Source: Aulosira sp. ZfuVER01
GTDB taxonomy: Bacteria; Cyanobacteriota; Cyanobacteriia; Cyanobacteriales; Nostocaceae
Length of the DNA stretch: 64,000 nucleotides
Direction: 5' to 3'
Assembly (NCBI GenBank): GCA_034530615.2
Contig: JAVRCV020000066.1
Span: 16,576 to 80,575 of the forward strand
The notes under the pieces: generated by a model
The model's database searches: none
What the model was told of the DNA's origin: nothing
Seen by the model: the letters and a program-made list of their open reading frames with translations, nothing else
Made by a program: the position numbers and the translations under genes
Shown here: positions 1-64,000 of the stretch, in pieces
Layout: every line of letters starts with the position of its first letter
Numbering within the stretch: position 1 is the first letter of the stretch

Positions 1-230
1 GGCTAACTCCAGAGCAAGCCCTAAACTACACCCTATACGGTGGCGAAGACTTTGAATTAGTGCTGTGTTTGCCAACAGATGCAGCCTCAGCTTTGGTAAA
101 ACAGCTCGGCCAGGATACGTCGATTATCGGCACAATTACATCAGGAACAAAAGTACTATTACATGATGAAAATACAGAAATCCCTGACCAAGTTTTAAAT
201 CTTAGTCAGGGATTTCAACATTTTAGTTAG
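1..230 (+). CDS. thiL: Thiamine-monophosphate kinase, 3' end (gene starts before the window)
   Basis: Frame starting at base 3 reads LTPEQALNYTLYGGEDFELVLCLP...QGFQHFS*. GGEDFEL and the terminal GF.HF are ThiL C-terminal motifs. Confidence 0.88.
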   Translation, partial: LTPEQALNYTLYGGEDFELVLCLPTDAASALVKQLGQDTSIIGTITSGTKVLLHDENTEIPDQVLNLSQGFQHFS

Positions 231-259
231 CGGTCATTTGTCAAATGATCAATGACAAA

Positions 260-1273
260 TTATTGCCACTTAACAGCTACGAGTTCTGCCAAATCCAGAA
301 CTCGTTGGCTATAACCCCACTCGTTATCGTACCAAGCCATAACTTTTACTAAGTCACTACCCATAACCAAAGTCAAGCTAGCATCGACAATCGAAGAAGC
401 ATCAGTACCTTGATAGTCGGATGATACAAGTTGTAGCTCACTGTAATCCAAGATACCTTTGAGTGGACCTTCGGAAGCATCTTTTAAGGCTTGATTAACT
501 TCTTCCGTAATAGTACGCTTCTCAACCTGGACTACGAAATCTACCATTGAGACGTTTGGGGTAGGTACACGTAAGGCTACGCCATTCAGCTTGCCTTTGA
601 GATCTGGGATCACTAATGCTACAGCTTTTGCTGCACCAGTAGAAGTGGGTACAATATTAATAGCTGCTGCTCTAGCCCGGCGGACATCACGGTGAGAAGC
701 GTCTAATAAGCGCTGATCCCCTGTGTAGCTGTGAGTAGTGGTCATCGTACCTTTGATGATCCCGAATTTTTCATTCAACACCTTGGCAATAGGAGCCAAG
801 CAGTTGGTGGTACAGCTGGCGTTGCTGATAATGTGGTGAGTGTTGTGGTCATAATCATGATGATTTACACCCATCACAAAGGTGCCATCTTCATTTTTAC
901 CAGGGGCGGTGATTAGAACCTTCTTGGCTCCAGCATTTACATGCTTCATTGCGCCTTCTTTGCTGGTAAAAACACCTGTTGCTTCGATAATTAGATCGAT
1001 TCCCCAATCTTTCCAGGGCAAGTTTTCTGGATTGCGATCGGATACGCACTTAATGGTTTTACCGTTAATGATGATCGAATTATCATCCGCTGTAATGTCA
1101 GCATCCTTTAACTTCCCTAGCATGGAGTCATACTTCAGCAGGTGAGCGTTCGTTCTAGGGTCTGATGTGTCATTAATAGCGACAAGGTCGATGTTGCTGT
1201 TCTGTCTACCGACCCAGCAGCGTGCAAAGTTACGCCCAATCCGCCCGAAACCGTTGATTGCGACTCTAATCAC
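260..1273 (-). CDS. gap2: Type I glyceraldehyde-3-phosphate dehydrogenase (cyanobacterial NAD(P)-dependent Gap2 type)
   Basis: [18 protein letters not shown] active site, [21 protein letters not shown]-loop, [11 protein letters not shown] start. Confidence 0.95.
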
Positions 1274-1399
1274 AGTGTCTTGCCCTCTGTATTTATGCCT
1301 ATAAGTTTATTTCATTGACCCCAATCATATCGCAAAGGGGGGGAGCATTAATAACCGGAAAGTGTTAGATCCAGAAAAAAACACATAATTTATTCAGAT

Positions 1400-2017
1400 T
1401 TATTTTGAGTAAAGGTTGTGGGCACAGATGTACGACCTCACCGGCTCTGGAACTAGATATCGAATAGACTGGCGTTCGCGGATTAATTCACGAATTAGAC
1501 TTGACGAAACTCCTACTAAAGGTATATGCAGTAATTGCCAACTAATGCTAATAGACTGATTTATCAATTGTTGCTCTACTTGCTTGCAGATTAACTCACT
1601 TTGAGCTATAGTCTCACCACCTAGGAGTCGGGGTGCAATTAACCAATCACACATCTGAGCTAGTTCGTGCCCACGGTACCAATGGGGTAAGGTTTGGAAT
1701 GCATCTAAACCAACAATCCAGTACCAGTGAGTCTTGGGATAAGCAGCAGATAAATCAATCAGTGTATTGATGGCATAAGATGTTCCAGGGCGATTGACTT
1801 CAATTAGTGAAACAGTAAATGCAGGATGATCTTTTGTAGCTTGTTGTAGCATTGCTACTCGATGCTCAAACAAAGCTGCTTGTTTATGTGGAGGATTTAG
1901 CGATGGCACCCAAATTATCTGTTCTACAGGTACTTGATGCAAAGCTGTCTCGCCTATAAGTAGGTGTCCCCAATGTATAGGATCAAATGTGCCACCAAAA
2001 ATTGCTAATTGCTGCAT
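1400..2017 (-). CDS. nadD: Nicotinate-nucleotide adenylyltransferase
   Basis: GGTFDPIHWGH (HxGH), PPHK, SYAINTL, VSSSLIR. Confidence 0.93.
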   Translation of the reverse strand: MQQLAIFGGTFDPIHWGHLLIGETALHQVPVEQIIWVPSLNPPHKQAALFEHRVAMLQQATKDHPAFTVSLIEVNRPGTSYAINTLIDLSAAYPKTHWYWIVGLDAFQTLPHWYRGHELAQMCDWLIAPRLLGGETIAQSELICKQVEQQLINQSISISWQLLHIPLVGVSSSLIRELIRERQSIRYLVPEPVRSYICAHNLYSK

Positions 2018-2420
2018 CCAGTTAAATTGGGCTTCTATTCAATTTCAAAAAAATTCACTATCAATGTACTATTGTAGTCAATTCAATCCTAGGTTTTATC
2101 TAATTTAAAAGCAGTTTCACCAGAGATAGACTATTGTAGCCAATTCTAGTAAGGACGCTAAAATATGTGTTTCTTATTACAAGAATTTCTTTCCCGATGT
2201 GGCAGAAATTTTCAGAATAATCATAAGATACAGTTCAGAAATAGCAAAAACCTCTAACAAAGGTAAAATCATTCTGAACCAAAAAAACAAGAGGAGAAAA
2301 ATTTACGAAACTGAAAAAATTAAATACATACAGGAGCAGTTACAGGAAAAATCCAATTCCTGTTATGATACCCGTGTCATTTGTGATTATGGTGTGGTGT
2401 GGTGTAAGAGGAGTAATCGA

Positions 2421-3881
2421 ATGAATAATTCTGTAGATTTTAGCGGTAGACCGTTTCATTTCATCGGCATCGGCGGCATAGGTATGTCTGCTTTGGCTTA
2501 TGTTCTTGCCAAACGTCAATTGCCAGTATCAGGTTCAGATCTTCGCCCAAATCACATTACGCGAAAGTTAGAATCTATCGGAACTCATATTTTTAGTAGA
2601 CAAGAAGCCAGTAATCTGGAATTTTTTCGCCCTAGAGTTACCTCTGGAGTGGCATTAAACTCACTCTCAGAATTACCTGCTGCGGAAAACGTAGCACTGC
2701 CTCAAGTAATATGTTCAACAGCAATTAACACTACTAATTTAGAATACAAAGCAGCACTAGAATTAGGTTGCCCAATTTTACATCGTTCAGATGTACTAGC
2801 TGCTTTAATTGCCGATTACCATAGCATTGCAGTGGCAGGAACCCACGGCAAAACTACAACCAGTAGTATGATTGGCTATATGCTACTCAAAGCTGGTTTA
2901 GATCCAACTATTCTCGTGGGTGGTGAAGTTAATGCTTGGGAAGGTAATGCCAGATTAGGAGAAAGTCAGTATCTCGTAGCCGAAGCAGATGAATCAGATG
3001 GTTCTTTAGTAAAACACGCTCCAGCAATTGGCATCATCACCAATATTGAACTCGATCATCCCGACCACTATGAAACATTAGAAGAAGTTGTTGATATCTT
3101 CCAAAAGTTTGCTCATAGTTGTCAGACCTTGGTAGGTAGCATCGATTGTGCAACAGTACGCGATCGCCTAAAACCAACAATCACCTACAGCCTACAGCCA
3201 GATACCAACGCTGACTATACTGTCACTAATATTGACTATCGATCTGATGGTACTACAGCCCTAGTTTGGGAAAGAGGCAAAGCTTTAGGGATGTTGAATT
3301 TGCGCCTACTTAGTAAGCACAACCTCAGCAATGCTTTAGCAGCTGTAGCAGTAGGTCGAGTATTGGGCTTAGAATTTGGGGAAATTGCCAAGGGTATTGC
3401 TACCTTTGAAGGCGCAAGACGGCGCTTTGAATTCCGAGGTGAAGTTGATGGCATTACCTTCATTGATGACTATGCCCATCACCCTAGTGAAATTCGTGCT
3501 ACTCTAGCTGCGGCACGTTTGCAAGCTAGACCCGGACAAAGAGTTGTAGCGATTTTTCAGCCCCATCGCTATAGTCGTACACTTACCTTTTTAGAAGAAT
3601 TTGCAGAATCTTTTACTCATGCTGATTTGGTTGTGCTGACTGATATTTACAGTGCCGGAGAACCCAATCTAGGCCAAATTAGTGGTGAAATATTAGCAGC
3701 AGCAATCGCCAAACAGCACCCACAGGTTGTTTATCAACCAACCTTGCCTTTGGTAAACGAATTCTTAGTAAAAACATTGCGTCCTGGAGATTTAGCACTG
3801 TTTCTCGGTGCAGGGAACTTGAATCAAGCCATTCCCGAAATAATTGCTACACTTTGCGAACCAGCAAAAGCCACATCTTAA
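2421..3881 (+). CDS. murC: UDP-N-acetylmuramate--L-alanine ligase
   Basis: FIGIGGIGMS, AGTHGKTTT, EADESD, DDYAHHP, FQPHRYSRT. ATG at 2421 follows a GAGGAG RBS, so the longer ORF from 2199 is probably over-extended. Confidence 0.95.
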   Translation: MNNSVDFSGRPFHFIGIGGIGMSALAYVLAKRQLPVSGSDLRPNHITRKLESIGTHIFSRQEASNLEFFRPRVTSGVALNSLSELPAAENVALPQVICSTAINTTNLEYKAALELGCPILHRSDVLAALIADYHSIAVAGTHGKTTTSSMIGYMLLKAGLDPTILVGGEVNAWEGNARLGESQYLVAEADESDGSLVKHAPAIGIITNIELDHPDHYETLEEVVDIFQKFAHSCQTLVGSIDCATVRDRLKPTITYSLQPDTNADYTVTNIDYRSDGTTALVWERGKALGMLNLRLLSKHNLSNALAAVAVGRVLGLEFGEIAKGIATFEGARRRFEFRGEVDGITFIDDYAHHPSEIRATLAAARLQARPGQRVVAIFQPHRYSRTLTFLEEFAESFTHADLVVLTDIYSAGEPNLGQISGEILAAAIAKQHPQVVYQPTLPLVNEFLVKTLRPGDLALFLGAGNLNQAIPEIIATLCEPAKATS

Positions 3882-4011
3882 GTGATGACACTGTTAATGT
3901 CTCTTTTGAGACAAGTGTCTAGCTAATTTGTTACAGTTTCATAAAAATTTCATAGTACAGCCGTATTATTACGGCGCATAAATGTAAAAATTTCTCTAAA
4001 TCGACCTAAAA

Positions 4012-5010
4012 ATGACAACCTTCCAGGCAGATAGCAGCGTCTGCACAGTTTCTACATTGACTTCAGAGAAACAGGAAACAGCTAATTCCGTCGAAAGTCC
4101 GGTAATTTATTTACCTGGTACTGATTGCGCTATTAAGTCTCAGGCTTCTTTGTCAGCATATACTTCCTATAGGGTGGGTGGAGCAGCACAACTATATATT
4201 GCCCCCCGCAATATAGAAGCAATGCAAGCAGGGTTAAAGTATGCAAAAGAACGTGGTATTGTAGTAACAATACTAGGTGCAGGTTCTAACTTATTGGTAA
4301 GCGATCGCGGTCTACCGGGCTTAGTTATTGCCACTCGTCATCTGAGATATAGTCACTTTGACCCTCAAACAGGTCAATTAACCGTTGCTGCGGGTGAATC
4401 AATTCCGAGCTTGGCATGGCAAGCAGCCGATTTAGGCTGGGAAGGACTAGAATGGGCTGTCGGCATCCCTGGAACGGTTGGGGGTGCTGTAGTGATGAAT
4501 GCCGGGGCGCACAATAGCTGTACCGCAGATATGTTAGTCAGCGCTCAAGTACTTTCACCCGATGGCGCTCTGGAAACTCTTACTCCTGCGGAATTGGGTT
4601 ATAACTACCGGACTTCATTATTGCAAGGTAGCGATCGCATAGTTACCCAAGCCACCTTTCAATTGCGGCCAGGTGCAGACCCAGCAAAAGTGTTAGCAGC
4701 AACCAAGGAGCACAAACAGCACCGACTGACTACCCAACCCTATAACTTCCCTAGTTGTGGTAGTGTGTTCCGCAATCCCAAGCCTTACTCTGCTGGCTGG
4801 TTAATTGAACAAACTGGGTTAAAAGGCTTCCAAATTGGTGGCGCACAAGTAGCACAACTCCATGCTAATTTTATCGTTAACCGTGGCGGCGCAAAAGCTA
4901 GCGATATCTTTTGTCTCATTCGTCATATTCAGCAGCAAGTGCAAGACCGTTGGTCAATTCGCTTAGAGCCAGAAGTCAAAATGCTGGGAGAATTTCAGCT
5001 AGCTTGTTGA
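4012..5010 (+). CDS. murB: UDP-N-acetylenolpyruvoylglucosamine reductase
   Basis: [42 protein letters not shown]; follows murC. Confidence 0.95.
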
Positions 5011-5149
5011 GCTTGGAGAAATTCACCATCACAGCGGTCAGCAATCAATGCTCTGAAGCATTAATTATGAGTAAAAAAAGAGGCAATTTGCCTACCGCAT
5101 CTATAATTGAATTTGATTTGTTATTTAACGCACACGCGGACTATCTATT

Positions 5150-5497
5150 ATGACAGGTAAAGGACAGGGTTTTGGCTTTGGCTTGGGAAAAATGAAAGAA
5201 CTAGCCGAAGCTTTCAAAAAAGCACAGCAAGTTCAAGAAGGCGCAAAGCGTCTCCAAGAAGAATTGGAGCAAATGGAGATTCAAGGAGAGTCTGGCGGTG
5301 GTCTGATCAAGGTAATTGTCAGTGGCAACCAAGAACCCAAACGAGTAGAAATTTCTCCAGACGCTTTAGGAGAAGGAGCAGAAGTACTGTCCGACCTAGT
5401 GACAGTGGCGATGAAAGACGCCTACAACAAGTCCACAGCTACAATGCGGGAACGCATGGAAGATTTGACCAGTGGGCTGGAATTGCCTGGATTTTAG
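5150..5497 (+). CDS. ybaB: YbaB/EbfC family nucleoid-associated protein
   Basis: AQQVQ...[17 protein letters not shown]...[10 protein letters not shown] pattern; 115 aa. Confidence 0.9.
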
Positions 5498-5502
5498 TCG
5501 TT

Positions 5503-5575
5503 AGTCAAGGGTCAAGAGTCAAAAGTCAAAAGCCAAAATAGGTTACTTTTAACTTTGGACTCTTGACTTTGGACT
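5503..5575. repeat. Inverted arrays of heptamer short tandem repeats (GTCAAGA/GTCAAAA vs TTGGACT/TTGACTT)
   Basis: gtcaagggtcaagagtcaaaagtcaaaagccaaaa ... ctttggactcttgactttggact; STRR-like, can fold into a hairpin. Confidence 0.7.
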
Positions 5576-5593
5576 GAGAGAAGCAAAATACTT

Positions 5594-6079
5594 ATGCCCT
5601 ACAAACTACTTTTTGTCTGCCTGGGTAATATCTGTCGTTCGCCATCGGCAGAAAACATCATGAATCATCTGGTTGAACAGGCAGGCTTAAGCAATAGTAT
5701 TGTCTGTGACTCGGCGGGGACATCTAGCTATCACATTGGTAGCCCGCCTGACCGCCGCATGAGTGCCGCATCTGAGAAAAAGTTGGGGATTAAACTGCGC
5801 GGTCAAGCCCGTCAGTTACGGAAATCGGACTTTCAAGACTTTGACTTGATTTTGGCAATGGATCGGGACAATTATCAGGATATTCTGGCACTTGACCCAT
5901 CTCAGCATTATCGCGATAAAGTCTATTTAATGTGTGATTTTTGCTCTCAGTACAGCCTGAAAGAAGTTCCAGATCCTTACTATGGTGGTGCAGAAGGATT
6001 CGATCGAGTAATCGATCTGCTAGTAGATGCTTGTGATGGTCTGCTGCAAAAAATTATTAGCGAGCAACTAAATAAATGA
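5594..6079 (+). CDS. Low molecular weight protein-tyrosine phosphatase
   Basis: VCLGNICRSP (CX5R), DSAGT, DPYYG. Confidence 0.93.
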   Translation: MPYKLLFVCLGNICRSPSAENIMNHLVEQAGLSNSIVCDSAGTSSYHIGSPPDRRMSAASEKKLGIKLRGQARQLRKSDFQDFDLILAMDRDNYQDILALDPSQHYRDKVYLMCDFCSQYSLKEVPDPYYGGAEGFDRVIDLLVDACDGLLQKIISEQLNK

Positions 6080-6120
6080 GTGCTGAGTAAAGTTAGAGTG
6101 CAAACTCATTACTCAGCACT
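6079..6120. terminator. Hairpin between convergent genes (probable bidirectional terminator)
   Basis: AGTGCTGAGTAA ... TTACTCAGCACT perfect 12-bp inverted repeat. Confidence 0.55.
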
Positions 6121-6128
6121 TTGTTGTA

Positions 6129-6812
6129 CTATTCCACTAGACCATGCTTGATCGCAAAACGCACCAGTTCAGCTCGGTTACTAGTTGCTGTTTTTCTCAA
6201 TAAGCTACTAACGTACTTTTCTACTGTACGCGCACTGAGGTGTAGCTGTTGGCCCATGTCAGCATTAGAAAGACCATGCGTTAACAGTTCTAGGACTTCC
6301 TGCTCTCTAGGAGTCAAAATTGAGAGCATTTGAGATTTCTGACTATGAGTAATTTCAGCAGGATGGGCTTCTGCTGTTTTTGTTTGGCTAGAATGGCCCA
6401 AGTTTTCTTGATGAGAAAAGCGGTACTCTGATTGAATAATTTGCGATCGCTCCAGCAGATTACGAATAGCTGCTGCTAACTCTTCTAACTCAAAAGGTTT
6501 AGGCAAATATAAATCGCATCCCGACTGATAGCCCAAAATTCTTTCCTGAGTTTTAGTCCGCGCTGTTAATAAAATCACAGGTAATAAACGGAACTCTGCT
6601 TTTTGACGCACCCGGCGCACTAATTCATAGCCATTCATTCTTGGCATAACAATATCAGTGACAATCAAATCAGGATGGTACTCCTCCACCATCACCAACG
6701 CCTCTTGACCATCATTCGCCGTAATCACTGAGTAGCCAGACAGTTCAAGATAATCGCTAATCGACAGACGAGTGCCCAGATCGTCATCCACTACAAGGAT
6801 CGTCAAGGGCAT
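6129..6812 (-). CDS. NarL/LuxR-family response regulator (REC + LuxR HTH)
   Basis: ILVVDDD, DIVMPRMNG, KPF; LTPREQEVLELLTHGLSNADMG...TVEKYVSSLLRK. Likely start MPLTIL at 6812. Confidence 0.9.
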   Translation of the reverse strand: MPLTILVVDDDLGTRLSISDYLELSGYSVITANDGQEALVMVEEYHPDLIVTDIVMPRMNGYELVRRVRQKAEFRLLPVILLTARTKTQERILGYQSGCDLYLPKPFELEELAAAIRNLLERSQIIQSEYRFSHQENLGHSSQTKTAEAHPAEITHSQKSQMLSILTPREQEVLELLTHGLSNADMGQQLHLSARTVEKYVSSLLRKTATSNRAELVRFAIKHGLVE

Positions 6813-7290
6813 GGACAGTACACCCCTAGCATTTTTTTTACTTAGAAATTGGCTTGTTTGAGCACTATTAGTGAACACAGGCAAGAATGATGTGCTCTTA
6901 TTTTTCATACTATGACAGGATTACCCGCTAATTACTGCCTCAGGACTGATTTATAAAGAAAATCTTAATTCTTTAGAAATTGTTAATAAATTTTAACGCA
7001 GTGTTCCATTCTACTGCTTGGCAAAGATAAATAATGTAGCAATTCATAACAACTAAGCAACACGATAGGGTAATCTTTTACCCTACTGTAAATTAAAATT
7101 TACCGAATCGACTGTCTAGTTGAGACAAAATTTGCTGGAAAATTTCTCATTGAGAACTTGAAAAAGCTAAATTAAGAATATAACTCTCTTACCTAGAGTA
7201 ACCATTTATAGTGGTCTAATATAGCCTGAAGCAATTTTTCTACCGACTCAAACAAGATTTTAGACACATTTTAAGTACGCATGATTTTCC

Positions 7291-7758
7291 ATGAGTGACA
7301 AAAGCGAAGGTTACAAAGTAATTAGCGATAATCGACAAGCCCGTTATTTATATGAAATCCTGGAAACTTACGAAGCTGGAATTCAATTGACGGGAACAGA
7401 GGTAAAATCGATTCGTGCAGGTAAAGTCAATCTTCAAGATGGCTATGCGTTGATTCGCAATGGCGAAGCATGGTTAATTAACGCGCATATTTCACCTTAC
7501 ACTGCTAGCGGACAATATTTTAATCATGAACCACGGCGGACGCGCAAGCTGTTACTGCATCGTCAGGAAATCCGCAAGCTAATTGGTAAAGTCGAACAGC
7601 AGGGTTTGACTTTAGTTCCTTTAAAGATGTACTTCAAGCGTGGCCGCGTAAAAGTGAGTATAGCCCTGGGCAAAGGTAAAAAGCTCCACGATAAGCGAGA
7701 AGACCTGAAAAAACGCCAAGATCAACGCGATATTCAACGAGCAATGAAAAATTATTAA
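7291..7758 (+). CDS. smpB: SsrA-binding protein
   Basis: NRQARYLY, EAGIQLTGTEVKSIR, RKLLLH, GKKLHDKR. Confidence 0.97.
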   Translation: MSDKSEGYKVISDNRQARYLYEILETYEAGIQLTGTEVKSIRAGKVNLQDGYALIRNGEAWLINAHISPYTASGQYFNHEPRRTRKLLLHRQEIRKLIGKVEQQGLTLVPLKMYFKRGRVKVSIALGKGKKLHDKREDLKKRQDQRDIQRAMKNY

Positions 7759-7896
7759 GCATTCTTGGAAAAAGTGCGGTGTATATCCTCAGTCAGAGTT
7801 AAGAAAAAGCCGATTTTATCGCCACAGATTGATTTTGTTATCTCTGGAACTCGGTAAAGTGGTGAGTAATCTTGGAAGGGATGAGGAACTTTCACC

Positions 7897-8178
7897 ATGA
7901 CACGCAATTTCACTAAAGCGATAGGCACTGGCGTTCTCACCTTGAGTATGGCAATGTTGTCCTTAACTCTACCTGTACAAGCTCAAAGTACTACTACTGA
8001 CCCTGGAACCCGGACTACCCCAAGCACAACAACCTACGATCGCAATGATTTTGATTGGGGTTGGCTGGGATTAATTGGTTTATTAGGTCTTGCTGGGTTG
8101 ACAGGTAGAAAGCGTGATGACGAACCAACCCGTTACCGCGATCCCAATGCACCAGGTGCTACTAGCTACAGGGAGTAA
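7897..8178 (+). CDS. Small secreted protein with WGxxGxxG C-terminal membrane motif
   Basis: Signal peptide (..PVQA), Thr-rich linker, DWGWLGLIGLLGLAGL followed by GRKR. Confidence 0.85.
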   Translation: MTRNFTKAIGTGVLTLSMAMLSLTLPVQAQSTTTDPGTRTTPSTTTYDRNDFDWGWLGLIGLLGLAGLTGRKRDDEPTRYRDPNAPGATSYRE

Positions 8179-8198
8179 GTAATTGGTAAATTTTATAC

Positions 8199-8235
8199 AG
8201 TAAGTTGTCAGTTGTTGGGTGACTGACAACTTACT
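8199..8235. terminator. Hairpin between convergent genes (probable bidirectional terminator)
   Basis: AGTAAGTTGTCAGT / ACTGACAACTTACT perfect 14-bp inverted repeat. Confidence 0.65.
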
Positions 8236-8239
8236 CCTT

Positions 8240-9667
8240 TTAGTTTGCTGCTGGTTCAGAACTAACCGAATTTAGCTCTAAATTCTTATTTTGATTTAAA
8301 GGTGTCCAGTAACTGGCAATCAAAGCCACTAAGAACCACCAGAGACTGTTAACCTCGGGACGAAACCAGACAGTATCAAAAGTCCCATGAGCAAGCATAC
8401 CGACAATAGATGCGATCGCTCCAATTAACCAAAATCCCTCTACGCTTCTTAACTGCCGCAATCGTCGCATTTGCATATAACCTGTATTCAAAGTCACAAT
8501 CAACAGCCACAGAAAACAGCCTAAACCAATAAAACCAGTTTCTACAGCAATTTCTAGCAAAATCGAATAGGCACTCAAAGCACTATAACGGGGGCGTTGA
8601 TAGAGAGGGTAGATTTTATTAAAAGCATTGTGACCAGGGCCAATACCGAGAATCGGGCGATCGTGAATCATCTCAAAAACAGCATCCCAGACATTCCTGC
8701 GAAAATTATTACTGCTATCTTGACGATCGGCAAAAATACTCAAAACTCGCAAACGTACTGGCTCAACAAAGATCACCGCTAGCACTAATATCCCAATTAA
8801 ACCTCCGAGAATAATTGGCAATGACCAAGTGCGCCAAAAAGGCGGCATTTGCACACTCCACCAATAAATGAGCAATGCCATCACTGTTAATACTGCCGCC
8901 ACTAAACCAATCCAGCCACCACGACTAAAGGTGAGAACTAAACAGGCACTATTGACAATTAACGCTGTTAATGCAAGAGCTTTCTTAAACCAGCTTTGCC
9001 AAGCAAAAATTGCCACCAAACTGAAAACTACTGCTGGGAGAAGATACCCTGCCAATAAATTGGGATTACCCAAATAACTATAGACCCTAGTCGTTTTAGA
9101 CAAAGGCGATTCGGGGTCAACCCAAGTGGCTAAGGCTGTTGCACCAAAAAACCATTGCCGCAACCCATATACGCTAACAATTAGCGACACGTGCAGGTAG
9201 AGAGCGATCAGCCAAGACCGCAGGCGGGATGACCTCAGCACCCTAGCACAAAGCGCAAATAGCAGCAAATAGAGCGTTAAAGTGAATAAATCGTTCAACG
9301 CCGCCTTTTTTACTGGTGAGAATGCTGTAGCAACTGCGGCAATTGCCCAATAGAGCAATACCAGCAGATGAATAGGGGTAAATGATGAGGCATTGGTTGA
9401 TGTTGCTTCATCAGATAAAGTTAGCAATAGCCAAAATCCTACACAAGCTGCCAGCAAGAACCCGATCAAAGTAGTTGAAACAAAGGGTGCCAGTCCATAC
9501 ACTAGACTAAGTAAGGCAACCGCAATTGTGTCTCCCCACTGGAGCAACATACTACTTTGCCGCCAGGAGGATAACAGCCCCACCAAAGAGTTGTGGAGGT
9601 AGCTGGTAGCAAAATATTCTTTGACTGTTAAATAAGATAACGTGAACCTTTGCCAGACTAAATTCAT
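8240..9667 (-). CDS. ictB: IctB family membrane protein (O-antigen ligase/polymerase-like)
   Basis: Many TM segments; RVYSYLGNPNLLAGY, TFSRGGW, DSSNNFRRNVW, GIGPG. Confidence 0.9.
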   Translation of the reverse strand: MNLVWQRFTLSYLTVKEYFATSYLHNSLVGLLSSWRQSSMLLQWGDTIAVALLSLVYGLAPFVSTTLIGFLLAACVGFWLLLTLSDEATSTNASSFTPIHLLVLLYWAIAAVATAFSPVKKAALNDLFTLTLYLLLFALCARVLRSSRLRSWLIALYLHVSLIVSVYGLRQWFFGATALATWVDPESPLSKTTRVYSYLGNPNLLAGYLLPAVVFSLVAIFAWQSWFKKALALTALIVNSACLVLTFSRGGWIGLVAAVLTVMALLIYWWSVQMPPFWRTWSLPIILGGLIGILVLAVIFVEPVRLRVLSIFADRQDSSNNFRRNVWDAVFEMIHDRPILGIGPGHNAFNKIYPLYQRPRYSALSAYSILLEIAVETGFIGLGCFLWLLIVTLNTGYMQMRRLRQLRSVEGFWLIGAIASIVGMLAHGTFDTVWFRPEVNSLWWFLVALIASYWTPLNQNKNLELNSVSSEPAAN

Positions 9668-10051
9668 AAAAAACGCTGTGACTGATTAGCACGCCCGCCT
9701 AGAACTTGGAATCGATCATAATGCGGGTAGTTACAAAAGGGTAATAATGCAGATTGGGAATTTCATCAATAGTCCATAATCATTATTCAATATTGATGAC
9801 TTTTGAATTCTTGCCCATCATCTAACACATTTCCACTCGTGCTAGTTCCATCAGCGGATTTTAAACAGTGCTGAATAAAAAATATGAGTCGTTAATAGCT
9901 AATCCAAAATCGTATTATTCATGCGTCCTGGTGAAGCAGTGCTAGAGACGCTTTCCCACTAAAGACAAACCTCGCGTACTCAGTTGGGCGTATTCCCAAA
10001 GAGAATGCTTAGGGTAGGATTCACCAGGAGGATGTACGCACTTGATGATGC

Positions 10052-10147
10052 TATAGCGTTTCCTAGTCTACTGAGGTACAAATTTATCTGTATTCATCTG
10101 GGGTTAACTAAATTTTTCTGTACTTCACTGAAATGAGAAATGCTATA
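10052..10147. mobile_element. Miniature inverted-repeat element, TATAGC...GCTATA family
   Basis: Ends tatagcgtttc / gaaatgctata plus inner arms gaggtaca / tgtacttc; same termini type as the element at 55335-55679. Confidence 0.6.
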
Positions 10148-10165
10148 TTTAGCAGCTTGCCCTAA

Positions 10166-11725
10166 TTAGACATCACTAACTGCTTCTGAGGAAGCCACAA
10201 CTTGTAATGGCAAAGACAGCACATAACGGTATCCTGCTTCTGGAGAACCTTGAATCGAAATTTGTCCACTGTGTAATTCTGCTAGCTGACAGCTAAGTAA
10301 TAGACCTAAGCTTTCGCGAGATAAACTACTATGTGGCTGATTAACATCTATTCTAGAATTGACAGTCAAGACATCTGAGTGGGAATCACCCAAGTTTTTT
10401 GACTTTTCCATGACTAGCGGTAAATGTCCTGCAAGTTCATGGTTGTCTGCATGGATATTATAGTTTGCTACCTCGCCTGTTAGCTCCAGCAAAGACAAGG
10501 GGCTAAGACGAAAATAGGGATCAACCTCAGTTATACCGTCCCCCAGCCAAGGATGGGAAACCCAAACCGTAATGTTGAGTGTATTTTCTTTGTAAGAGAC
10601 ATGAATGCGCACTACACTACCTGTAGCAGAAAGTTGAATCACGCTAAAAATTAGGTGATACAACATTTGTCGTACCTTATCTTTATCTAAAGGACAAATG
10701 CGACTGTGTCCCGGTTCGATAGATAGGCGAATATCTTGTTCGCGGCGATTAGCAGCTTCTTCTAGAGTATTGATAGCTTGTTGACATACCATCTCAATAT
10801 CTACAGGAGCTATATTCAAATCGGTTGAACCGTCATCCATTGCTCCTAGTTCAGTAATTTCATTGACCAAGGATAGTAAATATCGACCGCTGTGTTGGAT
10901 GATATCGAGATATTCTCTTTGCTTAGTCGTTAAAGGCCCGTAAATTTCACGTCCTAGGACGCTAGCCATTCCTAGTACAGAGGTTAAGGGTGTACGTAAC
11001 TCCTGAGTTAGCTGTCCTAACAGTTCTAGTTTTAGTTGCTTCGTAGAAACAGAATCTTGTGTTAAAGCAGGTGGGGTAATTTTGATCTCACTGCTACTGT
11101 CGTCGCTGAACGATAAGCTAATTGTGTTTTTGGGAATATTGATTTCTGACTTGGCTTTTAGCAGTCGATTACGCTCAAACTCACTCATGCTCCAACGAGC
11201 TATGATTTGTAAAAATTCAATATCGCGAGTGGTAAAGTTACGCGGTACTAAATCCATCACTGCCAATGCACCCAAACAATGACCGGAAGCATCAATTAAT
11301 GGCGCTCCCAAGTAAGCACGAATGCCATAATCCTGTATCAACTTGCTAGAAGCTAATACCGAATCAGTAATTTTATGTGTATCATTAATCACTAAAAATT
11401 GAAAGCTGTCTACCACTTGGGTGCAAAAAGATTCCCGGCGTAATAATTGACGGCTTTGTGCTAAATGATTCATTAGTCCCAGCCTAGATAAACCTACGGC
11501 TGACTTGAACCAATGACGTTCTTGATCGACAAAACCCAAAATAGATATGGGTGCTTCCAAAAAATGAGCAGCGGTTTGAGTGGCTTCTTCAAAGACAGGA
11601 ATTGTTTCTGATTGCCGCAAACCTAAATCTGACAATGCTTCGAGGCGTTGTTTTTCTCTTGTTTCTTGGGAAGCCCAACCATCTTTTAGGGCAGATAATT
11701 TGTTTTCAGGCTCTACCATTGCCAC
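10166..11725 (-). CDS. GAF-domain sensor histidine kinase-like protein (H-box His replaced by Gln)
   Basis: GAF (RQSETIPVFE..., IRAYLGAPLI...GALAVMD), HisKA-like LTQELRTPLT, degenerate HATPase (SLGLLLSCQLAELHSGQI). Confidence 0.85.
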   Translation of the reverse strand: MAMVEPENKLSALKDGWASQETREKQRLEALSDLGLRQSETIPVFEEATQTAAHFLEAPISILGFVDQERHWFKSAVGLSRLGLMNHLAQSRQLLRRESFCTQVVDSFQFLVINDTHKITDSVLASSKLIQDYGIRAYLGAPLIDASGHCLGALAVMDLVPRNFTTRDIEFLQIIARWSMSEFERNRLLKAKSEINIPKNTISLSFSDDSSSEIKITPPALTQDSVSTKQLKLELLGQLTQELRTPLTSVLGMASVLGREIYGPLTTKQREYLDIIQHSGRYLLSLVNEITELGAMDDGSTDLNIAPVDIEMVCQQAINTLEEAANRREQDIRLSIEPGHSRICPLDKDKVRQMLYHLIFSVIQLSATGSVVRIHVSYKENTLNITVWVSHPWLGDGITEVDPYFRLSPLSLLELTGEVANYNIHADNHELAGHLPLVMEKSKNLGDSHSDVLTVNSRIDVNQPHSSLSRESLGLLLSCQLAELHSGQISIQGSPEAGYRYVLSLPLQVVASSEAVSDV

Positions 11726-12733
11726 CGTTACCTTGATAATTGCTCGATACTGTAGTTTATATAACCACTGTTGGTGGATTATTATTTGCTATTTTTAAGC
11801 ATTCCCCAATTTCACCTCCGATAAACAAGCTGAAGATAAAAATTTTTTCTCCCGAGGATCAACAGATAATTTAATCGGCTTTCGTCCCTAGAAAATGTCA
11901 GTAAATATTCTAGTTAGCACTGGTGAAATTTGTATTGCTTTAGCTTTTACCACTAGACAGCGTTAGTTTTATTTTCAAGCTGGGTAATATAACACTAAGG
12001 AGGAAGATAAAGTCTATCCCCTTGTTATCTAGAACAGGTGTGTTTTTTGTGTATTTTCTCTATTCTCATTTAAGTAAAATAGTTATATGTTGGAGTTTCC
12101 TAGTGCAATCTTTGGAAGCATAAATAATAGTTGCCAATAATTATGAATGGTGTATTGAGACTAAGGTTTCATAAATCAAAAGATATGGAATTCTACTCCA
12201 GATTTTATAACAAAGAAAGTTTTTCACTAATTGAAGAAAAAATATAAATAGAAATTATCATTATAAATAAGAAAAGCTTATCTAAAGCAATCAGGATTTT
12301 GATTAAAAAGTCAATACATCAAACATGGATAAACTAAACTTCATCTTAAACCTACAAAAATCATTGATAGAAAAGTTTTATTTTCACCAAGTATTTCAGC
12401 CGAAAAATTTATTTATATATTTCAATATGTAAAAATGTTTATTTTTTTAATAAAAAACTATATAAGCACAATACTATTTAACTATATATGCTTAAGCATT
12501 TTGACTTTAGCTATTAATTAATCATTTAATATCAATATTTTTGAGAGACAGAAAATACCTAATTTAATAATGGTTAGTTCTTATCTTTTTAATTTCTGCT
12601 ACACCAATATAAAATTATGATTTTTACTAAAACTTTATCAATATAGTTTGCCTATTTTGACCAGATAAGCCATAAATGAATTAGCTATTTTTAAACTAGG
12701 CTTTCGCCATCTAAAGTTTGAGGCTATCTGGCA

Positions 12734-13900
12734 ATGAATAAAAAGACTATTAAAATTCCTTTTGTAGATTTGAATTTACAACACCATCCTATTCAAATTC
12801 AACTAGAGCAAGCAATACAGGCTGTATTAACAAAAGGAGATTTTATTTTAGGGCAAGCACTTTCAGACTTTGAGGCAGCTTTTGCAGCAGCATCGGGGAC
12901 AGAATATGGTGTAGGGGTGGCATCTGGAACCGATGCGATCGCTCTCGGTTTGCAAGCCTGCAATATTGGCAATGGAGATGAGGTTTTATTACCTGTTAAT
13001 ACATTTGTTGCAACCCTAATTGGAGTGTTACGTGTTGGGGCTAAACCAATTTTGGTAGATTGCGATCCCCAAACCGCTTTAATTGATTTAGAAGCAGCAG
13101 CAAAAGTAGTTACACCTCGGACGAAAGCAATTATTCCTGTACATCTTTATGGTCAAATGGTGTCACCTCGACAGCTATTGGATTTTGCTAAAATCTACAA
13201 CTTGCTCATTTTTGAAGATGCAGCACAAGCACATTTAGCAGAACGAGAGGGATATCTTGCTGGTTCAGTGGGAATAGCAGCAGCTTTTAGCTTTTATCCC
13301 AGTAAAAATTTGGGAGCATTTGGCGATGGTGGGATGCTATTAACGCGAGATCCAGATGTTGCTCAAAAAATGGTGCGCTTGCGGAATTATGGCGCATCAC
13401 AAAAGTATTTTCATGTTGAAGCGGGTACAAATAGCCGCTTAGATACCTTGCAAGCAGCAGTATTACTAGAAAAGCTACCATATTTATCCCAGTGGAACTG
13501 CGATCGCAATAGTATTGCCCAACAGTACGATCGAGAATTATTACCCTTAGCATCTGCTGGCATTATCCCTCTACAAAATCACAGCGCTACAGGACATATT
13601 TATCATCTTTATGTAATTAAAATTGATGACTCTTGCCCTTTAACACGCGAGCAAATTCAAGAAAAACTTACAGCAGATGGAATTCAGACTGGTATTCATT
13701 ACCCAATTCCATGCCATCTTCAGCCAGCATTCACTTATTTAGGCTATCAACCAGGAGATTTCCCGCAAGCAGAAAAGTTGGCACAGCAAATTTTATCTTT
13801 ACCTATGTATCCAGGTTTAAGCAATAGTCAAATTACTGAAGTTGTGAAAGCGATCGCATCTAATTTAAGTAGCGAACAACAACAGTTGTTGTGCATTTAA
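12734..13900 (+). CDS. DegT/DnrJ/EryC1/StrS family PLP-dependent sugar aminotransferase
   Basis: SGTDAI, PVHLYGQ, EDAAQAH, SFYPSKNLGAFGDGG, NSRLD, LSLPMYP. Confidence 0.93.
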   Translation: MNKKTIKIPFVDLNLQHHPIQIQLEQAIQAVLTKGDFILGQALSDFEAAFAAASGTEYGVGVASGTDAIALGLQACNIGNGDEVLLPVNTFVATLIGVLRVGAKPILVDCDPQTALIDLEAAAKVVTPRTKAIIPVHLYGQMVSPRQLLDFAKIYNLLIFEDAAQAHLAEREGYLAGSVGIAAAFSFYPSKNLGAFGDGGMLLTRDPDVAQKMVRLRNYGASQKYFHVEAGTNSRLDTLQAAVLLEKLPYLSQWNCDRNSIAQQYDRELLPLASAGIIPLQNHSATGHIYHLYVIKIDDSCPLTREQIQEKLTADGIQTGIHYPIPCHLQPAFTYLGYQPGDFPQAEKLAQQILSLPMYPGLSNSQITEVVKAIASNLSSEQQQLLCI

Positions 13901-13998
13901 TTAGTTCGTAGTCAGGGCTTTAATCCGGAACAATTAAATCACTAAATTGCTTACTACTAAAGCATTAACAATCAATAAATTTTGCATTGCTTAAAATT

Positions 13999-14901
13999 AT
14001 GGCAATCCAGCAACAGGTAAAAAATAGAAACACTTCCCAATTGCTCAGTTTGGCAATTTTAGGCGTTTTAGTTCTGCTTTATGCGCCTTTGTTACTACAC
14101 TGGCTGGATGGTTGGTTGCACAAAAATATTAGTACAGAACATGAATATTTTAGCCACGGTCTGATTGGTTTACCGTTTGCAGCTTACTTAGTTTGGCTGC
14201 AACGCAAACAATGGCAACGTTTACCAGATACGATCCATCCTCTAGGCCCTGTTCTGCTGTTAGTGGGGGGAGTTTTTTATTTGAGTGGTGTAGCTGAGTG
14301 GGTTAACCTTTCTCTCCCCGCTATTTTAGCCGGATTGTGCTTGTGGTTTAAAGGTATGTCAGGTTTAAAATTGCTAGGATTTCCTCTACTGCTAATATTT
14401 TTCGCAACCCCAACAGCTGGGCCATACTTAATTGCTCCTTACACCTTACCCCTACAAAGTTTCATTGCTGGTACAGCAGGCTTCATACTGAATCAGTTTG
14501 GTATGGAAGTAACTGTTGATGGGGTAAATCTGTACGTGGGTGGACGGATTGTAGAAGTTGCGCCTTATTGTGCAGGGCTGAAAATGTTATTTACTACCAT
14601 GTACGTCAGCTTAATGTTGCTTTATTGGACAGGTGCTTTGTCTTCACGTCGCACAACTAGTTGGTTTTTAGTAATTGCTGTTTTGATTAGCATTAGTGCC
14701 AATATACTTCGCAATACTGCATTGACTTTCTTTCATGGAACAGGTCAAGAAGCAGCGTTTAAATGGTTGCACGAAGGTTGGGGTGGCGACCTCTACTCTG
14801 GTTGTATGTTGCTGTTATTAGTACCTTTACTAAATCGGATTAATAGCTATTTCTCAGCAATTACAGATATTGAACCCGAAGCAGATAGTGATAACCCCTA
14901 G
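13999..14901 (+). CDS. crtB: Cyanoexosortase B (exosortase family transpeptidase)
   Basis: Polytopic membrane protein with EYFSHG, VAPYCAGL (catalytic Cys), NILR (Arg), WLHEGWG (His). The symbol is the exosortase name, not phytoene synthase. Confidence 0.85.
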   Translation: MAIQQQVKNRNTSQLLSLAILGVLVLLYAPLLLHWLDGWLHKNISTEHEYFSHGLIGLPFAAYLVWLQRKQWQRLPDTIHPLGPVLLLVGGVFYLSGVAEWVNLSLPAILAGLCLWFKGMSGLKLLGFPLLLIFFATPTAGPYLIAPYTLPLQSFIAGTAGFILNQFGMEVTVDGVNLYVGGRIVEVAPYCAGLKMLFTTMYVSLMLLYWTGALSSRRTTSWFLVIAVLISISANILRNTALTFFHGTGQEAAFKWLHEGWGGDLYSGCMLLLLVPLLNRINSYFSAITDIEPEADSDNP

Positions 14902-14999
14902 AAACAACAGTAATCATTGCAGTATGACTGTTAGGATTACTGAACTCATAGCCTAATTTTGCCAAGTAAACTTTTGCCTAAATATTACAAATTTTATTA

Positions 15000-15713
15000 A
15001 TGATTTCCTTATCTAAATTCTTCAAAGAAAGCCAATGGAATCAAGTAGTAGCACTTGTATTATTGCTACTGCTATTTGCTATTGGAAGTGTTCCCGGATA
15101 CCTAACAGGACACTGGCAATGGAAGCAGCCACCACCAATAACCAGCCTGAAAGCATTGAAACATATACGCAATTCTGGGTTAAGTCTTCCTGGTTGGCAA
15201 ACTATTGAGCAGGCGGAACAACAAGTTGGCGAACACAAATGGTCGCTACAGCTAATTAAGAAACAAGACTCACAAACTCAAGCGATATTGCTGCTGCTAC
15301 CCCAAAATGGCCCGATGGATCAACCTGAAGTGGAGTGGACGGAAGTTAACGGTTGGGGAAAATCCCGTTGGGGAAAGTGGGATATAGCTCAATATCGCTC
15401 GGCTCAATTTACTGTGAAACACTCTAAAGAAACTCAGGTAGAAGCTAGATTCTTTCGCGCTTCTACAAAACAAGATACTTTTGGCGTATTGCAGTGGTAT
15501 GCTCTACCGAATGATGGCAACCCATCACCTTTACGTTGGTTTGTAGCCGATCAATTAGCACAGTGGCGTAAGCAGCGAGTTCCTTGGGTTGCGGTGAGTA
15601 TTCTCGTTCCGATGGAACCTTTAGGTCAGGTAGAAAAAATTTGGCCTTTAGCTGAGTCTATTGGTCAAACGGTACAAGCTGCATTAATGGCAGAGTCTCT
15701 AAAGAGCAATTAA
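15000..15713 (+). CDS. Cyanoexosortase B system-associated protein
   Basis: N-terminal TM, PGYLTGHWQW, VLQWYA, DQLAQW; directly downstream of the exosortase. Confidence 0.8.
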   Translation: MISLSKFFKESQWNQVVALVLLLLLFAIGSVPGYLTGHWQWKQPPPITSLKALKHIRNSGLSLPGWQTIEQAEQQVGEHKWSLQLIKKQDSQTQAILLLLPQNGPMDQPEVEWTEVNGWGKSRWGKWDIAQYRSAQFTVKHSKETQVEARFFRASTKQDTFGVLQWYALPNDGNPSPLRWFVADQLAQWRKQRVPWVAVSILVPMEPLGQVEKIWPLAESIGQTVQAALMAESLKSN

Positions 15714-15908
15714 CGAGTAGTTGATGCAGAGATGGTGGTAATTATGCGATCGCCCATTGCTGAGTAAAAGTATGAATTGATTTTGGCTCACATTCGGGAA
15801 TGCAGGCGATCGCTTTTTCTTCATGTAATATTTTACCATCTTTGGATATAGTAATTTCTCGGTGAAGTAAGAGACATTTTAAGTATTACCAGAGTAGAAT
15901 AGCGACTC

Positions 15909-15933
15909 AGCAAGACTCATTATGAGTCTTGCT
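15909..15933. promoter_or_regulatory. Perfect hairpin/palindrome just upstream of wza
   Basis: AGCAAGACTCAT-T-ATGAGTCTTGCT; could be an operator or RNA stem-loop, function unknown. Confidence 0.35.
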
Positions 15934-15968
15934 TTCCTATACAAATGTTTATATTTTACGATTTTTAT

Positions 15969-17294
15969 ATGCGTGCATTCAGCGCTCTGTGTTTTGTGAG
16001 CCTTCAACTAGGCGTTTTCTGGACAACAGCGTTTCAAGTTGTTGCTCAACCTCAACCTCTACCTTTTCCAGAAAAACCTTCTGGGTTTCCCTCGCCTCCT
16101 GAAGTTGCACCCACGGGTTTAAACAACGAAATTTCTCCCCAACTCAACCGCTACGTTTTAGGGCCAGGAGATGCAATTAGCATTGTGGTTCAGCGCCCTC
16201 CTGGCCCTTATCGCTTAGGGACAGGAGATGACATTAGCGTTGTAGTTCAACGCTTTCCAGATTTGAGTTTCCAAGCGACAATTAATCCCGAAGGCAACAT
16301 CATAGTACCGCTAATCAAAACAGTGCCGCTACAAGGTTTAACTTTGCTAGAAGCACAAGAAAAAATACGCTCGTTACTCAATCGTTACGTAGTCGAACCA
16401 GTAGTAGTTTTATCATTAGCAGGGCAGCGTCCCGATTTAAGCTTTCAAGCCGTGATTAATCCGGAGGGGAATATTTTAGTACCGCAAGTAGGAACAGTAT
16501 CCCTACAAGGCTTGAGTGTGGAAGAAGCACAAGAAAAAATTCGTTTAGCTTTAAGTCGCCTGTTAGTAGATCCAATTGTGGCAGTGTCATTGGCAACACC
16601 ACGACCAGTTCAGGTAACAATTAGTGGGGAAGTGTTTCGTCCGGGGATTTATCCAATGGCATCGCCTACACCTCGTGTTGGGGATGCTTTGCTGACATCT
16701 GGTGGGACGACTATCAACGCAGACCTAAGACAAGTGCAGGTGCGTAGGCGGTTAGTTGATGGTTCTGTGATTTCCCAAAATATTGACTTGTACACAACAT
16801 TACAAAATGGCAGTTCAGTACCTAATTTCCGGCTACAAGACGGCGATGCGATAATTGTCCCACGTCGTGAAATTGGCACTGATGATGGTTATGACCGCAA
16901 TCTGATTGCTCGTTCAACTTTAGCCATACCACAGATTAGAGTCAGGGTTTTAAACTATGCAGCCGGAGGCATTGCCAATCAAGTTTTACCTAATGGCAGC
17001 ACATTTATAGATGCATTAGGCGGAATCAATCTTGATACTGCTAACCTGCGAGATATTGCTTTAGTACGCTTCGATCCCGAACGAGGTCAAGCTGTTACCC
17101 AAAGACTTGATGCGAAAAAAGCTTTAGGTGGCGATGTGTCTCAAAACGTGCCGCTTCAAGATAATGATGTTATCGTGGTTGGTCGTAACCTGATTGGTAG
17201 AATTACCAATGCTCTCAGTACAATTACGCAACCATTCTTTAATGTTCAGAGCTTTATTCGCTTCTTTGACTTCTTTACAGGCGGATCGAAGTAG
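15969..17294 (+). CDS. wza: Polysaccharide export protein (Wza/Poly_export + SLBB domains)
   Basis: YxLGxGD, INPEGNI.VP, GEVFRPG, LQDGDAIIVP, LQDNDVIVV; alternative start at 15945. Confidence 0.88.
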   Translation: MRAFSALCFVSLQLGVFWTTAFQVVAQPQPLPFPEKPSGFPSPPEVAPTGLNNEISPQLNRYVLGPGDAISIVVQRPPGPYRLGTGDDISVVVQRFPDLSFQATINPEGNIIVPLIKTVPLQGLTLLEAQEKIRSLLNRYVVEPVVVLSLAGQRPDLSFQAVINPEGNILVPQVGTVSLQGLSVEEAQEKIRLALSRLLVDPIVAVSLATPRPVQVTISGEVFRPGIYPMASPTPRVGDALLTSGGTTINADLRQVQVRRRLVDGSVISQNIDLYTTLQNGSSVPNFRLQDGDAIIVPRREIGTDDGYDRNLIARSTLAIPQIRVRVLNYAAGGIANQVLPNGSTFIDALGGINLDTANLRDIALVRFDPERGQAVTQRLDAKKALGGDVSQNVPLQDNDVIVVGRNLIGRITNALSTITQPFFNVQSFIRFFDFFTGGSK

Positions 17295-17477
17295 TGGGGA
17301 TATGTGGGGGATGGGGGAGACAAGGAGGACAAGGAGGATAAGGGGGACAAGGGGGAAATAACTAATACCAAATGACCAATGACCGAAAACGAAATGGATT
17401 GAACCACGTAAATTTATTTATGAGGGTCATTAATTTTGAATTTTAAATTTTGAATTTTGAATTCGGAGCGCAGCGAC

Positions 17478-19652
17478 GTGACCCCACCAATTGTTAAACG
17501 CTATATTATTGCCTTTGAAAAGTATAAATTGATTGGATTGGCCAGTTTTGTCTTAGTTGTAGCTGGTTCAACAGTGGTGGCGTTACAACCAGATCCACCA
17601 GCTAGCTATGTAGCCAATGCTGCGCTTACCTACAATCGTCCGCCAGTGTCATTCTCGGTAACTGGTAGTGAAATCCAACAACAAGGGCAGGAATTGAATG
17701 AACAAGTTTTGCTATCAGATCAGTTGATCGAAGCTGTGTCAGCAAAAGTCAACGTTAAACCTAAAAAACTTGGTGCAAGTGTTGCTCTTTCTATACCTAA
17801 GAAAAATTCTCGGACTGGACAATTAGATTCCACGATCATAGAAATTAAATATAAAGATAGTGATTCCAAGCGAGCTGTAGAGGTTTTGCAGGCATTAATG
17901 CAAGCAATGGTCAAGCTCAGTGGTGATATTAATACAGGGCGATTAAAAGCAATTATTTCCAAAATTAATGAACGTGTACCACAGACTAAGTTAGAACTGC
18001 AAGCGGCAGAGAGGAGGCTAGAACAGTACGATCGCAGAGAACGACCTGCAATATTAGCATCGGAAAATGGGAGTTTACTGACTGCGGTGACTAGCAGTCA
18101 AACTCAGCAACGTCAAATTAAACTCACTATCGCTGGTATTAATGCCCAAATTCGCAGTTTGCAAGATAAGTTAGGATTAAATGTCGGTCAAGCTTACGTT
18201 TCTTCGGCTTTGAGTGCCGATCCGATTCTAGCTAACTTGCGATCGCAAATTTATCAAATTGAGTCACAAATTGCTGTTCTTCGCAGAGATTTGCGACCAG
18301 AACACCCGACAATGATTCAGTTGCAGCGTCAGAAACAAGCGGCTGAAGAATTACTGCAACAACGGGCGGCGGAAGTAGTAGGTGGTGGAGGTACAGCAGC
18401 ACCTCTGACTGGTAATGTTTCTAATATTCGTGCCCAAAGTAACTTAGATCCAGCACGCCAAGAATTGGCAAACCAGATGGTGGCTTTGCAAACTCAAAGG
18501 GAGACGCTACAACAACAATTAACTCAACAAGTTCAAGAAGAAGCACGATTGCGGCAGGTATATTCTTTAATACCTAACAAACAATTAGAGCGATCGCGTT
18601 TAGAACAAGAGGTAGCTCTGAAAAAAGCTATCTACGATAAAATGCAGGCGAAGCTAGCCGATGCGAAAACCGCAGAAGCAGAAACTGTCACTAGCCTCAG
18701 TATTGCTAGACCACCGACCGTACTTGCTGATACCGTCAAACCTAAAAGTATACCTGTGACATTGGCTGTTGGTGGCTTTATGGGATTAGCGATCGGTGGT
18801 GGCGTCATCTTCTTGTTGGGTTCGCTAGAAGGAACTTTCAAAACCAGAGAGGATATCCGCGAAAGCCTGAAGCAGCGAGAAGTCGCACGGCTAGGAGAAA
18901 TACCTTTAATGCCAACTGATGATTTGGAGCCAGAAGCTATACCAGTTATAGTTTCCCCGGATTCTCCTTATTTAGAATTTTATGAGAAGTTCCGCAGTAA
19001 TATGCGGCGGATAGGCGGTAAAAATCTCAAAGTAGTTTTGATTACTAGCGTGAGTAACTCTGAGGGTAAGACTACAAGTGCTTATAACTTAGGCATAGCT
19101 TCTGCCCGTGCTGGTAAAAGAACATTGATTATTGAAACAGATTTGCGATCGCCTTCTGGTTGTTCATCCTTAAAAGTTAATGCCGATCCAGATGCGAATA
19201 TTGAACCTCTGCGCTATTATGCCAGCCTCAGTGAATGTATTCGCTTAGTTCCTGAGGTAGAAAATTTATATATTCTTCCTAGCCCCGGCCCTTTACGACA
19301 ATCTGCTGCAATCCTTGAGTCTAGTGAAATGCGACGGCTCATGGAGGATGTTCGAGAGCGCTACGATCTAGTAATTTTAGATACTAGTCCACTGAGCTTA
19401 TCTAATGACCCTCTGTTAATTCAACCCTACAGTGACGGCATGATAATTGTGGCGCGACCAAACTATACCCAAGAAAATATGTTAGGTGAAGCGATCGATC
19501 AATTAGTCGAATCGGAACTGGGGCTTTTAGGGGCTGTGATTAATGGTGCTGATATCATAGTCTCTGTGCCTCAGTCGATTGACAAATCACCCGCCGCTTC
19601 ACCGCAAGAAAAATCAGACGCAGAAGTTTCAATAGGTGCTAATAATAACTGA
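17478..19652 (+). CDS. wzc: Polysaccharide co-polymerase / tyrosine autokinase (Wzc/GumC family)
   Basis: Two TM segments flanking a long coiled coil (HPTMIQL); ITSVSNSEGKTT Walker A, IETDLRSP, VILDTSP. GTG start at 17478 behind GGAG. Confidence 0.88.
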   Translation: MTPPIVKRYIIAFEKYKLIGLASFVLVVAGSTVVALQPDPPASYVANAALTYNRPPVSFSVTGSEIQQQGQELNEQVLLSDQLIEAVSAKVNVKPKKLGASVALSIPKKNSRTGQLDSTIIEIKYKDSDSKRAVEVLQALMQAMVKLSGDINTGRLKAIISKINERVPQTKLELQAAERRLEQYDRRERPAILASENGSLLTAVTSSQTQQRQIKLTIAGINAQIRSLQDKLGLNVGQAYVSSALSADPILANLRSQIYQIESQIAVLRRDLRPEHPTMIQLQRQKQAAEELLQQRAAEVVGGGGTAAPLTGNVSNIRAQSNLDPARQELANQMVALQTQRETLQQQLTQQVQEEARLRQVYSLIPNKQLERSRLEQEVALKKAIYDKMQAKLADAKTAEAETVTSLSIARPPTVLADTVKPKSIPVTLAVGGFMGLAIGGGVIFLLGSLEGTFKTREDIRESLKQREVARLGEIPLMPTDDLEPEAIPVIVSPDSPYLEFYEKFRSNMRRIGGKNLKVVLITSVSNSEGKTTSAYNLGIASARAGKRTLIIETDLRSPSGCSSLKVNADPDANIEPLRYYASLSECIRLVPEVENLYILPSPGPLRQSAAILESSEMRRLMEDVRERYDLVILDTSPLSLSNDPLLIQPYSDGMIIVARPNYTQENMLGEAIDQLVESELGLLGAVINGADIIVSVPQSIDKSPAASPQEKSDAEVSIGANNN

Positions 19653-19656
19653 TCGG

Positions 19657-20334
19657 TTAATATTCATCGCGCCTAAACAACCCAAATAAGGGAGCAAGAA
19701 TCAGCCCAAAAACAAAGCCACCAATGTGTGCCCAGTAAGCAACGCCACCTGTTTCCACACTCATATTGGCAGCTGTTTGCAGACTAGCAAAACCAGAGAG
19801 AAGATTCTGAATCACGAACAGCCCGATCAATATCATGGCTGGAACTCGGATTGTAGTGACGAAAAATCCCAAGAAAACTAAGGTCATAACTCTAGCTTGC
19901 GGGAACCGGATAATGTACGCACCCAAAACTCCCGCGATCGCACCACTTGCACCCAAAGAAGGAATAGCAGAATTCATCCCAACAAACCACTGGCATAAAG
20001 CAGCTAAAGCACCACAAGCCAAATAAAAAATCAGATATTTGAGATGACCTAAGCGCTCTTCAATATTGTTACCAAAAATCCAGAGAAAAACCATATTCGA
20101 GATTAAATGCCACCAACCACCGTGTAGGAATTGTGATGTAATTAACGTCGTCCACTCTCCGGCAAAGTTACTAGTTAATTCTCGTGGTACTAATGCATAT
20201 AGCTGGAAAAATTGCTCTATTTGTGGGCCACGTAGGCTGACTTCATGAAAAAAAACTAAAATGTTCATCCCAATCAACCCGTAAGTTACATACGGGTTGA
20301 TTCGCGTTGGATTTTCGTCGTAGAGAGGAAACAC
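19657..20334 (-). CDS. Rhomboid family intramembrane serine protease
   Basis: FLHGGWWHLISNM, GASGAI (catalytic Ser), AHIGG (catalytic His). Confidence 0.93.
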   Translation of the reverse strand: MFPLYDENPTRINPYVTYGLIGMNILVFFHEVSLRGPQIEQFFQLYALVPRELTSNFAGEWTTLITSQFLHGGWWHLISNMVFLWIFGNNIEERLGHLKYLIFYLACGALAALCQWFVGMNSAIPSLGASGAIAGVLGAYIIRFPQARVMTLVFLGFFVTTIRVPAMILIGLFVIQNLLSGFASLQTAANMSVETGGVAYWAHIGGFVFGLILAPLFGLFRRDEY

Positions 20335-20480
20335 AGGTGTTTTTCCTAATCATTGATTAACTGCAATATAGCTTGAGTGGCTAGCAGTTGCGAAGTACAA
20401 GGTTGTCATTAGGCATGGGGCATTGGGCATTGGGCATTGGGCAATAATTATTTCTTTCCTTCCTCTGCTCCCTTGCTCCC

Positions 20481-21203
20481 TCATCCCCAGTTCCTCATTT
20501 CTGATTTAGGCTTATCGCTAAACAAACCCAACACAGGGCCGAGAATTGCGCCAAAGAGGAATCCGCCTGCATGGGCCCAGTAAGCGATACCACCGCTTTC
20601 CATACCGATGTTAGTAGGTGTTTCTAAACTGGCGACACCGTAGAAAGCTTGTTGGAGAAACCAGAAACCGAGAAAGAAATATGCAGGTACTCGGAAAGTG
20701 GGGAAGAAAAACCCTAAAGGTATGACACCGAGAATTTCGGCTTGGGGAAAGCGCAGAATGTATGCTCCCATAACACCTGCGATCGCACCACTCGCCCCCA
20801 AAGAAGGAATGTTAGAATTCTGGGAAAAATACCACTGGCTTAATGATGCCAAAACTCCGCAAGATAAGTAGAAAAGCAAATACTTAAAATGACCTAGCTT
20901 ATCTTCTACATTGTTACCAAAAATCCAGAGAAACAACATATTGCCAGCTAGGTGCAATAAACCGCCGTGTAAAAATTGTGAGGTAATTAAAGTTGCCCAC
21001 TCTGGTACAGGTTGATGTACAGATACACCAGCAAAGCTTAAAGTGAGTTCTTGCGGAACTACCGCTGCTAAGTGCAAAAACCCATCTAATGCTCGTGGGG
21101 GAAGACTGGCTTCATAAATAAAAGCGAGAACATTTACAGCAATTAGCCCAAAAGTTACATAAGGGGTGATTGATGTGGGATTATTATCTCTAATTGGAAC
21201 CAC
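20481..21203 (-). CDS. Rhomboid family intramembrane serine protease (tandem paralog)
   Basis: FLHGGLLHLAGNM, GASGAI, AHAGG. Confidence 0.93.
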   Translation of the reverse strand: MVPIRDNNPTSITPYVTFGLIAVNVLAFIYEASLPPRALDGFLHLAAVVPQELTLSFAGVSVHQPVPEWATLITSQFLHGGLLHLAGNMLFLWIFGNNVEDKLGHFKYLLFYLSCGVLASLSQWYFSQNSNIPSLGASGAIAGVMGAYILRFPQAEILGVIPLGFFFPTFRVPAYFFLGFWFLQQAFYGVASLETPTNIGMESGGIAYWAHAGGFLFGAILGPVLGLFSDKPKSEMRNWG

Positions 21204-21445
21204 AGGCTCTTTTCCTTACATATAAGCAACTAGCCTCACAATACTGGCTATTACTACTAGTTGCTTCTACCTGGTGGATAGATATTACAAATGATGAATG
21301 CTTCTCAAGGATGGGTAGCTCTTGCCCAAAATTCACTATATTACAGTGTGTTTACTTTGTTACTGGTAGTTCTAATTCAGTAAAATAGTCTGGTTGTACT
21401 GCTGTGGGCAAGGGTGCCAGGTAGTTAGGTATAAGCATTGTCATC

Positions 21446-22039
21446 ATGAACTGGTTAGCCCACTTGTTATTGTCTGAACCAAACGTTGAGAGTCGCTTAG
21501 GTAATCTCCTGGCCGATATTGTCAAGGGAACGGCTCGTCAGGATTTAAACTCTCATATCCAGCGCGGAATTGCTTGTCATCAAGTAATTGACAAGTTTAC
21601 AGACAATCACATAGTTGTACAACGAAGTAAAGAGCGCATCAATTCAAGCTACAGAAGATTTGCTGGTGTATTGGTTGATGTATTTTACGATCACTTCCTC
21701 GCAAAAAATTGGTCGCAATATTGTTACATATCTCTTGATGAGTTTACAGCAGAGATTTATGAATCGTTTCGAGCCTATCAAGGTCATATACCCCCAATAG
21801 TCAGGGAAGTAATTTCTCGCGTAGCTGCTGAAGATTGGTTGGGATCTTACCGCAATGTATCTGGTGTAGAAAATGGTCTGTTTCGGATATCAAGACGTTT
21901 ATCACGGCGATGCAACAGACATTTTAGTTTAACTCCAGCTATCAATGAACTCATTACCCACTACGATGCTCTGGAGTATGACTTTCAAGAATTCTTTCCA
22001 CAATTATTTTTTCATGTGCAGAATTGGTGTATTTCTTAG
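21446..22039 (+). CDS. acpH: Acyl carrier protein phosphodiesterase family protein
   Basis: MNWLAHLLLS, GNLLADIVKG, H..IDKFTDNH, DVFYDHFLA, WLGSY. Confidence 0.85.
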   Translation: MNWLAHLLLSEPNVESRLGNLLADIVKGTARQDLNSHIQRGIACHQVIDKFTDNHIVVQRSKERINSSYRRFAGVLVDVFYDHFLAKNWSQYCYISLDEFTAEIYESFRAYQGHIPPIVREVISRVAAEDWLGSYRNVSGVENGLFRISRRLSRRCNRHFSLTPAINELITHYDALEYDFQEFFPQLFFHVQNWCIS

Positions 22040-22150
22040 TTGACCCTAATAAATACCCTGCTTTTTCTTGGCGTACTTGGCGGTTAGTTTTTTAATTAAG
22101 TCCAAATTCATAGAGAATTGGTATTAAATGCACATCTGCCAATCAAACTC

Positions 22151-22771
22151 ATGTTTTTTACCAATTCTTTAGAAAATCAACTCCAGCGTTGGAATGACAT
22201 TATTCGCAATCAGCCACAAAATCCTAATGCTTATATTCGTCGCGGTATGGTCAACTTCCAACTTGCGAAAATTGATGAATCTATTCAAGATTTTGATACA
22301 GCAGAACAACTAGATGCTCGTCTTAAACCATATCTGTGGCAACGTGGACTATCTTACTATTATGCAGAAAGATTTGCTGAAGGCGCTCAACAGTTCGAGA
22401 TAGATTTGACAGTTAATGCCCAGGATGTAGAAGAAACAGTATGGCGATATCTCTGCATAGCTCGCCTTTCTGGTGTGAAAGAAGCCTCTAATTCACTATT
22501 AACTGTGAAAAATGACCCCCGCCGTATTATGCGGAGCGTGTATGATTTCTATGCGGGAAATGCCACACCAGATGATGTTTTAAATGTTGGGAAATCAGAA
22601 GGAGTAAAAGGTAATTTTTACAGCCATCTTTATTTAGGATTATATTATGAAGCTGAAAATAGTCGGGAATTAGCACAGGAATATATAGTTAAAGCTGCTG
22701 ATAATTATAAAATTGATGATTATATGTGGTATCTGGCGCAAGTACATAAAAACCTGCGGAAATGGTCTTAA
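22151..22771 (+). CDS. TPR protein (NlpI-like)
   Basis: AYIRRGMVNFQLAKIDESIQDFD, YLWQRGLSYYY, FYSHLYLGLYYE; start could be 22118. Confidence 0.75.
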   Translation: MFFTNSLENQLQRWNDIIRNQPQNPNAYIRRGMVNFQLAKIDESIQDFDTAEQLDARLKPYLWQRGLSYYYAERFAEGAQQFEIDLTVNAQDVEETVWRYLCIARLSGVKEASNSLLTVKNDPRRIMRSVYDFYAGNATPDDVLNVGKSEGVKGNFYSHLYLGLYYEAENSRELAQEYIVKAADNYKIDDYMWYLAQVHKNLRKWS

Positions 22772-22894
22772 AATTCGGTTTCAAACTGCACTTGTCGGTA
22801 CAAATCAGCTTAGTCCTAGCCCGTCGTAGACATCGCATATCTACTATAGGAATCCGATTTGATTATTGAAAAAATCTAAGTATGGGTAGTATGT

Positions 22895-22972
22895 GTAGGG
22901 TGCGTTATCACGAAGTGTAACGCACCGCATTCTAGACCTTGGTGCGTTGCGCTACGCGACAACACACCCTAC
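22895..22972. repeat. GTAG-type REP doublet (REPIN-like) element
   Basis: GTAGGGTGCGTTA..TAACGCACC-spacer-GGTGCGTTGCG..CAACACACCCTAC. Related copies at 50471-50561 and 51382-51460; lies among other repeat remnants (22845-23054). Confidence 0.7.
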
Positions 22973-23103
22973 TGGCGTGTCTAGACTAAAATGTGGTAAA
23001 TTCCCAATTTTAGTCAACACATACAACAATAATTTGTACAGTGCGTAAGTCCTAGCACTAACAAATGCAGCGTTGGTACAAGCTGATTTGGACAACACAA
23101 CCT

Positions 23104-23505
23104 TTACGGCTGCTGTTGCGGTTTAAGTTTCTGTTGCAGCCTTAATACATCCATTTGCTGTCTTTGTTGTAGTAGTAATTGGTCTTGTCTAAATTGTCCA
23201 AACGGGTGTTGTCTAAAATTTCCAAAACGCTGTTGTTGTCGTAGTTCATTTTGTTGTCTAAATAGTTCGAGACGCTGTTGTTGTCGCAACATTTGTTCAT
23301 CTTGCTGCTGTCTAAATTGTTCCCATTGTTTTTGAGAACTTGGAGAAGATACTTGTTTGTTTAACTGTTTCTTTTCTGGTTCTAGTTGCTGTTGATTTTG
23401 AGGTATTGTCTGAGCTATGTCTGCTCTTACAGGAGAATAAATCGCTAAATCTATTGTCAGGATAGTAAGTAGTAGCCCTGATTTAACTAAGAATGAATTA
23501 GTCAC
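23104..23505 (-). CDS. Gln-rich secreted hypothetical protein
   Basis: Signal peptide ending PVRA, then repeated FRQQ/QQQ low-complexity sequence; GTG start behind GGAG. Confidence 0.65.
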   Translation of the reverse strand: MTNSFLVKSGLLLTILTIDLAIYSPVRADIAQTIPQNQQQLEPEKKQLNKQVSSPSSQKQWEQFRQQQDEQMLRQQQRLELFRQQNELRQQQRFGNFRQHPFGQFRQDQLLLQQRQQMDVLRLQQKLKPQQQP

Positions 23506-23779
23506 GTCGCTTCGCTCCGAATTTAAAATTCAAAACTAATGATTGCCACAAATAAATTTAGGAATCAATTGATATTACTGTCCTTGCTTCTCACTATGCT
23601 AAGTCTGGCTATATTTTGGCTGAAAATTTTTCAAGTTCCACTAAAGCGATCTATATATTATTTTACAAAATCTTCCCTTGATAAACTTCTGACTTCCGGT
23701 ACAAAAACTTAACTTTGTTGACGTTGGGAATGTACTGAGAATACGGTGAAGTTAATTGTAGAGTCTACTGCTGCTAGCC

Positions 23780-26700
23780 ATGCCCCTGACATTTACCTTC
23801 GCCCTGAGTCAACAGCAAACCTTTGAACTGCGCTGTAATTATGGTTCACGTCGCTTGGATAAACCGGAGTTAGCAGCACTGATTGATTTATCGGAGCAAA
23901 ATTACTACACTCAACAAACAGACCGCTTACCTTATCTCACTCAGTTAGGACGGCAGCTTTATCAATGGCTGGATGGGAAGGAAGGATGGCTGAGAAGGGC
24001 GCTGGATGAGGCGGATGAGCAAACGATTTATTTAGATTTGATTCAAACTAGTGAAGCGCAGGGGTTAAACGCAGATACCGAACGGGTGGCGTTGGGATTG
24101 GCGCATTTACCTTGGGAATTGCTACATGATGGTAATGGGTTTTTAATTGAACGCCGGGATATTTCCGTATTACCTGTGCGTGCTGTGCAGCAGCGTCAAA
24201 CTCAAGTAATTGGCGTGCAAAATCGCCCGTTGCGGTTGCTGTTTATGGCGACTTCTCCCGAAGATCCGCGAGTTCCGCCGTTAAAATTTGAGCAAGAAGA
24301 AGCGAATATTTTACAAGCAACCAAGGATCAGCCTTTGGCGTTGATTGTTGAGGAAAGTGGCTCGGTTGCAGAGTTAGCCAATTTAGTGAAATCATATCCA
24401 GAAGATTATTTTGATGTTTTTCACCTCACGGGACACGGGATAATTTATACCCAAAAAGACTACGGCTTTTTGCTACCAAAAGGAGAAAGCCTACCAGATA
24501 ATACTCCCTGCTTTATCACTGAAGATGAGGTGGGGAATTTGCAACTTACCACCGTCAATGACTTAGCTAAAGCCTTTCGCGGACGCTGGCCGCGTGTAAC
24601 TTTTCTTTCTGGCTGTCATACGGGACAGGTTCCTAACAAAGGGACAGTACCCTCAATGGCGCAGGCGTTGGTGAAAGCGGGCGCGGGTATGGTTTTAGGC
24701 TGGGCGCGTCCGGTGTTCGATAATACGGGTATTGTAGCGGCACAGGCACTTTATCAAGCTTTGGCGACGGGGGCGACTGTGGAAGCTGCTGTGAAAGCGG
24801 CGCAGCAGGAGATGATTGACAAAGAACGCACGGACTGGCATTTGTTGCGGGTGTATCGGGATACGCGAGAGATTGCCGAACTGGTGACACCACTGAGAAC
24901 ACCAAAGCGCGAAAAGCTGAAGTTTACAGTTCCAGAGCAAGAATTCCTCGATGAGCATAATCAAGTTAAAGTTGCCAGTCGGTTGGAATTTGTGGGACGC
25001 AGGCGACCTTTGCAACGGTGTCTGCGGGCGTTGCGGGAAACTAGCGAGCAAATCGGCGTATTTATTGCGGGGATGGGGGGACTGGGGAAAAGTACTCTGG
25101 CGGCGCGGTTATGTACGCGGGTTGAGGCGCAGCGTCCCAACTTTGCGCGGGTGGTGTTGATTGGCGTTTTGGATGAAAGCGGTTTGCTGAATAAGCTTTC
25201 TAGTAAGTTTGAACGGTTTGCTGATGTTCCCGCACTGTTGAATAAACCAAAGGTAACACTCAAAGGGCGGTTGCAAAACTTTTTTGCGGCGATTGAACAA
25301 GAACACAATCAACCTTTGCTGCTGGTACTGGATGATTTTGAGCAAAATATCCCCAAAGCTAATATTGAGGATGGCTCATTGCGGATGACGGCACAAACTT
25401 ATGAGATTTTAGAGGCGATTTGTGCGGCATTGGCAGAGAATGGGGGAGAAAGTCGGCTGATTGTTACCTGTCGCTATTTAAAAGCAGATACCTTACCACC
25501 TCATCGCCTGCACTTGGAATCTTTGGCAGGGATGAGCAGCAGTGATATTGATAAAATTTGCTTTGCTTTAGATAAGGAAGTCAAGCAGCAGTTAAGAACG
25601 CAACGGATTCTCAAGATTGCGGATGGAAATCCCCGCTTGCTGAAGTGGCTTTTGGAGGTGATTCAGCAGCCAGGAATAGCGGCGGATGAATTGCTGAGTC
25701 GGTTGGAGGCGACTGAGCAGAAATTCCGGGAGGATGTTGTGGCGCAAACTCTGCTGGATGCTTTGGATGTGGAGGAGCAAAAGTTTCTCGCGCGGTTGAG
25801 TGTGTTTAATTTGCCTGTGACAGAGGAGATTGTGCGGGCAATTTCTCCCGTCAATGACTTGGCAGTTTTAGGCAAGTTAACCAGCCTTAGCTTAGTTGAA
25901 TCTGCCACCACTTACCCCAACCAGCCGGTTAATTACAGGGTGACGACAATATTAGAACCGTTGTTAGAACCAGTGTTGACTGAAGAAGAATGGCAAGCAA
26001 CTCAAAAGGAAGCGGTGAGGAAAATCCATCAAGCTTGGTGGGAGGAGTCTGAGCAAACAACGGAAGCAAAAGCAATGGAAATTGTGCGGTTGGGACTGCT
26101 GGCAATAGAACAGGAAATTACTACCAGAATTGGGGCTGGTATTGCAAGCCATTGGATGAATAATTCTCGGTTTGTGGAAGCTTTTGATTTATGTGAGCAA
26201 GTGCTGGCAGTTTTTACGGACTACCGCATCTTGGGAACAGTCGCCCATGCAGAAAAGGTTTTGGGTTTGGTGCAAGAGGCTGTGACCCATTATCAAAAAG
26301 CCTTAGACCTCTGTCCGGAAGACGACTTCCAAGAAAAAGCCAGTATCCTCAACAATATGGCAGGAGTATTCGCCCACCAAGGGGAAATCCCAAAAGCGAT
26401 GACACTTTGGGAACAATCCTTGGTAATATCTCAGCAGATTTATGATGTCGGTGGCAAAGCCAGTATCCTCAACAACATGGCTTCTGTAATCGCCCAACAA
26501 GGGGAAATCCCAAAAGCCATAGCACTTTGGGAGCAATCTTTGCAAATAAAAGAGCAGATTGGCGATGTTGGTGGTAAAGCTACTGTCTTCAACCACATGG
26601 CACAGGTAATTGCCCAACAAGGGGACATACCCAAAGCGATGACACTTTGGGAGCAATCCTTGGAAATATCTCAGCAGATTGGTGATGTTCTTGGCAAAGC

Positions 26701-27607
26701 TACTATCTTCAACAACATGGCATTGGAATTTGCTCACCAAGGGAACATCTCAAAAGCGATGACACTTTGGGAGCAATCCTTGGAAATATCTCAGCAGATT
26801 GGTGATGTTCTTGGCAAAGCCAGTATCCTCAACAACATGGCATTGCAATTCGCCAATCAAGGGGACATCCTAAAAGCGATTGTACTTTGGGAGCAATCCT
26901 TGGAAATATCTCAACAGATTGGTAATGTCAAAGGCAAAGCCAGTATCCTCAACAACATGGCAGCAGTAATCGCCCAACAAGGGGACATCCCAAAAGTGAT
27001 CGCACTTTGGGAGCAATCTTTGGAAATATTTGAGCAGATTGGTGATGTTGGTGGCAAAGCTGCTACTCTCAACAACATGGCACAGGTATTCGTCCAACAA
27101 GGGGACATCCCAAAAGCGATCGCACTCTGGAGGCAAGTCGTTTCCATACTTGTACAAATACGGGCTTATAGTAATTTGGTGACAGTACTGTGGAACTTAG
27201 GCATAACGGCTGAAAGCAACGGTTTGGTTTACTTAGCGCAAGCACTCTGGCTGACGCTGAAGATTCAAGCGCCCTTAGCAGATACCATTAACCTAATCCG
27301 TGCTCTTTATAGGAGAGTGCCTCAAGGCGATGAACTACAAGCTTTACTAGGGACAATGGCAATATTCTTTTGTAGTGGACGAGGTGAAGGTAATCCGCAG
27401 TTAGAGGAACTTCAAGAGCGTAGTTGGCAGATGATATTAGGGGCAGCGGGTGTCCAAGAAATTGATACACAGGAAGCGTTTGAGGCTTGGTTTGTCCAGC
27501 AACGCCTGAATGATCCAGAATATTTCCTTCCCCGACTCAATCAACGCCTAGAGGAGATTGTTGGCGATGGGTGGGTGTTTGAGCGTAGTCAGGTTGTGGG
27601 GGAATGA
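23780..27607 (+). CDS. CHAT (caspase-like) domain - STAND/NB-ARC-like ATPase - TPR protein
   Basis: LPWELL, FHLTGHG and FLSGC (His/Cys dyad); FVGR, GMGGLGKS Walker A, LLVLDDFE Walker B, IVTCR, GNPRLL; about seven 40-aa TPR repeats. Confidence 0.9.
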   Translation: MPLTFTFALSQQQTFELRCNYGSRRLDKPELAALIDLSEQNYYTQQTDRLPYLTQLGRQLYQWLDGKEGWLRRALDEADEQTIYLDLIQTSEAQGLNADTERVALGLAHLPWELLHDGNGFLIERRDISVLPVRAVQQRQTQVIGVQNRPLRLLFMATSPEDPRVPPLKFEQEEANILQATKDQPLALIVEESGSVAELANLVKSYPEDYFDVFHLTGHGIIYTQKDYGFLLPKGESLPDNTPCFITEDEVGNLQLTTVNDLAKAFRGRWPRVTFLSGCHTGQVPNKGTVPSMAQALVKAGAGMVLGWARPVFDNTGIVAAQALYQALATGATVEAAVKAAQQEMIDKERTDWHLLRVYRDTREIAELVTPLRTPKREKLKFTVPEQEFLDEHNQVKVASRLEFVGRRRPLQRCLRALRETSEQIGVFIAGMGGLGKSTLAARLCTRVEAQRPNFARVVLIGVLDESGLLNKLSSKFERFADVPALLNKPKVTLKGRLQNFFAAIEQEHNQPLLLVLDDFEQNIPKANIEDGSLRMTAQTYEILEAICAALAENGGESRLIVTCRYLKADTLPPHRLHLESLAGMSSSDIDKICFALDKEVKQQLRTQRILKIADGNPRLLKWLLEVIQQPGIAADELLSRLEATEQKFREDVVAQTLLDALDVEEQKFLARLSVFNLPVTEEIVRAISPVNDLAVLGKLTSLSLVESATTYPNQPVNYRVTTILEPLLEPVLTEEEWQATQKEAVRKIHQAWWEESEQTTEAKAMEIVRLGLLAIEQEITTRIGAGIASHWMNNSRFVEAFDLCEQVLAVFTDYRILGTVAHAEKVLGLVQEAVTHYQKALDLCPEDDFQEKASILNNMAGVFAHQGEIPKAMTLWEQSLVISQQIYDVGGKASILNNMASVIAQQGEIPKAIALWEQSLQIKEQIGDVGGKATVFNHMAQVIAQQGDIPKAMTLWEQSLEISQQIGDVLGKATIFNNMALEFAHQGNISKAMTLWEQSLEISQQIGDVLGKASILNNMALQFANQGDILKAIVLWEQSLEISQQIGNVKGKASILNNMAAVIAQQGDIPKVIALWEQSLEIFEQIGDVGGKAATLNNMAQVFVQQGDIPKAIALWRQVVSILVQIRAYSNLVTVLWNLGITAESNGLVYLAQALWLTLKIQAPLADTINLIRALYRRVPQGDELQALLGTMAIFFCSGRGEGNPQLEELQERSWQMILGAAGVQEIDTQEAFEAWFVQQRLNDPEYFLPRLNQRLEEIVGDGWVFERSQVVGE
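26336..27130 (+). repeat. 120-bp tandem repeats encoding TPR units
   Basis: Units start AAAGC(C/T) at 26336, 26456, 26576, 26696, 26816, 26936, 27056 (last partial). Confidence 0.9.
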
Positions 27608-27807
27608 GGGAGATGAGGGGGAGTGCGATCGCGTTAATCTTAAATTAATGGCTGACAATGCGATCGGCTAATGCAATCCTTCAATATCACACTACCAGAT
27701 GCAATAAAGCCTTAGTTTCTCAGGTTTGGGGATCGTCTTTTGAGTGAATCCTAGCCTACGATTAAGTTGAGAGAATCCCAAGAAGGCAGTTCTGGAGTGA
27801 GGCATTT

Positions 27808-30800
27808 ATGAGCCAGTATCTTTCCAGTAATCTCACTGGTACTGAAGAAACAGAGGTTTTTGTTTTTGCCGCTTCTTTTGCCCAGCAACGGTTATGGTTT
27901 CTCAACCAGTTAGTACCAGGCAATCCATTTTATAATGTGCCAACAGCACTTCGCCTGAGCGGTTCCCTCAACTTCACCGCCTTACAGCAGACATTTAACG
28001 AAATTGTCCGCCGCCACGAAACCTTACGCACTACGTTTGTAATGGCAGAAGGGCAACTTCTACAGGTAATAGCTCCCACCTTAACCATACCTTTGCCTGT
28101 CATAGACCTGCGCAATTTTGAGAGCCAAGAACGCGAACAACAAGCGCAGCGACTCGCAACCGTAGAAGCTCAACATTCTTTCAATCTGAACACCGGGCCA
28201 TTGTTGCGATTGACGCTGCTACAACTTGATGCAGCAGAATATATCCTACTGCTGAATTTGCATCATATTGTTGCTGATGGTTGGTCTATTGGCGTGCTAA
28301 TTAGAGAACTAGGCGCACTATATAAAGCATTTGTCGAGAATAAACCATCGCCTTTGCCAGAACTAACCATTCAGTATGCAGATTTTGCCGAATGGCAGCG
28401 GGAGTGGTTGCAACAAGTTGGAACTAACGGCTGTACACCCCTTGAAACTCAATTAGCTTACTGGAAACAACAGTTAGATGGGGTTTCGCTGCTGAATCTT
28501 GCCACAGACAAGTTAAGGCCGGCGGTTTCCACCTATCAAGGTGCGAAACAATTTATAGAACTACCGCAGTATTTAACTCACAAGCTAGAGCAACTTAGTC
28601 AGCAAACAGGTGTTACCTTATTCATGACTCTGTTAGCAGCATTCGGGACTTTACTTTATCGCTACACCCAGCAAGAGGATATTGCTGTTGGTACGCCTAT
28701 TGCCAATCGCAACCGCAGCGAAATAGAAGGTTTAATTGGTTTTTTTGTTAATAGTTTGGTGTTACGTACTGATTTTTCCGGCAATCCGACGTTTCGAGAA
28801 TTGTTGCAGCGGGTGCGCGAGGTAACTTTGGCAGCATACAACCATCAAGAATTGCCTTTTGAAAAGCTGGTTGAGGAACTGCAACAACAACGAGATTTAA
28901 GTCGCCATCCTTTGTTTGGGGTAGTATTTAGCCTGCAAAATACTCCCATTCAAGCGCTAGAGTTACCAGGGTTGAGGCTTTCGCAGTTTGATTTCGATAG
29001 CAAAACAGCCAAGCTCGATTTAGAGTTTCACCTGTGGCAAGATTTAGAAAGTCTCAAAGGAGAAGTAGTTTATAGCACCGATTTATTTGATGATATTACT
29101 ATTACTCGGATGCTGGGGCATTTCCAAACACTGCTAGAAAGTATTGTTGCCAATTCAGAACAGCGCTTAACAGACTTGCCTTTATTAACTGCAAATGAAC
29201 AGCAGCAGTTATTGATTGAGTGGAATGATACTAAAAGAGAATACGCAGAGAATAAGTGTTTTCATGAGTTATTTGCAGCACAGGTAGAGAAAACGCCGGA
29301 TGCGATCGCGCTAGTATTTGAACAGAAACAGTTAACCTATCGCGAACTCAATACTCAAGCCAACCAACTTGCAAGCTACCTACAACAATTGGGAGTACTC
29401 CCAGATAGTTTAGTTGGGATTTGCGTAGAGCGTTCGCTAGAGATGATAGTTGCACTCTTAGGCATCTTCAAGGCTGGTGGTGCATACCTACCTTTAGATC
29501 CTAGCTATCCTCAAGAACGTCTTCAATTCATGCTAGAAGACACAAAAGTATCAGTTTTGGTAACTCAACAGAAATTTGTTGAGCTTTTTGGGAACGCGGC
29601 AATATCTGTAGTTTACTTGGATCGGGATAGAGAAATAATGGCTTCCCAAAGTCAAGAAAACCCAAATAGCTATGTAACATCTAGCAACTTAGCTTATGTT
29701 ATTTACACCTCTGGCTCAACAGGCAAGCCTAAAGGCGTTTTAATCGAACATCGAGGACTTTCTAACTTAATAAAAGCTCAGATTGAAGTTTTTAACTTGC
29801 AGCGAAGTAACCGTATTCTGCAATTTGCATCCTTAAGTTTTGATGCGGCAATTTTTGAGATTGTCATGGCGCTGGGAACAGGAGCAACTCTATATTTAGC
29901 AAAGCAAGAATCCCTGCTACCCGGTCAAAGTTTAATTCAATTATTGCGCGAAAACGCTATTACTCACATTACCCTTCCACCTGCTGTTTTGGTAGTTCTT
30001 CCTACAGAATCACTTCCCGCATTGGAAACTATCATTTGTGCAGGTGAATCTTGTTCCCAGGAGATTGTAAAACGTTGGTGGAGTCCTAATCGGAGATTTT
30101 TTAACGCTTACGGCCCAACTGAAGTAACCGTTTGGTCAACTATTGCTGAAATTAATTCTATTTGTGAAAAACCGCCCATTGGTCGCCCTATTGCTAACAC
30201 TCAAATTTATATACTAGATAAACATTTACAATCTGTACCAATCGGAATTCCTGGTGAAATATATATTGGTGGTCAGGGAATTGCACGAGGCTACCTCAAC
30301 CTTGATGAATTAACTTTTGAAAAGTTCATCTCTAATCCTTTTGCCAAAGTAGAAGGAAGTCGTCTATATAGAACAGGTGATTTAGCTCGTTATCGACCAG
30401 ATGGCAATATTGAATTTTTGAGTCGCATCGATAATCAAGTAAAAATTCGCGGCTTCCGTATTGAGTTGTTAGAGATTGAATCAGTACTAAATCAGCATGA
30501 AAGTGTGGCAGAAGCAGTAGTGGTGGCTCAAGAAATTGTATCTGGTGAAAAGGACTTAGTAGCTTATATTGTTCCCAAATTAAAGCAGACAGAAATAACA
30601 AATAAACTACGAATATTTATCAAAGATAAATTACCAGAATACATGGTTCCAAAAATCTTTGTAATATTAGATTCTCTACCCCTCACTCCTAATGGCAAAG
30701 TTAACCGCCAAGAACTAGCAGAACTTGATATTTCAAATAGCCGTTCCATAGATAAAATCTTTATCGCTCCTCGTAATTCAACCGAGTTAAAGTTGGCAGA

Positions 30801-31890
30801 AATTTGGGCTGAAGTGCTGAAAATTGAGCGTATAGGTATTTATGATAACTTTTTTGACTTGGGAGGTAATTCATTACTGTCTGTACGTTTATTAGAACAT
30901 ATACATCAGCAATTTGAGCGTGATTTACCGTTATCTACCTTATTTTTAAACCCAACAATTGAAAGTTTAGCTACTTCTTTATCAACAAAAACAGATTCTC
31001 TACCTTGGTCGCCTTTAGCTAAGATTCAGCCTACTGGCTCCAATCCACCTTTTTTCTGTGTTCATCCTATTTTTGGTGTTGTCTTTCCTTATTACGAATT
31101 AGCTCATCATTTAGGAAATAATCAACCATTTTATGGGTTGCAATCTATAGGTATTGATGGGAAAAATGCTCCGCTAACTAGTATTGAAGATATGGCTAGC
31201 CACTACATTAAAGCATTACGTCAAGTGCAGCCAAAAGGCCCTTATTTTTTAGGCGGTTGGTCTTTTGGTGGTTTCGTTGCTTTTGAAATGGCTCAACAAC
31301 TTCTAAAGTCTGGGGATGATGTGGCTCTAGTTGCTATGCTAGACACTTTAGCACCACTTCCTGAAAATATACCTTCCTTAGGTAAGAGCTTGAAGTTTCT
31401 TCTTACTACCGTGGCGCGAGATATATGGCCTTTTTTCTTGCAATATTGTTGTCTCATAGCGGCTTATATCAAAACTAAAATTAATAATTTAATTTCTCAA
31501 ATTTTTAATAAATTTAATGAAGCGTCAGAGACTAATTTATTATCGCACATACTTTTAAAACAGGGTTCTAGAATCAAGTTAATATCTGAGAGGAAGAATT
31601 TAGGTCTGTTAAATGAATTAGCAATTATCCCAATCTTGCGTACTTTCTACGCTAATAGCCAAGCAGTTATCAACTATATTCCACAAGTGTACCCTAAGCA
31701 AATTACTCTGTTTAAAACAAGTAAGACATCACGTATGGCTGAGAAGGATTTGAGTATGGGGTGGGATAAGTTGGCTGTCGAGAAAACAGAAATTCATACT
31801 ATTCCCGGTAATCACCTCACCATTTTGAGAAAGCCTAATATCCAAGTTCTGGCTGCAAAGTTGAAAGCTTGTATTGAAAAGAGGATTTAG
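27808..31890 (+). CDS. Single-module NRPS C-A-T-TE (A code read by hand DAFTIAAVWK, Phe-like)
   Basis: HHIVADGWS; YTSGSTGKPKG, NAYGPTE, YRTGD, NGK; FFDLGGNSL carrier; GGWSFGG and PGNH thioesterase. Confidence 0.95.
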   Translation: MSQYLSSNLTGTEETEVFVFAASFAQQRLWFLNQLVPGNPFYNVPTALRLSGSLNFTALQQTFNEIVRRHETLRTTFVMAEGQLLQVIAPTLTIPLPVIDLRNFESQEREQQAQRLATVEAQHSFNLNTGPLLRLTLLQLDAAEYILLLNLHHIVADGWSIGVLIRELGALYKAFVENKPSPLPELTIQYADFAEWQREWLQQVGTNGCTPLETQLAYWKQQLDGVSLLNLATDKLRPAVSTYQGAKQFIELPQYLTHKLEQLSQQTGVTLFMTLLAAFGTLLYRYTQQEDIAVGTPIANRNRSEIEGLIGFFVNSLVLRTDFSGNPTFRELLQRVREVTLAAYNHQELPFEKLVEELQQQRDLSRHPLFGVVFSLQNTPIQALELPGLRLSQFDFDSKTAKLDLEFHLWQDLESLKGEVVYSTDLFDDITITRMLGHFQTLLESIVANSEQRLTDLPLLTANEQQQLLIEWNDTKREYAENKCFHELFAAQVEKTPDAIALVFEQKQLTYRELNTQANQLASYLQQLGVLPDSLVGICVERSLEMIVALLGIFKAGGAYLPLDPSYPQERLQFMLEDTKVSVLVTQQKFVELFGNAAISVVYLDRDREIMASQSQENPNSYVTSSNLAYVIYTSGSTGKPKGVLIEHRGLSNLIKAQIEVFNLQRSNRILQFASLSFDAAIFEIVMALGTGATLYLAKQESLLPGQSLIQLLRENAITHITLPPAVLVVLPTESLPALETIICAGESCSQEIVKRWWSPNRRFFNAYGPTEVTVWSTIAEINSICEKPPIGRPIANTQIYILDKHLQSVPIGIPGEIYIGGQGIARGYLNLDELTFEKFISNPFAKVEGSRLYRTGDLARYRPDGNIEFLSRIDNQVKIRGFRIELLEIESVLNQHESVAEAVVVAQEIVSGEKDLVAYIVPKLKQTEITNKLRIFIKDKLPEYMVPKIFVILDSLPLTPNGKVNRQELAELDISNSRSIDKIFIAPRNSTELKLAEIWAEVLKIERIGIYDNFFDLGGNSLLSVRLLEHIHQQFERDLPLSTLFLNPTIESLATSLSTKTDSLPWSPLAKIQPTGSNPPFFCVHPIFGVVFPYYELAHHLGNNQPFYGLQSIGIDGKNAPLTSIEDMASHYIKALRQVQPKGPYFLGGWSFGGFVAFEMAQQLLKSGDDVALVAMLDTLAPLPENIPSLGKSLKFLLTTVARDIWPFFLQYCCLIAAYIKTKINNLISQIFNKFNEASETNLLSHILLKQGSRIKLISERKNLGLLNELAIIPILRTFYANSQAVINYIPQVYPKQITLFKTSKTSRMAEKDLSMGWDKLAVEKTEIHTIPGNHLTILRKPNIQVLAAKLKACIEKRI

Positions 31891-32025
31891 GACATTTTTA
31901 AATTCACAAGGGAATTTTTGACTTTTATAGTCGTATTCAGCAATGCGAAATTTTAACTTTTGCGATCGCACTCCAAAATCTGAGCTAGCGTAAAAATATT
32001 ATGCTTATGCAACCATCTATAGCTT

Positions 32026-33027
32026 GTGGACACGCAAAAAGTCGCAGTCTTGAATAGTCCGGCTTGCTACTTCCCCCTGATGAACGGACGCTACGAAGTT
32101 AAGCCAGGGATGATGGCGTTTGGCTCTGATTTCGGTAATGGTGAAGCTGATAGACAAGTGTTTCAAATTGATGAAAATTTTGCTGATTATCGCCAGGCTA
32201 AACTTTTAGCGCGTGCCGAACGGTTGAGTAAATACTACCAGACCTATAAATATTCTACAGTTGTGGCAGGTGCGATCGCTCGTTTGATAGTTGAGCGTCT
32301 CACCCAAGATCATCCACAATACTTTGGCTACCAAAAATCAACAGCAAACACCTTGATATTTCATAGCCAACTCACCAAAGAAACGCTTTATCTAGATGCA
32401 GACTGGCAATTACAGCAAGTCGAGGGTAGTTCAGTTTTTCCAGCTTACACTTCTACCCTTGATGCTCTAGCAGGACAGATACAAGAAGACCTCACAGTTA
32501 TCTGTCGTGGAAACAATGGTTGCAATTGGCTGAGTGCGGTTCATTTATGCTATCCCAATCATTGGTCAGCTGAGGACAAAATTGGTAAAGATTTTGCAGC
32601 CATCCATACGCCTGTTGCAGGTATAGAAAAAATTAATCACCGAGCAGATGCGATCGTTAAGACTATGATTACTAATAAACCAATGGTGCGTTTTGCTTGG
32701 GGTTTGAGTACCGATACTCGCCTAAACCACCATCCCGAACCACCGCCTGGTTTTTCAGTTAACCAGTGGCAAGGTAGAAACTTTGATCCTCAAAATCCTA
32801 GACTTTACTTGCGAATTGAGCGCCAAGTAATTTGGGGACTACCAGAGTATGAAGCAGCATTATTTACTATTCGTACTTATTTCAGAGATTGTAGCTCAAT
32901 CAAAAAAGATTCACAGTTACGAGTTAAACTGTTTGCTGCGATTGAGTCTATGACACCAGAATCACTGGTTTATAAGGGATTAGCAGCCAGTAAAGCTAGT
33001 ATTTTACATTGGCTAAATGAAGTTTGA
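32026..33027 (+). CDS. DUF3445 / heme-dependent oxidative N-demethylase alpha-subunit-like protein
   Basis: QEDL, VHLCYPNHW..EDKIGK.F..IHTPVAG, RFAWGL, LRIERQ, LFTIRTY are the motifs I associate with DUF3445. Confidence 0.82.
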   Translation: MDTQKVAVLNSPACYFPLMNGRYEVKPGMMAFGSDFGNGEADRQVFQIDENFADYRQAKLLARAERLSKYYQTYKYSTVVAGAIARLIVERLTQDHPQYFGYQKSTANTLIFHSQLTKETLYLDADWQLQQVEGSSVFPAYTSTLDALAGQIQEDLTVICRGNNGCNWLSAVHLCYPNHWSAEDKIGKDFAAIHTPVAGIEKINHRADAIVKTMITNKPMVRFAWGLSTDTRLNHHPEPPPGFSVNQWQGRNFDPQNPRLYLRIERQVIWGLPEYEAALFTIRTYFRDCSSIKKDSQLRVKLFAAIESMTPESLVYKGLAASKASILHWLNEV

Positions 33028-33119
33028 AAAATTACCAAAATAGTAAATATTGTTTGATATAAGACTTACACATTTGCATAAAATACCCAATATGTATGAT
33101 TTAAGAAACCACATTGATT

Positions 33120-33347
33120 GTAGGGGTTTAGCATTGCTCACTGGTGTCAACTTAAGCTTAGAAGCATACAGCGTAAGTCTTTGGGGTTCTCTCTCTTAAC
33201 ACCATAAACTTTTGATCCCCCCTAACCCCCTTAAAAAAGGGGGAATTAGAATCTTAGCCCCCTTTTTAAGGGGGTTGGGGGATCAAATATCTTACAACAA
33301 AGGGTTTCACGTTAAGTTGACATGTATAAGCATTGCTAAACCCCTAC
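33120..33347. mobile_element. Nested miniature element (palindromic GTAGGGG..CCCCTAC repeat > TGTCAACTTAA-ended MITE > GATCCCCC hairpin)
   Basis: gtaggggtttagcattgct...agcattgctaaacccctac; inner TIRs at 33145-33155 / 33312-33322; homologous copy at 55372-55648. Confidence 0.8.
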
Positions 33348-33403
33348 AGTGCTAACAATTTTTAATCCAAAATATAAAATTCAAAATTGATATAAGGTGC
33401 AAT

Positions 33404-36400
33404 ATGTCTTCTGAAGAAGTTTTTGTCTTTCCAGCATCTTTCGCTCAACAACGGCTGTGGTTCCTCGAGCAGTTGAATCCCGGTGATAGTATTTACAATG
33501 TGCCTACAGCAATTCGTTTAACAGGTTCGCTGAACTTAGCGGCGCTAGAGCAGACGTTTAACGAAATTGTGCGTCGCCACGAGGTTCTCCGTACTAGCTT
33601 TACAGTGTTGGATGGACAACCTTTGCAAGTTATATCACCCAGCTTAACAATACCTCTTAGTCTATTAGACCTACAGCAATTACCAATTGATACACGGGAG
33701 GCTGAAGCAAAACGCATTATTAGCGCCGAAATAGAACATCCTTTTGATTTGTCCTTCGGGCCGTTGCTGCGAGTAATATTACTTGAGCTTTCCCAGACAG
33801 AACATATTCTATTGCTGAATATGCACCACATAATTTGTGATGATTGGTCGATTGGCTTGCTAATTCGGGAAATCAGCCTTATCTACACAGCTTTTACCCA
33901 AAACCAACCCTCGCCTTTGTTAGAACTACCTCTTCAGTATGCTGACTTTGCCCATTGGCAACGCGAGTGGTTGCAAGGAGAAGTTTTAGAAACCCAATTA
34001 GCTTACTGGCGGCAACAATTGAACGGTATTTCAATGCTAGATTTGCCTAGCGATAAAAAGCGGCCAAATATACAAACCTATCAAGGAGCAATAGAATTTT
34101 TAGAGTTACCGCCACAGCTAACTAATGCACTCGAAGCACTGTCCCAGCAAGAAGGTGTCACTTTATTTATGACTATGCTGGCAGCATTTCAAACTTTACT
34201 TTATCGCTACACCCATCAAGAAGATATTACAGTAGGTTCGCCAATTGCTAACCGTAACCGTAGTGAAATTGAAGAATTAATTGGTTTTTTTGCAAATAGT
34301 TTGGTGTTACGTACTGACCTCAGTGGAAACCCAACTTTTAAAGAACTGCTAGGCAGAGTACGAGATGTCACCCTCGGAGCATACAGTCACCAAGATTTAC
34401 CTTTTGAAAAATTAGTTGAAGAACTGCAGCCAGAGCGAAATTTGAGCCACAATCCCCTATTCCAAGTGGTGTTTGGTTTCCAGAATGCCCCAATGTCAGC
34501 ACTAGAACTGCCTGGGCTAGTGCCTAGTTTTATGAATATTGACTTACAAAAAATCCGCTTTGATTTAGAGTTGAACTTGTGGAAGTGTTCTGAAGATTTC
34601 CGAAGCCTATGGGGAGGTAAATGGCAGCTTTCTGAAGGTATTAGAGGTGTAATGGTTTACAACACAACTTTGTTTGAAAAATCTACCATTACCCGGATGT
34701 TAGAACATTTTAAAATATTGTTATCAAGCATTGTGAGAAATGCAGATCAACCTATCAGTAATTTCTCATTACTGAGTGGACAGGAGCTACATCAGATATT
34801 AGTAGAGTGGAATGATACTCAGGCAGATTATCCTCTAGATAAGTGTATTCATCAATTATTTCAAGAGCAGGTAAAGCAGTATCCCGATTGCATAGCTGTA
34901 AGCTTTAATAATCAGCAACTCACTTATCGAGAGTTAAATAATCGCAGTAATCAACTTGCTCACTATTTACAAAAACTGGGTGTAAAATCTGAAGTTTTAG
35001 TAGGAATTTCTGTAGAGCAATCAATAGAATTTATTGTAGGTTTACTGGGGATTCTCAAAGCAGGCGGAGCATATCTGCCATTAGACTCTAACTATCCTCA
35101 AGAACGCATTAATTTCATGTTGGCAGATGCAAAAGTTTCTGTGTTACTGACCCAAGAAAAGTTTCTCAAGCATTTTATAGAATTTCCGCATCCAAGTATT
35201 TGTATAGATAAAGACTGGGGAATGATCACTCAAGAGAGCGAAGAAAATATTACAAGCAACGTCAGCAGCAATAATTTAGCTTATGTAATTTACACTTCTG
35301 GTTCTACAGGGAAACCTAAAGGAGTAGCTGTAACTCACAAAGCTGTAAATCGGTTGGTGTGCAATACCAACTATATAAATTTAGAACCTACTGATAAAGT
35401 TGCTCAAGCCTCAAATATTTCCTTTGATGCAGCAACATTCGAGATTTGGGGAGCGCTACTGAACGGCGCTCAACTTGTTGGCATTAGCAAAGATGTCATC
35501 CTTTCACCTCAAGAATTGACATTACAGCTAAAACAAAAAGGCATCAGCGTTCTGTTTTTAACTACTGCTTTATTCCAACAAATTGCCAGAAATACTCCCC
35601 AAGCTTTTGCAACCTTGCGCTATTTGCTGTTTGGTGGCGAAACTATTGATATTAGATGGGTAAGAAAAATTATTAAACATGGTGCGCCAAAGCAGTTAAT
35701 TCATGTATATGGGCCTACAGAAAGTACAACATTTTCTGCTTATTACCAGGTGCAAGAAGTACCAGAATTAGCTATATCTATTCCTATCGGTCGCCCAATT
35801 ACAAATACGCAGATTTATCTACTGGATGCTAATTTACAACCTGTTCCCATTGGTGTTGTTGGCGAGTTGTACATTGGGGGTGATGGACTAGCGCGAGAAT
35901 ATCTCAACCGACCTGAGTTAACTGCTGAATCCTTCATTACAATTCCGGAAACAGGGTTTATTGCAGAGGAAAGACTTTACAAAACAGGTGACTTAGGTCG
36001 CTATTTAATAGATGGCAATATTGAATTTTTAAGTCGCATTGATAACCAAGTCAAGATTCGCGGTTTCCGCATTGAATTGGGAGAAATTGAAGCAGTACTA
36101 AGTGAACATCCAGCAGTGCAGCAAACTGTAGTAATTGCGGCTGAAGATATCCCTGGAGAGAAGCAATTGGTAGCTTACATTGTTCCTCATCAAGAACAAA
36201 GCCCAACAAGCGTTGAGTTACGTCAATTCATGGCAGCAAAGTTACCAGAATATATGCTACCAACAGCTTATATATTACTAGAATTTCTACCATTATCACC
36301 CAATGGTAAAGTGGATCGCCGTGCTTTACCTGCACATGATACACTCACTTTTAATCAACAAGATTATGTAGCACCCAGAACGCAGATTGAAGATTTACTT

Positions 36401-36664
36401 GCGGAAATTTGGGCTAAGGTTTTAGGAAAAGAACAAGTAGGTATTCATGATAATTTCTTTGAATTAGGTGGTCATTCTTTACTAGCGACTCAGTTAGTGT
36501 CTCGAATTCGAGATACTTTGCAAATAGATGTGCCTGTACGCAATTTATTTGAAGCGCCAACTGTAGAACAACTGGCTAGATATATTGAAACAATGTCTTG
36601 GTTAACACAAGGATTAGATAGATCTGAAGGTGGCGGAACTCAGCGCGAGGAAGTGGAATTTTAA
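33404..36664 (+). CDS. Single-module NRPS C-A-T (A code read by hand DAFFLGVTFK, Ile-like)
   Basis: HHIICDDWS; YTSGSTGKPKG, HVYGPTE, YKTGD, NGK; FFELGGHSL; C-terminal QREEVEF tail. Confidence 0.95.
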   Translation: MSSEEVFVFPASFAQQRLWFLEQLNPGDSIYNVPTAIRLTGSLNLAALEQTFNEIVRRHEVLRTSFTVLDGQPLQVISPSLTIPLSLLDLQQLPIDTREAEAKRIISAEIEHPFDLSFGPLLRVILLELSQTEHILLLNMHHIICDDWSIGLLIREISLIYTAFTQNQPSPLLELPLQYADFAHWQREWLQGEVLETQLAYWRQQLNGISMLDLPSDKKRPNIQTYQGAIEFLELPPQLTNALEALSQQEGVTLFMTMLAAFQTLLYRYTHQEDITVGSPIANRNRSEIEELIGFFANSLVLRTDLSGNPTFKELLGRVRDVTLGAYSHQDLPFEKLVEELQPERNLSHNPLFQVVFGFQNAPMSALELPGLVPSFMNIDLQKIRFDLELNLWKCSEDFRSLWGGKWQLSEGIRGVMVYNTTLFEKSTITRMLEHFKILLSSIVRNADQPISNFSLLSGQELHQILVEWNDTQADYPLDKCIHQLFQEQVKQYPDCIAVSFNNQQLTYRELNNRSNQLAHYLQKLGVKSEVLVGISVEQSIEFIVGLLGILKAGGAYLPLDSNYPQERINFMLADAKVSVLLTQEKFLKHFIEFPHPSICIDKDWGMITQESEENITSNVSSNNLAYVIYTSGSTGKPKGVAVTHKAVNRLVCNTNYINLEPTDKVAQASNISFDAATFEIWGALLNGAQLVGISKDVILSPQELTLQLKQKGISVLFLTTALFQQIARNTPQAFATLRYLLFGGETIDIRWVRKIIKHGAPKQLIHVYGPTESTTFSAYYQVQEVPELAISIPIGRPITNTQIYLLDANLQPVPIGVVGELYIGGDGLAREYLNRPELTAESFITIPETGFIAEERLYKTGDLGRYLIDGNIEFLSRIDNQVKIRGFRIELGEIEAVLSEHPAVQQTVVIAAEDIPGEKQLVAYIVPHQEQSPTSVELRQFMAAKLPEYMLPTAYILLEFLPLSPNGKVDRRALPAHDTLTFNQQDYVAPRTQIEDLLAEIWAKVLGKEQVGIHDNFFELGGHSLLATQLVSRIRDTLQIDVPVRNLFEAPTVEQLARYIETMSWLTQGLDRSEGGGTQREEVEF

Positions 36665-36857
36665 CGTCGCCTAAGAATTTCTCATACTATCAGCCTTATG
36701 GTTGGTAGTTTTAAGTATAAATACTTGTCTTCTGCTGAAAGATATATTTACACACATAATATTTTATGAAAAAATGTATTATATATCACTCTCTAGGTTA
36801 AAGATAACCGTATAGCAAAACTATGAAATAGAGACAGCAGATAATATCTAATTTTTT

Positions 36858-37226
36858 ATGAACTATATTTTGATTTGTGATGATGTTTTGGATAACTGTA
36901 TTTTCCTTCAAACAATTTTAGAATTAGAAGGTTATACAGTTGAGGTTGTCACATCTGGAATCGACGCCATCAATAGAATTAGGCATCAAAAGCCTGATTT
37001 GTTAATGTTAGACTTAATGATGCCTGATATTAATGGTTTTGAAGTTGCTAATATCATTCAACAAGATAAACATTTACAATCTTTGCCTATTTTGATCGTT
37101 ACCGCGTATCAAGAAGCAATTGAATCAAAGCCAGTTCATATAAAAGTAAATGGAATTTTAGAAAAGCCTGTAGATGTTGATACCTTGGTTCAAAAGGTTC
37201 AAGACATTTTAAATGTTGTAAAATAA
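36858..37226 (+). CDS. Single-domain response regulator (CheY-like)
   Basis: ILICDD, DLMMPDING, VTA, EKPV. Confidence 0.88.
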   Translation: MNYILICDDVLDNCIFLQTILELEGYTVEVVTSGIDAINRIRHQKPDLLMLDLMMPDINGFEVANIIQQDKHLQSLPILIVTAYQEAIESKPVHIKVNGILEKPVDVDTLVQKVQDILNVVK

Positions 37227-37227
37227 G

Positions 37228-37614
37228 CTAATCTAAAATTTTTCTAACTTGATAAGTTACAGTATCAAAGTCAACAGGTTTTTGAATATATCCGTCAATC
37301 TTTAACTCAATATATTTTTTGTTATTTATATCAAAAAAATCTTCCTTCCATCCTGTTACTAATAAGATAGGAATATCTTTGAATTTATCAGATTGTCTAA
37401 TCTTACTTGCAACTTCAAACCCATCCATTACAGGCATCAACACATCTAATATTATTAAGTCTGGTAAGTTAATACTATTTTTTAGAAAAGCAAGTACTGC
37501 TGCAGCTGAATCGACTATTTCAATATAACAGTCATCTGCTAATAGTATTGCTTCTAAAAGTCTTGCATCATCAGCAACATCATCGCAAATTAAAATCTGC
37601 TTTACAGTATTCAT
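37228..37614 (-). CDS. Single-domain response regulator (CheY-like)
   Basis: ILICDD, DVLMPVMDG, VTG, QKPV. Confidence 0.88.
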   Translation of the reverse strand: MNTVKQILICDDVADDARLLEAILLADDCYIEIVDSAAAVLAFLKNSINLPDLIILDVLMPVMDGFEVASKIRQSDKFKDIPILLVTGWKEDFFDINNKKYIELKIDGYIQKPVDFDTVTYQVRKILD

Positions 37615-37874
37615 GAGTATCTTGTAGCGGTAAGAAGCTACAGGAGAAAATATTTAATAATTTCCGAAAAAATGCTTTATTCCAATTGAAATTATCATAC
37701 ATTTGTTTATAACGGTAATAAAAGTAGAAGTTACCGTATAGTTGATGACGGATTTCCTAATTCAAATGCTCAGAGTATTTGAAAAAGTAAAACACACCTG
37801 CCCTGGCAAATGAAATTCGCGCGCCAGTTGCTTTAAGAGTATTCCAAAAAATAAATTATCCAGAATCAAAACCT

Positions 37875-37949
37875 GTCATTGCGAGCGAAACGGAGTGTAG
37901 CGAAGCAATCTCAAGCTCTCTGCGATTGCTTCGCTACGCTCGCAATGAC
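37875..37949. repeat. Palindromic dispersed repeat GTCATTGCGAG...CTCGCAATGAC
   Basis: gtcattgcgagcg...gtagcgaagcaatc / gattgcttcgctacgctcgcaatgac long inverted repeat. Confidence 0.75.
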
Positions 37950-38132
37950 TGTAATTAATTTTGCGTGGTTACTTATATTTGCTAGTTTTCGCCTTCTTTG
38001 CAAAAAACTGAGATGCTCCTCATTCCTATAGATATATATAGCCAATCTATATTAATTACTTCTAAAGCTAAATACTAAAGTAAAGAATATCAACTTTAAT
38101 ATTATTAATTACTAAAATACGATCTACTCATC

Positions 38133-38396
38133 ATGAGAGAAATTGTAACTTTTTTCTTTGGCTTAGGTTTTGTATTTAATGCTAGCTTGTTTATTCCACA
38201 AGCTTGGCGAATATTGAAAACCAAAAGCGCTAGGAATATTTCTTTAATTACTTTCGCTGGGTTTAATCTTATTCAGTTCGATGGAACTCTCTATGGATAT
38301 TATCAAAATGATTTGATTTTGATGTACGGTAATTTAATTAGTTTTATTAGCTGTGGAATAGTAACATTGTTGGCAACATACTATAGAAATAAATAA
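38133..38396 (+). CDS. SemiSWEET / PQ-loop small membrane transporter
   Basis: 87 aa, three TM segments, FIPQAWRILKTKSARNISL, YG, and a conserved Asn in TM3. Confidence 0.8.
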   Translation: MREIVTFFFGLGFVFNASLFIPQAWRILKTKSARNISLITFAGFNLIQFDGTLYGYYQNDLILMYGNLISFISCGIVTLLATYYRNK

Positions 38397-38422
38397 CTTG
38401 GCGTCTTAGCGATTTATTCCTG

Positions 38423-39541
38423 CTAATGATTGACTCTACACTCAGCACAAAAATTGCTGACTGCTTCAGCAAACTGCTGGTTTTGCTCCATTAATGCCAT
38501 GTGTCCGCCAGGTGTGATTGTAACTCTCTGAGAATAAGGTAACTCTGCTTTCATGCGATCGCTCGCCACTGGTTTAGTTGCTATATCGGAAGCACCACAC
38601 ACAACCAACGCTGGAACGTTAATATTTGCCAGCGTTTTGGTTTCATCGAACTTGAACATTGCTAGTGTGCCACGAGCCAGAACACCAGGGGAACCCAAAG
38701 CTGATAACAACCCAGCAAAATTGAGTTGACCGCGTGTTTCTGTACCCGTAAATCCAGAAAGTTCTACAGTGATGTAGAGCGAACCATTGAGATAAGAAAG
38801 CCAAGTCATTAACCACAAAATTGGTGATAGCACAGTAGTCAGGTACAACAGCGGTTCCAGCAACGGCTTTTGTAATTTACGTACTACACCGCTAAAGATA
38901 CAAGTTTTCAACGGATTAGTGTAAGTCGTATCGACAAGAATTAAGCCAGCAACTCTGCGTCCCAAATGCTCTGGAAACAGGCGGCAAAATGTTAGGTTAA
39001 TCATGCCACCCATGCTGTGTCCTAATAAAATCACAGGCTTATCCCCGGCGATAGCAACAACAGCTTCTAAATCACGGGCATATTTTTCTAAAGAATAATC
39101 CTTGTTTTTTGGTCTAGAGGATTTTCCCAAGCCTGGTAAATCCCAAACAATCACGCGAAAGCGATCGCTTAATTGTCGTTTGGCATAATACCATACAGTA
39201 CTGTTTGGCCCCCAACCATGTGAAAAGATAATCGGTTGACCATCCTCGGGGCCAAAAAACTCTACTTGCAGTACGCTACCATCTGGTCGTGACAAACGCT
39301 GTACGCTTTGGCTACGCATGAACTGCGGTTCGTCTGAACCAGGACGGCGCAGTAATGGCAAACTGATAAAACGACCGCCAAAAGACCACAGTACCATTAC
39401 TAGTCCAGCCACCAAGTAGGAAGTTCCTACAATTTCTCGTTCATACCATTCATAGAGAATGTAGATTCCCCCGCTAAGTATTCCAACCGACAGCAGTTGA
39501 ACTAGCCATATCAGCAGGAAATTATGAGGCATGAATATCAT
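38423..39541 (-). CDS. Membrane-anchored alpha/beta fold hydrolase
   Basis: Two N-terminal TMs; HGWG, WDLPGLG, GHSMGG nucleophile, GASD, GGHM. Confidence 0.88.
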   Translation of the reverse strand: MIFMPHNFLLIWLVQLLSVGILSGGIYILYEWYEREIVGTSYLVAGLVMVLWSFGGRFISLPLLRRPGSDEPQFMRSQSVQRLSRPDGSVLQVEFFGPEDGQPIIFSHGWGPNSTVWYYAKRQLSDRFRVIVWDLPGLGKSSRPKNKDYSLEKYARDLEAVVAIAGDKPVILLGHSMGGMINLTFCRLFPEHLGRRVAGLILVDTTYTNPLKTCIFSGVVRKLQKPLLEPLLYLTTVLSPILWLMTWLSYLNGSLYITVELSGFTGTETRGQLNFAGLLSALGSPGVLARGTLAMFKFDETKTLANINVPALVVCGASDIATKPVASDRMKAELPYSQRVTITPGGHMALMEQNQQFAEAVSNFCAECRVNH

Positions 39542-39833
39542 GAGCCTAAACCTTGCGCACTGTGTTGTCTTTATAGCTACATAACACAGTTATAAAGATG
39601 AATCTTTCAACCCCAGGAATGATTTATCGAGTGCTATGGGTGTGATAAAAAGGCATTTGTCATTCGTCATTTGGCGTTTGGTATTTGTTATTTCTCCCCT
39701 GCTCCCCTTCGGGTGACGCTCCTTCGTCGCTAACGCTGCGCTAACGCCAGTCCCTCATCGGGACGGAGATCGCCAAGACGGGGTCTGGTCTCACCTGCTT
39801 CCTGCCCCCTGCCTCTTACCCAAGGGTTTCATT

Positions 39834-42800
39834 TTGAAAACGTTTGAATTCTTATCTTATCTTCGCAACTTAGATATTCAAGTTTTTATTGATGGCGAAA
39901 TATTGCGCTGTAATGCTCCTGAAGGAAGTTTAACAGCAGAACTCCGTAGAGAAATTCAAGACCGTAAAGCAGAAATTATTGAATTTTTGCAAACTGCTAA
40001 TCGTACTAATAATTATACTTCTACTCCGCTTCTACCTATTTCCCGCACCGGAAATCTTCCTCTATCCTTTGCTCAACAAAGACTGTGGTTTCTCGATCAA
40101 CTATTACCTAACAATCCTTTTTATAACGTTCCGGCAGCATTGCATTTAAAAGGTAGGCTTAATTTAGCAGCGCTAGAGCAAAGTTTTAACGAAATTGTGC
40201 AACGTCACGAAGCTTTACGCACTAATTTTGTTATGCAGTCCGGGAAACCAGTTCAGGTAATTAAATCCCTATTAAAAATATCATTACCAATCATAGATTT
40301 GCGGCAACAGCCACCAGCCGAACTCGAAACAGAAGCACAAAAACTTATTACCCAAGAAGCTCAAAGACCTTTCAATTTAGCAACAGATTCTTTACTACGA
40401 GTAAGACTGTTGCAATTGGATGAAGCAGAATATATCTTGCTGTTGAATATCCACCACATTGTTTCCGATGGTTGGTCTATTGGGGTGCTATTTCAAGAAA
40501 TTGCCGCACTCTACACAGCTTTTACTAATAAACAGCCTTCTCCTTTACCGCAACTAAAAATTCAATATGCAGATTTTGCTCAATGGCAACGCCAATCACT
40601 GCAAGGGGAAGTTTTAGAAAATCAATTAGCTTACTGGCGAAAGCAATTAAGTAATATTTCTATACTCAATTTACCTACCGACAAACCACGGACAGCCGTT
40701 CAATCTCACCGAGGTGCAAGGCAATTTATAAAACTACCTAAAAGCTTGAGTGCAGCGCTTTTAACTTTTTCCCAGCAGGAAGGTGTAACTTTATTCATGA
40801 CTCTGCTGGCGGCATTCCAAATATTACTTTACCGCTACACTCAGCAAGAAGATATTGCTGTCGGTTCACCTATTGCCAACCGAAACCGCAGTGAAATTGA
40901 AGGATTAATTGGATTTTTTGTGAATAGTTTGGTGTTGCGTACCAACTTCAGCGGAAATCCAACTTTTAGAGAATTATTGAGGCGAGTTAAAGAAGTCGCT
41001 TTAGGAGCTTACGCTCATCAAGATTTGCCTTTTGAAAAGCTGGTAGAGGAACTGCATCCAGAACGAAATTTAAATCAAAACCCTTTATTTCAAGTAGCAT
41101 TTGCAGTACAAAATGCGCCGATGTCGGCGTTAGAGCTACCTGAATTAACAGTCAATACTTGGCCCTTTGATAGTGGAACAACGCGCTTTGATTTAGAGTT
41201 TCACTTGTGGGAGCCGGAAAAAAAGAATGGTTTCTGGGTAGATAGTTCGGAAGAAATTAGCGGTTTTGTGATTTACAGCACTGAGTTATTTGATGATGCT
41301 ACTATTACTCGGATGCTGGAACATTTCCAAATATTACTTGAGGGTATAGTTGCAAATCCAGAACAAAGAATCGCTGAGTTACCCCTTTTAAGTGAATCGG
41401 AGTTACATCAGTTATTAGTGGTATGGAATAATACCAGAGTAGATTATCCTCAAGATAAGTGCATCCATCAATTATTTGAGGAAATTGTAGAGCAAAATCC
41501 CGATGCACAAGCACTTGTATTTCAAGAGCAACAACTTACCTATCAAGAGTTAAATCAACGCAGTAACCAACTTGCACATTATCTCAAAAAATTAGGCGTT
41601 GGAAGCGAAGTTTTAGTAGGGCTTTGTGTAGAACGTTCTTTTGATATGGTAATCGGGATGTTAGCTATCCTGAAAGCAGGCGGAGCATACTTACCTTTAG
41701 ATCCAAACTATCCGCCTGAGCGTTTAAAATTTATGCTTGCAGATGCGCAAGTGTCAATTTTATTAACTCACCAGCAATGGGTTGAACGTTTAGGCGATTA
41801 CAATTCGCAGATAATCTGTTTGGATAAAAATTGGAAAGTTATTGCTCAAGAAAGTGAAGATAATCTTTCTAGCAAAGTTACAGTAGAAAACCTTGCTTAT
41901 GTCATTTATACCTCTGGCTCCACAGGAAAGCCTAAAGGTGTAGAAATTGAGCATAGAGGATTGTTAAATCTAATTTTTTGGCATCAAAAAGCTTTTACAA
42001 TTTCATCTCATGACCGAGTAACACAGATTGCTGGGATTGCTTTTGATGCTTGCGGTTGGGAAATTTGGCCTTACCTAACTGCTGGGGCAAGTATTTATAT
42101 TGTAGATGATGAAATTAAGCGATCGCCTGAGCATCTCAAAGATTGGCTGATATCAAAAGCTATCACAATTTCTTTTTTACCAACACCTTTGGCTGAGAAG
42201 ATTATATCATTAAATTTTTCTCAACATTCAGCTTTAAGAATATTACTAACAGGTGGAGATAAACTACATGAATATCCTTTAGCTTCCCATACTTTCCAGG
42301 TAGTTAACAACTACGGGCCTACAGAAAATACAGTTGTGACAACTTCCGGGCAAGTTAATGTTAAAAATCAAGGTAATATAACACCTACAATTGGTCGTCC
42401 CATTGCGAATACACAAGTTTATATACTAGATAAAAATTTACAACCTTTACCTATTGGCGTTCCTGGGGAATTATACATTAGTGGTGATGGTTTAGCGCGT
42501 GGATATTTAAACCGTGCAGATTTAACTGCTGAATGCTTTATGAAGGCAGAGGGCAGATGGCAGAAGGCAGAAGAAGGAAGAGAAGCAGGAAATCGTTTGT
42601 ACAGAACAGGTGATTTAGTTCGCTATCAATTAGATGGCAATATTGAATTTTTAGGTCGCCTTGATGAGCAGGTAAAAATTCGCGGCTATCGCATTGAGTT
42701 GGGAGAAATTGAAGCAGTAATAAATCAGCATCCAGCAGTAGAGCAAACTGTAGTAATAACTTATGAGGATGCAGGTGAGAAACGTTTAGTAGCTTATGTT

Positions 42801-44564
42801 GTTCTGAATAGTGAATCCAGCAGCAAGCAAGAAAATCAGCAGTTAATGGAATTGCAAGAGGAGCAGGTTTTGCAATGGCAAATGCTCTATAACGAAACTT
42901 ATCATCAATCTGCTGCCGATTTAGATCCAAAATTTAATTTTATTGGCTGGAATAGTAGTTATACAAATAAGCCTATTCCAGTAGAGCAAATGCGTGAGTG
43001 GATAGATAACCAAGTCGCGCAAATTTTAGCTTTGCAACCACAGCGAGTATTAGAAATTGGGTGTGGAACAGGTTTAGTGCTTTTTAGAATTGCTCCTCAC
43101 TGTTCTCAATATTATGGAACAGATTTTTCTCCGATTTCAATTAACTACATCCAACAGCAGTTGGCAAAGCAAGCAATACCGCAAGTAACGCTACATCAAA
43201 AGATGGCTGATGATTTTGCGGGAATAGAAGCAGCAGCTTTTGATGTGGTAATTATCAACTCTGTTGTGCAATATTTTCCTAGTATTGATTATTTAATTCG
43301 CGTAATAGAAGGTGCTGTAAAAACAACTGCGCCTGGTGGTTTTATCTTTTTAGGAGATGTGTGTAACCTACGACTTTTACAAGCTTTTCATGCATCTGTG
43401 CAACTATATCAAGCTGAACCTTCTTTAACCCGCGCCGAGTTGCAGCAACGGGTACAAATGCAACTTTTCCAAGAGACAGAGTTAGTCATCGATCCTGCTT
43501 TTTTTAATGCATTGAAGCAGCAATTTCCCCAAATTAGCCACGTACAAATTCAACTGATTCGGGGAAAAGAAAGTAATGAGTTAACTCAGTTTCGTTACAA
43601 TGCTATTCTTCATATTAGCAGCGAACAGCAGGAAAGCAGAGAAATACAATGGCTAGACTGGCGTGAAAACAATTTAACAATATCATCAGTAGATCGGTTA
43701 TTAAATGAGAAGCAACCAGAGATTTTAGCTATTACCAATGTACCGAATGCACGGGTAATAGCAGCAGTGAAAACAGCAGCATGGCTAGCAGGTGAAGAAG
43801 ATTTGCAAACAGCAGGCCAGATGCGTAAGGCTTTGCAAGAAATAGAGAATTTAGGAGTAAATCCCGAAGAATTTTATGAGCTGGCTAATCTACTTCCTTA
43901 CAGAGTAAATATTAGCTGCTCAGATTCTAGTAGTGAAGGAGATTATGATGTAGTTTTTGTACAGGAAGAAGCAATAAATCAAAAAATTGTTTTACCACAC
44001 AGCACCCAACAACGTGCATGGTCTTCTTATGCAAATAATCCCCTACAAGCTAAAGCAGCACGTAAGTTAGTACCGCAATTGCAAACTTATTTAACGCAAA
44101 AGCTGCCGGATTACATGATACCGTCTATGTTTGTAGTGCGATCGCACTTACCTCTGACGGCTAATGGTAAAGTCGATCGTCGTGCTTTAAAAGTACCCGA
44201 TTTCATCAACTCAGAATTAGCCGCAGGTTATGTTGCGCCTCGAACTCCCGTAGAACAAGTATTAGCGAAAATTTTTGCTGAGGTGCTAGGAATCAAGCAC
44301 GTTGGTATTCACGACAATTTCTTTCAGCTAGGCGGACATTCTTTATTAGCAACTCAGCTTATTTCCAGAGTACGCGACAGCTTTGGCTTGGAGTTACCTT
44401 TGCGCAGTATATTTGAAGCATCGACAATTGCAGAGTTATCTCAGGTCGTGGAAAGCTTTAAACAAAGCAATACTCAAAGTCAAGCCCCAGCTTTAGTACC
44501 ATTATCCCGTGAAAGTCGGCGGATGAAGTTGTCTTCTTTAAATAAAGAGAGTCAGGAGAATTGA
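39834..44564 (+). CDS. Single-module NRPS: TubC-N-like docking domain - C - A(N-methyltransferase) - T (A code read by hand DAWFLGNVVK, Leu-like)
   Basis: TTG start, EFLSYLRNLDIQVFIDGEILRCNAPEG..KAEIIEFL docking domain; HHIVSDGWS; NNYGPTE; VLEIGCGTG and NSVVQYFP MT inserted in the A subdomain; FFQLGGHSL. Confidence 0.95.
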   Translation: MKTFEFLSYLRNLDIQVFIDGEILRCNAPEGSLTAELRREIQDRKAEIIEFLQTANRTNNYTSTPLLPISRTGNLPLSFAQQRLWFLDQLLPNNPFYNVPAALHLKGRLNLAALEQSFNEIVQRHEALRTNFVMQSGKPVQVIKSLLKISLPIIDLRQQPPAELETEAQKLITQEAQRPFNLATDSLLRVRLLQLDEAEYILLLNIHHIVSDGWSIGVLFQEIAALYTAFTNKQPSPLPQLKIQYADFAQWQRQSLQGEVLENQLAYWRKQLSNISILNLPTDKPRTAVQSHRGARQFIKLPKSLSAALLTFSQQEGVTLFMTLLAAFQILLYRYTQQEDIAVGSPIANRNRSEIEGLIGFFVNSLVLRTNFSGNPTFRELLRRVKEVALGAYAHQDLPFEKLVEELHPERNLNQNPLFQVAFAVQNAPMSALELPELTVNTWPFDSGTTRFDLEFHLWEPEKKNGFWVDSSEEISGFVIYSTELFDDATITRMLEHFQILLEGIVANPEQRIAELPLLSESELHQLLVVWNNTRVDYPQDKCIHQLFEEIVEQNPDAQALVFQEQQLTYQELNQRSNQLAHYLKKLGVGSEVLVGLCVERSFDMVIGMLAILKAGGAYLPLDPNYPPERLKFMLADAQVSILLTHQQWVERLGDYNSQIICLDKNWKVIAQESEDNLSSKVTVENLAYVIYTSGSTGKPKGVEIEHRGLLNLIFWHQKAFTISSHDRVTQIAGIAFDACGWEIWPYLTAGASIYIVDDEIKRSPEHLKDWLISKAITISFLPTPLAEKIISLNFSQHSALRILLTGGDKLHEYPLASHTFQVVNNYGPTENTVVTTSGQVNVKNQGNITPTIGRPIANTQVYILDKNLQPLPIGVPGELYISGDGLARGYLNRADLTAECFMKAEGRWQKAEEGREAGNRLYRTGDLVRYQLDGNIEFLGRLDEQVKIRGYRIELGEIEAVINQHPAVEQTVVITYEDAGEKRLVAYVVLNSESSSKQENQQLMELQEEQVLQWQMLYNETYHQSAADLDPKFNFIGWNSSYTNKPIPVEQMREWIDNQVAQILALQPQRVLEIGCGTGLVLFRIAPHCSQYYGTDFSPISINYIQQQLAKQAIPQVTLHQKMADDFAGIEAAAFDVVIINSVVQYFPSIDYLIRVIEGAVKTTAPGGFIFLGDVCNLRLLQAFHASVQLYQAEPSLTRAELQQRVQMQLFQETELVIDPAFFNALKQQFPQISHVQIQLIRGKESNELTQFRYNAILHISSEQQESREIQWLDWRENNLTISSVDRLLNEKQPEILAITNVPNARVIAAVKTAAWLAGEEDLQTAGQMRKALQEIENLGVNPEEFYELANLLPYRVNISCSDSSSEGDYDVVFVQEEAINQKIVLPHSTQQRAWSSYANNPLQAKAARKLVPQLQTYLTQKLPDYMIPSMFVVRSHLPLTANGKVDRRALKVPDFINSELAAGYVAPRTPVEQVLAKIFAEVLGIKHVGIHDNFFQLGGHSLLATQLISRVRDSFGLELPLRSIFEASTIAELSQVVESFKQSNTQSQAPALVPLSRESRRMKLSSLNKESQEN

Positions 44565-44655
44565 TTCAGAAAGGCAGAAGGCAGGGGGCAGAGGGCAAAA
44601 GGTTTTAGGATTAAAATAGCAGGTAAAATAAGAGAGTCTAAAACCATGCACAGCC

Positions 44656-44907
44656 ATGACCACTAAAATTACATTAGAAATTGATGAAGCTTTGCTCCAA
44701 AAAGCAGAACGTTGGGCGAAGCAACAACAATTGTCGCTTTCTGATGTAATTTCCAATTTTCTACGTCAGTTACCAGAATCTGATTTAATAGCCCAAAATG
44801 AACATGCTTTAGCAAAGTTTGCTGGAATTTTGAGTGATTCTGAAGCTAGAGAATTACAGCAGGCGATCGCAGCAGAGTTTGACCAGATAGACACAAATGA
44901 ATGGTAA
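44656..44907 (+). CDS. Putative RHH-type antitoxin (VapB-like)
   Basis: MTTKITLEIDEALLQKAERWAKQQQLSLSDVI; overlaps the downstream PIN gene by 11 bp. Confidence 0.75.
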   Translation: MTTKITLEIDEALLQKAERWAKQQQLSLSDVISNFLRQLPESDLIAQNEHALAKFAGILSDSEARELQQAIAAEFDQIDTNEW

Positions 44908-45286
44908 TGTAGCCTTGGATACTTCTGTCGCAGTGCGTTTTTTGAATGGCGATGAAGCAGTTGTGGCTCAGGTATTAGCATTGACAAAAGTTATTCTACC
45001 AACTGTGGTTGTGGGTGAATTATTGTTTGGTGCGGAAAATTCAAGTCGTTCTTTACAAAATCTACCGCGTTATCTAGAGTTTATTGAAACCTGTGAAGTA
45101 GTAACTTTAGGTCGAGAAACTGCGGTAATGTATGCTCGAACTCGGTTGGCATTGAAGCAGAAGGGGCGACCGATTCCAATGAATGATGTTTGGATTGCAG
45201 CCCAGTGTTTAGAACATGGTTGGCGGTTGGTCACGGATGATTCAGATTTTGCCTATGTAGATGGGCTGATCTTGGAAAGATGGTAA
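44897..45286 (+). CDS. vapC: PIN-domain toxin
   Basis: ALDTSV, GELLFG, GRPIPMNDVWIAA, VTDDSDF. Confidence 0.9.
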   Translation: MNGNVALDTSVAVRFLNGDEAVVAQVLALTKVILPTVVVGELLFGAENSSRSLQNLPRYLEFIETCEVVTLGRETAVMYARTRLALKQKGRPIPMNDVWIAAQCLEHGWRLVTDDSDFAYVDGLILERW

Positions 45287-45365
45287 TAGAATTCTATACA
45301 ATTGCTTGTTACAGATACACAATGCACTAGAACCAACAGTTTAAAGTTTATTCAACACTCAAAAT

Positions 45366-46196
45366 ATGCCAAGTGGTGTTCATGATTCAGCCTTGATTGT
45401 TAACGCTTTTCGCGCCAGAAAAATTCATATTAGTGCCGATAAATTTGCAGCATTATGGATTTCACCAGAAAGCGATATCTGGGCAAATAAGTATGCAGAA
45501 CAAGTTGGCTCGACGGAAATTTTAGTACACGCCCTGCGCCATAGATTTTTTCTTGAGTGTTTAAATAAATTTTTTGATAAGTCTTCAGATGGCGTATTTA
45601 TTAATATTGGCGCTGGATTTACAAACTATCCCTACCTAATATCATTAAAAATTCCTTGCTGTGAAATTGATACAGAAGTCAACATCAAATTCAAGCAGCA
45701 AAAGCTAGCCGAGTTTGAACTTAAGGGCAATTTTCCTTATCGCCAGCTTCAATTTATAACTGTGAATGATTTGAACGATTTGCCTGAGATTTCTCATCTG
45801 GAGTTAGTTTTGAGAGAATGGATAGGCGATCGCTCCTCATTTATACTTTTTGAAGGTGTGTTCTTTTACTTAAAAATTGAAGCGATCGGTCATTTTTATA
45901 GAATGTTAGCTGCTCTACAGCAGAGAGGCGATATTGTAGCTAGCACTTCATTTCGTCCAGAAGAATGTAACAAATTAATGTTTCAAAGGCTGGTAGATTA
46001 TTGCAGAACAGATTACAAAATGAGGAATTTTACACCTACAACAATTTCTACAAGCTTTTATTCTCAGCAATCAAACTATTCCTTAGTCACTCATAAAAAT
46101 TATTACAGTTTGTGCCAGGAGTTTGCTTTGGCAGAAACACTAGAAAATCCAGAGGAAGTTTTAGAGGAAGACTGCTATGTCCTAGAACGGCTGTAG
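45366..46196 (+). CDS. Class I SAM-dependent methyltransferase, leucine carboxyl methyltransferase (LCM)-like
   Basis: SA...RA, LRHRFF, INIGAGF, EID, K..KL, FEGVFFYL match the LCM family layout. Confidence 0.75.
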   Translation: MPSGVHDSALIVNAFRARKIHISADKFAALWISPESDIWANKYAEQVGSTEILVHALRHRFFLECLNKFFDKSSDGVFINIGAGFTNYPYLISLKIPCCEIDTEVNIKFKQQKLAEFELKGNFPYRQLQFITVNDLNDLPEISHLELVLREWIGDRSSFILFEGVFFYLKIEAIGHFYRMLAALQQRGDIVASTSFRPEECNKLMFQRLVDYCRTDYKMRNFTPTTISTSFYSQQSNYSLVTHKNYYSLCQEFALAETLENPEEVLEEDCYVLERL

Positions 46197-46307
46197 TCTA
46201 TCTCAGCAAGGCGTTGGGGAGAAATGAACGCAGTTGTTAACAGTAAGGGCGATCGCTCACAGAATACCAAATATTTTAACAATGCTAGCGATCGCTACAA
46301 AAGCCAG

Positions 46308-46706
46308 TTAATCTTCAGCATTATCATATTTACTTCTAGCAGCTTCTACCTGTTGAAAGTTGGCGGTTGACCATTGACAAAGACTTTTTAACACCTGATT
46401 CAAACTTTCTCCTAAGGGGGTTAAGGAATACTCAACCATTGGTGGTATAACCGGATATACCTTGCGCTCAATCAGTCCATTCCGTTCCAAGTCACGCAGG
46501 GTACGAGTGAGCATTCGTTGAGAAATATCGCCAATCTCTCGCTGCAACTCACCATAACGCTTTGTACCCTGAGAAAGAACATACAAGGCGGCTACAACCC
46601 ATTTATCAGCAACGAGGTCAAGAGTTTGTCGCAGATAAGGGTGAGAGTCAAGCACATTGGAAGTAGGTGTTTCAGGTTTATGCATACATTTTTGTGCGTA
46701 TAGCAC
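46308..46706 (-). CDS. HxlR-family winged-helix transcriptional regulator
   Basis: DKW, RYGELQREI..ISQRMLTRTLRDLERNGLI.R, PPMVEYSLTPLG. Confidence 0.92.
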   Translation of the reverse strand: MLYAQKCMHKPETPTSNVLDSHPYLRQTLDLVADKWVVAALYVLSQGTKRYGELQREIGDISQRMLTRTLRDLERNGLIERKVYPVIPPMVEYSLTPLGESLNQVLKSLCQWSTANFQQVEAARSKYDNAED

Positions 46707-46776
46707 TATTTTGTTTCTACTTGCTCATTGGAGGAAACATACACAATAATCTTCCCGTAACTTCATGTGACTGAAA

Positions 46777-47373
46777 ATGAAAAGTAAGTTTACTGTTCAT
46801 GATTCAGCTATGCTGTTGATTGACCATCAGCAAGGCACAATTAAACTAGCTCGAAATTTACCACGAGAAGAAATTGTTAAAAATACCCGCGCTCTTGCTC
46901 GCACTGCTAAAGAAACAGGTATGCCACTTGTTTTAACTAGCAGTATGGAAACCGAGTTTCAAGGTTTATTGCTGGAAGATTTACAAGCCATTGCGCCAGA
47001 AGAATACGCACAGAGAGTTAAACGTCCTGGTGTTGTGGATTGTTGGGAATATGAAGAATACAAACAAGCAGTTGAAGCGACGGGTAAAAAGAAGCTGATT
47101 ATGGCAGGATTAACCAATGATGTTTGCATTGTATATCCAGCAATCAGTGCTGTGGAAGATGGGTATGAAGTGCAAGTTGTAGTTGATGCAGGAGGATCGC
47201 CAACGACGCTTGCCGATGAAACTGCTTTGCGCAGAATGGAAAATCATGGTGTCACACTCACTTCCACAAATCAAGTGATGGCAGAGTTAGCGGTATCTTG
47301 GTCTCATGATTTTGGCAAAACGATCCAGACAATTATGTACCAAGAAATTCTCTCCAAATTGATAACTGAGTAG
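46777..47373 (+). CDS. Isochorismatase-family hydrolase (YcaC-like)
   Basis: LLIDHQ, AGLTNDVCI, VVDAGGS; divergent from the HxlR regulator. Confidence 0.88.
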   Translation: MKSKFTVHDSAMLLIDHQQGTIKLARNLPREEIVKNTRALARTAKETGMPLVLTSSMETEFQGLLLEDLQAIAPEEYAQRVKRPGVVDCWEYEEYKQAVEATGKKKLIMAGLTNDVCIVYPAISAVEDGYEVQVVVDAGGSPTTLADETALRRMENHGVTLTSTNQVMAELAVSWSHDFGKTIQTIMYQEILSKLITE

Positions 47374-47437
47374 TTAGAGTTAGTGGTTCAGTAGAATGAG
47401 CGATCGCCCGATTATTTTAACAGTGCGATCGCTCCCT

Positions 47438-47668
47438 AAACTAGCATTTGCGGTTGTTGAACTAGCATTTGCGGCTGTTGAACTAGCATTTGCGGCTGTT
47501 GAACTAGCATTCGCGGCTGTTGAACTAGCATGTGCGGCTGTTGAACTAGCATTCGCGGCTATTGAACTAGCATTTGCGACTGTTGAAGTAGCATTTGCGG
47601 CTGTTGAACTAGCATCTGCGGCTAGTGAACTAGCATTTGCGACTCGTGAACTAGCATTCGCAGCTAAT
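47438..47668. repeat. 11 x 21-bp tandem repeat (consensus GAACTAGCATTTGCGGCTGTT)
   Basis: Counted directly: 11 contiguous units without spacers; open on both strands (ELAFAAV)n / (ANASSTA)n. Confidence 0.95.
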
Positions 47669-47839
47669 TTCGGCAAATATACTCTTACTTATCCATTTTG
47701 CTCATCTTAATGCCTACAAACTTCTGTACCTTCACTGTGGCTGGTGTATTTGTTTATTGCGTATTGTAAAAGTATCTAAAGAACTCAGTACAAAAAGCTA
47801 TCAGGGTTCTTTTTACCACCATGTAAACAGGAAAACTTT

Positions 47840-48208
47840 ATGGTAACGCGCAAACGTAATTCAAAAGCACTCACCAAAGCTGAACGACGGATTGAAGGAA
47901 TGCAGATGATTAATCCCCCGTTAGACTTTGGTAATGAGTTGTCAATCGCTAATTACAACAATAAAATTCTGGAGATTCGAGATAAGCTAACCGCTTACAA
48001 TCAAGCACAAGTAATGGTTGAAACGACACAGAATGCATTAGCACAAGCAGAACGCGAGTTGAATGTTCTTTCTGAGAAAATGCTGCTGAGTGTTGCATCT
48101 CAGTATGGCAAAACTAGTGATGAATATGGGATGGCTGGTGGAACCCGCAGAACAAACCGCAAAAAAGCACGTCCAGCGACTAAACAAACACCCACATCTG
48201 CGGAGTGA
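47840..48208 (+). CDS. Small basic helical hypothetical protein
   Basis: CAGGA RBS; RKRNS..KAERR, LDFG, YN, MLLSVASQYGKTSDEYGMAGG.R; followed by a terminator. Confidence 0.8.
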   Translation: MVTRKRNSKALTKAERRIEGMQMINPPLDFGNELSIANYNNKILEIRDKLTAYNQAQVMVETTQNALAQAERELNVLSEKMLLSVASQYGKTSDEYGMAGGTRRTNRKKARPATKQTPTSAE

Positions 48209-48244
48209 TTGTTTAACGTTTGAAATTACTTAAATAAATTACTC

Positions 48245-48283
48245 AGCAAAAAGGTGAATTGAGAAAACAATTTGCCTTTTTGC
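48245..48283. terminator. Intrinsic terminator-like hairpin
   Basis: AGCAAAAAGG...CCTTTTTGCT. Confidence 0.55.
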
Positions 48284-48425
48284 TTGCGTAAAACACCAAA
48301 ATGAATACGTATCTGATATTTTTCTTATATAAATTTATTTAAAACATAAAATTACCTTATAAAATTAATAATTGTCCTCAGATGGGAACACTAGACTAAG
48401 ACATTGCTGAAAGTCCCCACATACT

Positions 48426-49763
48426 ATGAGCATGACAATTATCAGTCTTCGAGAAGCCCTGCAAAGCCTTCCCAAAAATGCACAAGAACCTGTTGTAAAC
48501 GATTTTTTTGCTTCTCACTTATTGAGGGCATTAGGGTTTCAATCTGAAGAAATTCATCCAGAATATAACACTGGCAACGGAAATGTTGATAAAGCAGCCA
48601 GAAAAACCATTGGAGACGATGTGTTTTTACACACAAAATCTAATCCATATCTTCTACTAGAGTTAAAGGGTAGAGATATTAACCTCTCGGAAGATGCTGC
48701 ACAGTATCAAATAACGGTTAATCAATTGAAGCGTTATCTACTTGCTCCTAATTCCAAAACTGTAGAGTGGGGAATAATTACTAATTCTTGCCACATTCAA
48801 CTGTTTCGTAAGCATGGAAAAGTGATTTATCCGGCAACAAAATGTCTTTCAATTGATGCAGATAATATTGATAGCGTAATTGCTTCAATTCGGCAAAAAA
48901 TCGAAAATTCTGCTAGAGCCTTAAGCATTGCAGTTTATAACAACAAAGGAGGAGTAGGAAAAACTACAACTACCGTAAATTTAGCAGCTATATTAACTTT
49001 TTTAGGTAAAAAAGTTTTAGCGATTGATTTTGATCCTAACCAACAAGACTTAACTAGTTCTTTAGGTCTTCCATTGAGTAAAGGAAGTGTCTTTGAGGCT
49101 CTTACACAAAGAGATATAGAACTTCAAAGTACTCTACATCCTTATAAATTTCCTCTAAAAAAGATTAGTAACGAACTGAGGTTTGATGTTATTCCCGCCG
49201 ATCAAAAACTAATAGATGAATCTGAAAATCTCTTACGTAATCATCTGAAGCTTAACACTCTTTATCGCAAGCTAGAATTGTCAAGAAAAGAATACGATTA
49301 TATTTTAATAGATGCGCCACCTAACTGGCGAGTATTTAGCCAACTAGCTGTTTATGCGGCTGATGTCGTTCTCATTCCCACAAAGCATAACAATCTTTTC
49401 TCTTTAGAAAATGCAGCAATGGCAATGAAGAAATTTATTCCTGAAGTACAATCTAAAAAAGCTGATGGTAGTCCTATTCCATTGCCAATATTTTTCAATG
49501 GAGAAAAGATTACACTACCTCAAATGGCAGTTGCTCAACAAGAAATTAATAACATTCTTAAAACTGCTAAAAAAGAGGGATTTGATTTATTATCTTACTT
49601 CTATCCTAAGTATACCAATGCCAACAAAGACCTTCATATTCATGAGGTTCCAAGCTACGCTAATATAGCTGGTTCAGCTTTCTCGCGTATTCCTGCGGTT
49701 TATCGAGATCGATCTGCTCATGAATATTACAAAAATCTAGCAAAGGAGTATTTTTTACAATGA
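48426..49763 (+). CDS. Fusion of HsdR-N-like PD-(D/E)xK domain and ParA/Soj ATPase
   Basis: N-half E..V...LLRALGF, VD, LLELKG, QLKRY, WGIITNS..IQLF; C-half NNKGGVGKTT, IDFDPNQ, YILIDAPP. Confidence 0.85.
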   Translation: MSMTIISLREALQSLPKNAQEPVVNDFFASHLLRALGFQSEEIHPEYNTGNGNVDKAARKTIGDDVFLHTKSNPYLLLELKGRDINLSEDAAQYQITVNQLKRYLLAPNSKTVEWGIITNSCHIQLFRKHGKVIYPATKCLSIDADNIDSVIASIRQKIENSARALSIAVYNNKGGVGKTTTTVNLAAILTFLGKKVLAIDFDPNQQDLTSSLGLPLSKGSVFEALTQRDIELQSTLHPYKFPLKKISNELRFDVIPADQKLIDESENLLRNHLKLNTLYRKLELSRKEYDYILIDAPPNWRVFSQLAVYAADVVLIPTKHNNLFSLENAAMAMKKFIPEVQSKKADGSPIPLPIFFNGEKITLPQMAVAQQEINNILKTAKKEGFDLLSYFYPKYTNANKDLHIHEVPSYANIAGSAFSRIPAVYRDRSAHEYYKNLAKEYFLQ

Positions 49764-50452
49764 GTAGCCTCAGCGATATTGGAAATTTAATGCACTTGTA
49801 TTTAGATGAAATTGACCCTGGTCAAGGAACTGATGCGCCTGAATTTTTAATCAAAGCTTCAGCCCATCTGCTTAACCAGAAAGGAGGACGAAATTGGATT
49901 CCAGTTATTGTAAAAGAAACTGGCGAAGATAAGTATCAAGTAATTGCTAATTCTTTCATTTATGCAATTGCAGAAGCTGCTGGCTTGGATCGCGTGTGGT
50001 GCATTATTACTGATGGTAGTGATGAGACAGTTGAAGTAACAAAAATACTTGCAGGGGAAGAAATTCCAAAAATTAATCTGTCTAAAGCATCTAGGGATGA
50101 AATTAAAGCAGCATTAGAGTATTTAGTCAAGCAACCAGATAGCGCTCTCAAAGCAGTTAAACCTGCTATAGCTACAAACCGGATTGATGACGCTCCTCGT
50201 CAATATTGGAAGACATTAGAGCCAATCATTAATTTGAAATGTGGAATTACCAAAGGTAAAAAACTTGATGCTTTAAATCAAGTTTTTTATCTCACTCCTC
50301 AACCAATGCCAGATACAACTACCGATGCTAATTTTCTCAAAACAATGTCAACTGCTGATCTAAAAGCAATGGCTAAGAAACGAGAAATTACTGGCATCAG
50401 TAAGATGAAAAAAGACGATCTTGTTGCAGCCTTGAGTAAGCCTTTAAAGTAG
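49760..50452 (+). CDS. ParB/Srx-like N-terminal region + C-terminal Rho-N-like helical domain
   Basis: ATGA overlap with the upstream gene; IPVIVKETGEDKYQVIAN; MSTADLKAMAKKREITGISKMKKDDLVAAL. Confidence 0.72.
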   Translation: MSSLSDIGNLMHLYLDEIDPGQGTDAPEFLIKASAHLLNQKGGRNWIPVIVKETGEDKYQVIANSFIYAIAEAAGLDRVWCIITDGSDETVEVTKILAGEEIPKINLSKASRDEIKAALEYLVKQPDSALKAVKPAIATNRIDDAPRQYWKTLEPIINLKCGITKGKKLDALNQVFYLTPQPMPDTTTDANFLKTMSTADLKAMAKKREITGISKMKKDDLVAALSKPLK

Positions 50453-50472
50453 CAAGTATTTTAATCTTCCGT

Positions 50473-50630
50473 AGGGTGTGTTATGCCGGAGGCTAACGCA
50501 CCTTGAATTGTTGATCGTGTATCGGTGCCGGTGCGTTGCGCTACGCGACAACACACCCTACTACATTTAAATTCTTTAGTAAATCAAGGCAAGATTGTAG
50601 CGATCGCCTCGAAAAGTGCGATCGCAGTTA
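50473..50630 (+). repeat. Direct repeat copy 1 (REP doublet + AT-rich tail + HIP1 pair)
   Basis: Matches 51382-51530, including the identical run ctactacatttaaattctttagtaaatcaaggcaagatt. Confidence 0.9.
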
Positions 50631-50774
50631 TTTAGACTGATAAAACAAATTGCAAAGGAGTGAAACAAAGAATATAGTTGAGCGTAGGGAAAATTTTTCT
50701 CTATTTGTGTAATTTATTTACTTGAAAAACACTATATGGCAATCTTAGCCAATATAAAAAATGAGGTTGTAAAA

Positions 50775-51350
50775 ATGAAATCATCTAGATGGTGGGCAGT
50801 TTTTTTAGCAGTTGTCACTGTTGAAGTAATTTTACTTATAAAACTATTAACCAGCCAAGCAACAATAGAGATACTTTTTACTATCGGAGTAGTTACAGTT
50901 TTACTAGTCCTAACTCTTCGTATTGAAGATTTAAGTGGAGTATCTCTTAGTAAAGATGGATTAGAGGCAAAGCTGAATATCATCAAAGAAGAAGTCAAGG
51001 ATAAAGTCAGTCAGCTAGGAGACGATATTAATGAGCTTTTGATTTCAACAGTTATAGATGCGTATGAGTATATCACCCTAAGAAAAATTACAGGTGATGA
51101 AAAAGATGATAGCTATGAATTTAATTATCCAAAAGGTCAAGATTTATTGGAGAGATTAAGAAATAGAGGCTTAATTGATGAGATGGGTGGCAATTCCCTT
51201 TTTAAGGATAGAAGTAACAGACCTATAAACGTTAGAAAAAACTTTGTTATTACAGAAAGAGGAAACAGATATTTGAATGCGCTCGATCACAAAGGTCTTG
51301 GTAAGGAGTTGGAAAATATTGCTAAAAAAACAGGATATAAAAGTAGATGA
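50775..51350 (+). CDS. Hypothetical membrane protein (2 TM + coiled coil + possible winged-helix tail)
   Basis: GAGGT RBS before ATG 50775; two hydrophobic segments; LERLRNRGLI...ITERGNRYL. Confidence 0.7.
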   Translation: MKSSRWWAVFLAVVTVEVILLIKLLTSQATIEILFTIGVVTVLLVLTLRIEDLSGVSLSKDGLEAKLNIIKEEVKDKVSQLGDDINELLISTVIDAYEYITLRKITGDEKDDSYEFNYPKGQDLLERLRNRGLIDEMGGNSLFKDRSNRPINVRKNFVITERGNRYLNALDHKGLGKELENIAKKTGYKSR

Positions 51351-51381
51351 GCCACAGGTCAACTACTTCTTTCAATATACA

Positions 51382-51530
51382 AGGGTGTGTTATGCCGGAG
51401 GCTAACGCACCTTTAATTGTTGATTATGCATCGTTGCCGTTGCGCTGCGCGACAACACTACTACATTTAAATTCTTTAGTAAATCAAGGCAAGATTATTG
51501 CGATCGCACTTTTCGAGGCGATCGCTGTTA
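51382..51530 (+). repeat. Direct repeat copy 2
   Basis: See 50473-50630; the REP part is more degenerate and the HIP1 spacer is inverted. Confidence 0.9.
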
Positions 51531-51630
51531 TGCTCATCAGCAATTAAAAGTACCCACGCGAGTACTGCCAAGATGCGATCGCTTGCTTTCGCCATATCTC
51601 GGTTTAGCAACTAGGTAAAATCAGAGAGTT

Positions 51631-52854
51631 TCACCTTTTGATCGAGGGAACAGTATAGCCAGCAAAGTGAATTTCTTTAGCAGCGTTGATTCCAGATTCT
51701 AATGCTCCTTGAACCCAGCCTCTTGTCTTGGAAGTATGCTCTCCAGCGAAATAAATCTTTCCTTCTGACTTCCCTAATTCTGAAAATAGTTTCTTCTCCT
51801 GTTCATCTGTTGGATAGGCCCAGCCTGCTTTTGACCAGATTTCTTTTGTCCATGAATGAAAGTGCGATTGCACAGAGTAATTAGTTACGCCAGGCAGAAT
51901 ATTCTCCCAATGCTGGAGTAATTTTGTCTGTTGAACTTTGTCCTCAAAAGCATCCATCTCAAGAGCTTTTTTTCCTTTGAGATAAGCTTGAAGAATACCT
52001 GTCTTTTCAGGTTTATCCCAGGTAGTATGCCACAGTTCTTCATCCTCGAACCATCCCCACCCATTTAAGTTATCTTTTTCCCAGAACCGATTAGGGAATT
52101 TAACAAAACAACGAGTTGCTGCTTTATAGTTATATCCTCCTGCGGCCGCCTCTTTTTTAGCTGGAGATAGGTCAGGTGAAAATGTAATTTGATTTAATAC
52201 AGTTAACGGAACAGTACATAACACACAATCGCCAAGATATCGTTTCCCTGACGAGCATGACACCTCAACACCGTTAGATGTTTGTACAATCCGAGTAACC
52301 GCATCATCAAGTTTAATTTTTTCTGTTAATGCTTGGGCAAATGCTTGGGGAAGTAGATCGTATCCATCCTTCAGTTTTTGAATCTCTTCCACATGGATTT
52401 TGAATTGATTTTCAAATAGTTCTTTTGCTGTGACTAATAGACGTTTTCCGTCTTTCATCGTCAGATATTTCCCTGTTGTCGGCGCAAACTGTGAAAGTAT
52501 TAAACCAAAATGTTTGATGTAACCAAGGGTTAAATTATGATTTGGTGGGATTCTAGACGCTCCAAGCTCTAATAAATCCTCTCCTTGAAAGGTTCGTCGT
52601 AGAGTTAATACTCTACCACCGACACGTTTTCTTGCTTCTAAAATGGTGACATTATGACCAACTGCTGTTAATTCATACGCTGCTACTAAACCAGAAATAC
52701 CTGCACCTACAATAAGCACCTTTCGACGCGGCAATCCTTTGGGTAAAGCACCAGGGGTAGTTGGTTTTTGGGCTTGTACTCGATCGTAGGTTACAGTGGC
52801 GGCGATCGCGAGAGTACTCCGCAATAAAAACTGACGACGATTTAGGTTGAACAT
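51631..52854 (-). CDS. Tat-exported flavin monoamine / L-amino acid oxidase family protein
   Basis: NRRQFL twin-arginine signal; VGAGISGL, EARKRVGGR, ELGA, FAGEHT, GWVQGALESG. Confidence 0.88.
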   Translation of the reverse strand: MFNLNRRQFLLRSTLAIAATVTYDRVQAQKPTTPGALPKGLPRRKVLIVGAGISGLVAAYELTAVGHNVTILEARKRVGGRVLTLRRTFQGEDLLELGASRIPPNHNLTLGYIKHFGLILSQFAPTTGKYLTMKDGKRLLVTAKELFENQFKIHVEEIQKLKDGYDLLPQAFAQALTEKIKLDDAVTRIVQTSNGVEVSCSSGKRYLGDCVLCTVPLTVLNQITFSPDLSPAKKEAAAGGYNYKAATRCFVKFPNRFWEKDNLNGWGWFEDEELWHTTWDKPEKTGILQAYLKGKKALEMDAFEDKVQQTKLLQHWENILPGVTNYSVQSHFHSWTKEIWSKAGWAYPTDEQEKKLFSELGKSEGKIYFAGEHTSKTRGWVQGALESGINAAKEIHFAGYTVPSIKR

Positions 52855-53102
52855 AGAGGTGGGAATAGTGATTGGGGAAGGAGAGCAATTTAGGGTATTC
52901 TTATTTCTCGACTAAATATTCTAAATAACACTCATCAATGACTTAAATCATCATATACCTATCTTTTAAGCAACAACGGCTTAACATATCTGCTCTAGCT
53001 CGGCCAATTTAGTAAGGTTGCAATGCAATTTTTGATTTGAAGGCGTGTTGTTTCAAGATTTCAATAGAACAAAGCTATGGAAGAGATTGCTACCCAGTTT
53101 CC

Positions 53103-53149
53103 AGGGAAACGGGGAACAGAGAAATCATCGTTTCCTGTTCCCCGTTCCT
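53103..53149 (-). terminator. Hairpin downstream of the PAD gene
   Basis: ACGGGGAACAG ... CTGTTCCCCGT inverted repeat. Confidence 0.5.
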
Positions 53150-53171
53150 TATTCCCGCCCCGAAGGGGCTA

Positions 53172-55166
53172 CTAGCCTATCGGCTCAATCTCCCACCATT
53201 TTTGGCTAAAAGGTTGGCGGCGTGTATTCGTACCACAATGAATTTCCCCCCTGGAGCGAAAATAAGGGTCCCAATCATCGATAAAGTGGCAAACTAAACC
53301 CAAAGGTTCTAAAAGTCCTTTGACATACGCTTCAAATTGACATTGGTTATTAACTTTGGGGCCAAATGGTTTGGGAATACCCAGATGTTGGTTGAGAACG
53401 ATCATGTTAACCATGTTGGGGAAAAAAGTTTCTGCTCGCCCATAGCCATCATCTTCAAATAAACCAGGTATTTCGATAATATCTTCGTCGCCTAATTCTA
53501 ATTGCTGTTTTAAAACCTCTCGATTCCAATTAATGTATTCTTGAAAGCGCTGGTTATCACTAGCTAAGTTTTCATTATCAAGAATCTCTGCCACACTAAT
53601 ATCAGCAGGCTTGTTAGCAAGTCGCTTTCCTTGCCGCAATAATGCTTGAGAATGTCCTTCATCTCGTAAGCGTCTGAGAAGGTCATAACACTTGCCAGGA
53701 CTTGTTAAAATTAGCTTAAATCCTTGATGGGTAGCAGCAGGCACAAAGGTCATAAACTCATCAACGTGCCCTACACTCAGCCAGTCGGAAAAAATTTCAA
53801 ATGGCGCTTGAATTTTTTGAGCATAGAGAAAGTCTCGCAAGACTCTCAACATTCGTCGCGGTTCCTTCTGGATAATTTCTTTGCGAGTTCCGCCAAATAT
53901 CAGACGACCAAAAGGATAATAAACACCTTTGACTGTGACTGGGGGAGAAACTTCTAAGTTACCAAAAGAGTCTAATCTTGTCGCTTCATAGCGGCTTTTG
54001 CGAGTTACATAACCAAAGTCAATACCCAGAAGTTTGCGTTTGGGAAAATCAATTAGTCCGCGATCGCGTGGCGAATCAAATACCACGTGCATCAATTGTC
54101 CCGGTGCTTGAGCATAACCAATTTCAATTTCGTCTTGCATCCAAGGATCGTCTTGATGAAACTCATAAGGAACAATATCTAGTTGAGCGTTAGCTTTACC
54201 AGCAACTTTTCTCAGTTCCTCAATAAATTCGGCATTCAATCCCTTAGATAAACGAGAAACAAACACAGTGATCGGGGCTAAGGTATTAGGAGTCATCATC
54301 CAAGGAGCGACTCGAAAAACCACGCGATCGCTGTATGCTATTTCTCCGTCTTTCTCGAGATTTAAATTAATCTCAACTACGCCATCAAAATCAACATCAG
54401 GATAACTCAATGCCTCTATAGCCAAAAGAATATCTTTGTCAGTATCCTTAATTTTGGCTTTTGTAATTCCCGGCCCAATTAACTCATAGCCATCTCGATC
54501 TAATTCGTCATAAATGCGAATGCGTTTAGCAGTGTCTCGATTGACTGACAAGTAAAGTTCGTATCCAGAAGGTAAATTTCTTAAACCTACTTTCCGAACA
54601 ATCATAAAGCTAAAATCTTTGAGATCTAGCAGTCCTCTGATATAGTTTTCTTCGCTATCATTCTGTCCATTAGAATAAATAACGTCGCAATCGCTATTAA
54701 CTAATAAAACTGCACCATGACCATTACTTCCCCATTGCCAGTTTCCTTTATGAGGATGATTTTCTTCAATCGTGCCATCCCGATCTGCATCCACATCTAA
54801 ACAAATTCGCAGACAAGTGAGCTTAAAGCGAACTTGACTCAACAAACGACCAGCCTCATCTTGAAAGGTGATTTGTAAAGAACGGTCTTCTACTTCATCG
54901 CTAAAAGTTCTCGCTAACAGAGTAATATCTGGAATTTCTTCTAAAGGAATCAGAGTTTTTATAGCAATAACAGGCTGTGCAAGAGATGAAACCTCGATTT
55001 CTCCCTGAGTTTCTAAACTCACAAATTTACTATTAGCAGGAGCCAGATTTTGTAAAGATATTTGCAATGGCTGACCGACAACTAAAACATCTTCGTATTC
55101 CCGAATCCTTTCTCGCGAGCGTGAGCTACGACCATTTAAATCTTCAACTTGCAATAAAGTTCTCAT
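53172..55166 (-). CDS. Protein-arginine deiminase (PAD/PADI) family protein
   Basis: LDVDADRDG, LLVNSDCD, FRVAPW, WMQDE, DSFGNLEVSPPV, WLSVGHVDEF, FPNMVN, PKPFGP, GEIHCGTN. Confidence 0.93.
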   Translation of the reverse strand: MRTLLQVEDLNGRSSRSRERIREYEDVLVVGQPLQISLQNLAPANSKFVSLETQGEIEVSSLAQPVIAIKTLIPLEEIPDITLLARTFSDEVEDRSLQITFQDEAGRLLSQVRFKLTCLRICLDVDADRDGTIEENHPHKGNWQWGSNGHGAVLLVNSDCDVIYSNGQNDSEENYIRGLLDLKDFSFMIVRKVGLRNLPSGYELYLSVNRDTAKRIRIYDELDRDGYELIGPGITKAKIKDTDKDILLAIEALSYPDVDFDGVVEINLNLEKDGEIAYSDRVVFRVAPWMMTPNTLAPITVFVSRLSKGLNAEFIEELRKVAGKANAQLDIVPYEFHQDDPWMQDEIEIGYAQAPGQLMHVVFDSPRDRGLIDFPKRKLLGIDFGYVTRKSRYEATRLDSFGNLEVSPPVTVKGVYYPFGRLIFGGTRKEIIQKEPRRMLRVLRDFLYAQKIQAPFEIFSDWLSVGHVDEFMTFVPAATHQGFKLILTSPGKCYDLLRRLRDEGHSQALLRQGKRLANKPADISVAEILDNENLASDNQRFQEYINWNREVLKQQLELGDEDIIEIPGLFEDDGYGRAETFFPNMVNMIVLNQHLGIPKPFGPKVNNQCQFEAYVKGLLEPLGLVCHFIDDWDPYFRSRGEIHCGTNTRRQPFSQKWWEIEPIG

Positions 55167-55334
55167 AATCTTCTGATAATCTAGTAAACTTTTGTAACTA
55201 CTTAAGCTTCTTCAAACTGATTTTCAGAATGTCTTTATACTGGAAATTTTTGACCAATGGATCTGTTTGATTCTACTAAAAAACTCAGTGAAATTTCCGA
55301 GATTAACAAAGAGTAAGTATATAAAAAATTTATA

Positions 55335-55679
55335 TATAGCGGTTCTCAATTGCATAGAATACATACCATTTGTAGGGGCACAGTAATGCTCATACGTGTC
55401 AACTTAAACTTAGATGCATAGAGCGTAAGTCTTTGGGGTTCTCTTTCTTTGCACCGTAAACTTTCGATCCCCCCTAACCCCCCTTAAAAAAGGGGGAAAA
55501 GAATCAAAGTCCCCTTATTAAGGGGAGCCACTGCGTTGGGCGGGTTTCCCGACTTGTAGTAAGTGGCGTGGATTTAGGCGGATCGAATATCTTGAGCAAC
55601 AAAGCCTTTCGCGTTAAGTTGACACCAATGAGCATTGCTGTGCCCTATTGTGTATTGCATCCAAACGAGAACCGCTATA
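55335..55679. mobile_element. Multi-layer nested miniature element
   Basis: Outer TIR TATAGCGGTTCTC / GAGAACCGCTATA; inside GTAGGGGCAC..GTGCCCTA; inside GTGTCAACTTAA / TTAAGTTGACAC; inside a GATCCCCC hairpin, itself split by a ~44-bp insert. Confidence 0.82.
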
Positions 55680-55716
55680 AACGTAGAAAATGAATTCGTA
55701 ATTTGAAATGTCATTA

Positions 55717-55748
55717 GATCCCCGACTTCCTCGAGAAGTCAAGGATCT
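55717..55748. repeat. Small palindromic repeat
   Basis: AGATCCCCGACTTC..GAAGTCAAGGATCT imperfect inverted repeat. Confidence 0.5.
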
Positions 55749-55828
55749 GGTCAGCAATTTTTCCGAAGCTGGAAACAATACGGTAGTATCTGGGTAATCT
55801 GAAGTTTTTAGTGAGCGAAGGCGGAATC

Positions 55829-57385
55829 ATGTTCCAAGAGATTACTGCTCAGATTGCTTATTCTGACTCATTTTCATATTTAGCCACAGCTTTAGGCGCA
55901 ACTAGCATAGCGGGAACACTTGGCTGGCGTTGGTGGAAACAAAAGAACACATATAAATCGCTACAATCGCTTCCTTCTCCTCCCAAACACTGGCTGTTAG
56001 GAAATCTGCCGCAAGTATTAGCAGCCGTGAAACAGAAAAAATACTTTCAATTATTATTTGATTGGAGCCAGCAGCTAGGGCCGATGTATGTTATTTGGAC
56101 TAATAGCTATCCTATTGTGATTTTAAGTAAACCAAAAGTTATTGAAGATACCATTGTCAATGGGATGAGAGATGGTAGCTTAATTAGAAGTGAGCGATCG
56201 CGCAAAGCTTGGAACGATATCAGCGGCCCTATTCTTTTGGGAGAAACCGGGGTTGAATGGCAATGGCGACGCAAAGTTTGGAATCCAGAATTCAGTTCTA
56301 GCAGTCTTTCCAAATATGCGGAAATTATTAGCCAAGCCTGCGAACAAGTAATTAAGACACTGAAACAAGCTACGCCATCAACAGCAGTTGAGGTAGATCC
56401 TCTATTTGTAGAACTGACGATGAGGGTAATTTCCTGTTTAGTACTGGGAATTCCTGTGGAGAGAAACAGTACTAGTCAGGAAGGGCCACCCCTGCAAGTT
56501 TCCAAAGTATACGAAGCAATGGCTATTGTAGCCTATCGTTTTTTACGGCAAGCTACTGGCGAGAAGCGATGGATGAAATATTTGCCAACTAAAAATTCAC
56601 GAGATTATTGGGCTGCAAGACGATATTTAGAAGAATTTTTAACTCCCCGTGTAGACTTAGCTTTAAAAATCAGAGAACAAAACCAGACCGATTTACCACA
56701 GGTAAGTCCTTTGTTCCAAGAATCAATGTTAGTCAAAATTGCTGCCAAAGAACCAAAATACAATCGGGAAACATTAATAGCAGAATCTGTTGAACTTTTA
56801 ATAGCTGGTACTGACACAACAGCCCATACTTTATCTTTTGCAGTAGGAGAGTTGAGTTTAAATCCAAGAGTTTTTCAGCAAGCACGAAACATCGTTGACC
56901 AAGTTTGGCAAAGTCAAGGCGGTATTAATATAGAAAGCCTCAAAGAATTAGCTTATATTCGCGCAATTTTTAAGGAAACTTTGCGCCTTTATTCAATCGC
57001 CTCAGGCTCGACTTCATTAGAAACTCAACGCGAAACTGTAATTGAAGGTAAAGTAATTCCTCGTGGTACAAGAGTATTCTGGTCAATACTTGCAGCTGGA
57101 AGAGATCCAGAAGTTTACGCTAATCCCGAAGAATTTCTACCAGAGCGTTGGTTAGATCAAAGTAAAGAAACAACTTCACTGCCAATGATAGACTTTGGCT
57201 CCGGCCCGCATCGTTGCTTGGGAGAGCATCTATCAATGTTAGAAGCAACAGTGATGCTGGCATTATTGCTCCGCCACTTTGATTGGGAATTGGTCAACGG
57301 TCGCGCTTCTCTCAAAGAGTTACAGCAGAACTTGTTAATTTATCCTGCCGATAAAATGCCGGTGCGCTTCCGGTTGAGAAATTAG
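55829..57385 (+). CDS. Cytochrome P450
   Basis: AGTDTT I-helix, ETLR (ExxR), PERW, FGSGPHRCLG heme ligand; alternative GTG start at 55811. Confidence 0.95.
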   Translation: MFQEITAQIAYSDSFSYLATALGATSIAGTLGWRWWKQKNTYKSLQSLPSPPKHWLLGNLPQVLAAVKQKKYFQLLFDWSQQLGPMYVIWTNSYPIVILSKPKVIEDTIVNGMRDGSLIRSERSRKAWNDISGPILLGETGVEWQWRRKVWNPEFSSSSLSKYAEIISQACEQVIKTLKQATPSTAVEVDPLFVELTMRVISCLVLGIPVERNSTSQEGPPLQVSKVYEAMAIVAYRFLRQATGEKRWMKYLPTKNSRDYWAARRYLEEFLTPRVDLALKIREQNQTDLPQVSPLFQESMLVKIAAKEPKYNRETLIAESVELLIAGTDTTAHTLSFAVGELSLNPRVFQQARNIVDQVWQSQGGINIESLKELAYIRAIFKETLRLYSIASGSTSLETQRETVIEGKVIPRGTRVFWSILAAGRDPEVYANPEEFLPERWLDQSKETTSLPMIDFGSGPHRCLGEHLSMLEATVMLALLLRHFDWELVNGRASLKELQQNLLIYPADKMPVRFRLRN

Positions 57386-57494
57386 ACCTATTTGCAAAAT
57401 ATAGCCGATCGAAACAGATAGGTTATCAAGGCTAGTCATAGCAACTTGCTGGCAACAGCATTGTTCTAGAAATTTAGCAATTAATCAGAAGCTC

Positions 57495-59051
57495 ATGACT
57501 GAATACGATTATATTGTCATTGGTGCAGGCTCGGCAGGATGCGTTCTTGCCAACCGTCTAACAGAAGATGGTAAAACTACTGTGTTATTACTGGAAGCAG
57601 GCCAGCCAGCTAATCAACCAGAACATCTACTTCCACTAGGCTGGACAAAACTCTGGGGTACTGACGTAGACTGGGCATATTTTACAGAAGAAGAACCATA
57701 CCTAAATAACCGTAAAATCTATTGTCCGCGCGGCAAAGCCTTGGGTGGAACCAGTGCAATCAACGCCATGATTTATATTCGCGGCAGTCGGCATGATTAT
57801 GAGCATTGGCAAAAATTAGGCAATCCTGGCTGGAGTTATCAAGATGTTTTGCCATACTTCAAGAAATCAGAACAGCATCAGCATGGCGCATCCGAATTTC
57901 ATGGAGTTGATGGATTATTGAGTGTGACAGATCCCATTGCTCCTAGTGTTATATCGCATCGATTTGTAGAAGCCGCCGTTGCACTAGGGTATAAGCGTAA
58001 TCCTGATTTCAATGGCGCACAACAAGAAGGTGCGGGACTTTATCAGTTAACTATCAAAGATGGTAAACGGCACAGTACAGCAGCAGCATTTTTAGTCCCA
58101 ATTTTAGATCGCCCCAACTTAACCGTGACTACTGGTGCATTAGTCACGCGGTTATTATTTGAGGGAACGCGCGCAGTTGGAGTGGAATATCTGCACGCAG
58201 GAACGATACACCAAACCTTTGTTAATCAGGAAGTCATTCTTTCTGCTGGCGCGTTCGATTCTCCCAAGCTGCTGATGCTTTCTGGAATTGGCAATGCAGA
58301 ACAACTACAGGCTTTAGATATTCCTGTAGTTGTTGATTTGCCTGGTGTTGGTCAAAACCTCCAAGATCATCTTCATGTCGCCGTTGCACACCAGTCAACT
58401 CAGAATTTGCAACCTGCCCTAACTAGCAATATCGCTGAAGCTGGATTGTTCCTGCATACTGAAGCTCGTTTAGATGTAGCACCAGATTTGCAGTTGTTCT
58501 GCGGCCCTGTTTTGTTGGCACATCCTGCATACACCCGTGAAGGCCCAGGATTTACGGCTACAGCCTGTCTAACTAATCCCGAAAGCCGTGGTCATCTCAC
58601 CCTGCGTTCTGCTGCACCCCAAGACCCAATTGTCATTCGGATGAACTATCTCCAGAATCAATCCGATTTGCACAAGCTGGTTGCAGGGATCAAAATTATC
58701 CGCCAGATGTTCCAATCAAATGCATTTGATAAGTTCCGAGGCGAAGAAGCTGCACCGGGTGCTGATGCAACCAGCGATGAAGCATTGCAAGCTTACATCC
58801 GAGAAACCTGCGATACTGTATACCACCCAGTCGGCACTTGCAAAATGGGAACAGACTCCAATTCAGTGGTAGACCCCGAACTGCGAGTATATGGAATTGA
58901 AGGGTTGCGTGTCGTAGATGCTTCAATTATGCCAACCATCACCACAGGAAACACCAATGCACCCACAATTATGATTGGCGAAAAAGCAGCAGATTTGATT
59001 AAAGCCGCAAAGCTTACTCCACAGCAAGAATTGGAGTTAGGGAAAGTTTAA
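57495..59051 (+). CDS. GMC family FAD oxidoreductase (choline dehydrogenase-like)
   Basis: IGAGSAG, RGKALGGTSAIN, GQNLQDH, YHPVGTCKMG, GNTNAPT. Confidence 0.93.
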   Translation: MTEYDYIVIGAGSAGCVLANRLTEDGKTTVLLLEAGQPANQPEHLLPLGWTKLWGTDVDWAYFTEEEPYLNNRKIYCPRGKALGGTSAINAMIYIRGSRHDYEHWQKLGNPGWSYQDVLPYFKKSEQHQHGASEFHGVDGLLSVTDPIAPSVISHRFVEAAVALGYKRNPDFNGAQQEGAGLYQLTIKDGKRHSTAAAFLVPILDRPNLTVTTGALVTRLLFEGTRAVGVEYLHAGTIHQTFVNQEVILSAGAFDSPKLLMLSGIGNAEQLQALDIPVVVDLPGVGQNLQDHLHVAVAHQSTQNLQPALTSNIAEAGLFLHTEARLDVAPDLQLFCGPVLLAHPAYTREGPGFTATACLTNPESRGHLTLRSAAPQDPIVIRMNYLQNQSDLHKLVAGIKIIRQMFQSNAFDKFRGEEAAPGADATSDEALQAYIRETCDTVYHPVGTCKMGTDSNSVVDPELRVYGIEGLRVVDASIMPTITTGNTNAPTIMIGEKAADLIKAAKLTPQQELELGKV

Positions 59052-59338
59052 TATTAAACAAATTTTGTTTTCCCCTACCCAAAGAGATTAAAAGCTGTGC
59101 AGCGTAATGCACCAAAGGTTTTGGTGGTGGGTTACGCTACGCTATAACTTAGATTTTTTTTAAATTAATTAGATTGCTATAGAACTCTGATATTAATTTT
59201 ATTAATGTGCTTCTCTATATTGACAGATTTATTTGCACAATATATTTAGAAGATAAGTTAAGGTGCTATTACAAAAATTTGTGTTACCAATAACTTTCTA
59301 ATACTGCTGACTTCGCAGCATTCAGAATATAAAATTTC

Positions 59339-61573
59339 ATGCAAAATAATGTTATAAATGCTAGTCTTTCTACTCAAAATTTAACCTTTCGTCCAGGTGG
59401 AACTCCGGCTTTATTTGAAGTCATTGTCAATAATGACAGCGATCAATTTGCCAATTTTCAAATAGAAATTGCTGCTGCGGGAGAAAGTCGTAATCCTGAA
59501 TATCGCTGGTATAAGCTGGAACCAGAGGTAGCAGCAGCCAAGCCTCCTGGTAGTAGTACGACTTTTCAAGTCTTCGTGTTGAATACACCGATTCCTGGAT
59601 TTGTCGGTACAGTCAACCTAACTGTGAAAATTTTCTCACCCCAGTTAGGTCAAGAACGTAGACTTCTACTGCGTCTAAAAATTGAAGCAGACGATCAACC
59701 AGCAGTTTTAAGCGTGGAATTGCCTGTAAGAGAGTTTCAAGTTTATCCCCGCAACACTGTAGATATACCAGTAAGAGTCCGAAATTTGGGTCAACAAACT
59801 GTAAATGTAACACTGCGATTTACAGGTGTGGATTCTGCTTGGCTAGTTAGCAGTGCAGAACGGCGATTTTCTCTCGATCCTGGTGGTCAAACAGAAGCAA
59901 TTTTTCAATGTCAACCTTTATCTGTAATCCAAGCGCCTAGTGACATCTACCCATTTACTATTGAAGCTATCAGCAGTAATGGTTATCCAGCTAGCACTGA
60001 AGGTAATCTAGAAGTTTTACCTGTAGGTTTTGTTGAATTTACTGCTACCCAAAATTCCCAAAAAATTCCGCAAAAACGTAATTGGTTAGCAAACTGGAAA
60101 TCTGATACAGCATCCTTTGAATTGCTATTTAGAAATGCTAGCAACTTATTCCAAGAAATTAATGTGCAACTTCAAGGACGCGATTGGCGAAAATGTACTT
60201 TTAAGACGTTACCAACAACAGCCAATCTGAATTTAGGTGAAACAACCAAAATTCTTTTGGATATTAAAACAAAACGCCCTTGGCTAGGTATAGGCAAAAC
60301 TTTACTTTTAGAAGCGAAATCAGAATTATCAGATCAACGTTTGGGTAGTACTGACCCTGCAACCCAGAATTTAGAATTAAAAGTTTTACCAATTTTACCT
60401 TTATGGTTACAGTTAGTTACTTTGATTTTAATACTTGCATTGCTAGCATTACTATTAAGACCAGAGCCAATTATGCATACACGCTCTGTAAACTCAGTAA
60501 GTTTTAGCGGTATTGGTTTATCTATTGTCAGTGGCTCCGATGATTGCACATTAAGACTGTGGAATATTAATAGCGATCGCCTAGAACCTGCAAGCATTAA
60601 ATATAATGGTCAGCCTGTGGCTTGTGGTAGACAGCACAAGCCTCAAGGGTTGTTGGCAATCACCGACGACGCTGTAGAAGTCGCCCGTTTTATGCCTGTA
60701 GAAAACGATCGCGTGGCAATTGGTTTAGATAATGGTGTCATAGAACTGCGGGATGTTCCCACAGGTAGAAAAAGAAACGAACTGCAAGACCAACAAGACC
60801 CCAAAGCTAAGGGTGATAGAGTATTTGACTTAGTCTTTACAAAAAATTCCCTAGATTTATTTAGCGGTTATGGTAGTGGTAAGGTAAGACTATGGTCAAG
60901 ATTATCTACCAACGATGATTTCCAGCCAGAACCAAAAGCCATTGACCTGCAAACTCAACAAAAGTTATCAGGTTTTCAAGTTCGGGCTTTAACTCTAAGT
61001 CCAGACGATAAAACTTTAGTGATGGCAGGTAACTTTAAGCGTTTCTTATTGTGGCAATGGAATCAACCGCAAATTAAGAATCAAATTTCAGGTTTAACAG
61101 TCCAAAAACTCGAAAAGCTAGATCCGAGAACAGGACGCGAAGATTATGTTTGGGGATTAGCCTTTGTACCTAACTCTTCAGAAAAAATCCTCGCAACTTC
61201 GGACTCGGCGGGATATATTACGGTTTGGAATTTAAATCAATGTCAAACTCTGCCAAATTCCCAAAATCAAATAGCTGAATTAAACTGTCCAATCGTAGAC
61301 CGCTGGTCAGCATCAAAAATGTCCGTGCGCAGTTTGGCATTTAATGAAGATGGCCGTCTGCTAGTAAGTGCTGGCGATGATGGAAGAGTAATGATGTGGT
61401 ATTTAACTCCAGAATATAAGCTCGATAAAATTAAAGCAGCCACAGGCGAAATAATTTATCAAAGTACCAAGAAAATCAACACTATTGGACTGAAAACTAT
61501 TAATCAAAAAAGTGCGATCGTGAGTGGTGGTGAAGATTTTCAGGTAAAACTAGATTTATACCCTATTAAATAA
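59339..61573 (+). CDS. Membrane protein: N-terminal Ig-like beta domains - TM - WD40 propeller
   Basis: Beta-rich N-half (VRVRNLG, FELLFRNASN, RPWLG), TM LWLQLVTLILILALLALLL, WD40 repeats (SGSDDCTLRLWN, SAGDDGRVMMW). Confidence 0.8.
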   Translation: MQNNVINASLSTQNLTFRPGGTPALFEVIVNNDSDQFANFQIEIAAAGESRNPEYRWYKLEPEVAAAKPPGSSTTFQVFVLNTPIPGFVGTVNLTVKIFSPQLGQERRLLLRLKIEADDQPAVLSVELPVREFQVYPRNTVDIPVRVRNLGQQTVNVTLRFTGVDSAWLVSSAERRFSLDPGGQTEAIFQCQPLSVIQAPSDIYPFTIEAISSNGYPASTEGNLEVLPVGFVEFTATQNSQKIPQKRNWLANWKSDTASFELLFRNASNLFQEINVQLQGRDWRKCTFKTLPTTANLNLGETTKILLDIKTKRPWLGIGKTLLLEAKSELSDQRLGSTDPATQNLELKVLPILPLWLQLVTLILILALLALLLRPEPIMHTRSVNSVSFSGIGLSIVSGSDDCTLRLWNINSDRLEPASIKYNGQPVACGRQHKPQGLLAITDDAVEVARFMPVENDRVAIGLDNGVIELRDVPTGRKRNELQDQQDPKAKGDRVFDLVFTKNSLDLFSGYGSGKVRLWSRLSTNDDFQPEPKAIDLQTQQKLSGFQVRALTLSPDDKTLVMAGNFKRFLLWQWNQPQIKNQISGLTVQKLEKLDPRTGREDYVWGLAFVPNSSEKILATSDSAGYITVWNLNQCQTLPNSQNQIAELNCPIVDRWSASKMSVRSLAFNEDGRLLVSAGDDGRVMMWYLTPEYKLDKIKAATGEIIYQSTKKINTIGLKTINQKSAIVSGGEDFQVKLDLYPIK

Positions 61574-61586
61574 GGGAGTTGGTAAT

Positions 61587-63878
61587 ATGCAAGCTAAACC
61601 CAGTCCCCTGGAAATATTTATTACCCCGCCTGGTATTCAAGATGTGATGCCAGGAGAGACAATTCAACTCCATGCTGTTGTCACTAACAAAGGCGACCAC
61701 AATGCGATTATTGATTTATATTTAAATTGCGATGAAACCTTTAAAAAGGTCACTGGATTATCTGTTGCACCAATAGAAAGTTGTGCGATCGCACCTCAAC
61801 AAAGTAGTGATGAAGTCACATTTACCTTTGAAATTCCTATTGATGCTAACCCTGGAACTTACGACTATACCTTAATCGTAGATGCGCCTCAACATTATCC
61901 TCAAGACACCCCGATTAACTTCCCCCGCCAACTGAAGATTGTACCCAAAGAACACACCGCAATTCGGGCGAATGATTCGACTTTTTCCATTAAACCCAGC
62001 AGTAATACTAACAAGCCTCTAATTTGCAAACTCTATGAACCTTTGCTCGTAGAGGTAACAGTTGAAAATCGCTCTCAGTTTGTAGACCGATTTCGTTTAA
62101 CTTGCCTTGATTTAGACGACAACTGGTTTACAATTACCTATCCCACAACCGGAGTAGAAGGAACAGGATTATTATCTGATAATCATGCTCTAGCACTTAA
62201 CCCTGGTGATTCCGGTAAAATTTCCTTAAAATTTCACCCACCAGCCGATACCCTGGCGGGAAACTATTCCCCAACTCTGCGTTTATATTCAGAAAAATTT
62301 CCAGACTTAGTTTTGTTGGATTTGGTGTATATCCAAATTCCTACAAGTTATAACCTAGATATACAACTAAATACTATCTTGGGACAAGTGAGTCGCAGTC
62401 CTGGTAAGTATGAATTATCCCTGCTTAACCAAGGTAACATTGTCCGCGAACTCATATTTGGTGTTGAAAGTCGAGATGAAGAACGACTCTTTACTTACAA
62501 ATTTGAACCTACTGAAATTAGATTATTACCAAGCAAAGCCGCTGAAGCAAACCTCACATTAAAACCTAAACCTTGGTGGCGCAGACCGTGGTTTGGTGCA
62601 GGGCAAATCATCAACTTTCAAGTCAATGTATACGACAAACAAAATTTACATATATCTGACACCTTACCACAGGGAACTTTACTCTGGAAACCTCGCCCTT
62701 TGTGGCAACTTATATTATTAATATTATTGATTTTAGGATTACTGGGAGGGATAGGATTTATTATTTGGCAAATGTTAAATCCCCCGCAGTTGAGAATAGA
62801 AAATTTTAGCGCTAATAGCTCTCAACTTACCGAAGGTGAAGATGAGGTAGCTTTGAGGTGGGATATTCGTAACTATAAACAGTTGGAAACTTTGTTTCTC
62901 ATAATTAAAGGACCCCAACCAATTAAGCCAATTTCCTACGATTTTCGCAATGGTATTCCGGAAACACTAGCGAAGCGCAATGCTAATGAAGTATCACCTT
63001 GTATCGTCCAAAGACAAATAGATTTGATTTGCAACAATATTAAAACTGGTATCAACACCAAAGGTAATTACACTTTCGAGTTACAAGGCTTGTATCGTAA
63101 AGGTAATGCATTATTTGCAGAAACAGCTAAAACAGATACCCAAACAACCCAAGTAGTCATCAATGAAAAACCAATACCAGAAATTGTTGATTTTAAAGTC
63201 AATAAGCCGCAATACAAGACAGGAGAAAATATTTTAGTTAATTGGATAATTGCCAACCCTTTACTGCTGAAAGAAACTCAAATTATCGGCAGTACAGAAG
63301 AAGGAACAGCAACTAGTAATCCAATAATTTTTAAATTCACTCAAGGTAATATCGATAACTCTAAATTAAAGAATGCTTGTAAAGAAGTCAATCGCCAATT
63401 GCAATGTACAAACATACCCATACCTCCATTGAAAGCTGGAAAATATGCCTTTGAATTAAAAGCTTTGCCAAATAATGGCAGTGAAAAAATTAGTGCAAAA
63501 AAAACTGAAGGTAAAATTGAAATTTTAGCCAAACCTATTAAGATTTTTTATTTCACAATTAATGGTAGCGAGCAACCAAATCAATCGCTCAAAGAAGGAG
63601 AAACTGCTACTTTAACTTGGAGAGTAGAGGGAGAAGATATTCAGGTGAAGCTGCTACCCTACGGCAACGATCTTAAAGCCATAGGTTCGCTGCAACTTCC
63701 AGTGATTTCCGAATTTCCACCGCAAATTGCACTGCAAGTAATTGATAAATCTGGTAAGCAGCCACCCCAGCAAAGAGGATTTGCGATCGCAGTTATCAAA
63801 AAAGCTGTACCCACTCCCACACCACCTGTAATTACGCCAGTTCCTCCAGCCAACCCAGTTCCACCCCGGAGATTTTGA
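61587..63878 (+). CDS. Membrane protein with multiple Ig-like beta domains and Pro-rich tail
   Basis: GGGAG RBS, 13 bp after the previous stop; VTNKG, VENRS, LLNQGN, RRPWFG, TM LILLILLILGLLGGIGFIIW, repeated L.W motifs, PTPTPP tail. Confidence 0.78.
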   Translation: MQAKPSPLEIFITPPGIQDVMPGETIQLHAVVTNKGDHNAIIDLYLNCDETFKKVTGLSVAPIESCAIAPQQSSDEVTFTFEIPIDANPGTYDYTLIVDAPQHYPQDTPINFPRQLKIVPKEHTAIRANDSTFSIKPSSNTNKPLICKLYEPLLVEVTVENRSQFVDRFRLTCLDLDDNWFTITYPTTGVEGTGLLSDNHALALNPGDSGKISLKFHPPADTLAGNYSPTLRLYSEKFPDLVLLDLVYIQIPTSYNLDIQLNTILGQVSRSPGKYELSLLNQGNIVRELIFGVESRDEERLFTYKFEPTEIRLLPSKAAEANLTLKPKPWWRRPWFGAGQIINFQVNVYDKQNLHISDTLPQGTLLWKPRPLWQLILLILLILGLLGGIGFIIWQMLNPPQLRIENFSANSSQLTEGEDEVALRWDIRNYKQLETLFLIIKGPQPIKPISYDFRNGIPETLAKRNANEVSPCIVQRQIDLICNNIKTGINTKGNYTFELQGLYRKGNALFAETAKTDTQTTQVVINEKPIPEIVDFKVNKPQYKTGENILVNWIIANPLLLKETQIIGSTEEGTATSNPIIFKFTQGNIDNSKLKNACKEVNRQLQCTNIPIPPLKAGKYAFELKALPNNGSEKISAKKTEGKIEILAKPIKIFYFTINGSEQPNQSLKEGETATLTWRVEGEDIQVKLLPYGNDLKAIGSLQLPVISEFPPQIALQVIDKSGKQPPQQRGFAIAVIKKAVPTPTPPVITPVPPANPVPPRRF

Positions 63879-64000
63879 GCCACAACTTTTAAATACGCCC
63901 AGCTACGCAAAGCGTTCCCACAGGTAGCGGTGAACACCATTACTGAAACTGTGCGTTCGCTGATTTTTAACTAGTAATCAGGAATTAAGTCTTGCAGAGT

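Follow-up and report, generated by a model that had tools for sequence, protein, structure and literature searches.

A widespread three-subunit nonribosomal peptide synthetase cluster of Aulosira sp. ZfuVER01 with docking termini that may allow cyclic subunit use

The 64,000 nucleotides of Aulosira sp. ZfuVER01 analysed here (contig JAVRCV020000066.1, hereafter the window) contain a nonribosomal peptide synthetase (NRPS) cluster that, judged from its sequence, is real and intact and apparently functional. Its three subunits, named A, B and C in their proposed order of action, are predicted to use Ile, N-methyl-Leu and a Phe-like residue. The cluster is very probably a member of the orphan family CF-39, to which it was matched by size, gene content, taxa and shuffling, that is, by description and not by sequences, and this CF-39-type cluster is far more widespread than was reported in 2014. 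Regarding the product, the reading that is tentatively preferred is a loop in which subunit B would pass the chain back to subunit A until subunit C takes it over, so that (Ile-NMeLeu)n-Phe would be made rather than one tripeptide. Such cyclic use of subunits is apparently an unreported possibility. If it is true, the line would iterate in alternation under the control of docking, a logic of use in NRPS engineering, and colinear predictions for the cluster family would be wrong.

Gene content, predicted substrates and order of the subunits

The three NRPS reading frames (Table 1) are uninterrupted and encode one module each, in agreement with a first-pass annotation of the window, and the A-domain core motifs, carrier serines, SAM motif and TE Ser/Asp/His motifs were all found in them. 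The TE module is indeed encoded first, as had been stated. The claim that each synthetase begins with a C domain holds for subunits A and C, but subunit B opens with a beta-hairpin docking domain, which matches those of AerJ (8AQQ) and TubC (2JUG), and the earlier gene list had overlooked an alpha/beta-hydrolase gene on the minus strand. Trio and hydrolase together span 16.8 kb, and the unit amounts to about 13 kb of coding DNA. Scanning of 44 window proteins gave no match to the PKS, FAAL, E, MbtH or PPTase families, as previously noted; the single PPTase of the genome sits on another contig, and MbtH had no match in the genome.

Table 1. Features of the cluster and its surroundings (window positions)
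Feature	Position	Strand	Remarks
NRPS subunit C (last in line)	27808-31890	+	1360 aa, C-A-T-TE
Subunit C acceptor-type N-terminus	27853-27885	+	acidic beta-strand-like motif
HODM alpha-subunit-like gene (PF11927)	32026-33027	+	
NRPS subunit A (first in line)	33404-36664	+	1086 aa, C-A-T
Subunit A acceptor-type N-terminus	33416-33448	+	
Subunit A C-domain loop insert	34598-34624	+	Trp-containing, family-specific
Subunit A acidic C-terminal docking motif	36644-36661	+	
Low-GC insert	36858-38396		two stand-alone response regulators and semiSWEET-like gene; outside conserved unit
Serine alpha/beta-hydrolase	38423-39541	-	hydrophobic N-terminus, head-to-head with subunit B, conserved companion
NRPS subunit B (second)	39834-44564	+	1576 aa, TubC_N beta-hairpin docking domain-C-A-MT-T
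Subunit B basic C-terminal docking tail	44493-44540	+	
VapBC-type toxin-antitoxin pair	44656-45286	+	passenger
LCM-type methyltransferase (PF04072)	45366-46196	+	behind VapBC pair

The same annotation had allowed for the genes being silent fragments or serving separate pathways, which is highly improbable. Broken, split or partial copies do occur in other genomes (G008, G380, G190, G203, G239, G002 and G011; in the last two, the TE subunit persists but has no intact subunit A next to it), and the genes of the trio lie apart in G174, G034 and G379. However, the window frames are whole with all motifs kept, pairwise dN/dS across all NRPS domains was 0.11-0.31 (0.07-0.12 for the hydrolase), the markers of subunits A and C occurred together in 106 of the 120 genomes having either, and the termini of the subunits are complementary.

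Two local features of the coding sequences were also observed. Positions 42534-42602, in the A domain of subunit B, hold an in-frame genomic short repeat (a 24-mer found 47 times in the genome when up to two mismatches are allowed). The C domain of subunit C has nine extra codons relative to the other two C domains (28417-28443), which are single-copy in the genome and so are not a dispersed repeat.

Substrate calls rest on ten-residue codes read at motif-anchored positions in GrsA numbering, rather than by alignment to GrsA itself. On re-reading, the codes were identical to those given before: DAFFLGVTFK for subunit A and DAWFLGNVVK for subunit B, which we take to stand for Ile and Leu, respectively, and DAFTIAAVWK for subunit C. 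They are almost constant across relatives. The Ile and Leu codes also turn up in the available passages of papers on cyanopeptolin and laxaphycin, and DAFTIAAVWK was absent from the papers searched, including the supplement of PMC12283262. In a tree of 166 A-domain cores, the DAFTIAAVWK domains form their own clade (support 0.98), nested in a group with DAWTIAAVCK and DASTIAAVCK domains (support 0.99). From this position, the substrate of subunit C is likely aromatic and Phe-like, with a non-canonical code. The earlier prediction of a hydrophobic, N-methylated peptide from these three residues is supported.

The order of action was read from the termini, with classes of tail and N-terminus defined by home-made patterns. 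The C-terminus of subunit A carries an acidic-hydrophobic motif, and the first domain of subunit B is the TubC_N beta-hairpin; in unrelated NRPS pairs, beta-hairpin N-termini stood behind an acidic tail, by pattern, in 16 of 19. The basic tail of subunit B has invariant P, R, R and S. An acceptor N-terminus is common to subunits A and C in all listed rows where the motif was found, and it lay behind a carrier domain in 11 of the unrelated pairs listed (with a basic tail in nine by pattern and in two by eye), 24 other pairs being unclassified; one basic-tail match preceded a KS. Within the cluster, only subunit B carries a basic tail matching that acceptor N-terminus. These docking termini, together with the colinear relatives, point to the order A, B, C, that is, Ile, N-methyl-Leu and the Phe-like residue followed by the TE. 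With high confidence, subunit A would load Ile and its acidic tail would bind the beta-hairpin domain of subunit B, where Leu would be added and N-methylated. It is nearly as probable that the basic tail of subunit B would then dock on the N-terminus of subunit C, which would add the aromatic residue before the TE releases an acid or a ring. The same basic-tail/acidic-strand junction was observed in another NRPS-PKS cluster of this genome (G000:C8:113309-129724), so that cross-talk with subunit A is conceivable.

Distribution, gene order and neighbouring genes

The C domain of subunit A was matched at 72-88% identity in 112 of 389 genomes of the family (about 29%), so the cluster is not rare. 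The A core of subunit C was matched in 122 of the 389, of which 114 were kept, the sole matches in the eight dropped genomes being weaker and at paralog level. Since carrier genomes are related and not independent, these counts describe spread and not significance. Carriers include Nostoc, Scytonema, Tolypothrix, Hassallia, Brasilonema and Mastigocladopsis; in Microcoleus vaginatus HSN003, the trio plus hydrolase is colinear. In a second cyanobacterial family, the hydrolase marker was found in 17 of 25 genomes, and the NRPS trio was present in five of those, all five that were examined. Protein Atlas entries gave generic names only. With purifying selection in about 29% of family genomes, the metabolite probably matters widely to cyanobacteria of soils and symbioses.

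The TE-first order, previously regarded as scrambled, is that of the majority: among 34 non-redundant relative loci with all three genes, 23 are arranged as in the window and 11 are colinear (A-B-C), and G003, which was read separately, is also TE-first. Neighbouring genes touch or overlap at the colinear loci L029, L032 and G509. Copies were found on plasmids of five Nostoc strains, and the complete ones in Nostoc sp. 5183 (L153, NZ_CP026694.1, beside a tyrosine recombinase) and NIES-3756 (L154, NZ_AP017296.1) indicate that the unit moves; plasmid copies are not mentioned in the available passages of PMC5987646 and PMC8600333. A small unit, plasmid-borne in cultured strains and with computed masses for its products, is directly testable.

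The hydrolase marker was found in 82 of the 120 NRPS-marker-positive genomes versus 18 of the 269 others, and in 59 of the 78 genomes with both, no more than 12 kb separated it from subunit A. At all 25 loci having the gene (41 examined, some counted twice), it lies upstream of subunit B and is read from the other strand. It is not exclusive to the cluster, given the 18 genomes without an NRPS marker and five of ten loci outside the family without an adjacent trio, and about a third of the carrier genomes (38/120) had no hydrolase match. Its predicted role would likely be to trim, edit or release chains at the membrane.

The HODM-like gene (PF11927, which we take to be the former DUF3445) and the LCM-type gene are on the plus strand, as had been noted. 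Their membership in the cluster is not supported, since they occur at one and none of the 34 relative loci, respectively; both are also present in G003. The HODM-like gene matched 25 of 61 relatives and adjoins an NRPS at three of 17 loci examined, all in the genus of the window and only in one sub-clade of it. With no NRPS nearby at the other 14 loci, a role as tailoring enzyme was rejected, and the gene is probably a passenger. A role of the LCM-type gene as C-terminal methylase was likewise rejected (matches in three of 61 genomes, one partial), and this gene too is regarded as a local passenger. The two response regulators, the semiSWEET-like gene and the VapBC pair are local to the window, all but the last being low in GC. 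A sucrose-phosphate-synthase-like GT4 glycosyltransferase, absent from the window, lies inside the cluster at 12 of 34 loci (e.g., L026:13566-15098), three of which also hold a repeat-rich protein, LEA-like by eye; it may hint at glycosylation or at a link to drying stress.

Further features were observed in the flanking DNA. Directly upstream (23780-27607), a 1275-aa protein combines a CHAT protease-like domain, an NTPase and TPR repeats, and is not at this position in the relatives examined. Genes for a flavin amine oxidase, a protein-arginine deiminase (PAD + PAD_M), a P450 and a GMC oxidoreductase are grouped at 51631-59051 and are unlinked to the NRPS in the relatives examined. A low-complexity stretch at 47380-47710 can be read, in frames of either strand, as repeats of seven residues.

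The first C domain and the length of the chain

The C domain of subunit A appears LCL-like. Among solved structures, it is closest to elongating C domains of the teixobactin and tyrocidine synthetases, and it shares 61% identity with the C domain of subunit C. In an AlphaFold model (pLDDT 73), it has an ordinary C fold in which the invariant Trp-containing insert is a short helix and loop. The motif is altered to HHxxxDD (MHHxxCDD): all 35 rows examined, chosen by domain architecture because a choice by the motif itself would be circular, keep both His and the Asp, with Asp or Glu replacing the motif Gly. Values of dN/dS were 0.12-0.15 in six comparisons, similar to those of the other two C domains. 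A metagenomic variant (L217:9968-18168) has a first module with a Leu code, a canonical HHxxxDG and no loop insert.

The altered motif was considered as a sign of a dead domain and rejected, because the domain is under purifying selection, the HHxxxD[D/E] variant is also found in internal C domains of other NRPSs, and the FscG C3 domain, with HHxxxDE and thus also an acidic residue in place of the motif Gly, is active according to the available passages of PMC8097023 (75% Leu conversion versus 92% after mutation to Gly). FscG C3 is, however, an internal domain with a Gly acceptor, whereas that of subunit A is N-terminal with an Ile-code acceptor. In a single pass, this C domain would be a silent scaffold for the A domain and the products would be free Ile-NMeLeu-Phe, a TE-made cyclodimer (775.51 computed) or a diketopiperazine (241.19). 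This is the simplest reading of three modules; the motif is non-canonical, and a silent N-terminal C domain has been proposed for NcpA1 in the part of PMC7551626 available. However, NcpA1 lost the second His, which subunit A keeps in all 35 rows. Selection as strong as on working C domains and the presence of the same variant in internal modules also speak against a single pass, which is rather unlikely.

Several sources of a starter group were considered. SylC, for instance, starts its chain with a C-A-T module. Ureido-forming C domains (SylC, SnaA), which are close to LCL domains, carry the signature EHHXXHDG in the accessible text of PMC11212132; it is absent from the C domain of subunit A, which has MHHxxCDD instead, and a ureido starter was rejected. 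A missing loader elsewhere in the genome was rejected as well: the remaining NRPS/PKS genes group into clusters of their own, and no small carrier protein other than the fatty-acid ACP was found in the genome. The 34 relative loci held no FAAL, no CoA ligase or ACP gene travelling with the cluster and one PKS, unrelated and on the opposite strand; FAAL-ACP or PKS loading genes, a feature of microginin-like lipopeptide NRPSs, were not found in the cluster.

An alternative that is somewhat unlikely is that the C domain of subunit A derives from LCL domains and acts as a starter, which would cap Ile with an acyl group from acyl-CoA or fatty acyl-ACP to give N-acyl-Ile-NMeLeu-Phe, with the hydrolase removing or editing the cap. 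A free-amine Ile-NMeLeu thioester would be prone to loss as a diketopiperazine, which favours an N-cap, as it would prevent this loss. The dedicated motif change, the invariant insert and the membrane-tethered serine hydrolase head-to-head with subunit B (25/41 loci, some counted twice) are consistent with acylation, and N-terminal C domains commonly acylate (PMC11546977, passages available). On the other hand, the nearest solved relatives are elongating domains, the identity to the C domain of subunit C is 61%, no acyl-loading gene travels with the cluster, subunit A keeps a protein-acceptor N-terminus, and the hydrolase has no match in 38 of the 120 carriers.

A two-gene form found in Leptolyngbyaceae narrows the choice of donor. 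At L041:9965-19020 and L061:113-9006, which are 82% identical in the C domain, an Ile module is followed by an N-methylating module (DAFLIGAIWK) with a fused TE, and the basic tail is kept between T and the fused TE. No other NRPS was found in the L041 genome, an assembly whose completeness is not stated, and the only three carrier domains there are the two of the cluster and a fatty-acid ACP beside fabF. Together with the termini, these carriers leave as donor the T of subunit B, a second copy of subunit A, the fatty-acid ACP, a CoA ester or no donor at all; the presence of the ACP among so few candidates counts in favour of acylation.

The loop is favoured over both N-acylation and a single pass, since subunits A and C share the acceptor terminus, the matching donor tail is only on subunit B, and the two-gene relatives keep that tail. 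A C domain in subunit A that looks alive (motif kept, selection, elongating relatives) and the lack of an acyl-loading gene with the cluster add to its support. The basic tail of subunit B might also dock on the N-terminus of subunit A; the C domain there would then extend the chain with another Ile, and chain length would be set by competition between subunits A and C, as in rhabdopeptide synthetases. Computed [M+H]+ values for such products are 406.27, 646.45 and 886.64 (linear, n = 1-3) and 628.44 and 868.63 (cyclic), with steps of 240.18 along the linear series. On the contrary side, the N-terminal strand of subunit A may be conserved because folding needs it, and the tail that persists in the two-gene form (two related examples only) may be left over from a recent fusion. 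The lowered Leu conversion with the acidic motif of FscG suggests that this motif is less than ideal for an acceptor as bulky as Ile, and the invariant insert is unexplained by looping. The peptide had earlier been called short: a tripeptide is possible, yet the termini allow repetition.

With more reserve, a two-subunit cycling line can be proposed in which the two docking types would lock the alternation of Ile and N-methyl-Leu while the third subunit competes to end the chain; among orphan NRPSs of filamentous cyanobacteria, such a line would rank with the most widespread. Its products, proposed with equal reserve, would be alternately N-methylated linear or cyclic peptides, such as a cyclic pentapeptide with [M+H]+ 628.44, in Nostoc relatives and the biocrust builder Microcoleus.

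Comparison with known systems

In the available passages of Calteau et al. (2014, PMC4247773), CF-39 is an NRPS-only orphan family of 4-6 genes and 11.5-22.5 kb, with a conserved hydrolase and an unknown product. Eight clusters were counted in 126 genomes, syntenic in Oscillatoria and M. vaginatus and shuffled in heterocystous and unicellular strains, and membership calls for >52% amino-acid identity to the eight listed clusters and for the A-domain predictions of Fig. 5. The cluster described here is alike in being NRPS-only and within 4-6 genes and 11-23 kb (three NRPS genes plus hydrolase over 16.8 kb), in its conserved hydrolase, and in taxa and synteny pattern, the colinear M. vaginatus HSN003 being another strain than FGP-2. 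In addition, a protein named Mastigocladopsis repens (P0084) is 76% identical to subunit A, and M. repens and M. vaginatus are both given as CF-39 carriers in those passages. The differences are the extent, 8/126 genomes in 2014 versus 112/389 family genomes now, and the assembly order, first C domain and docking given here, none of which is in the passages of PMC4247773. Among the papers searched, CF-39 is mentioned only in that one. No product of the cluster is described in them, nor was a high-identity match to a characterised cluster found, the outcome that the first-pass annotation had named as telling against it; MIBiG and subscription journals were outside this search. The claim of an undescribed pathway thus stands as to one pathway with no described product found, but not as to its being unmatched, given CF-39.

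Rhabdopeptide/xenortide (RXP) synthetases N-methylate and release their chains by a stand-alone terminal C domain through amine capture. Here, release would be by the TE after the third residue (C-A-T-TE) and not by a terminal C domain. In the parts of Hacker et al. (2018, PMC6195595) available, single-module RXP subunits, up to three in number and with TubC-like docking domains, are used non-linearly, and docking affinity sets the length. The window subunits are all three single-module, and one of the three has a beta-hairpin docking domain. All RXP subunits share one docking type, whereas the two types found here would force alternation between subunits A and B.

Follow-up and report, generated by a model that had tools for sequence, protein, structure and literature searches.

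What does a pair of overlapping genes do when the first joins a restriction-type nuclease fold to a ParA ATPase and the second resembles a ParB protein that has no helix–turn–helix (HTH)? Such a pair lies in the window (the whole 64,000-nucleotide stretch of Aulosira sp. ZfuVER01 DNA analysed here), and an original prediction took it for an undescribed defence or DNA-surveillance system. The architecture already has a name: Li, Burroughs and Aravind predicted it computationally in October 2026 as effector-ParAB (bioRxiv 10.64898/2026.10.19.760177), so the word 'undescribed' falls. The pair appears to fit this predicted class in all the architectural features that we examined. It is thus not a new system, as far as the available text of the preprint goes; two leads, the lopsided decay of the cassette and viral copies of its partner domain, go beyond the preprint's main text. 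The pair and its predicted domains are laid out as follows.

48426..49763, + strand: gene 1, nuclease-fold domain fused to a ParA/Soj ATPase (445 aa)
48432..48914, + strand: PD-(D/E)xK domain, HsdR-N or type IIG-IIL-like (aa 3-163; placed by Pfam HSDR_N_2, fold match and conservation)
48915..49760, + strand: ParA domain (aa 164-445; Walker A, D201-x-D203, Walker B D296)
49760..49763, + strand: ATGA stop/start overlap of genes 1 and 2, as originally predicted (4 bases, as in 65 of 80 related loci)
49760..50452, + strand: gene 2, partner protein without HTH (230 aa)
49772..50065, + strand: ParB/Srx-fold domain (aa 5-102; GERR replaced by NSFI at 49949-49960; net charge about -10)
50066..50302, + strand: ComEA-type helix-hairpin-helix (HhH) domain (aa 103-181)
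50321..50449, + strand: Rho-N or SAP-like helix-extension-helix domain (aa 188-230)

A nuclease–ParA fusion and its ParB-derived partner

Gene 1 matches Pfam HSDR_N_2 over residues 26-129 (E 4.8e-6, above cut-off) and AAA_31 over residues 168-344 (E 1.1e-34). Fold search with its AlphaFold model (pLDDT 88, pTM 0.90) finds ParA/Soj (Z 27.7, rmsd 2.5, 248 residues aligned) and, for residues 1-163, two nuclease domains, that of BpuSI (Z 12.6, rmsd 3.4, 143 aligned) and that of DrdV (Z 12.3, rmsd 2.7, 130 aligned); a sequence-profile search returned no match for this N-terminal domain among solved structures, which are reached by fold search only. The nuclease domain (dN/dS 0.13) has E21, D55 (48588-48590), E79, K81 (48666-48668) and Q100-x3-Y104, and the ParA domain (dN/dS 0.15) a Walker A of the form N-KGGVGKT, with K174 at 48945, and conserved basic C-terminal residues, some of them beyond residue 335 or so, where alignments to solved Soj end. 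All 121 aligned close relatives, the window protein included, have D55, E79, K81, Q100, K174, K179, D201, D203 and D296 unchanged; across 162 diverse nuclease-bearing members, in an alignment partly misaligned in divergent clades, D55 is kept in 144, E79 in 158 and K81 in 157. Gene 1 is thus modelled as a type IIG/IIL-like PD-(D/E)xK domain fused to a Soj-like ParA, bearing out the HsdR-N-like domain and intact ATPase first read from its motifs.

Gene 2 resolves, in its predicted model, into three domains. Residues 5-102 match the ParB/Srx fold of PadC (Z 11.1, rmsd 2.6, 94 aligned), a ParB-like recruiter of ParA; residues 103-180 match a ComEA-type HhH at a middling score (Z 6.6, rmsd 2.1, 61 aligned), backed by Pfam HHH matches in divergent partners; and residues 188-230 match Rho-N (Z 6.8; Pfam E 1.9e-9). 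The C-terminal Rho-N had been foreseen and the HhH domain overlooked. Some relatives of the partner duplicate the HhH domain, and in some Rho-N is absent or has a second HhH in its place; matches in the ESM Atlas are cyanobacterial clusters, labelled by Rho-N alone. The expected loss of the usual nucleotide motif also held: ParB's GERR aligns to NSFI, arginine occurs at the GERR positions in none of 170 partner domains, and the upstream arginine of Spo0J/Noc has no counterpart in gene 2. In ParB, residues of GERRxRA touch CTP directly, according to the part of PMC10786196 consulted. We found in gene 2 neither an HTH for parS binding, residues 103-230 modelling as HhH and Rho-N, nor a basic N-terminal ParA-stimulating motif, the first lysine or arginine being residue 32. 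The ParB-fold domain is acidic, with a median net charge of -8 (n=162) versus -0.5 in a control of only four canonical ParB sequences. On these models, gene 2 is a ParB fold without CTP-binding arginines, followed by a ComEA-type HhH and a Rho-N domain. All five domains of the pair are under purifying selection when compared with nine close relatives (dN/dS 0.075-0.20), the ParB-fold domain having the lowest value (0.075).

Neither protein has an NCBIfam match above cut-offs, and PADLOC-DB 2.0 holds no matching system: gene 1 gives short Walker A matches only and gene 2 none. Gene 1 also has no match at E up to 1e-15 in 50,697 GenBank phage records.

The effector-ParAB class, as the available text of the preprint describes it, has a ParA gene then a ParB gene in one operon, an effector directly N-terminal to ParA—mostly a restriction-type nuclease, also HEPN, caspase, TOPRIM or phosphoesterases—and a probably inactive ParB with an HhH or Rho-N-type domain instead of an HTH (bioRxiv 10.64898/2026.10.19.760177). 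Our pair shares with it the operonic coupling, the N-terminal nuclease, the exchange for HEPN described below, the ParB without its catalytic residues, and HhH with Rho-N. The part of the class closest to our pair appears to be the ConB1 ParA clade, for which the preprint gives signatures (ConB1/PriB1): a Walker A valine, an asparagine before the motif and a glutamine two residues after DxD. Gene 1 has the valine (V177) and the asparagine (N173); its glutamine is shifted by one residue, with N205 at DxD+2 and Q at +3, the commonest form in the family (73 cases).

Other known systems resemble the pair in part. Type I ParABS (Soj/Spo0J, Noc, KorB) and PadC share its deviant-Walker-A ParA, ParB/Srx fold and gene order, whereas the pair is without GERRxRA, HTH, nearby parS and ParA-stimulating motif and bears a nuclease head on its ParA. 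With BpuSI, DrdV and the HsdR N-terminal domain it shares the nuclease fold, D-(x)n-E-x-K and QxxxY; unlike type I, IIG or IIL restriction enzymes it has no methyltransferase, specificity domain or translocase, and has a ParA switch instead. With type II toxin–antitoxin systems it has in common a coupled two-gene operon, a nuclease effector and an effector gene that is lost first, but here the effector is fused to ParA and the partner has no HTH repressor domain. A dyad of HEPN and ParA/Soj has been proposed as a type II toxin–antitoxin system in the part of PMC3710099 consulted; our literature search found no primary paper on the Salmonella ParA–HEPN system.

As had been noted, the genes adjoining the pair in the window include no replication gene, no specificity subunit and no DNA methyltransferase; the one methyltransferase gene nearby, at 45366, encodes a leucine-carboxyl type. 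The surroundings hold several features of their own. A 21-base tandem repeat, present in about 14 copies (47397-47711), begins at a HIP1-containing hairpin (47398-47434) and is followed by a 122-aa open reading frame (ORF) without a family match (47840-48208); L022-L024 have repeat and ORF upstream of their cassettes as well. Just 3' of gene 2 lies an inverted repeat with 32-base arms (50471-50561); similar DNA occurs at 51382-51531 and in L004, L023 and L024, like a small mobile repeat. By eye, 39834-44564 encodes an NRPS of one module into which a methyltransferase-like region is inserted, and the 664-aa ORF at 53172-55166 resembles protein-arginine deiminase.

A patchy cassette with exchangeable effectors

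The cassette is patchy in cyanobacteria, changes its neighbours, decays often and occurs as plasmid cargo. We found it in 6 of 14 same-genus genomes and did not find it in the other 8; matches to the partner occur in 17 of 41 relatives (weak matches counted in), in 193 of 401 order-level genomes (142 strongly, the weak matches taking in ordinary ParB and sister clades) and in 49 of 301 phylum-level genomes. The best 80 named loci are cyanobacterial except for a few bins labelled only uncultured bacterium or Tatlockia; relatives at about 89% identity are Nostoc. According to the preprint's available text, effector-ParAB is enriched in multicellular bacteria such as cyanobacteria (bioRxiv 10.64898/2026.10.19.760177); an exception to this trend is L107 (G272), where a cyanobacterium with a small genome of 1.7 Mb has a complete but very divergent cassette. 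More distant sister clades with an HSDR_N–ParA and a ParB-like gene (L110, L204-L221; for example, L206:3046-6436 and L219:2515-6007) are common in Cyanobacteriales, and one (L204) has two ParB-like genes in tandem order.

Across 80 related loci there is no conserved third gene. In L025-L027, at 83-88% identity, the DNA match to the window stops at the cassette edges; some close relatives have the window's neighbourhood in common, L022 and L024 sharing its flanking genes. The vapBC that was said to accompany the pair in an accessory region is present (a DUF6364/VapB-like and PIN pair at 44656-45286, 3.1 kb from the cassette), and its link to the cassette looks incidental, because there is no DNA match over vapBC in L022 and L024 and PIN genes are not enriched beside the cassette (1 of 147 immediate neighbours versus 2 of 646). 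Small mobile genes as a set (Uma2-like, XisI, small HNH, PIN) make up 19 of the 147 immediate neighbours versus 14 of 646 distal genes, by profiles that were seeded from the same loci and with five HNH matches coming from three Microcoleus loci. Enrichment of the cassette next to validated defence systems was not seen: the 147 immediate neighbours match few defence models, and most of their PADLOC matches (E up to 1e-8) are to Uma2-type candidates, to small HNH proteins or to ATPase, kinase and TnpB domains of a generic kind.

Most examined copies lie amid chromosomal genes, and 8 of 72,556 plasmid records match the partner. Three related plasmids of Nostoc sp. UHCC 0870 hold the cassette in a variable region close to an integrase, and have their own ParM/StbA and/or canonical ParAB and ParDE. 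One plasmid (L142:7685-11986, NZ_CP091922.1) has a cargo operon with dynamin-family, YjcZ-like and patatin-like phospholipase genes, which looks defence-like. Within 250 bases of the cassette, in 141 upstream and 157 downstream flanks, we found no match to the parS consensus and no shared cis motif beyond HIP1.

The effector itself varies. In three loci (L109, L170, L171) a HEPN_Swt1 domain stands in the nuclease's place (Pfam E 3e-34, 3e-27 and 5e-40) with the R-x4-H motif of the Swt1-like HEPN, and in three related genomes (L167, L172, L173) an effector-less ParA is followed by the partner, with no nuclease or HEPN remnant found upstream. A quick tree places both kinds in a well-supported ParA clade with nuclease-bearing members (support 100 for the clade that holds the HEPN members). 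The effector-less versions are kept under purifying selection (dN/dS 0.16-0.26), and the core of ParA and partner may therefore act without a nuclease. Further variants include a fusion of ParA to the end of a C-terminal domain of superfamily-1 helicases (Pfam AAA_12), with a ParB-like gene next in line and a split nuclease–ParA cassette nearby (L203:2777-4354); gene 1 copies longer by about 140 N-terminal residues (L083:8238-10001; G419:C179), for which a TerB-like reading made by eye in L083 was not confirmed by Pfam; and an internal deletion after which the partner's HhH and Rho-N continue the reading frame of a partial ParA (L014:1501-2514).

Lopsided decay and the role of the partner

To tell an inhibitor role of the partner from the sensor role given it in the preprint, we turned to the pattern of gene loss. 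We searched 361 of the 401 order-level genomes with both N-domain and partner profiles, paired 149 strong N-domain matches by hand with partner matches and inspected odd loci, leaving out the 80 GTDB loci, which had been chosen by gene 2 and were hence biased. Full-length copies of gene 1 whose N-domain matches strongly number 129, and 127 of them have an adjacent partner; in one of the remaining two a contig end truncates the partner (L188/L176), and the sole partnerless copy (L185) has the substitutions D55H, K81R and Y104H, in a genome with two other complete cassettes. Catalytic residues have also been lost in one copy that has a partner (L138). The converse, a broken gene 1 next to an intact partner, occurs in 12 loci (L151, L156, L181, L189, L190, L191 and L198-L203, of which L151, L189, L190 and L203 were recovered via the partner search or a weaker match) and probably in a thirteenth (L192); both genes are damaged in about a dozen loci, and five contig-edge cases are undecidable. 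Against a null set by gene length, in which gene 1 accounts for 66% of the DNA, a count of 12 in 13 has p 0.034, in a small test in which kin are not independent and some breaks or single frameshifts may be sequencing errors. As gene 1 breaks beside an intact partner, whereas the one full-length gene 1 that has no partner has lost catalytic residues, the decay suggests, without being strong, that the partner restrains the nuclease.

Effector exchange, patchiness, position as plasmid cargo and lopsided decay together support, by inference, a conflict or defence module with a partner-controlled nuclease, as was originally proposed, and neither a normal restriction–modification system nor a partition cassette. 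In the reading that we prefer, at about an even chance of being right, the pair is an accessory effector-ParAB module, predicted to act against invading DNA, in which an ATP-switched nuclease is probably kept inactive by the partner, a restraint that infection would lift. ATP binding dimerizes Soj/ParA, and the dimer would bring two nuclease heads together on DNA. HhH and Rho-N, both basic, would hold the partner on host nucleic acid; the partner's ParB-fold domain, which is acidic, would attach to a basic surface of the ParA or nuclease and either block it or discharge the ATP. Once a phage or plasmid invades, the partner may be lost, diluted or displaced, which would free the nuclease to cut DNA and so to destroy the invader or arrest the cell. 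We favour a restraining partner because decay is lopsided, the ParB-fold domain is acidic and the C-terminal part of ParA has many basic residues, and place it, again with roughly balanced confidence, ahead of three other models. The dN/dS values of 0.08-0.2 are unlike the fast evolution expected of an arms-race sensor, and count against this main reading.

Foremost among the alternatives, and possible though doubtful, is the model of the preprint itself, which in its available text casts the ParB as a nucleotide-bound sensor clamp (bioRxiv 10.64898/2026.10.19.760177): the partner would sense invader DNA through HhH/Rho-N and clamp with CTP or another nucleotide, and the clamped partner would recruit ParA to coat the invader, the nuclease serving as a back-up. 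It draws strength from the persistence of effector-less versions under selection, from the two basic nucleic-acid-binding folds at the partner's C terminus, and from PadC as best fold match. The absence of the GERR arginines from the partners, where GERRxRA residues of ParB touch CTP directly (the consulted part of PMC10786196), and of the upstream Spo0J/Noc arginine argues against such a clamp, and a pure activator would be expected to be lost as freely as gene 1, whereas we found no catalytically complete gene 1 without a partner. The pair thus differs from the class as the preprint's available text frames it, the indications here being for a restraining partner without the arginine patch.

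Lopsided decay would be equally at home in a selfish addiction module, its nuclease killing cells that lose the cassette or its plasmid and having no role against phage, and the plasmid cargo position and the small mobile genes beside the cassette (counted with profiles seeded from these loci) point the same way; we think this unlikely, given the mostly chromosomal setting of the examined copies, the few plasmid records matched and the exchange of a DNase for an RNase head, which suits the effector slot of an immune system equally well or better. Most improbable to us is a partition or positioning system for polyploid cyanobacteria with a nuclease head that resolves tangled DNA: its closest folds are Soj/ParA and ParB/Noc/PadC, purifying selection is strong and an ordinary ParA gene often adjoins the distant sister clade (L206, L207, L210, L218, L219, L221), but the pair is without an HTH, a CTP motif and any parS-like or shared cis motif beyond HIP1 in its flanks, was not found in more than half of the same-genus genomes, rides on plasmids that have their own partition genes, and can take an RNase-type head for its DNase.

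Partner domains in viral genomes

A profile search of 1.84 billion proteins returned, among its best 150 hits, 24 in which the partner domain lies behind a long unrelated N-terminal region, often in tandem (twice); two further flagged hits group with ordinary partners. With the window's domain these 24 phage-type domains share 30-50% identity, far more than canonical ParB does, and they have the partner's arginine-free signature. A weak tree of 100 columns puts them at two positions, among cassette partners and away from canonical ParB. No tandem copy of the partner domain was found in the 401 cyanobacterial genomes at E up to 1e-32. On four IMG/VR contigs the partner-domain gene has no ParA in the fetched flanks; three of the four genes adjoin portal, minor-head or major-head genes, and the fourth adjoins a 1481-aa ORF of tape-measure size without a PHROG match. 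A fifth viral contig (L227) holds the whole cassette. The phage-type proteins, which have the domain once or twice, are the following.

L224:5605-6675 (the same as L225): phage-type partner-domain protein in a virion-gene region
L226:7179-8627: phage-type partner-domain protein in a virion-gene region
L228:1-744: phage-type partner-domain protein in a virion-gene region
L229:6145-7923: phage-type partner-domain protein in a virion-gene region
P0293, P0319, P0328, P0353 and others: further phage-type partner-domain proteins

A basic N-terminal peptide is common to three nearby ORFs in L224. The HU protein of L226 has as its best solved match the entry 1p51, which we take to be Anabaena HU, a weak hint at a cyanobacterial host.

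ParB-like domains in phage structural proteins have a precedent in the DdrB-like domains of polyvalent virion proteins (the consulted part of Iyer et al. 2017, PMC5512222). The viral contigs here likewise place a ParB/Srx domain in late-gene regions without ParA; as described in that source, DdrB-like domains keep the active-site arginine, whereas the viral domains here are arginine-free like the partner. The phage-type domains are near neutral (median net charge +1), and a simple mimic of the inhibitor is disfavoured because they are not acidic. The words mimic, decoy and anti-defense gave no hit in the main text of the preprint (bioRxiv 10.64898/2026.10.19.760177), and our literature search found no paper joining ParB-like, virion, anti-defense and cyanophage. 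One speculative scenario, to which we give a slim chance, is that the partner is an acidic, DNA-tethered inhibitor, acting on a nuclease that dimerizes with ATP, whose arginine-free domain was captured by phages, possibly twice, in head-region and likely injected proteins that disarm or trip the system.

The name effector-ParAB dates only from October 2026 and was given to a prediction, as its preprint's available text presents it, and the Aulosira pair is a compact, well-conserved example. Because this compact pair has a close relative in Nostoc punctiforme PCC 73102, the question of ParA as an immune switch is directly testable. The decay pattern yields a prediction that separates two mechanisms, the partner as inhibitor and the partner as sensor, and the viral copies of its domain are candidate counter-defence or trigger proteins. 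If the capture scenario were true, cyanobacterial cassette and viral copies would be defence and counter-defence, both made out of partition proteins.
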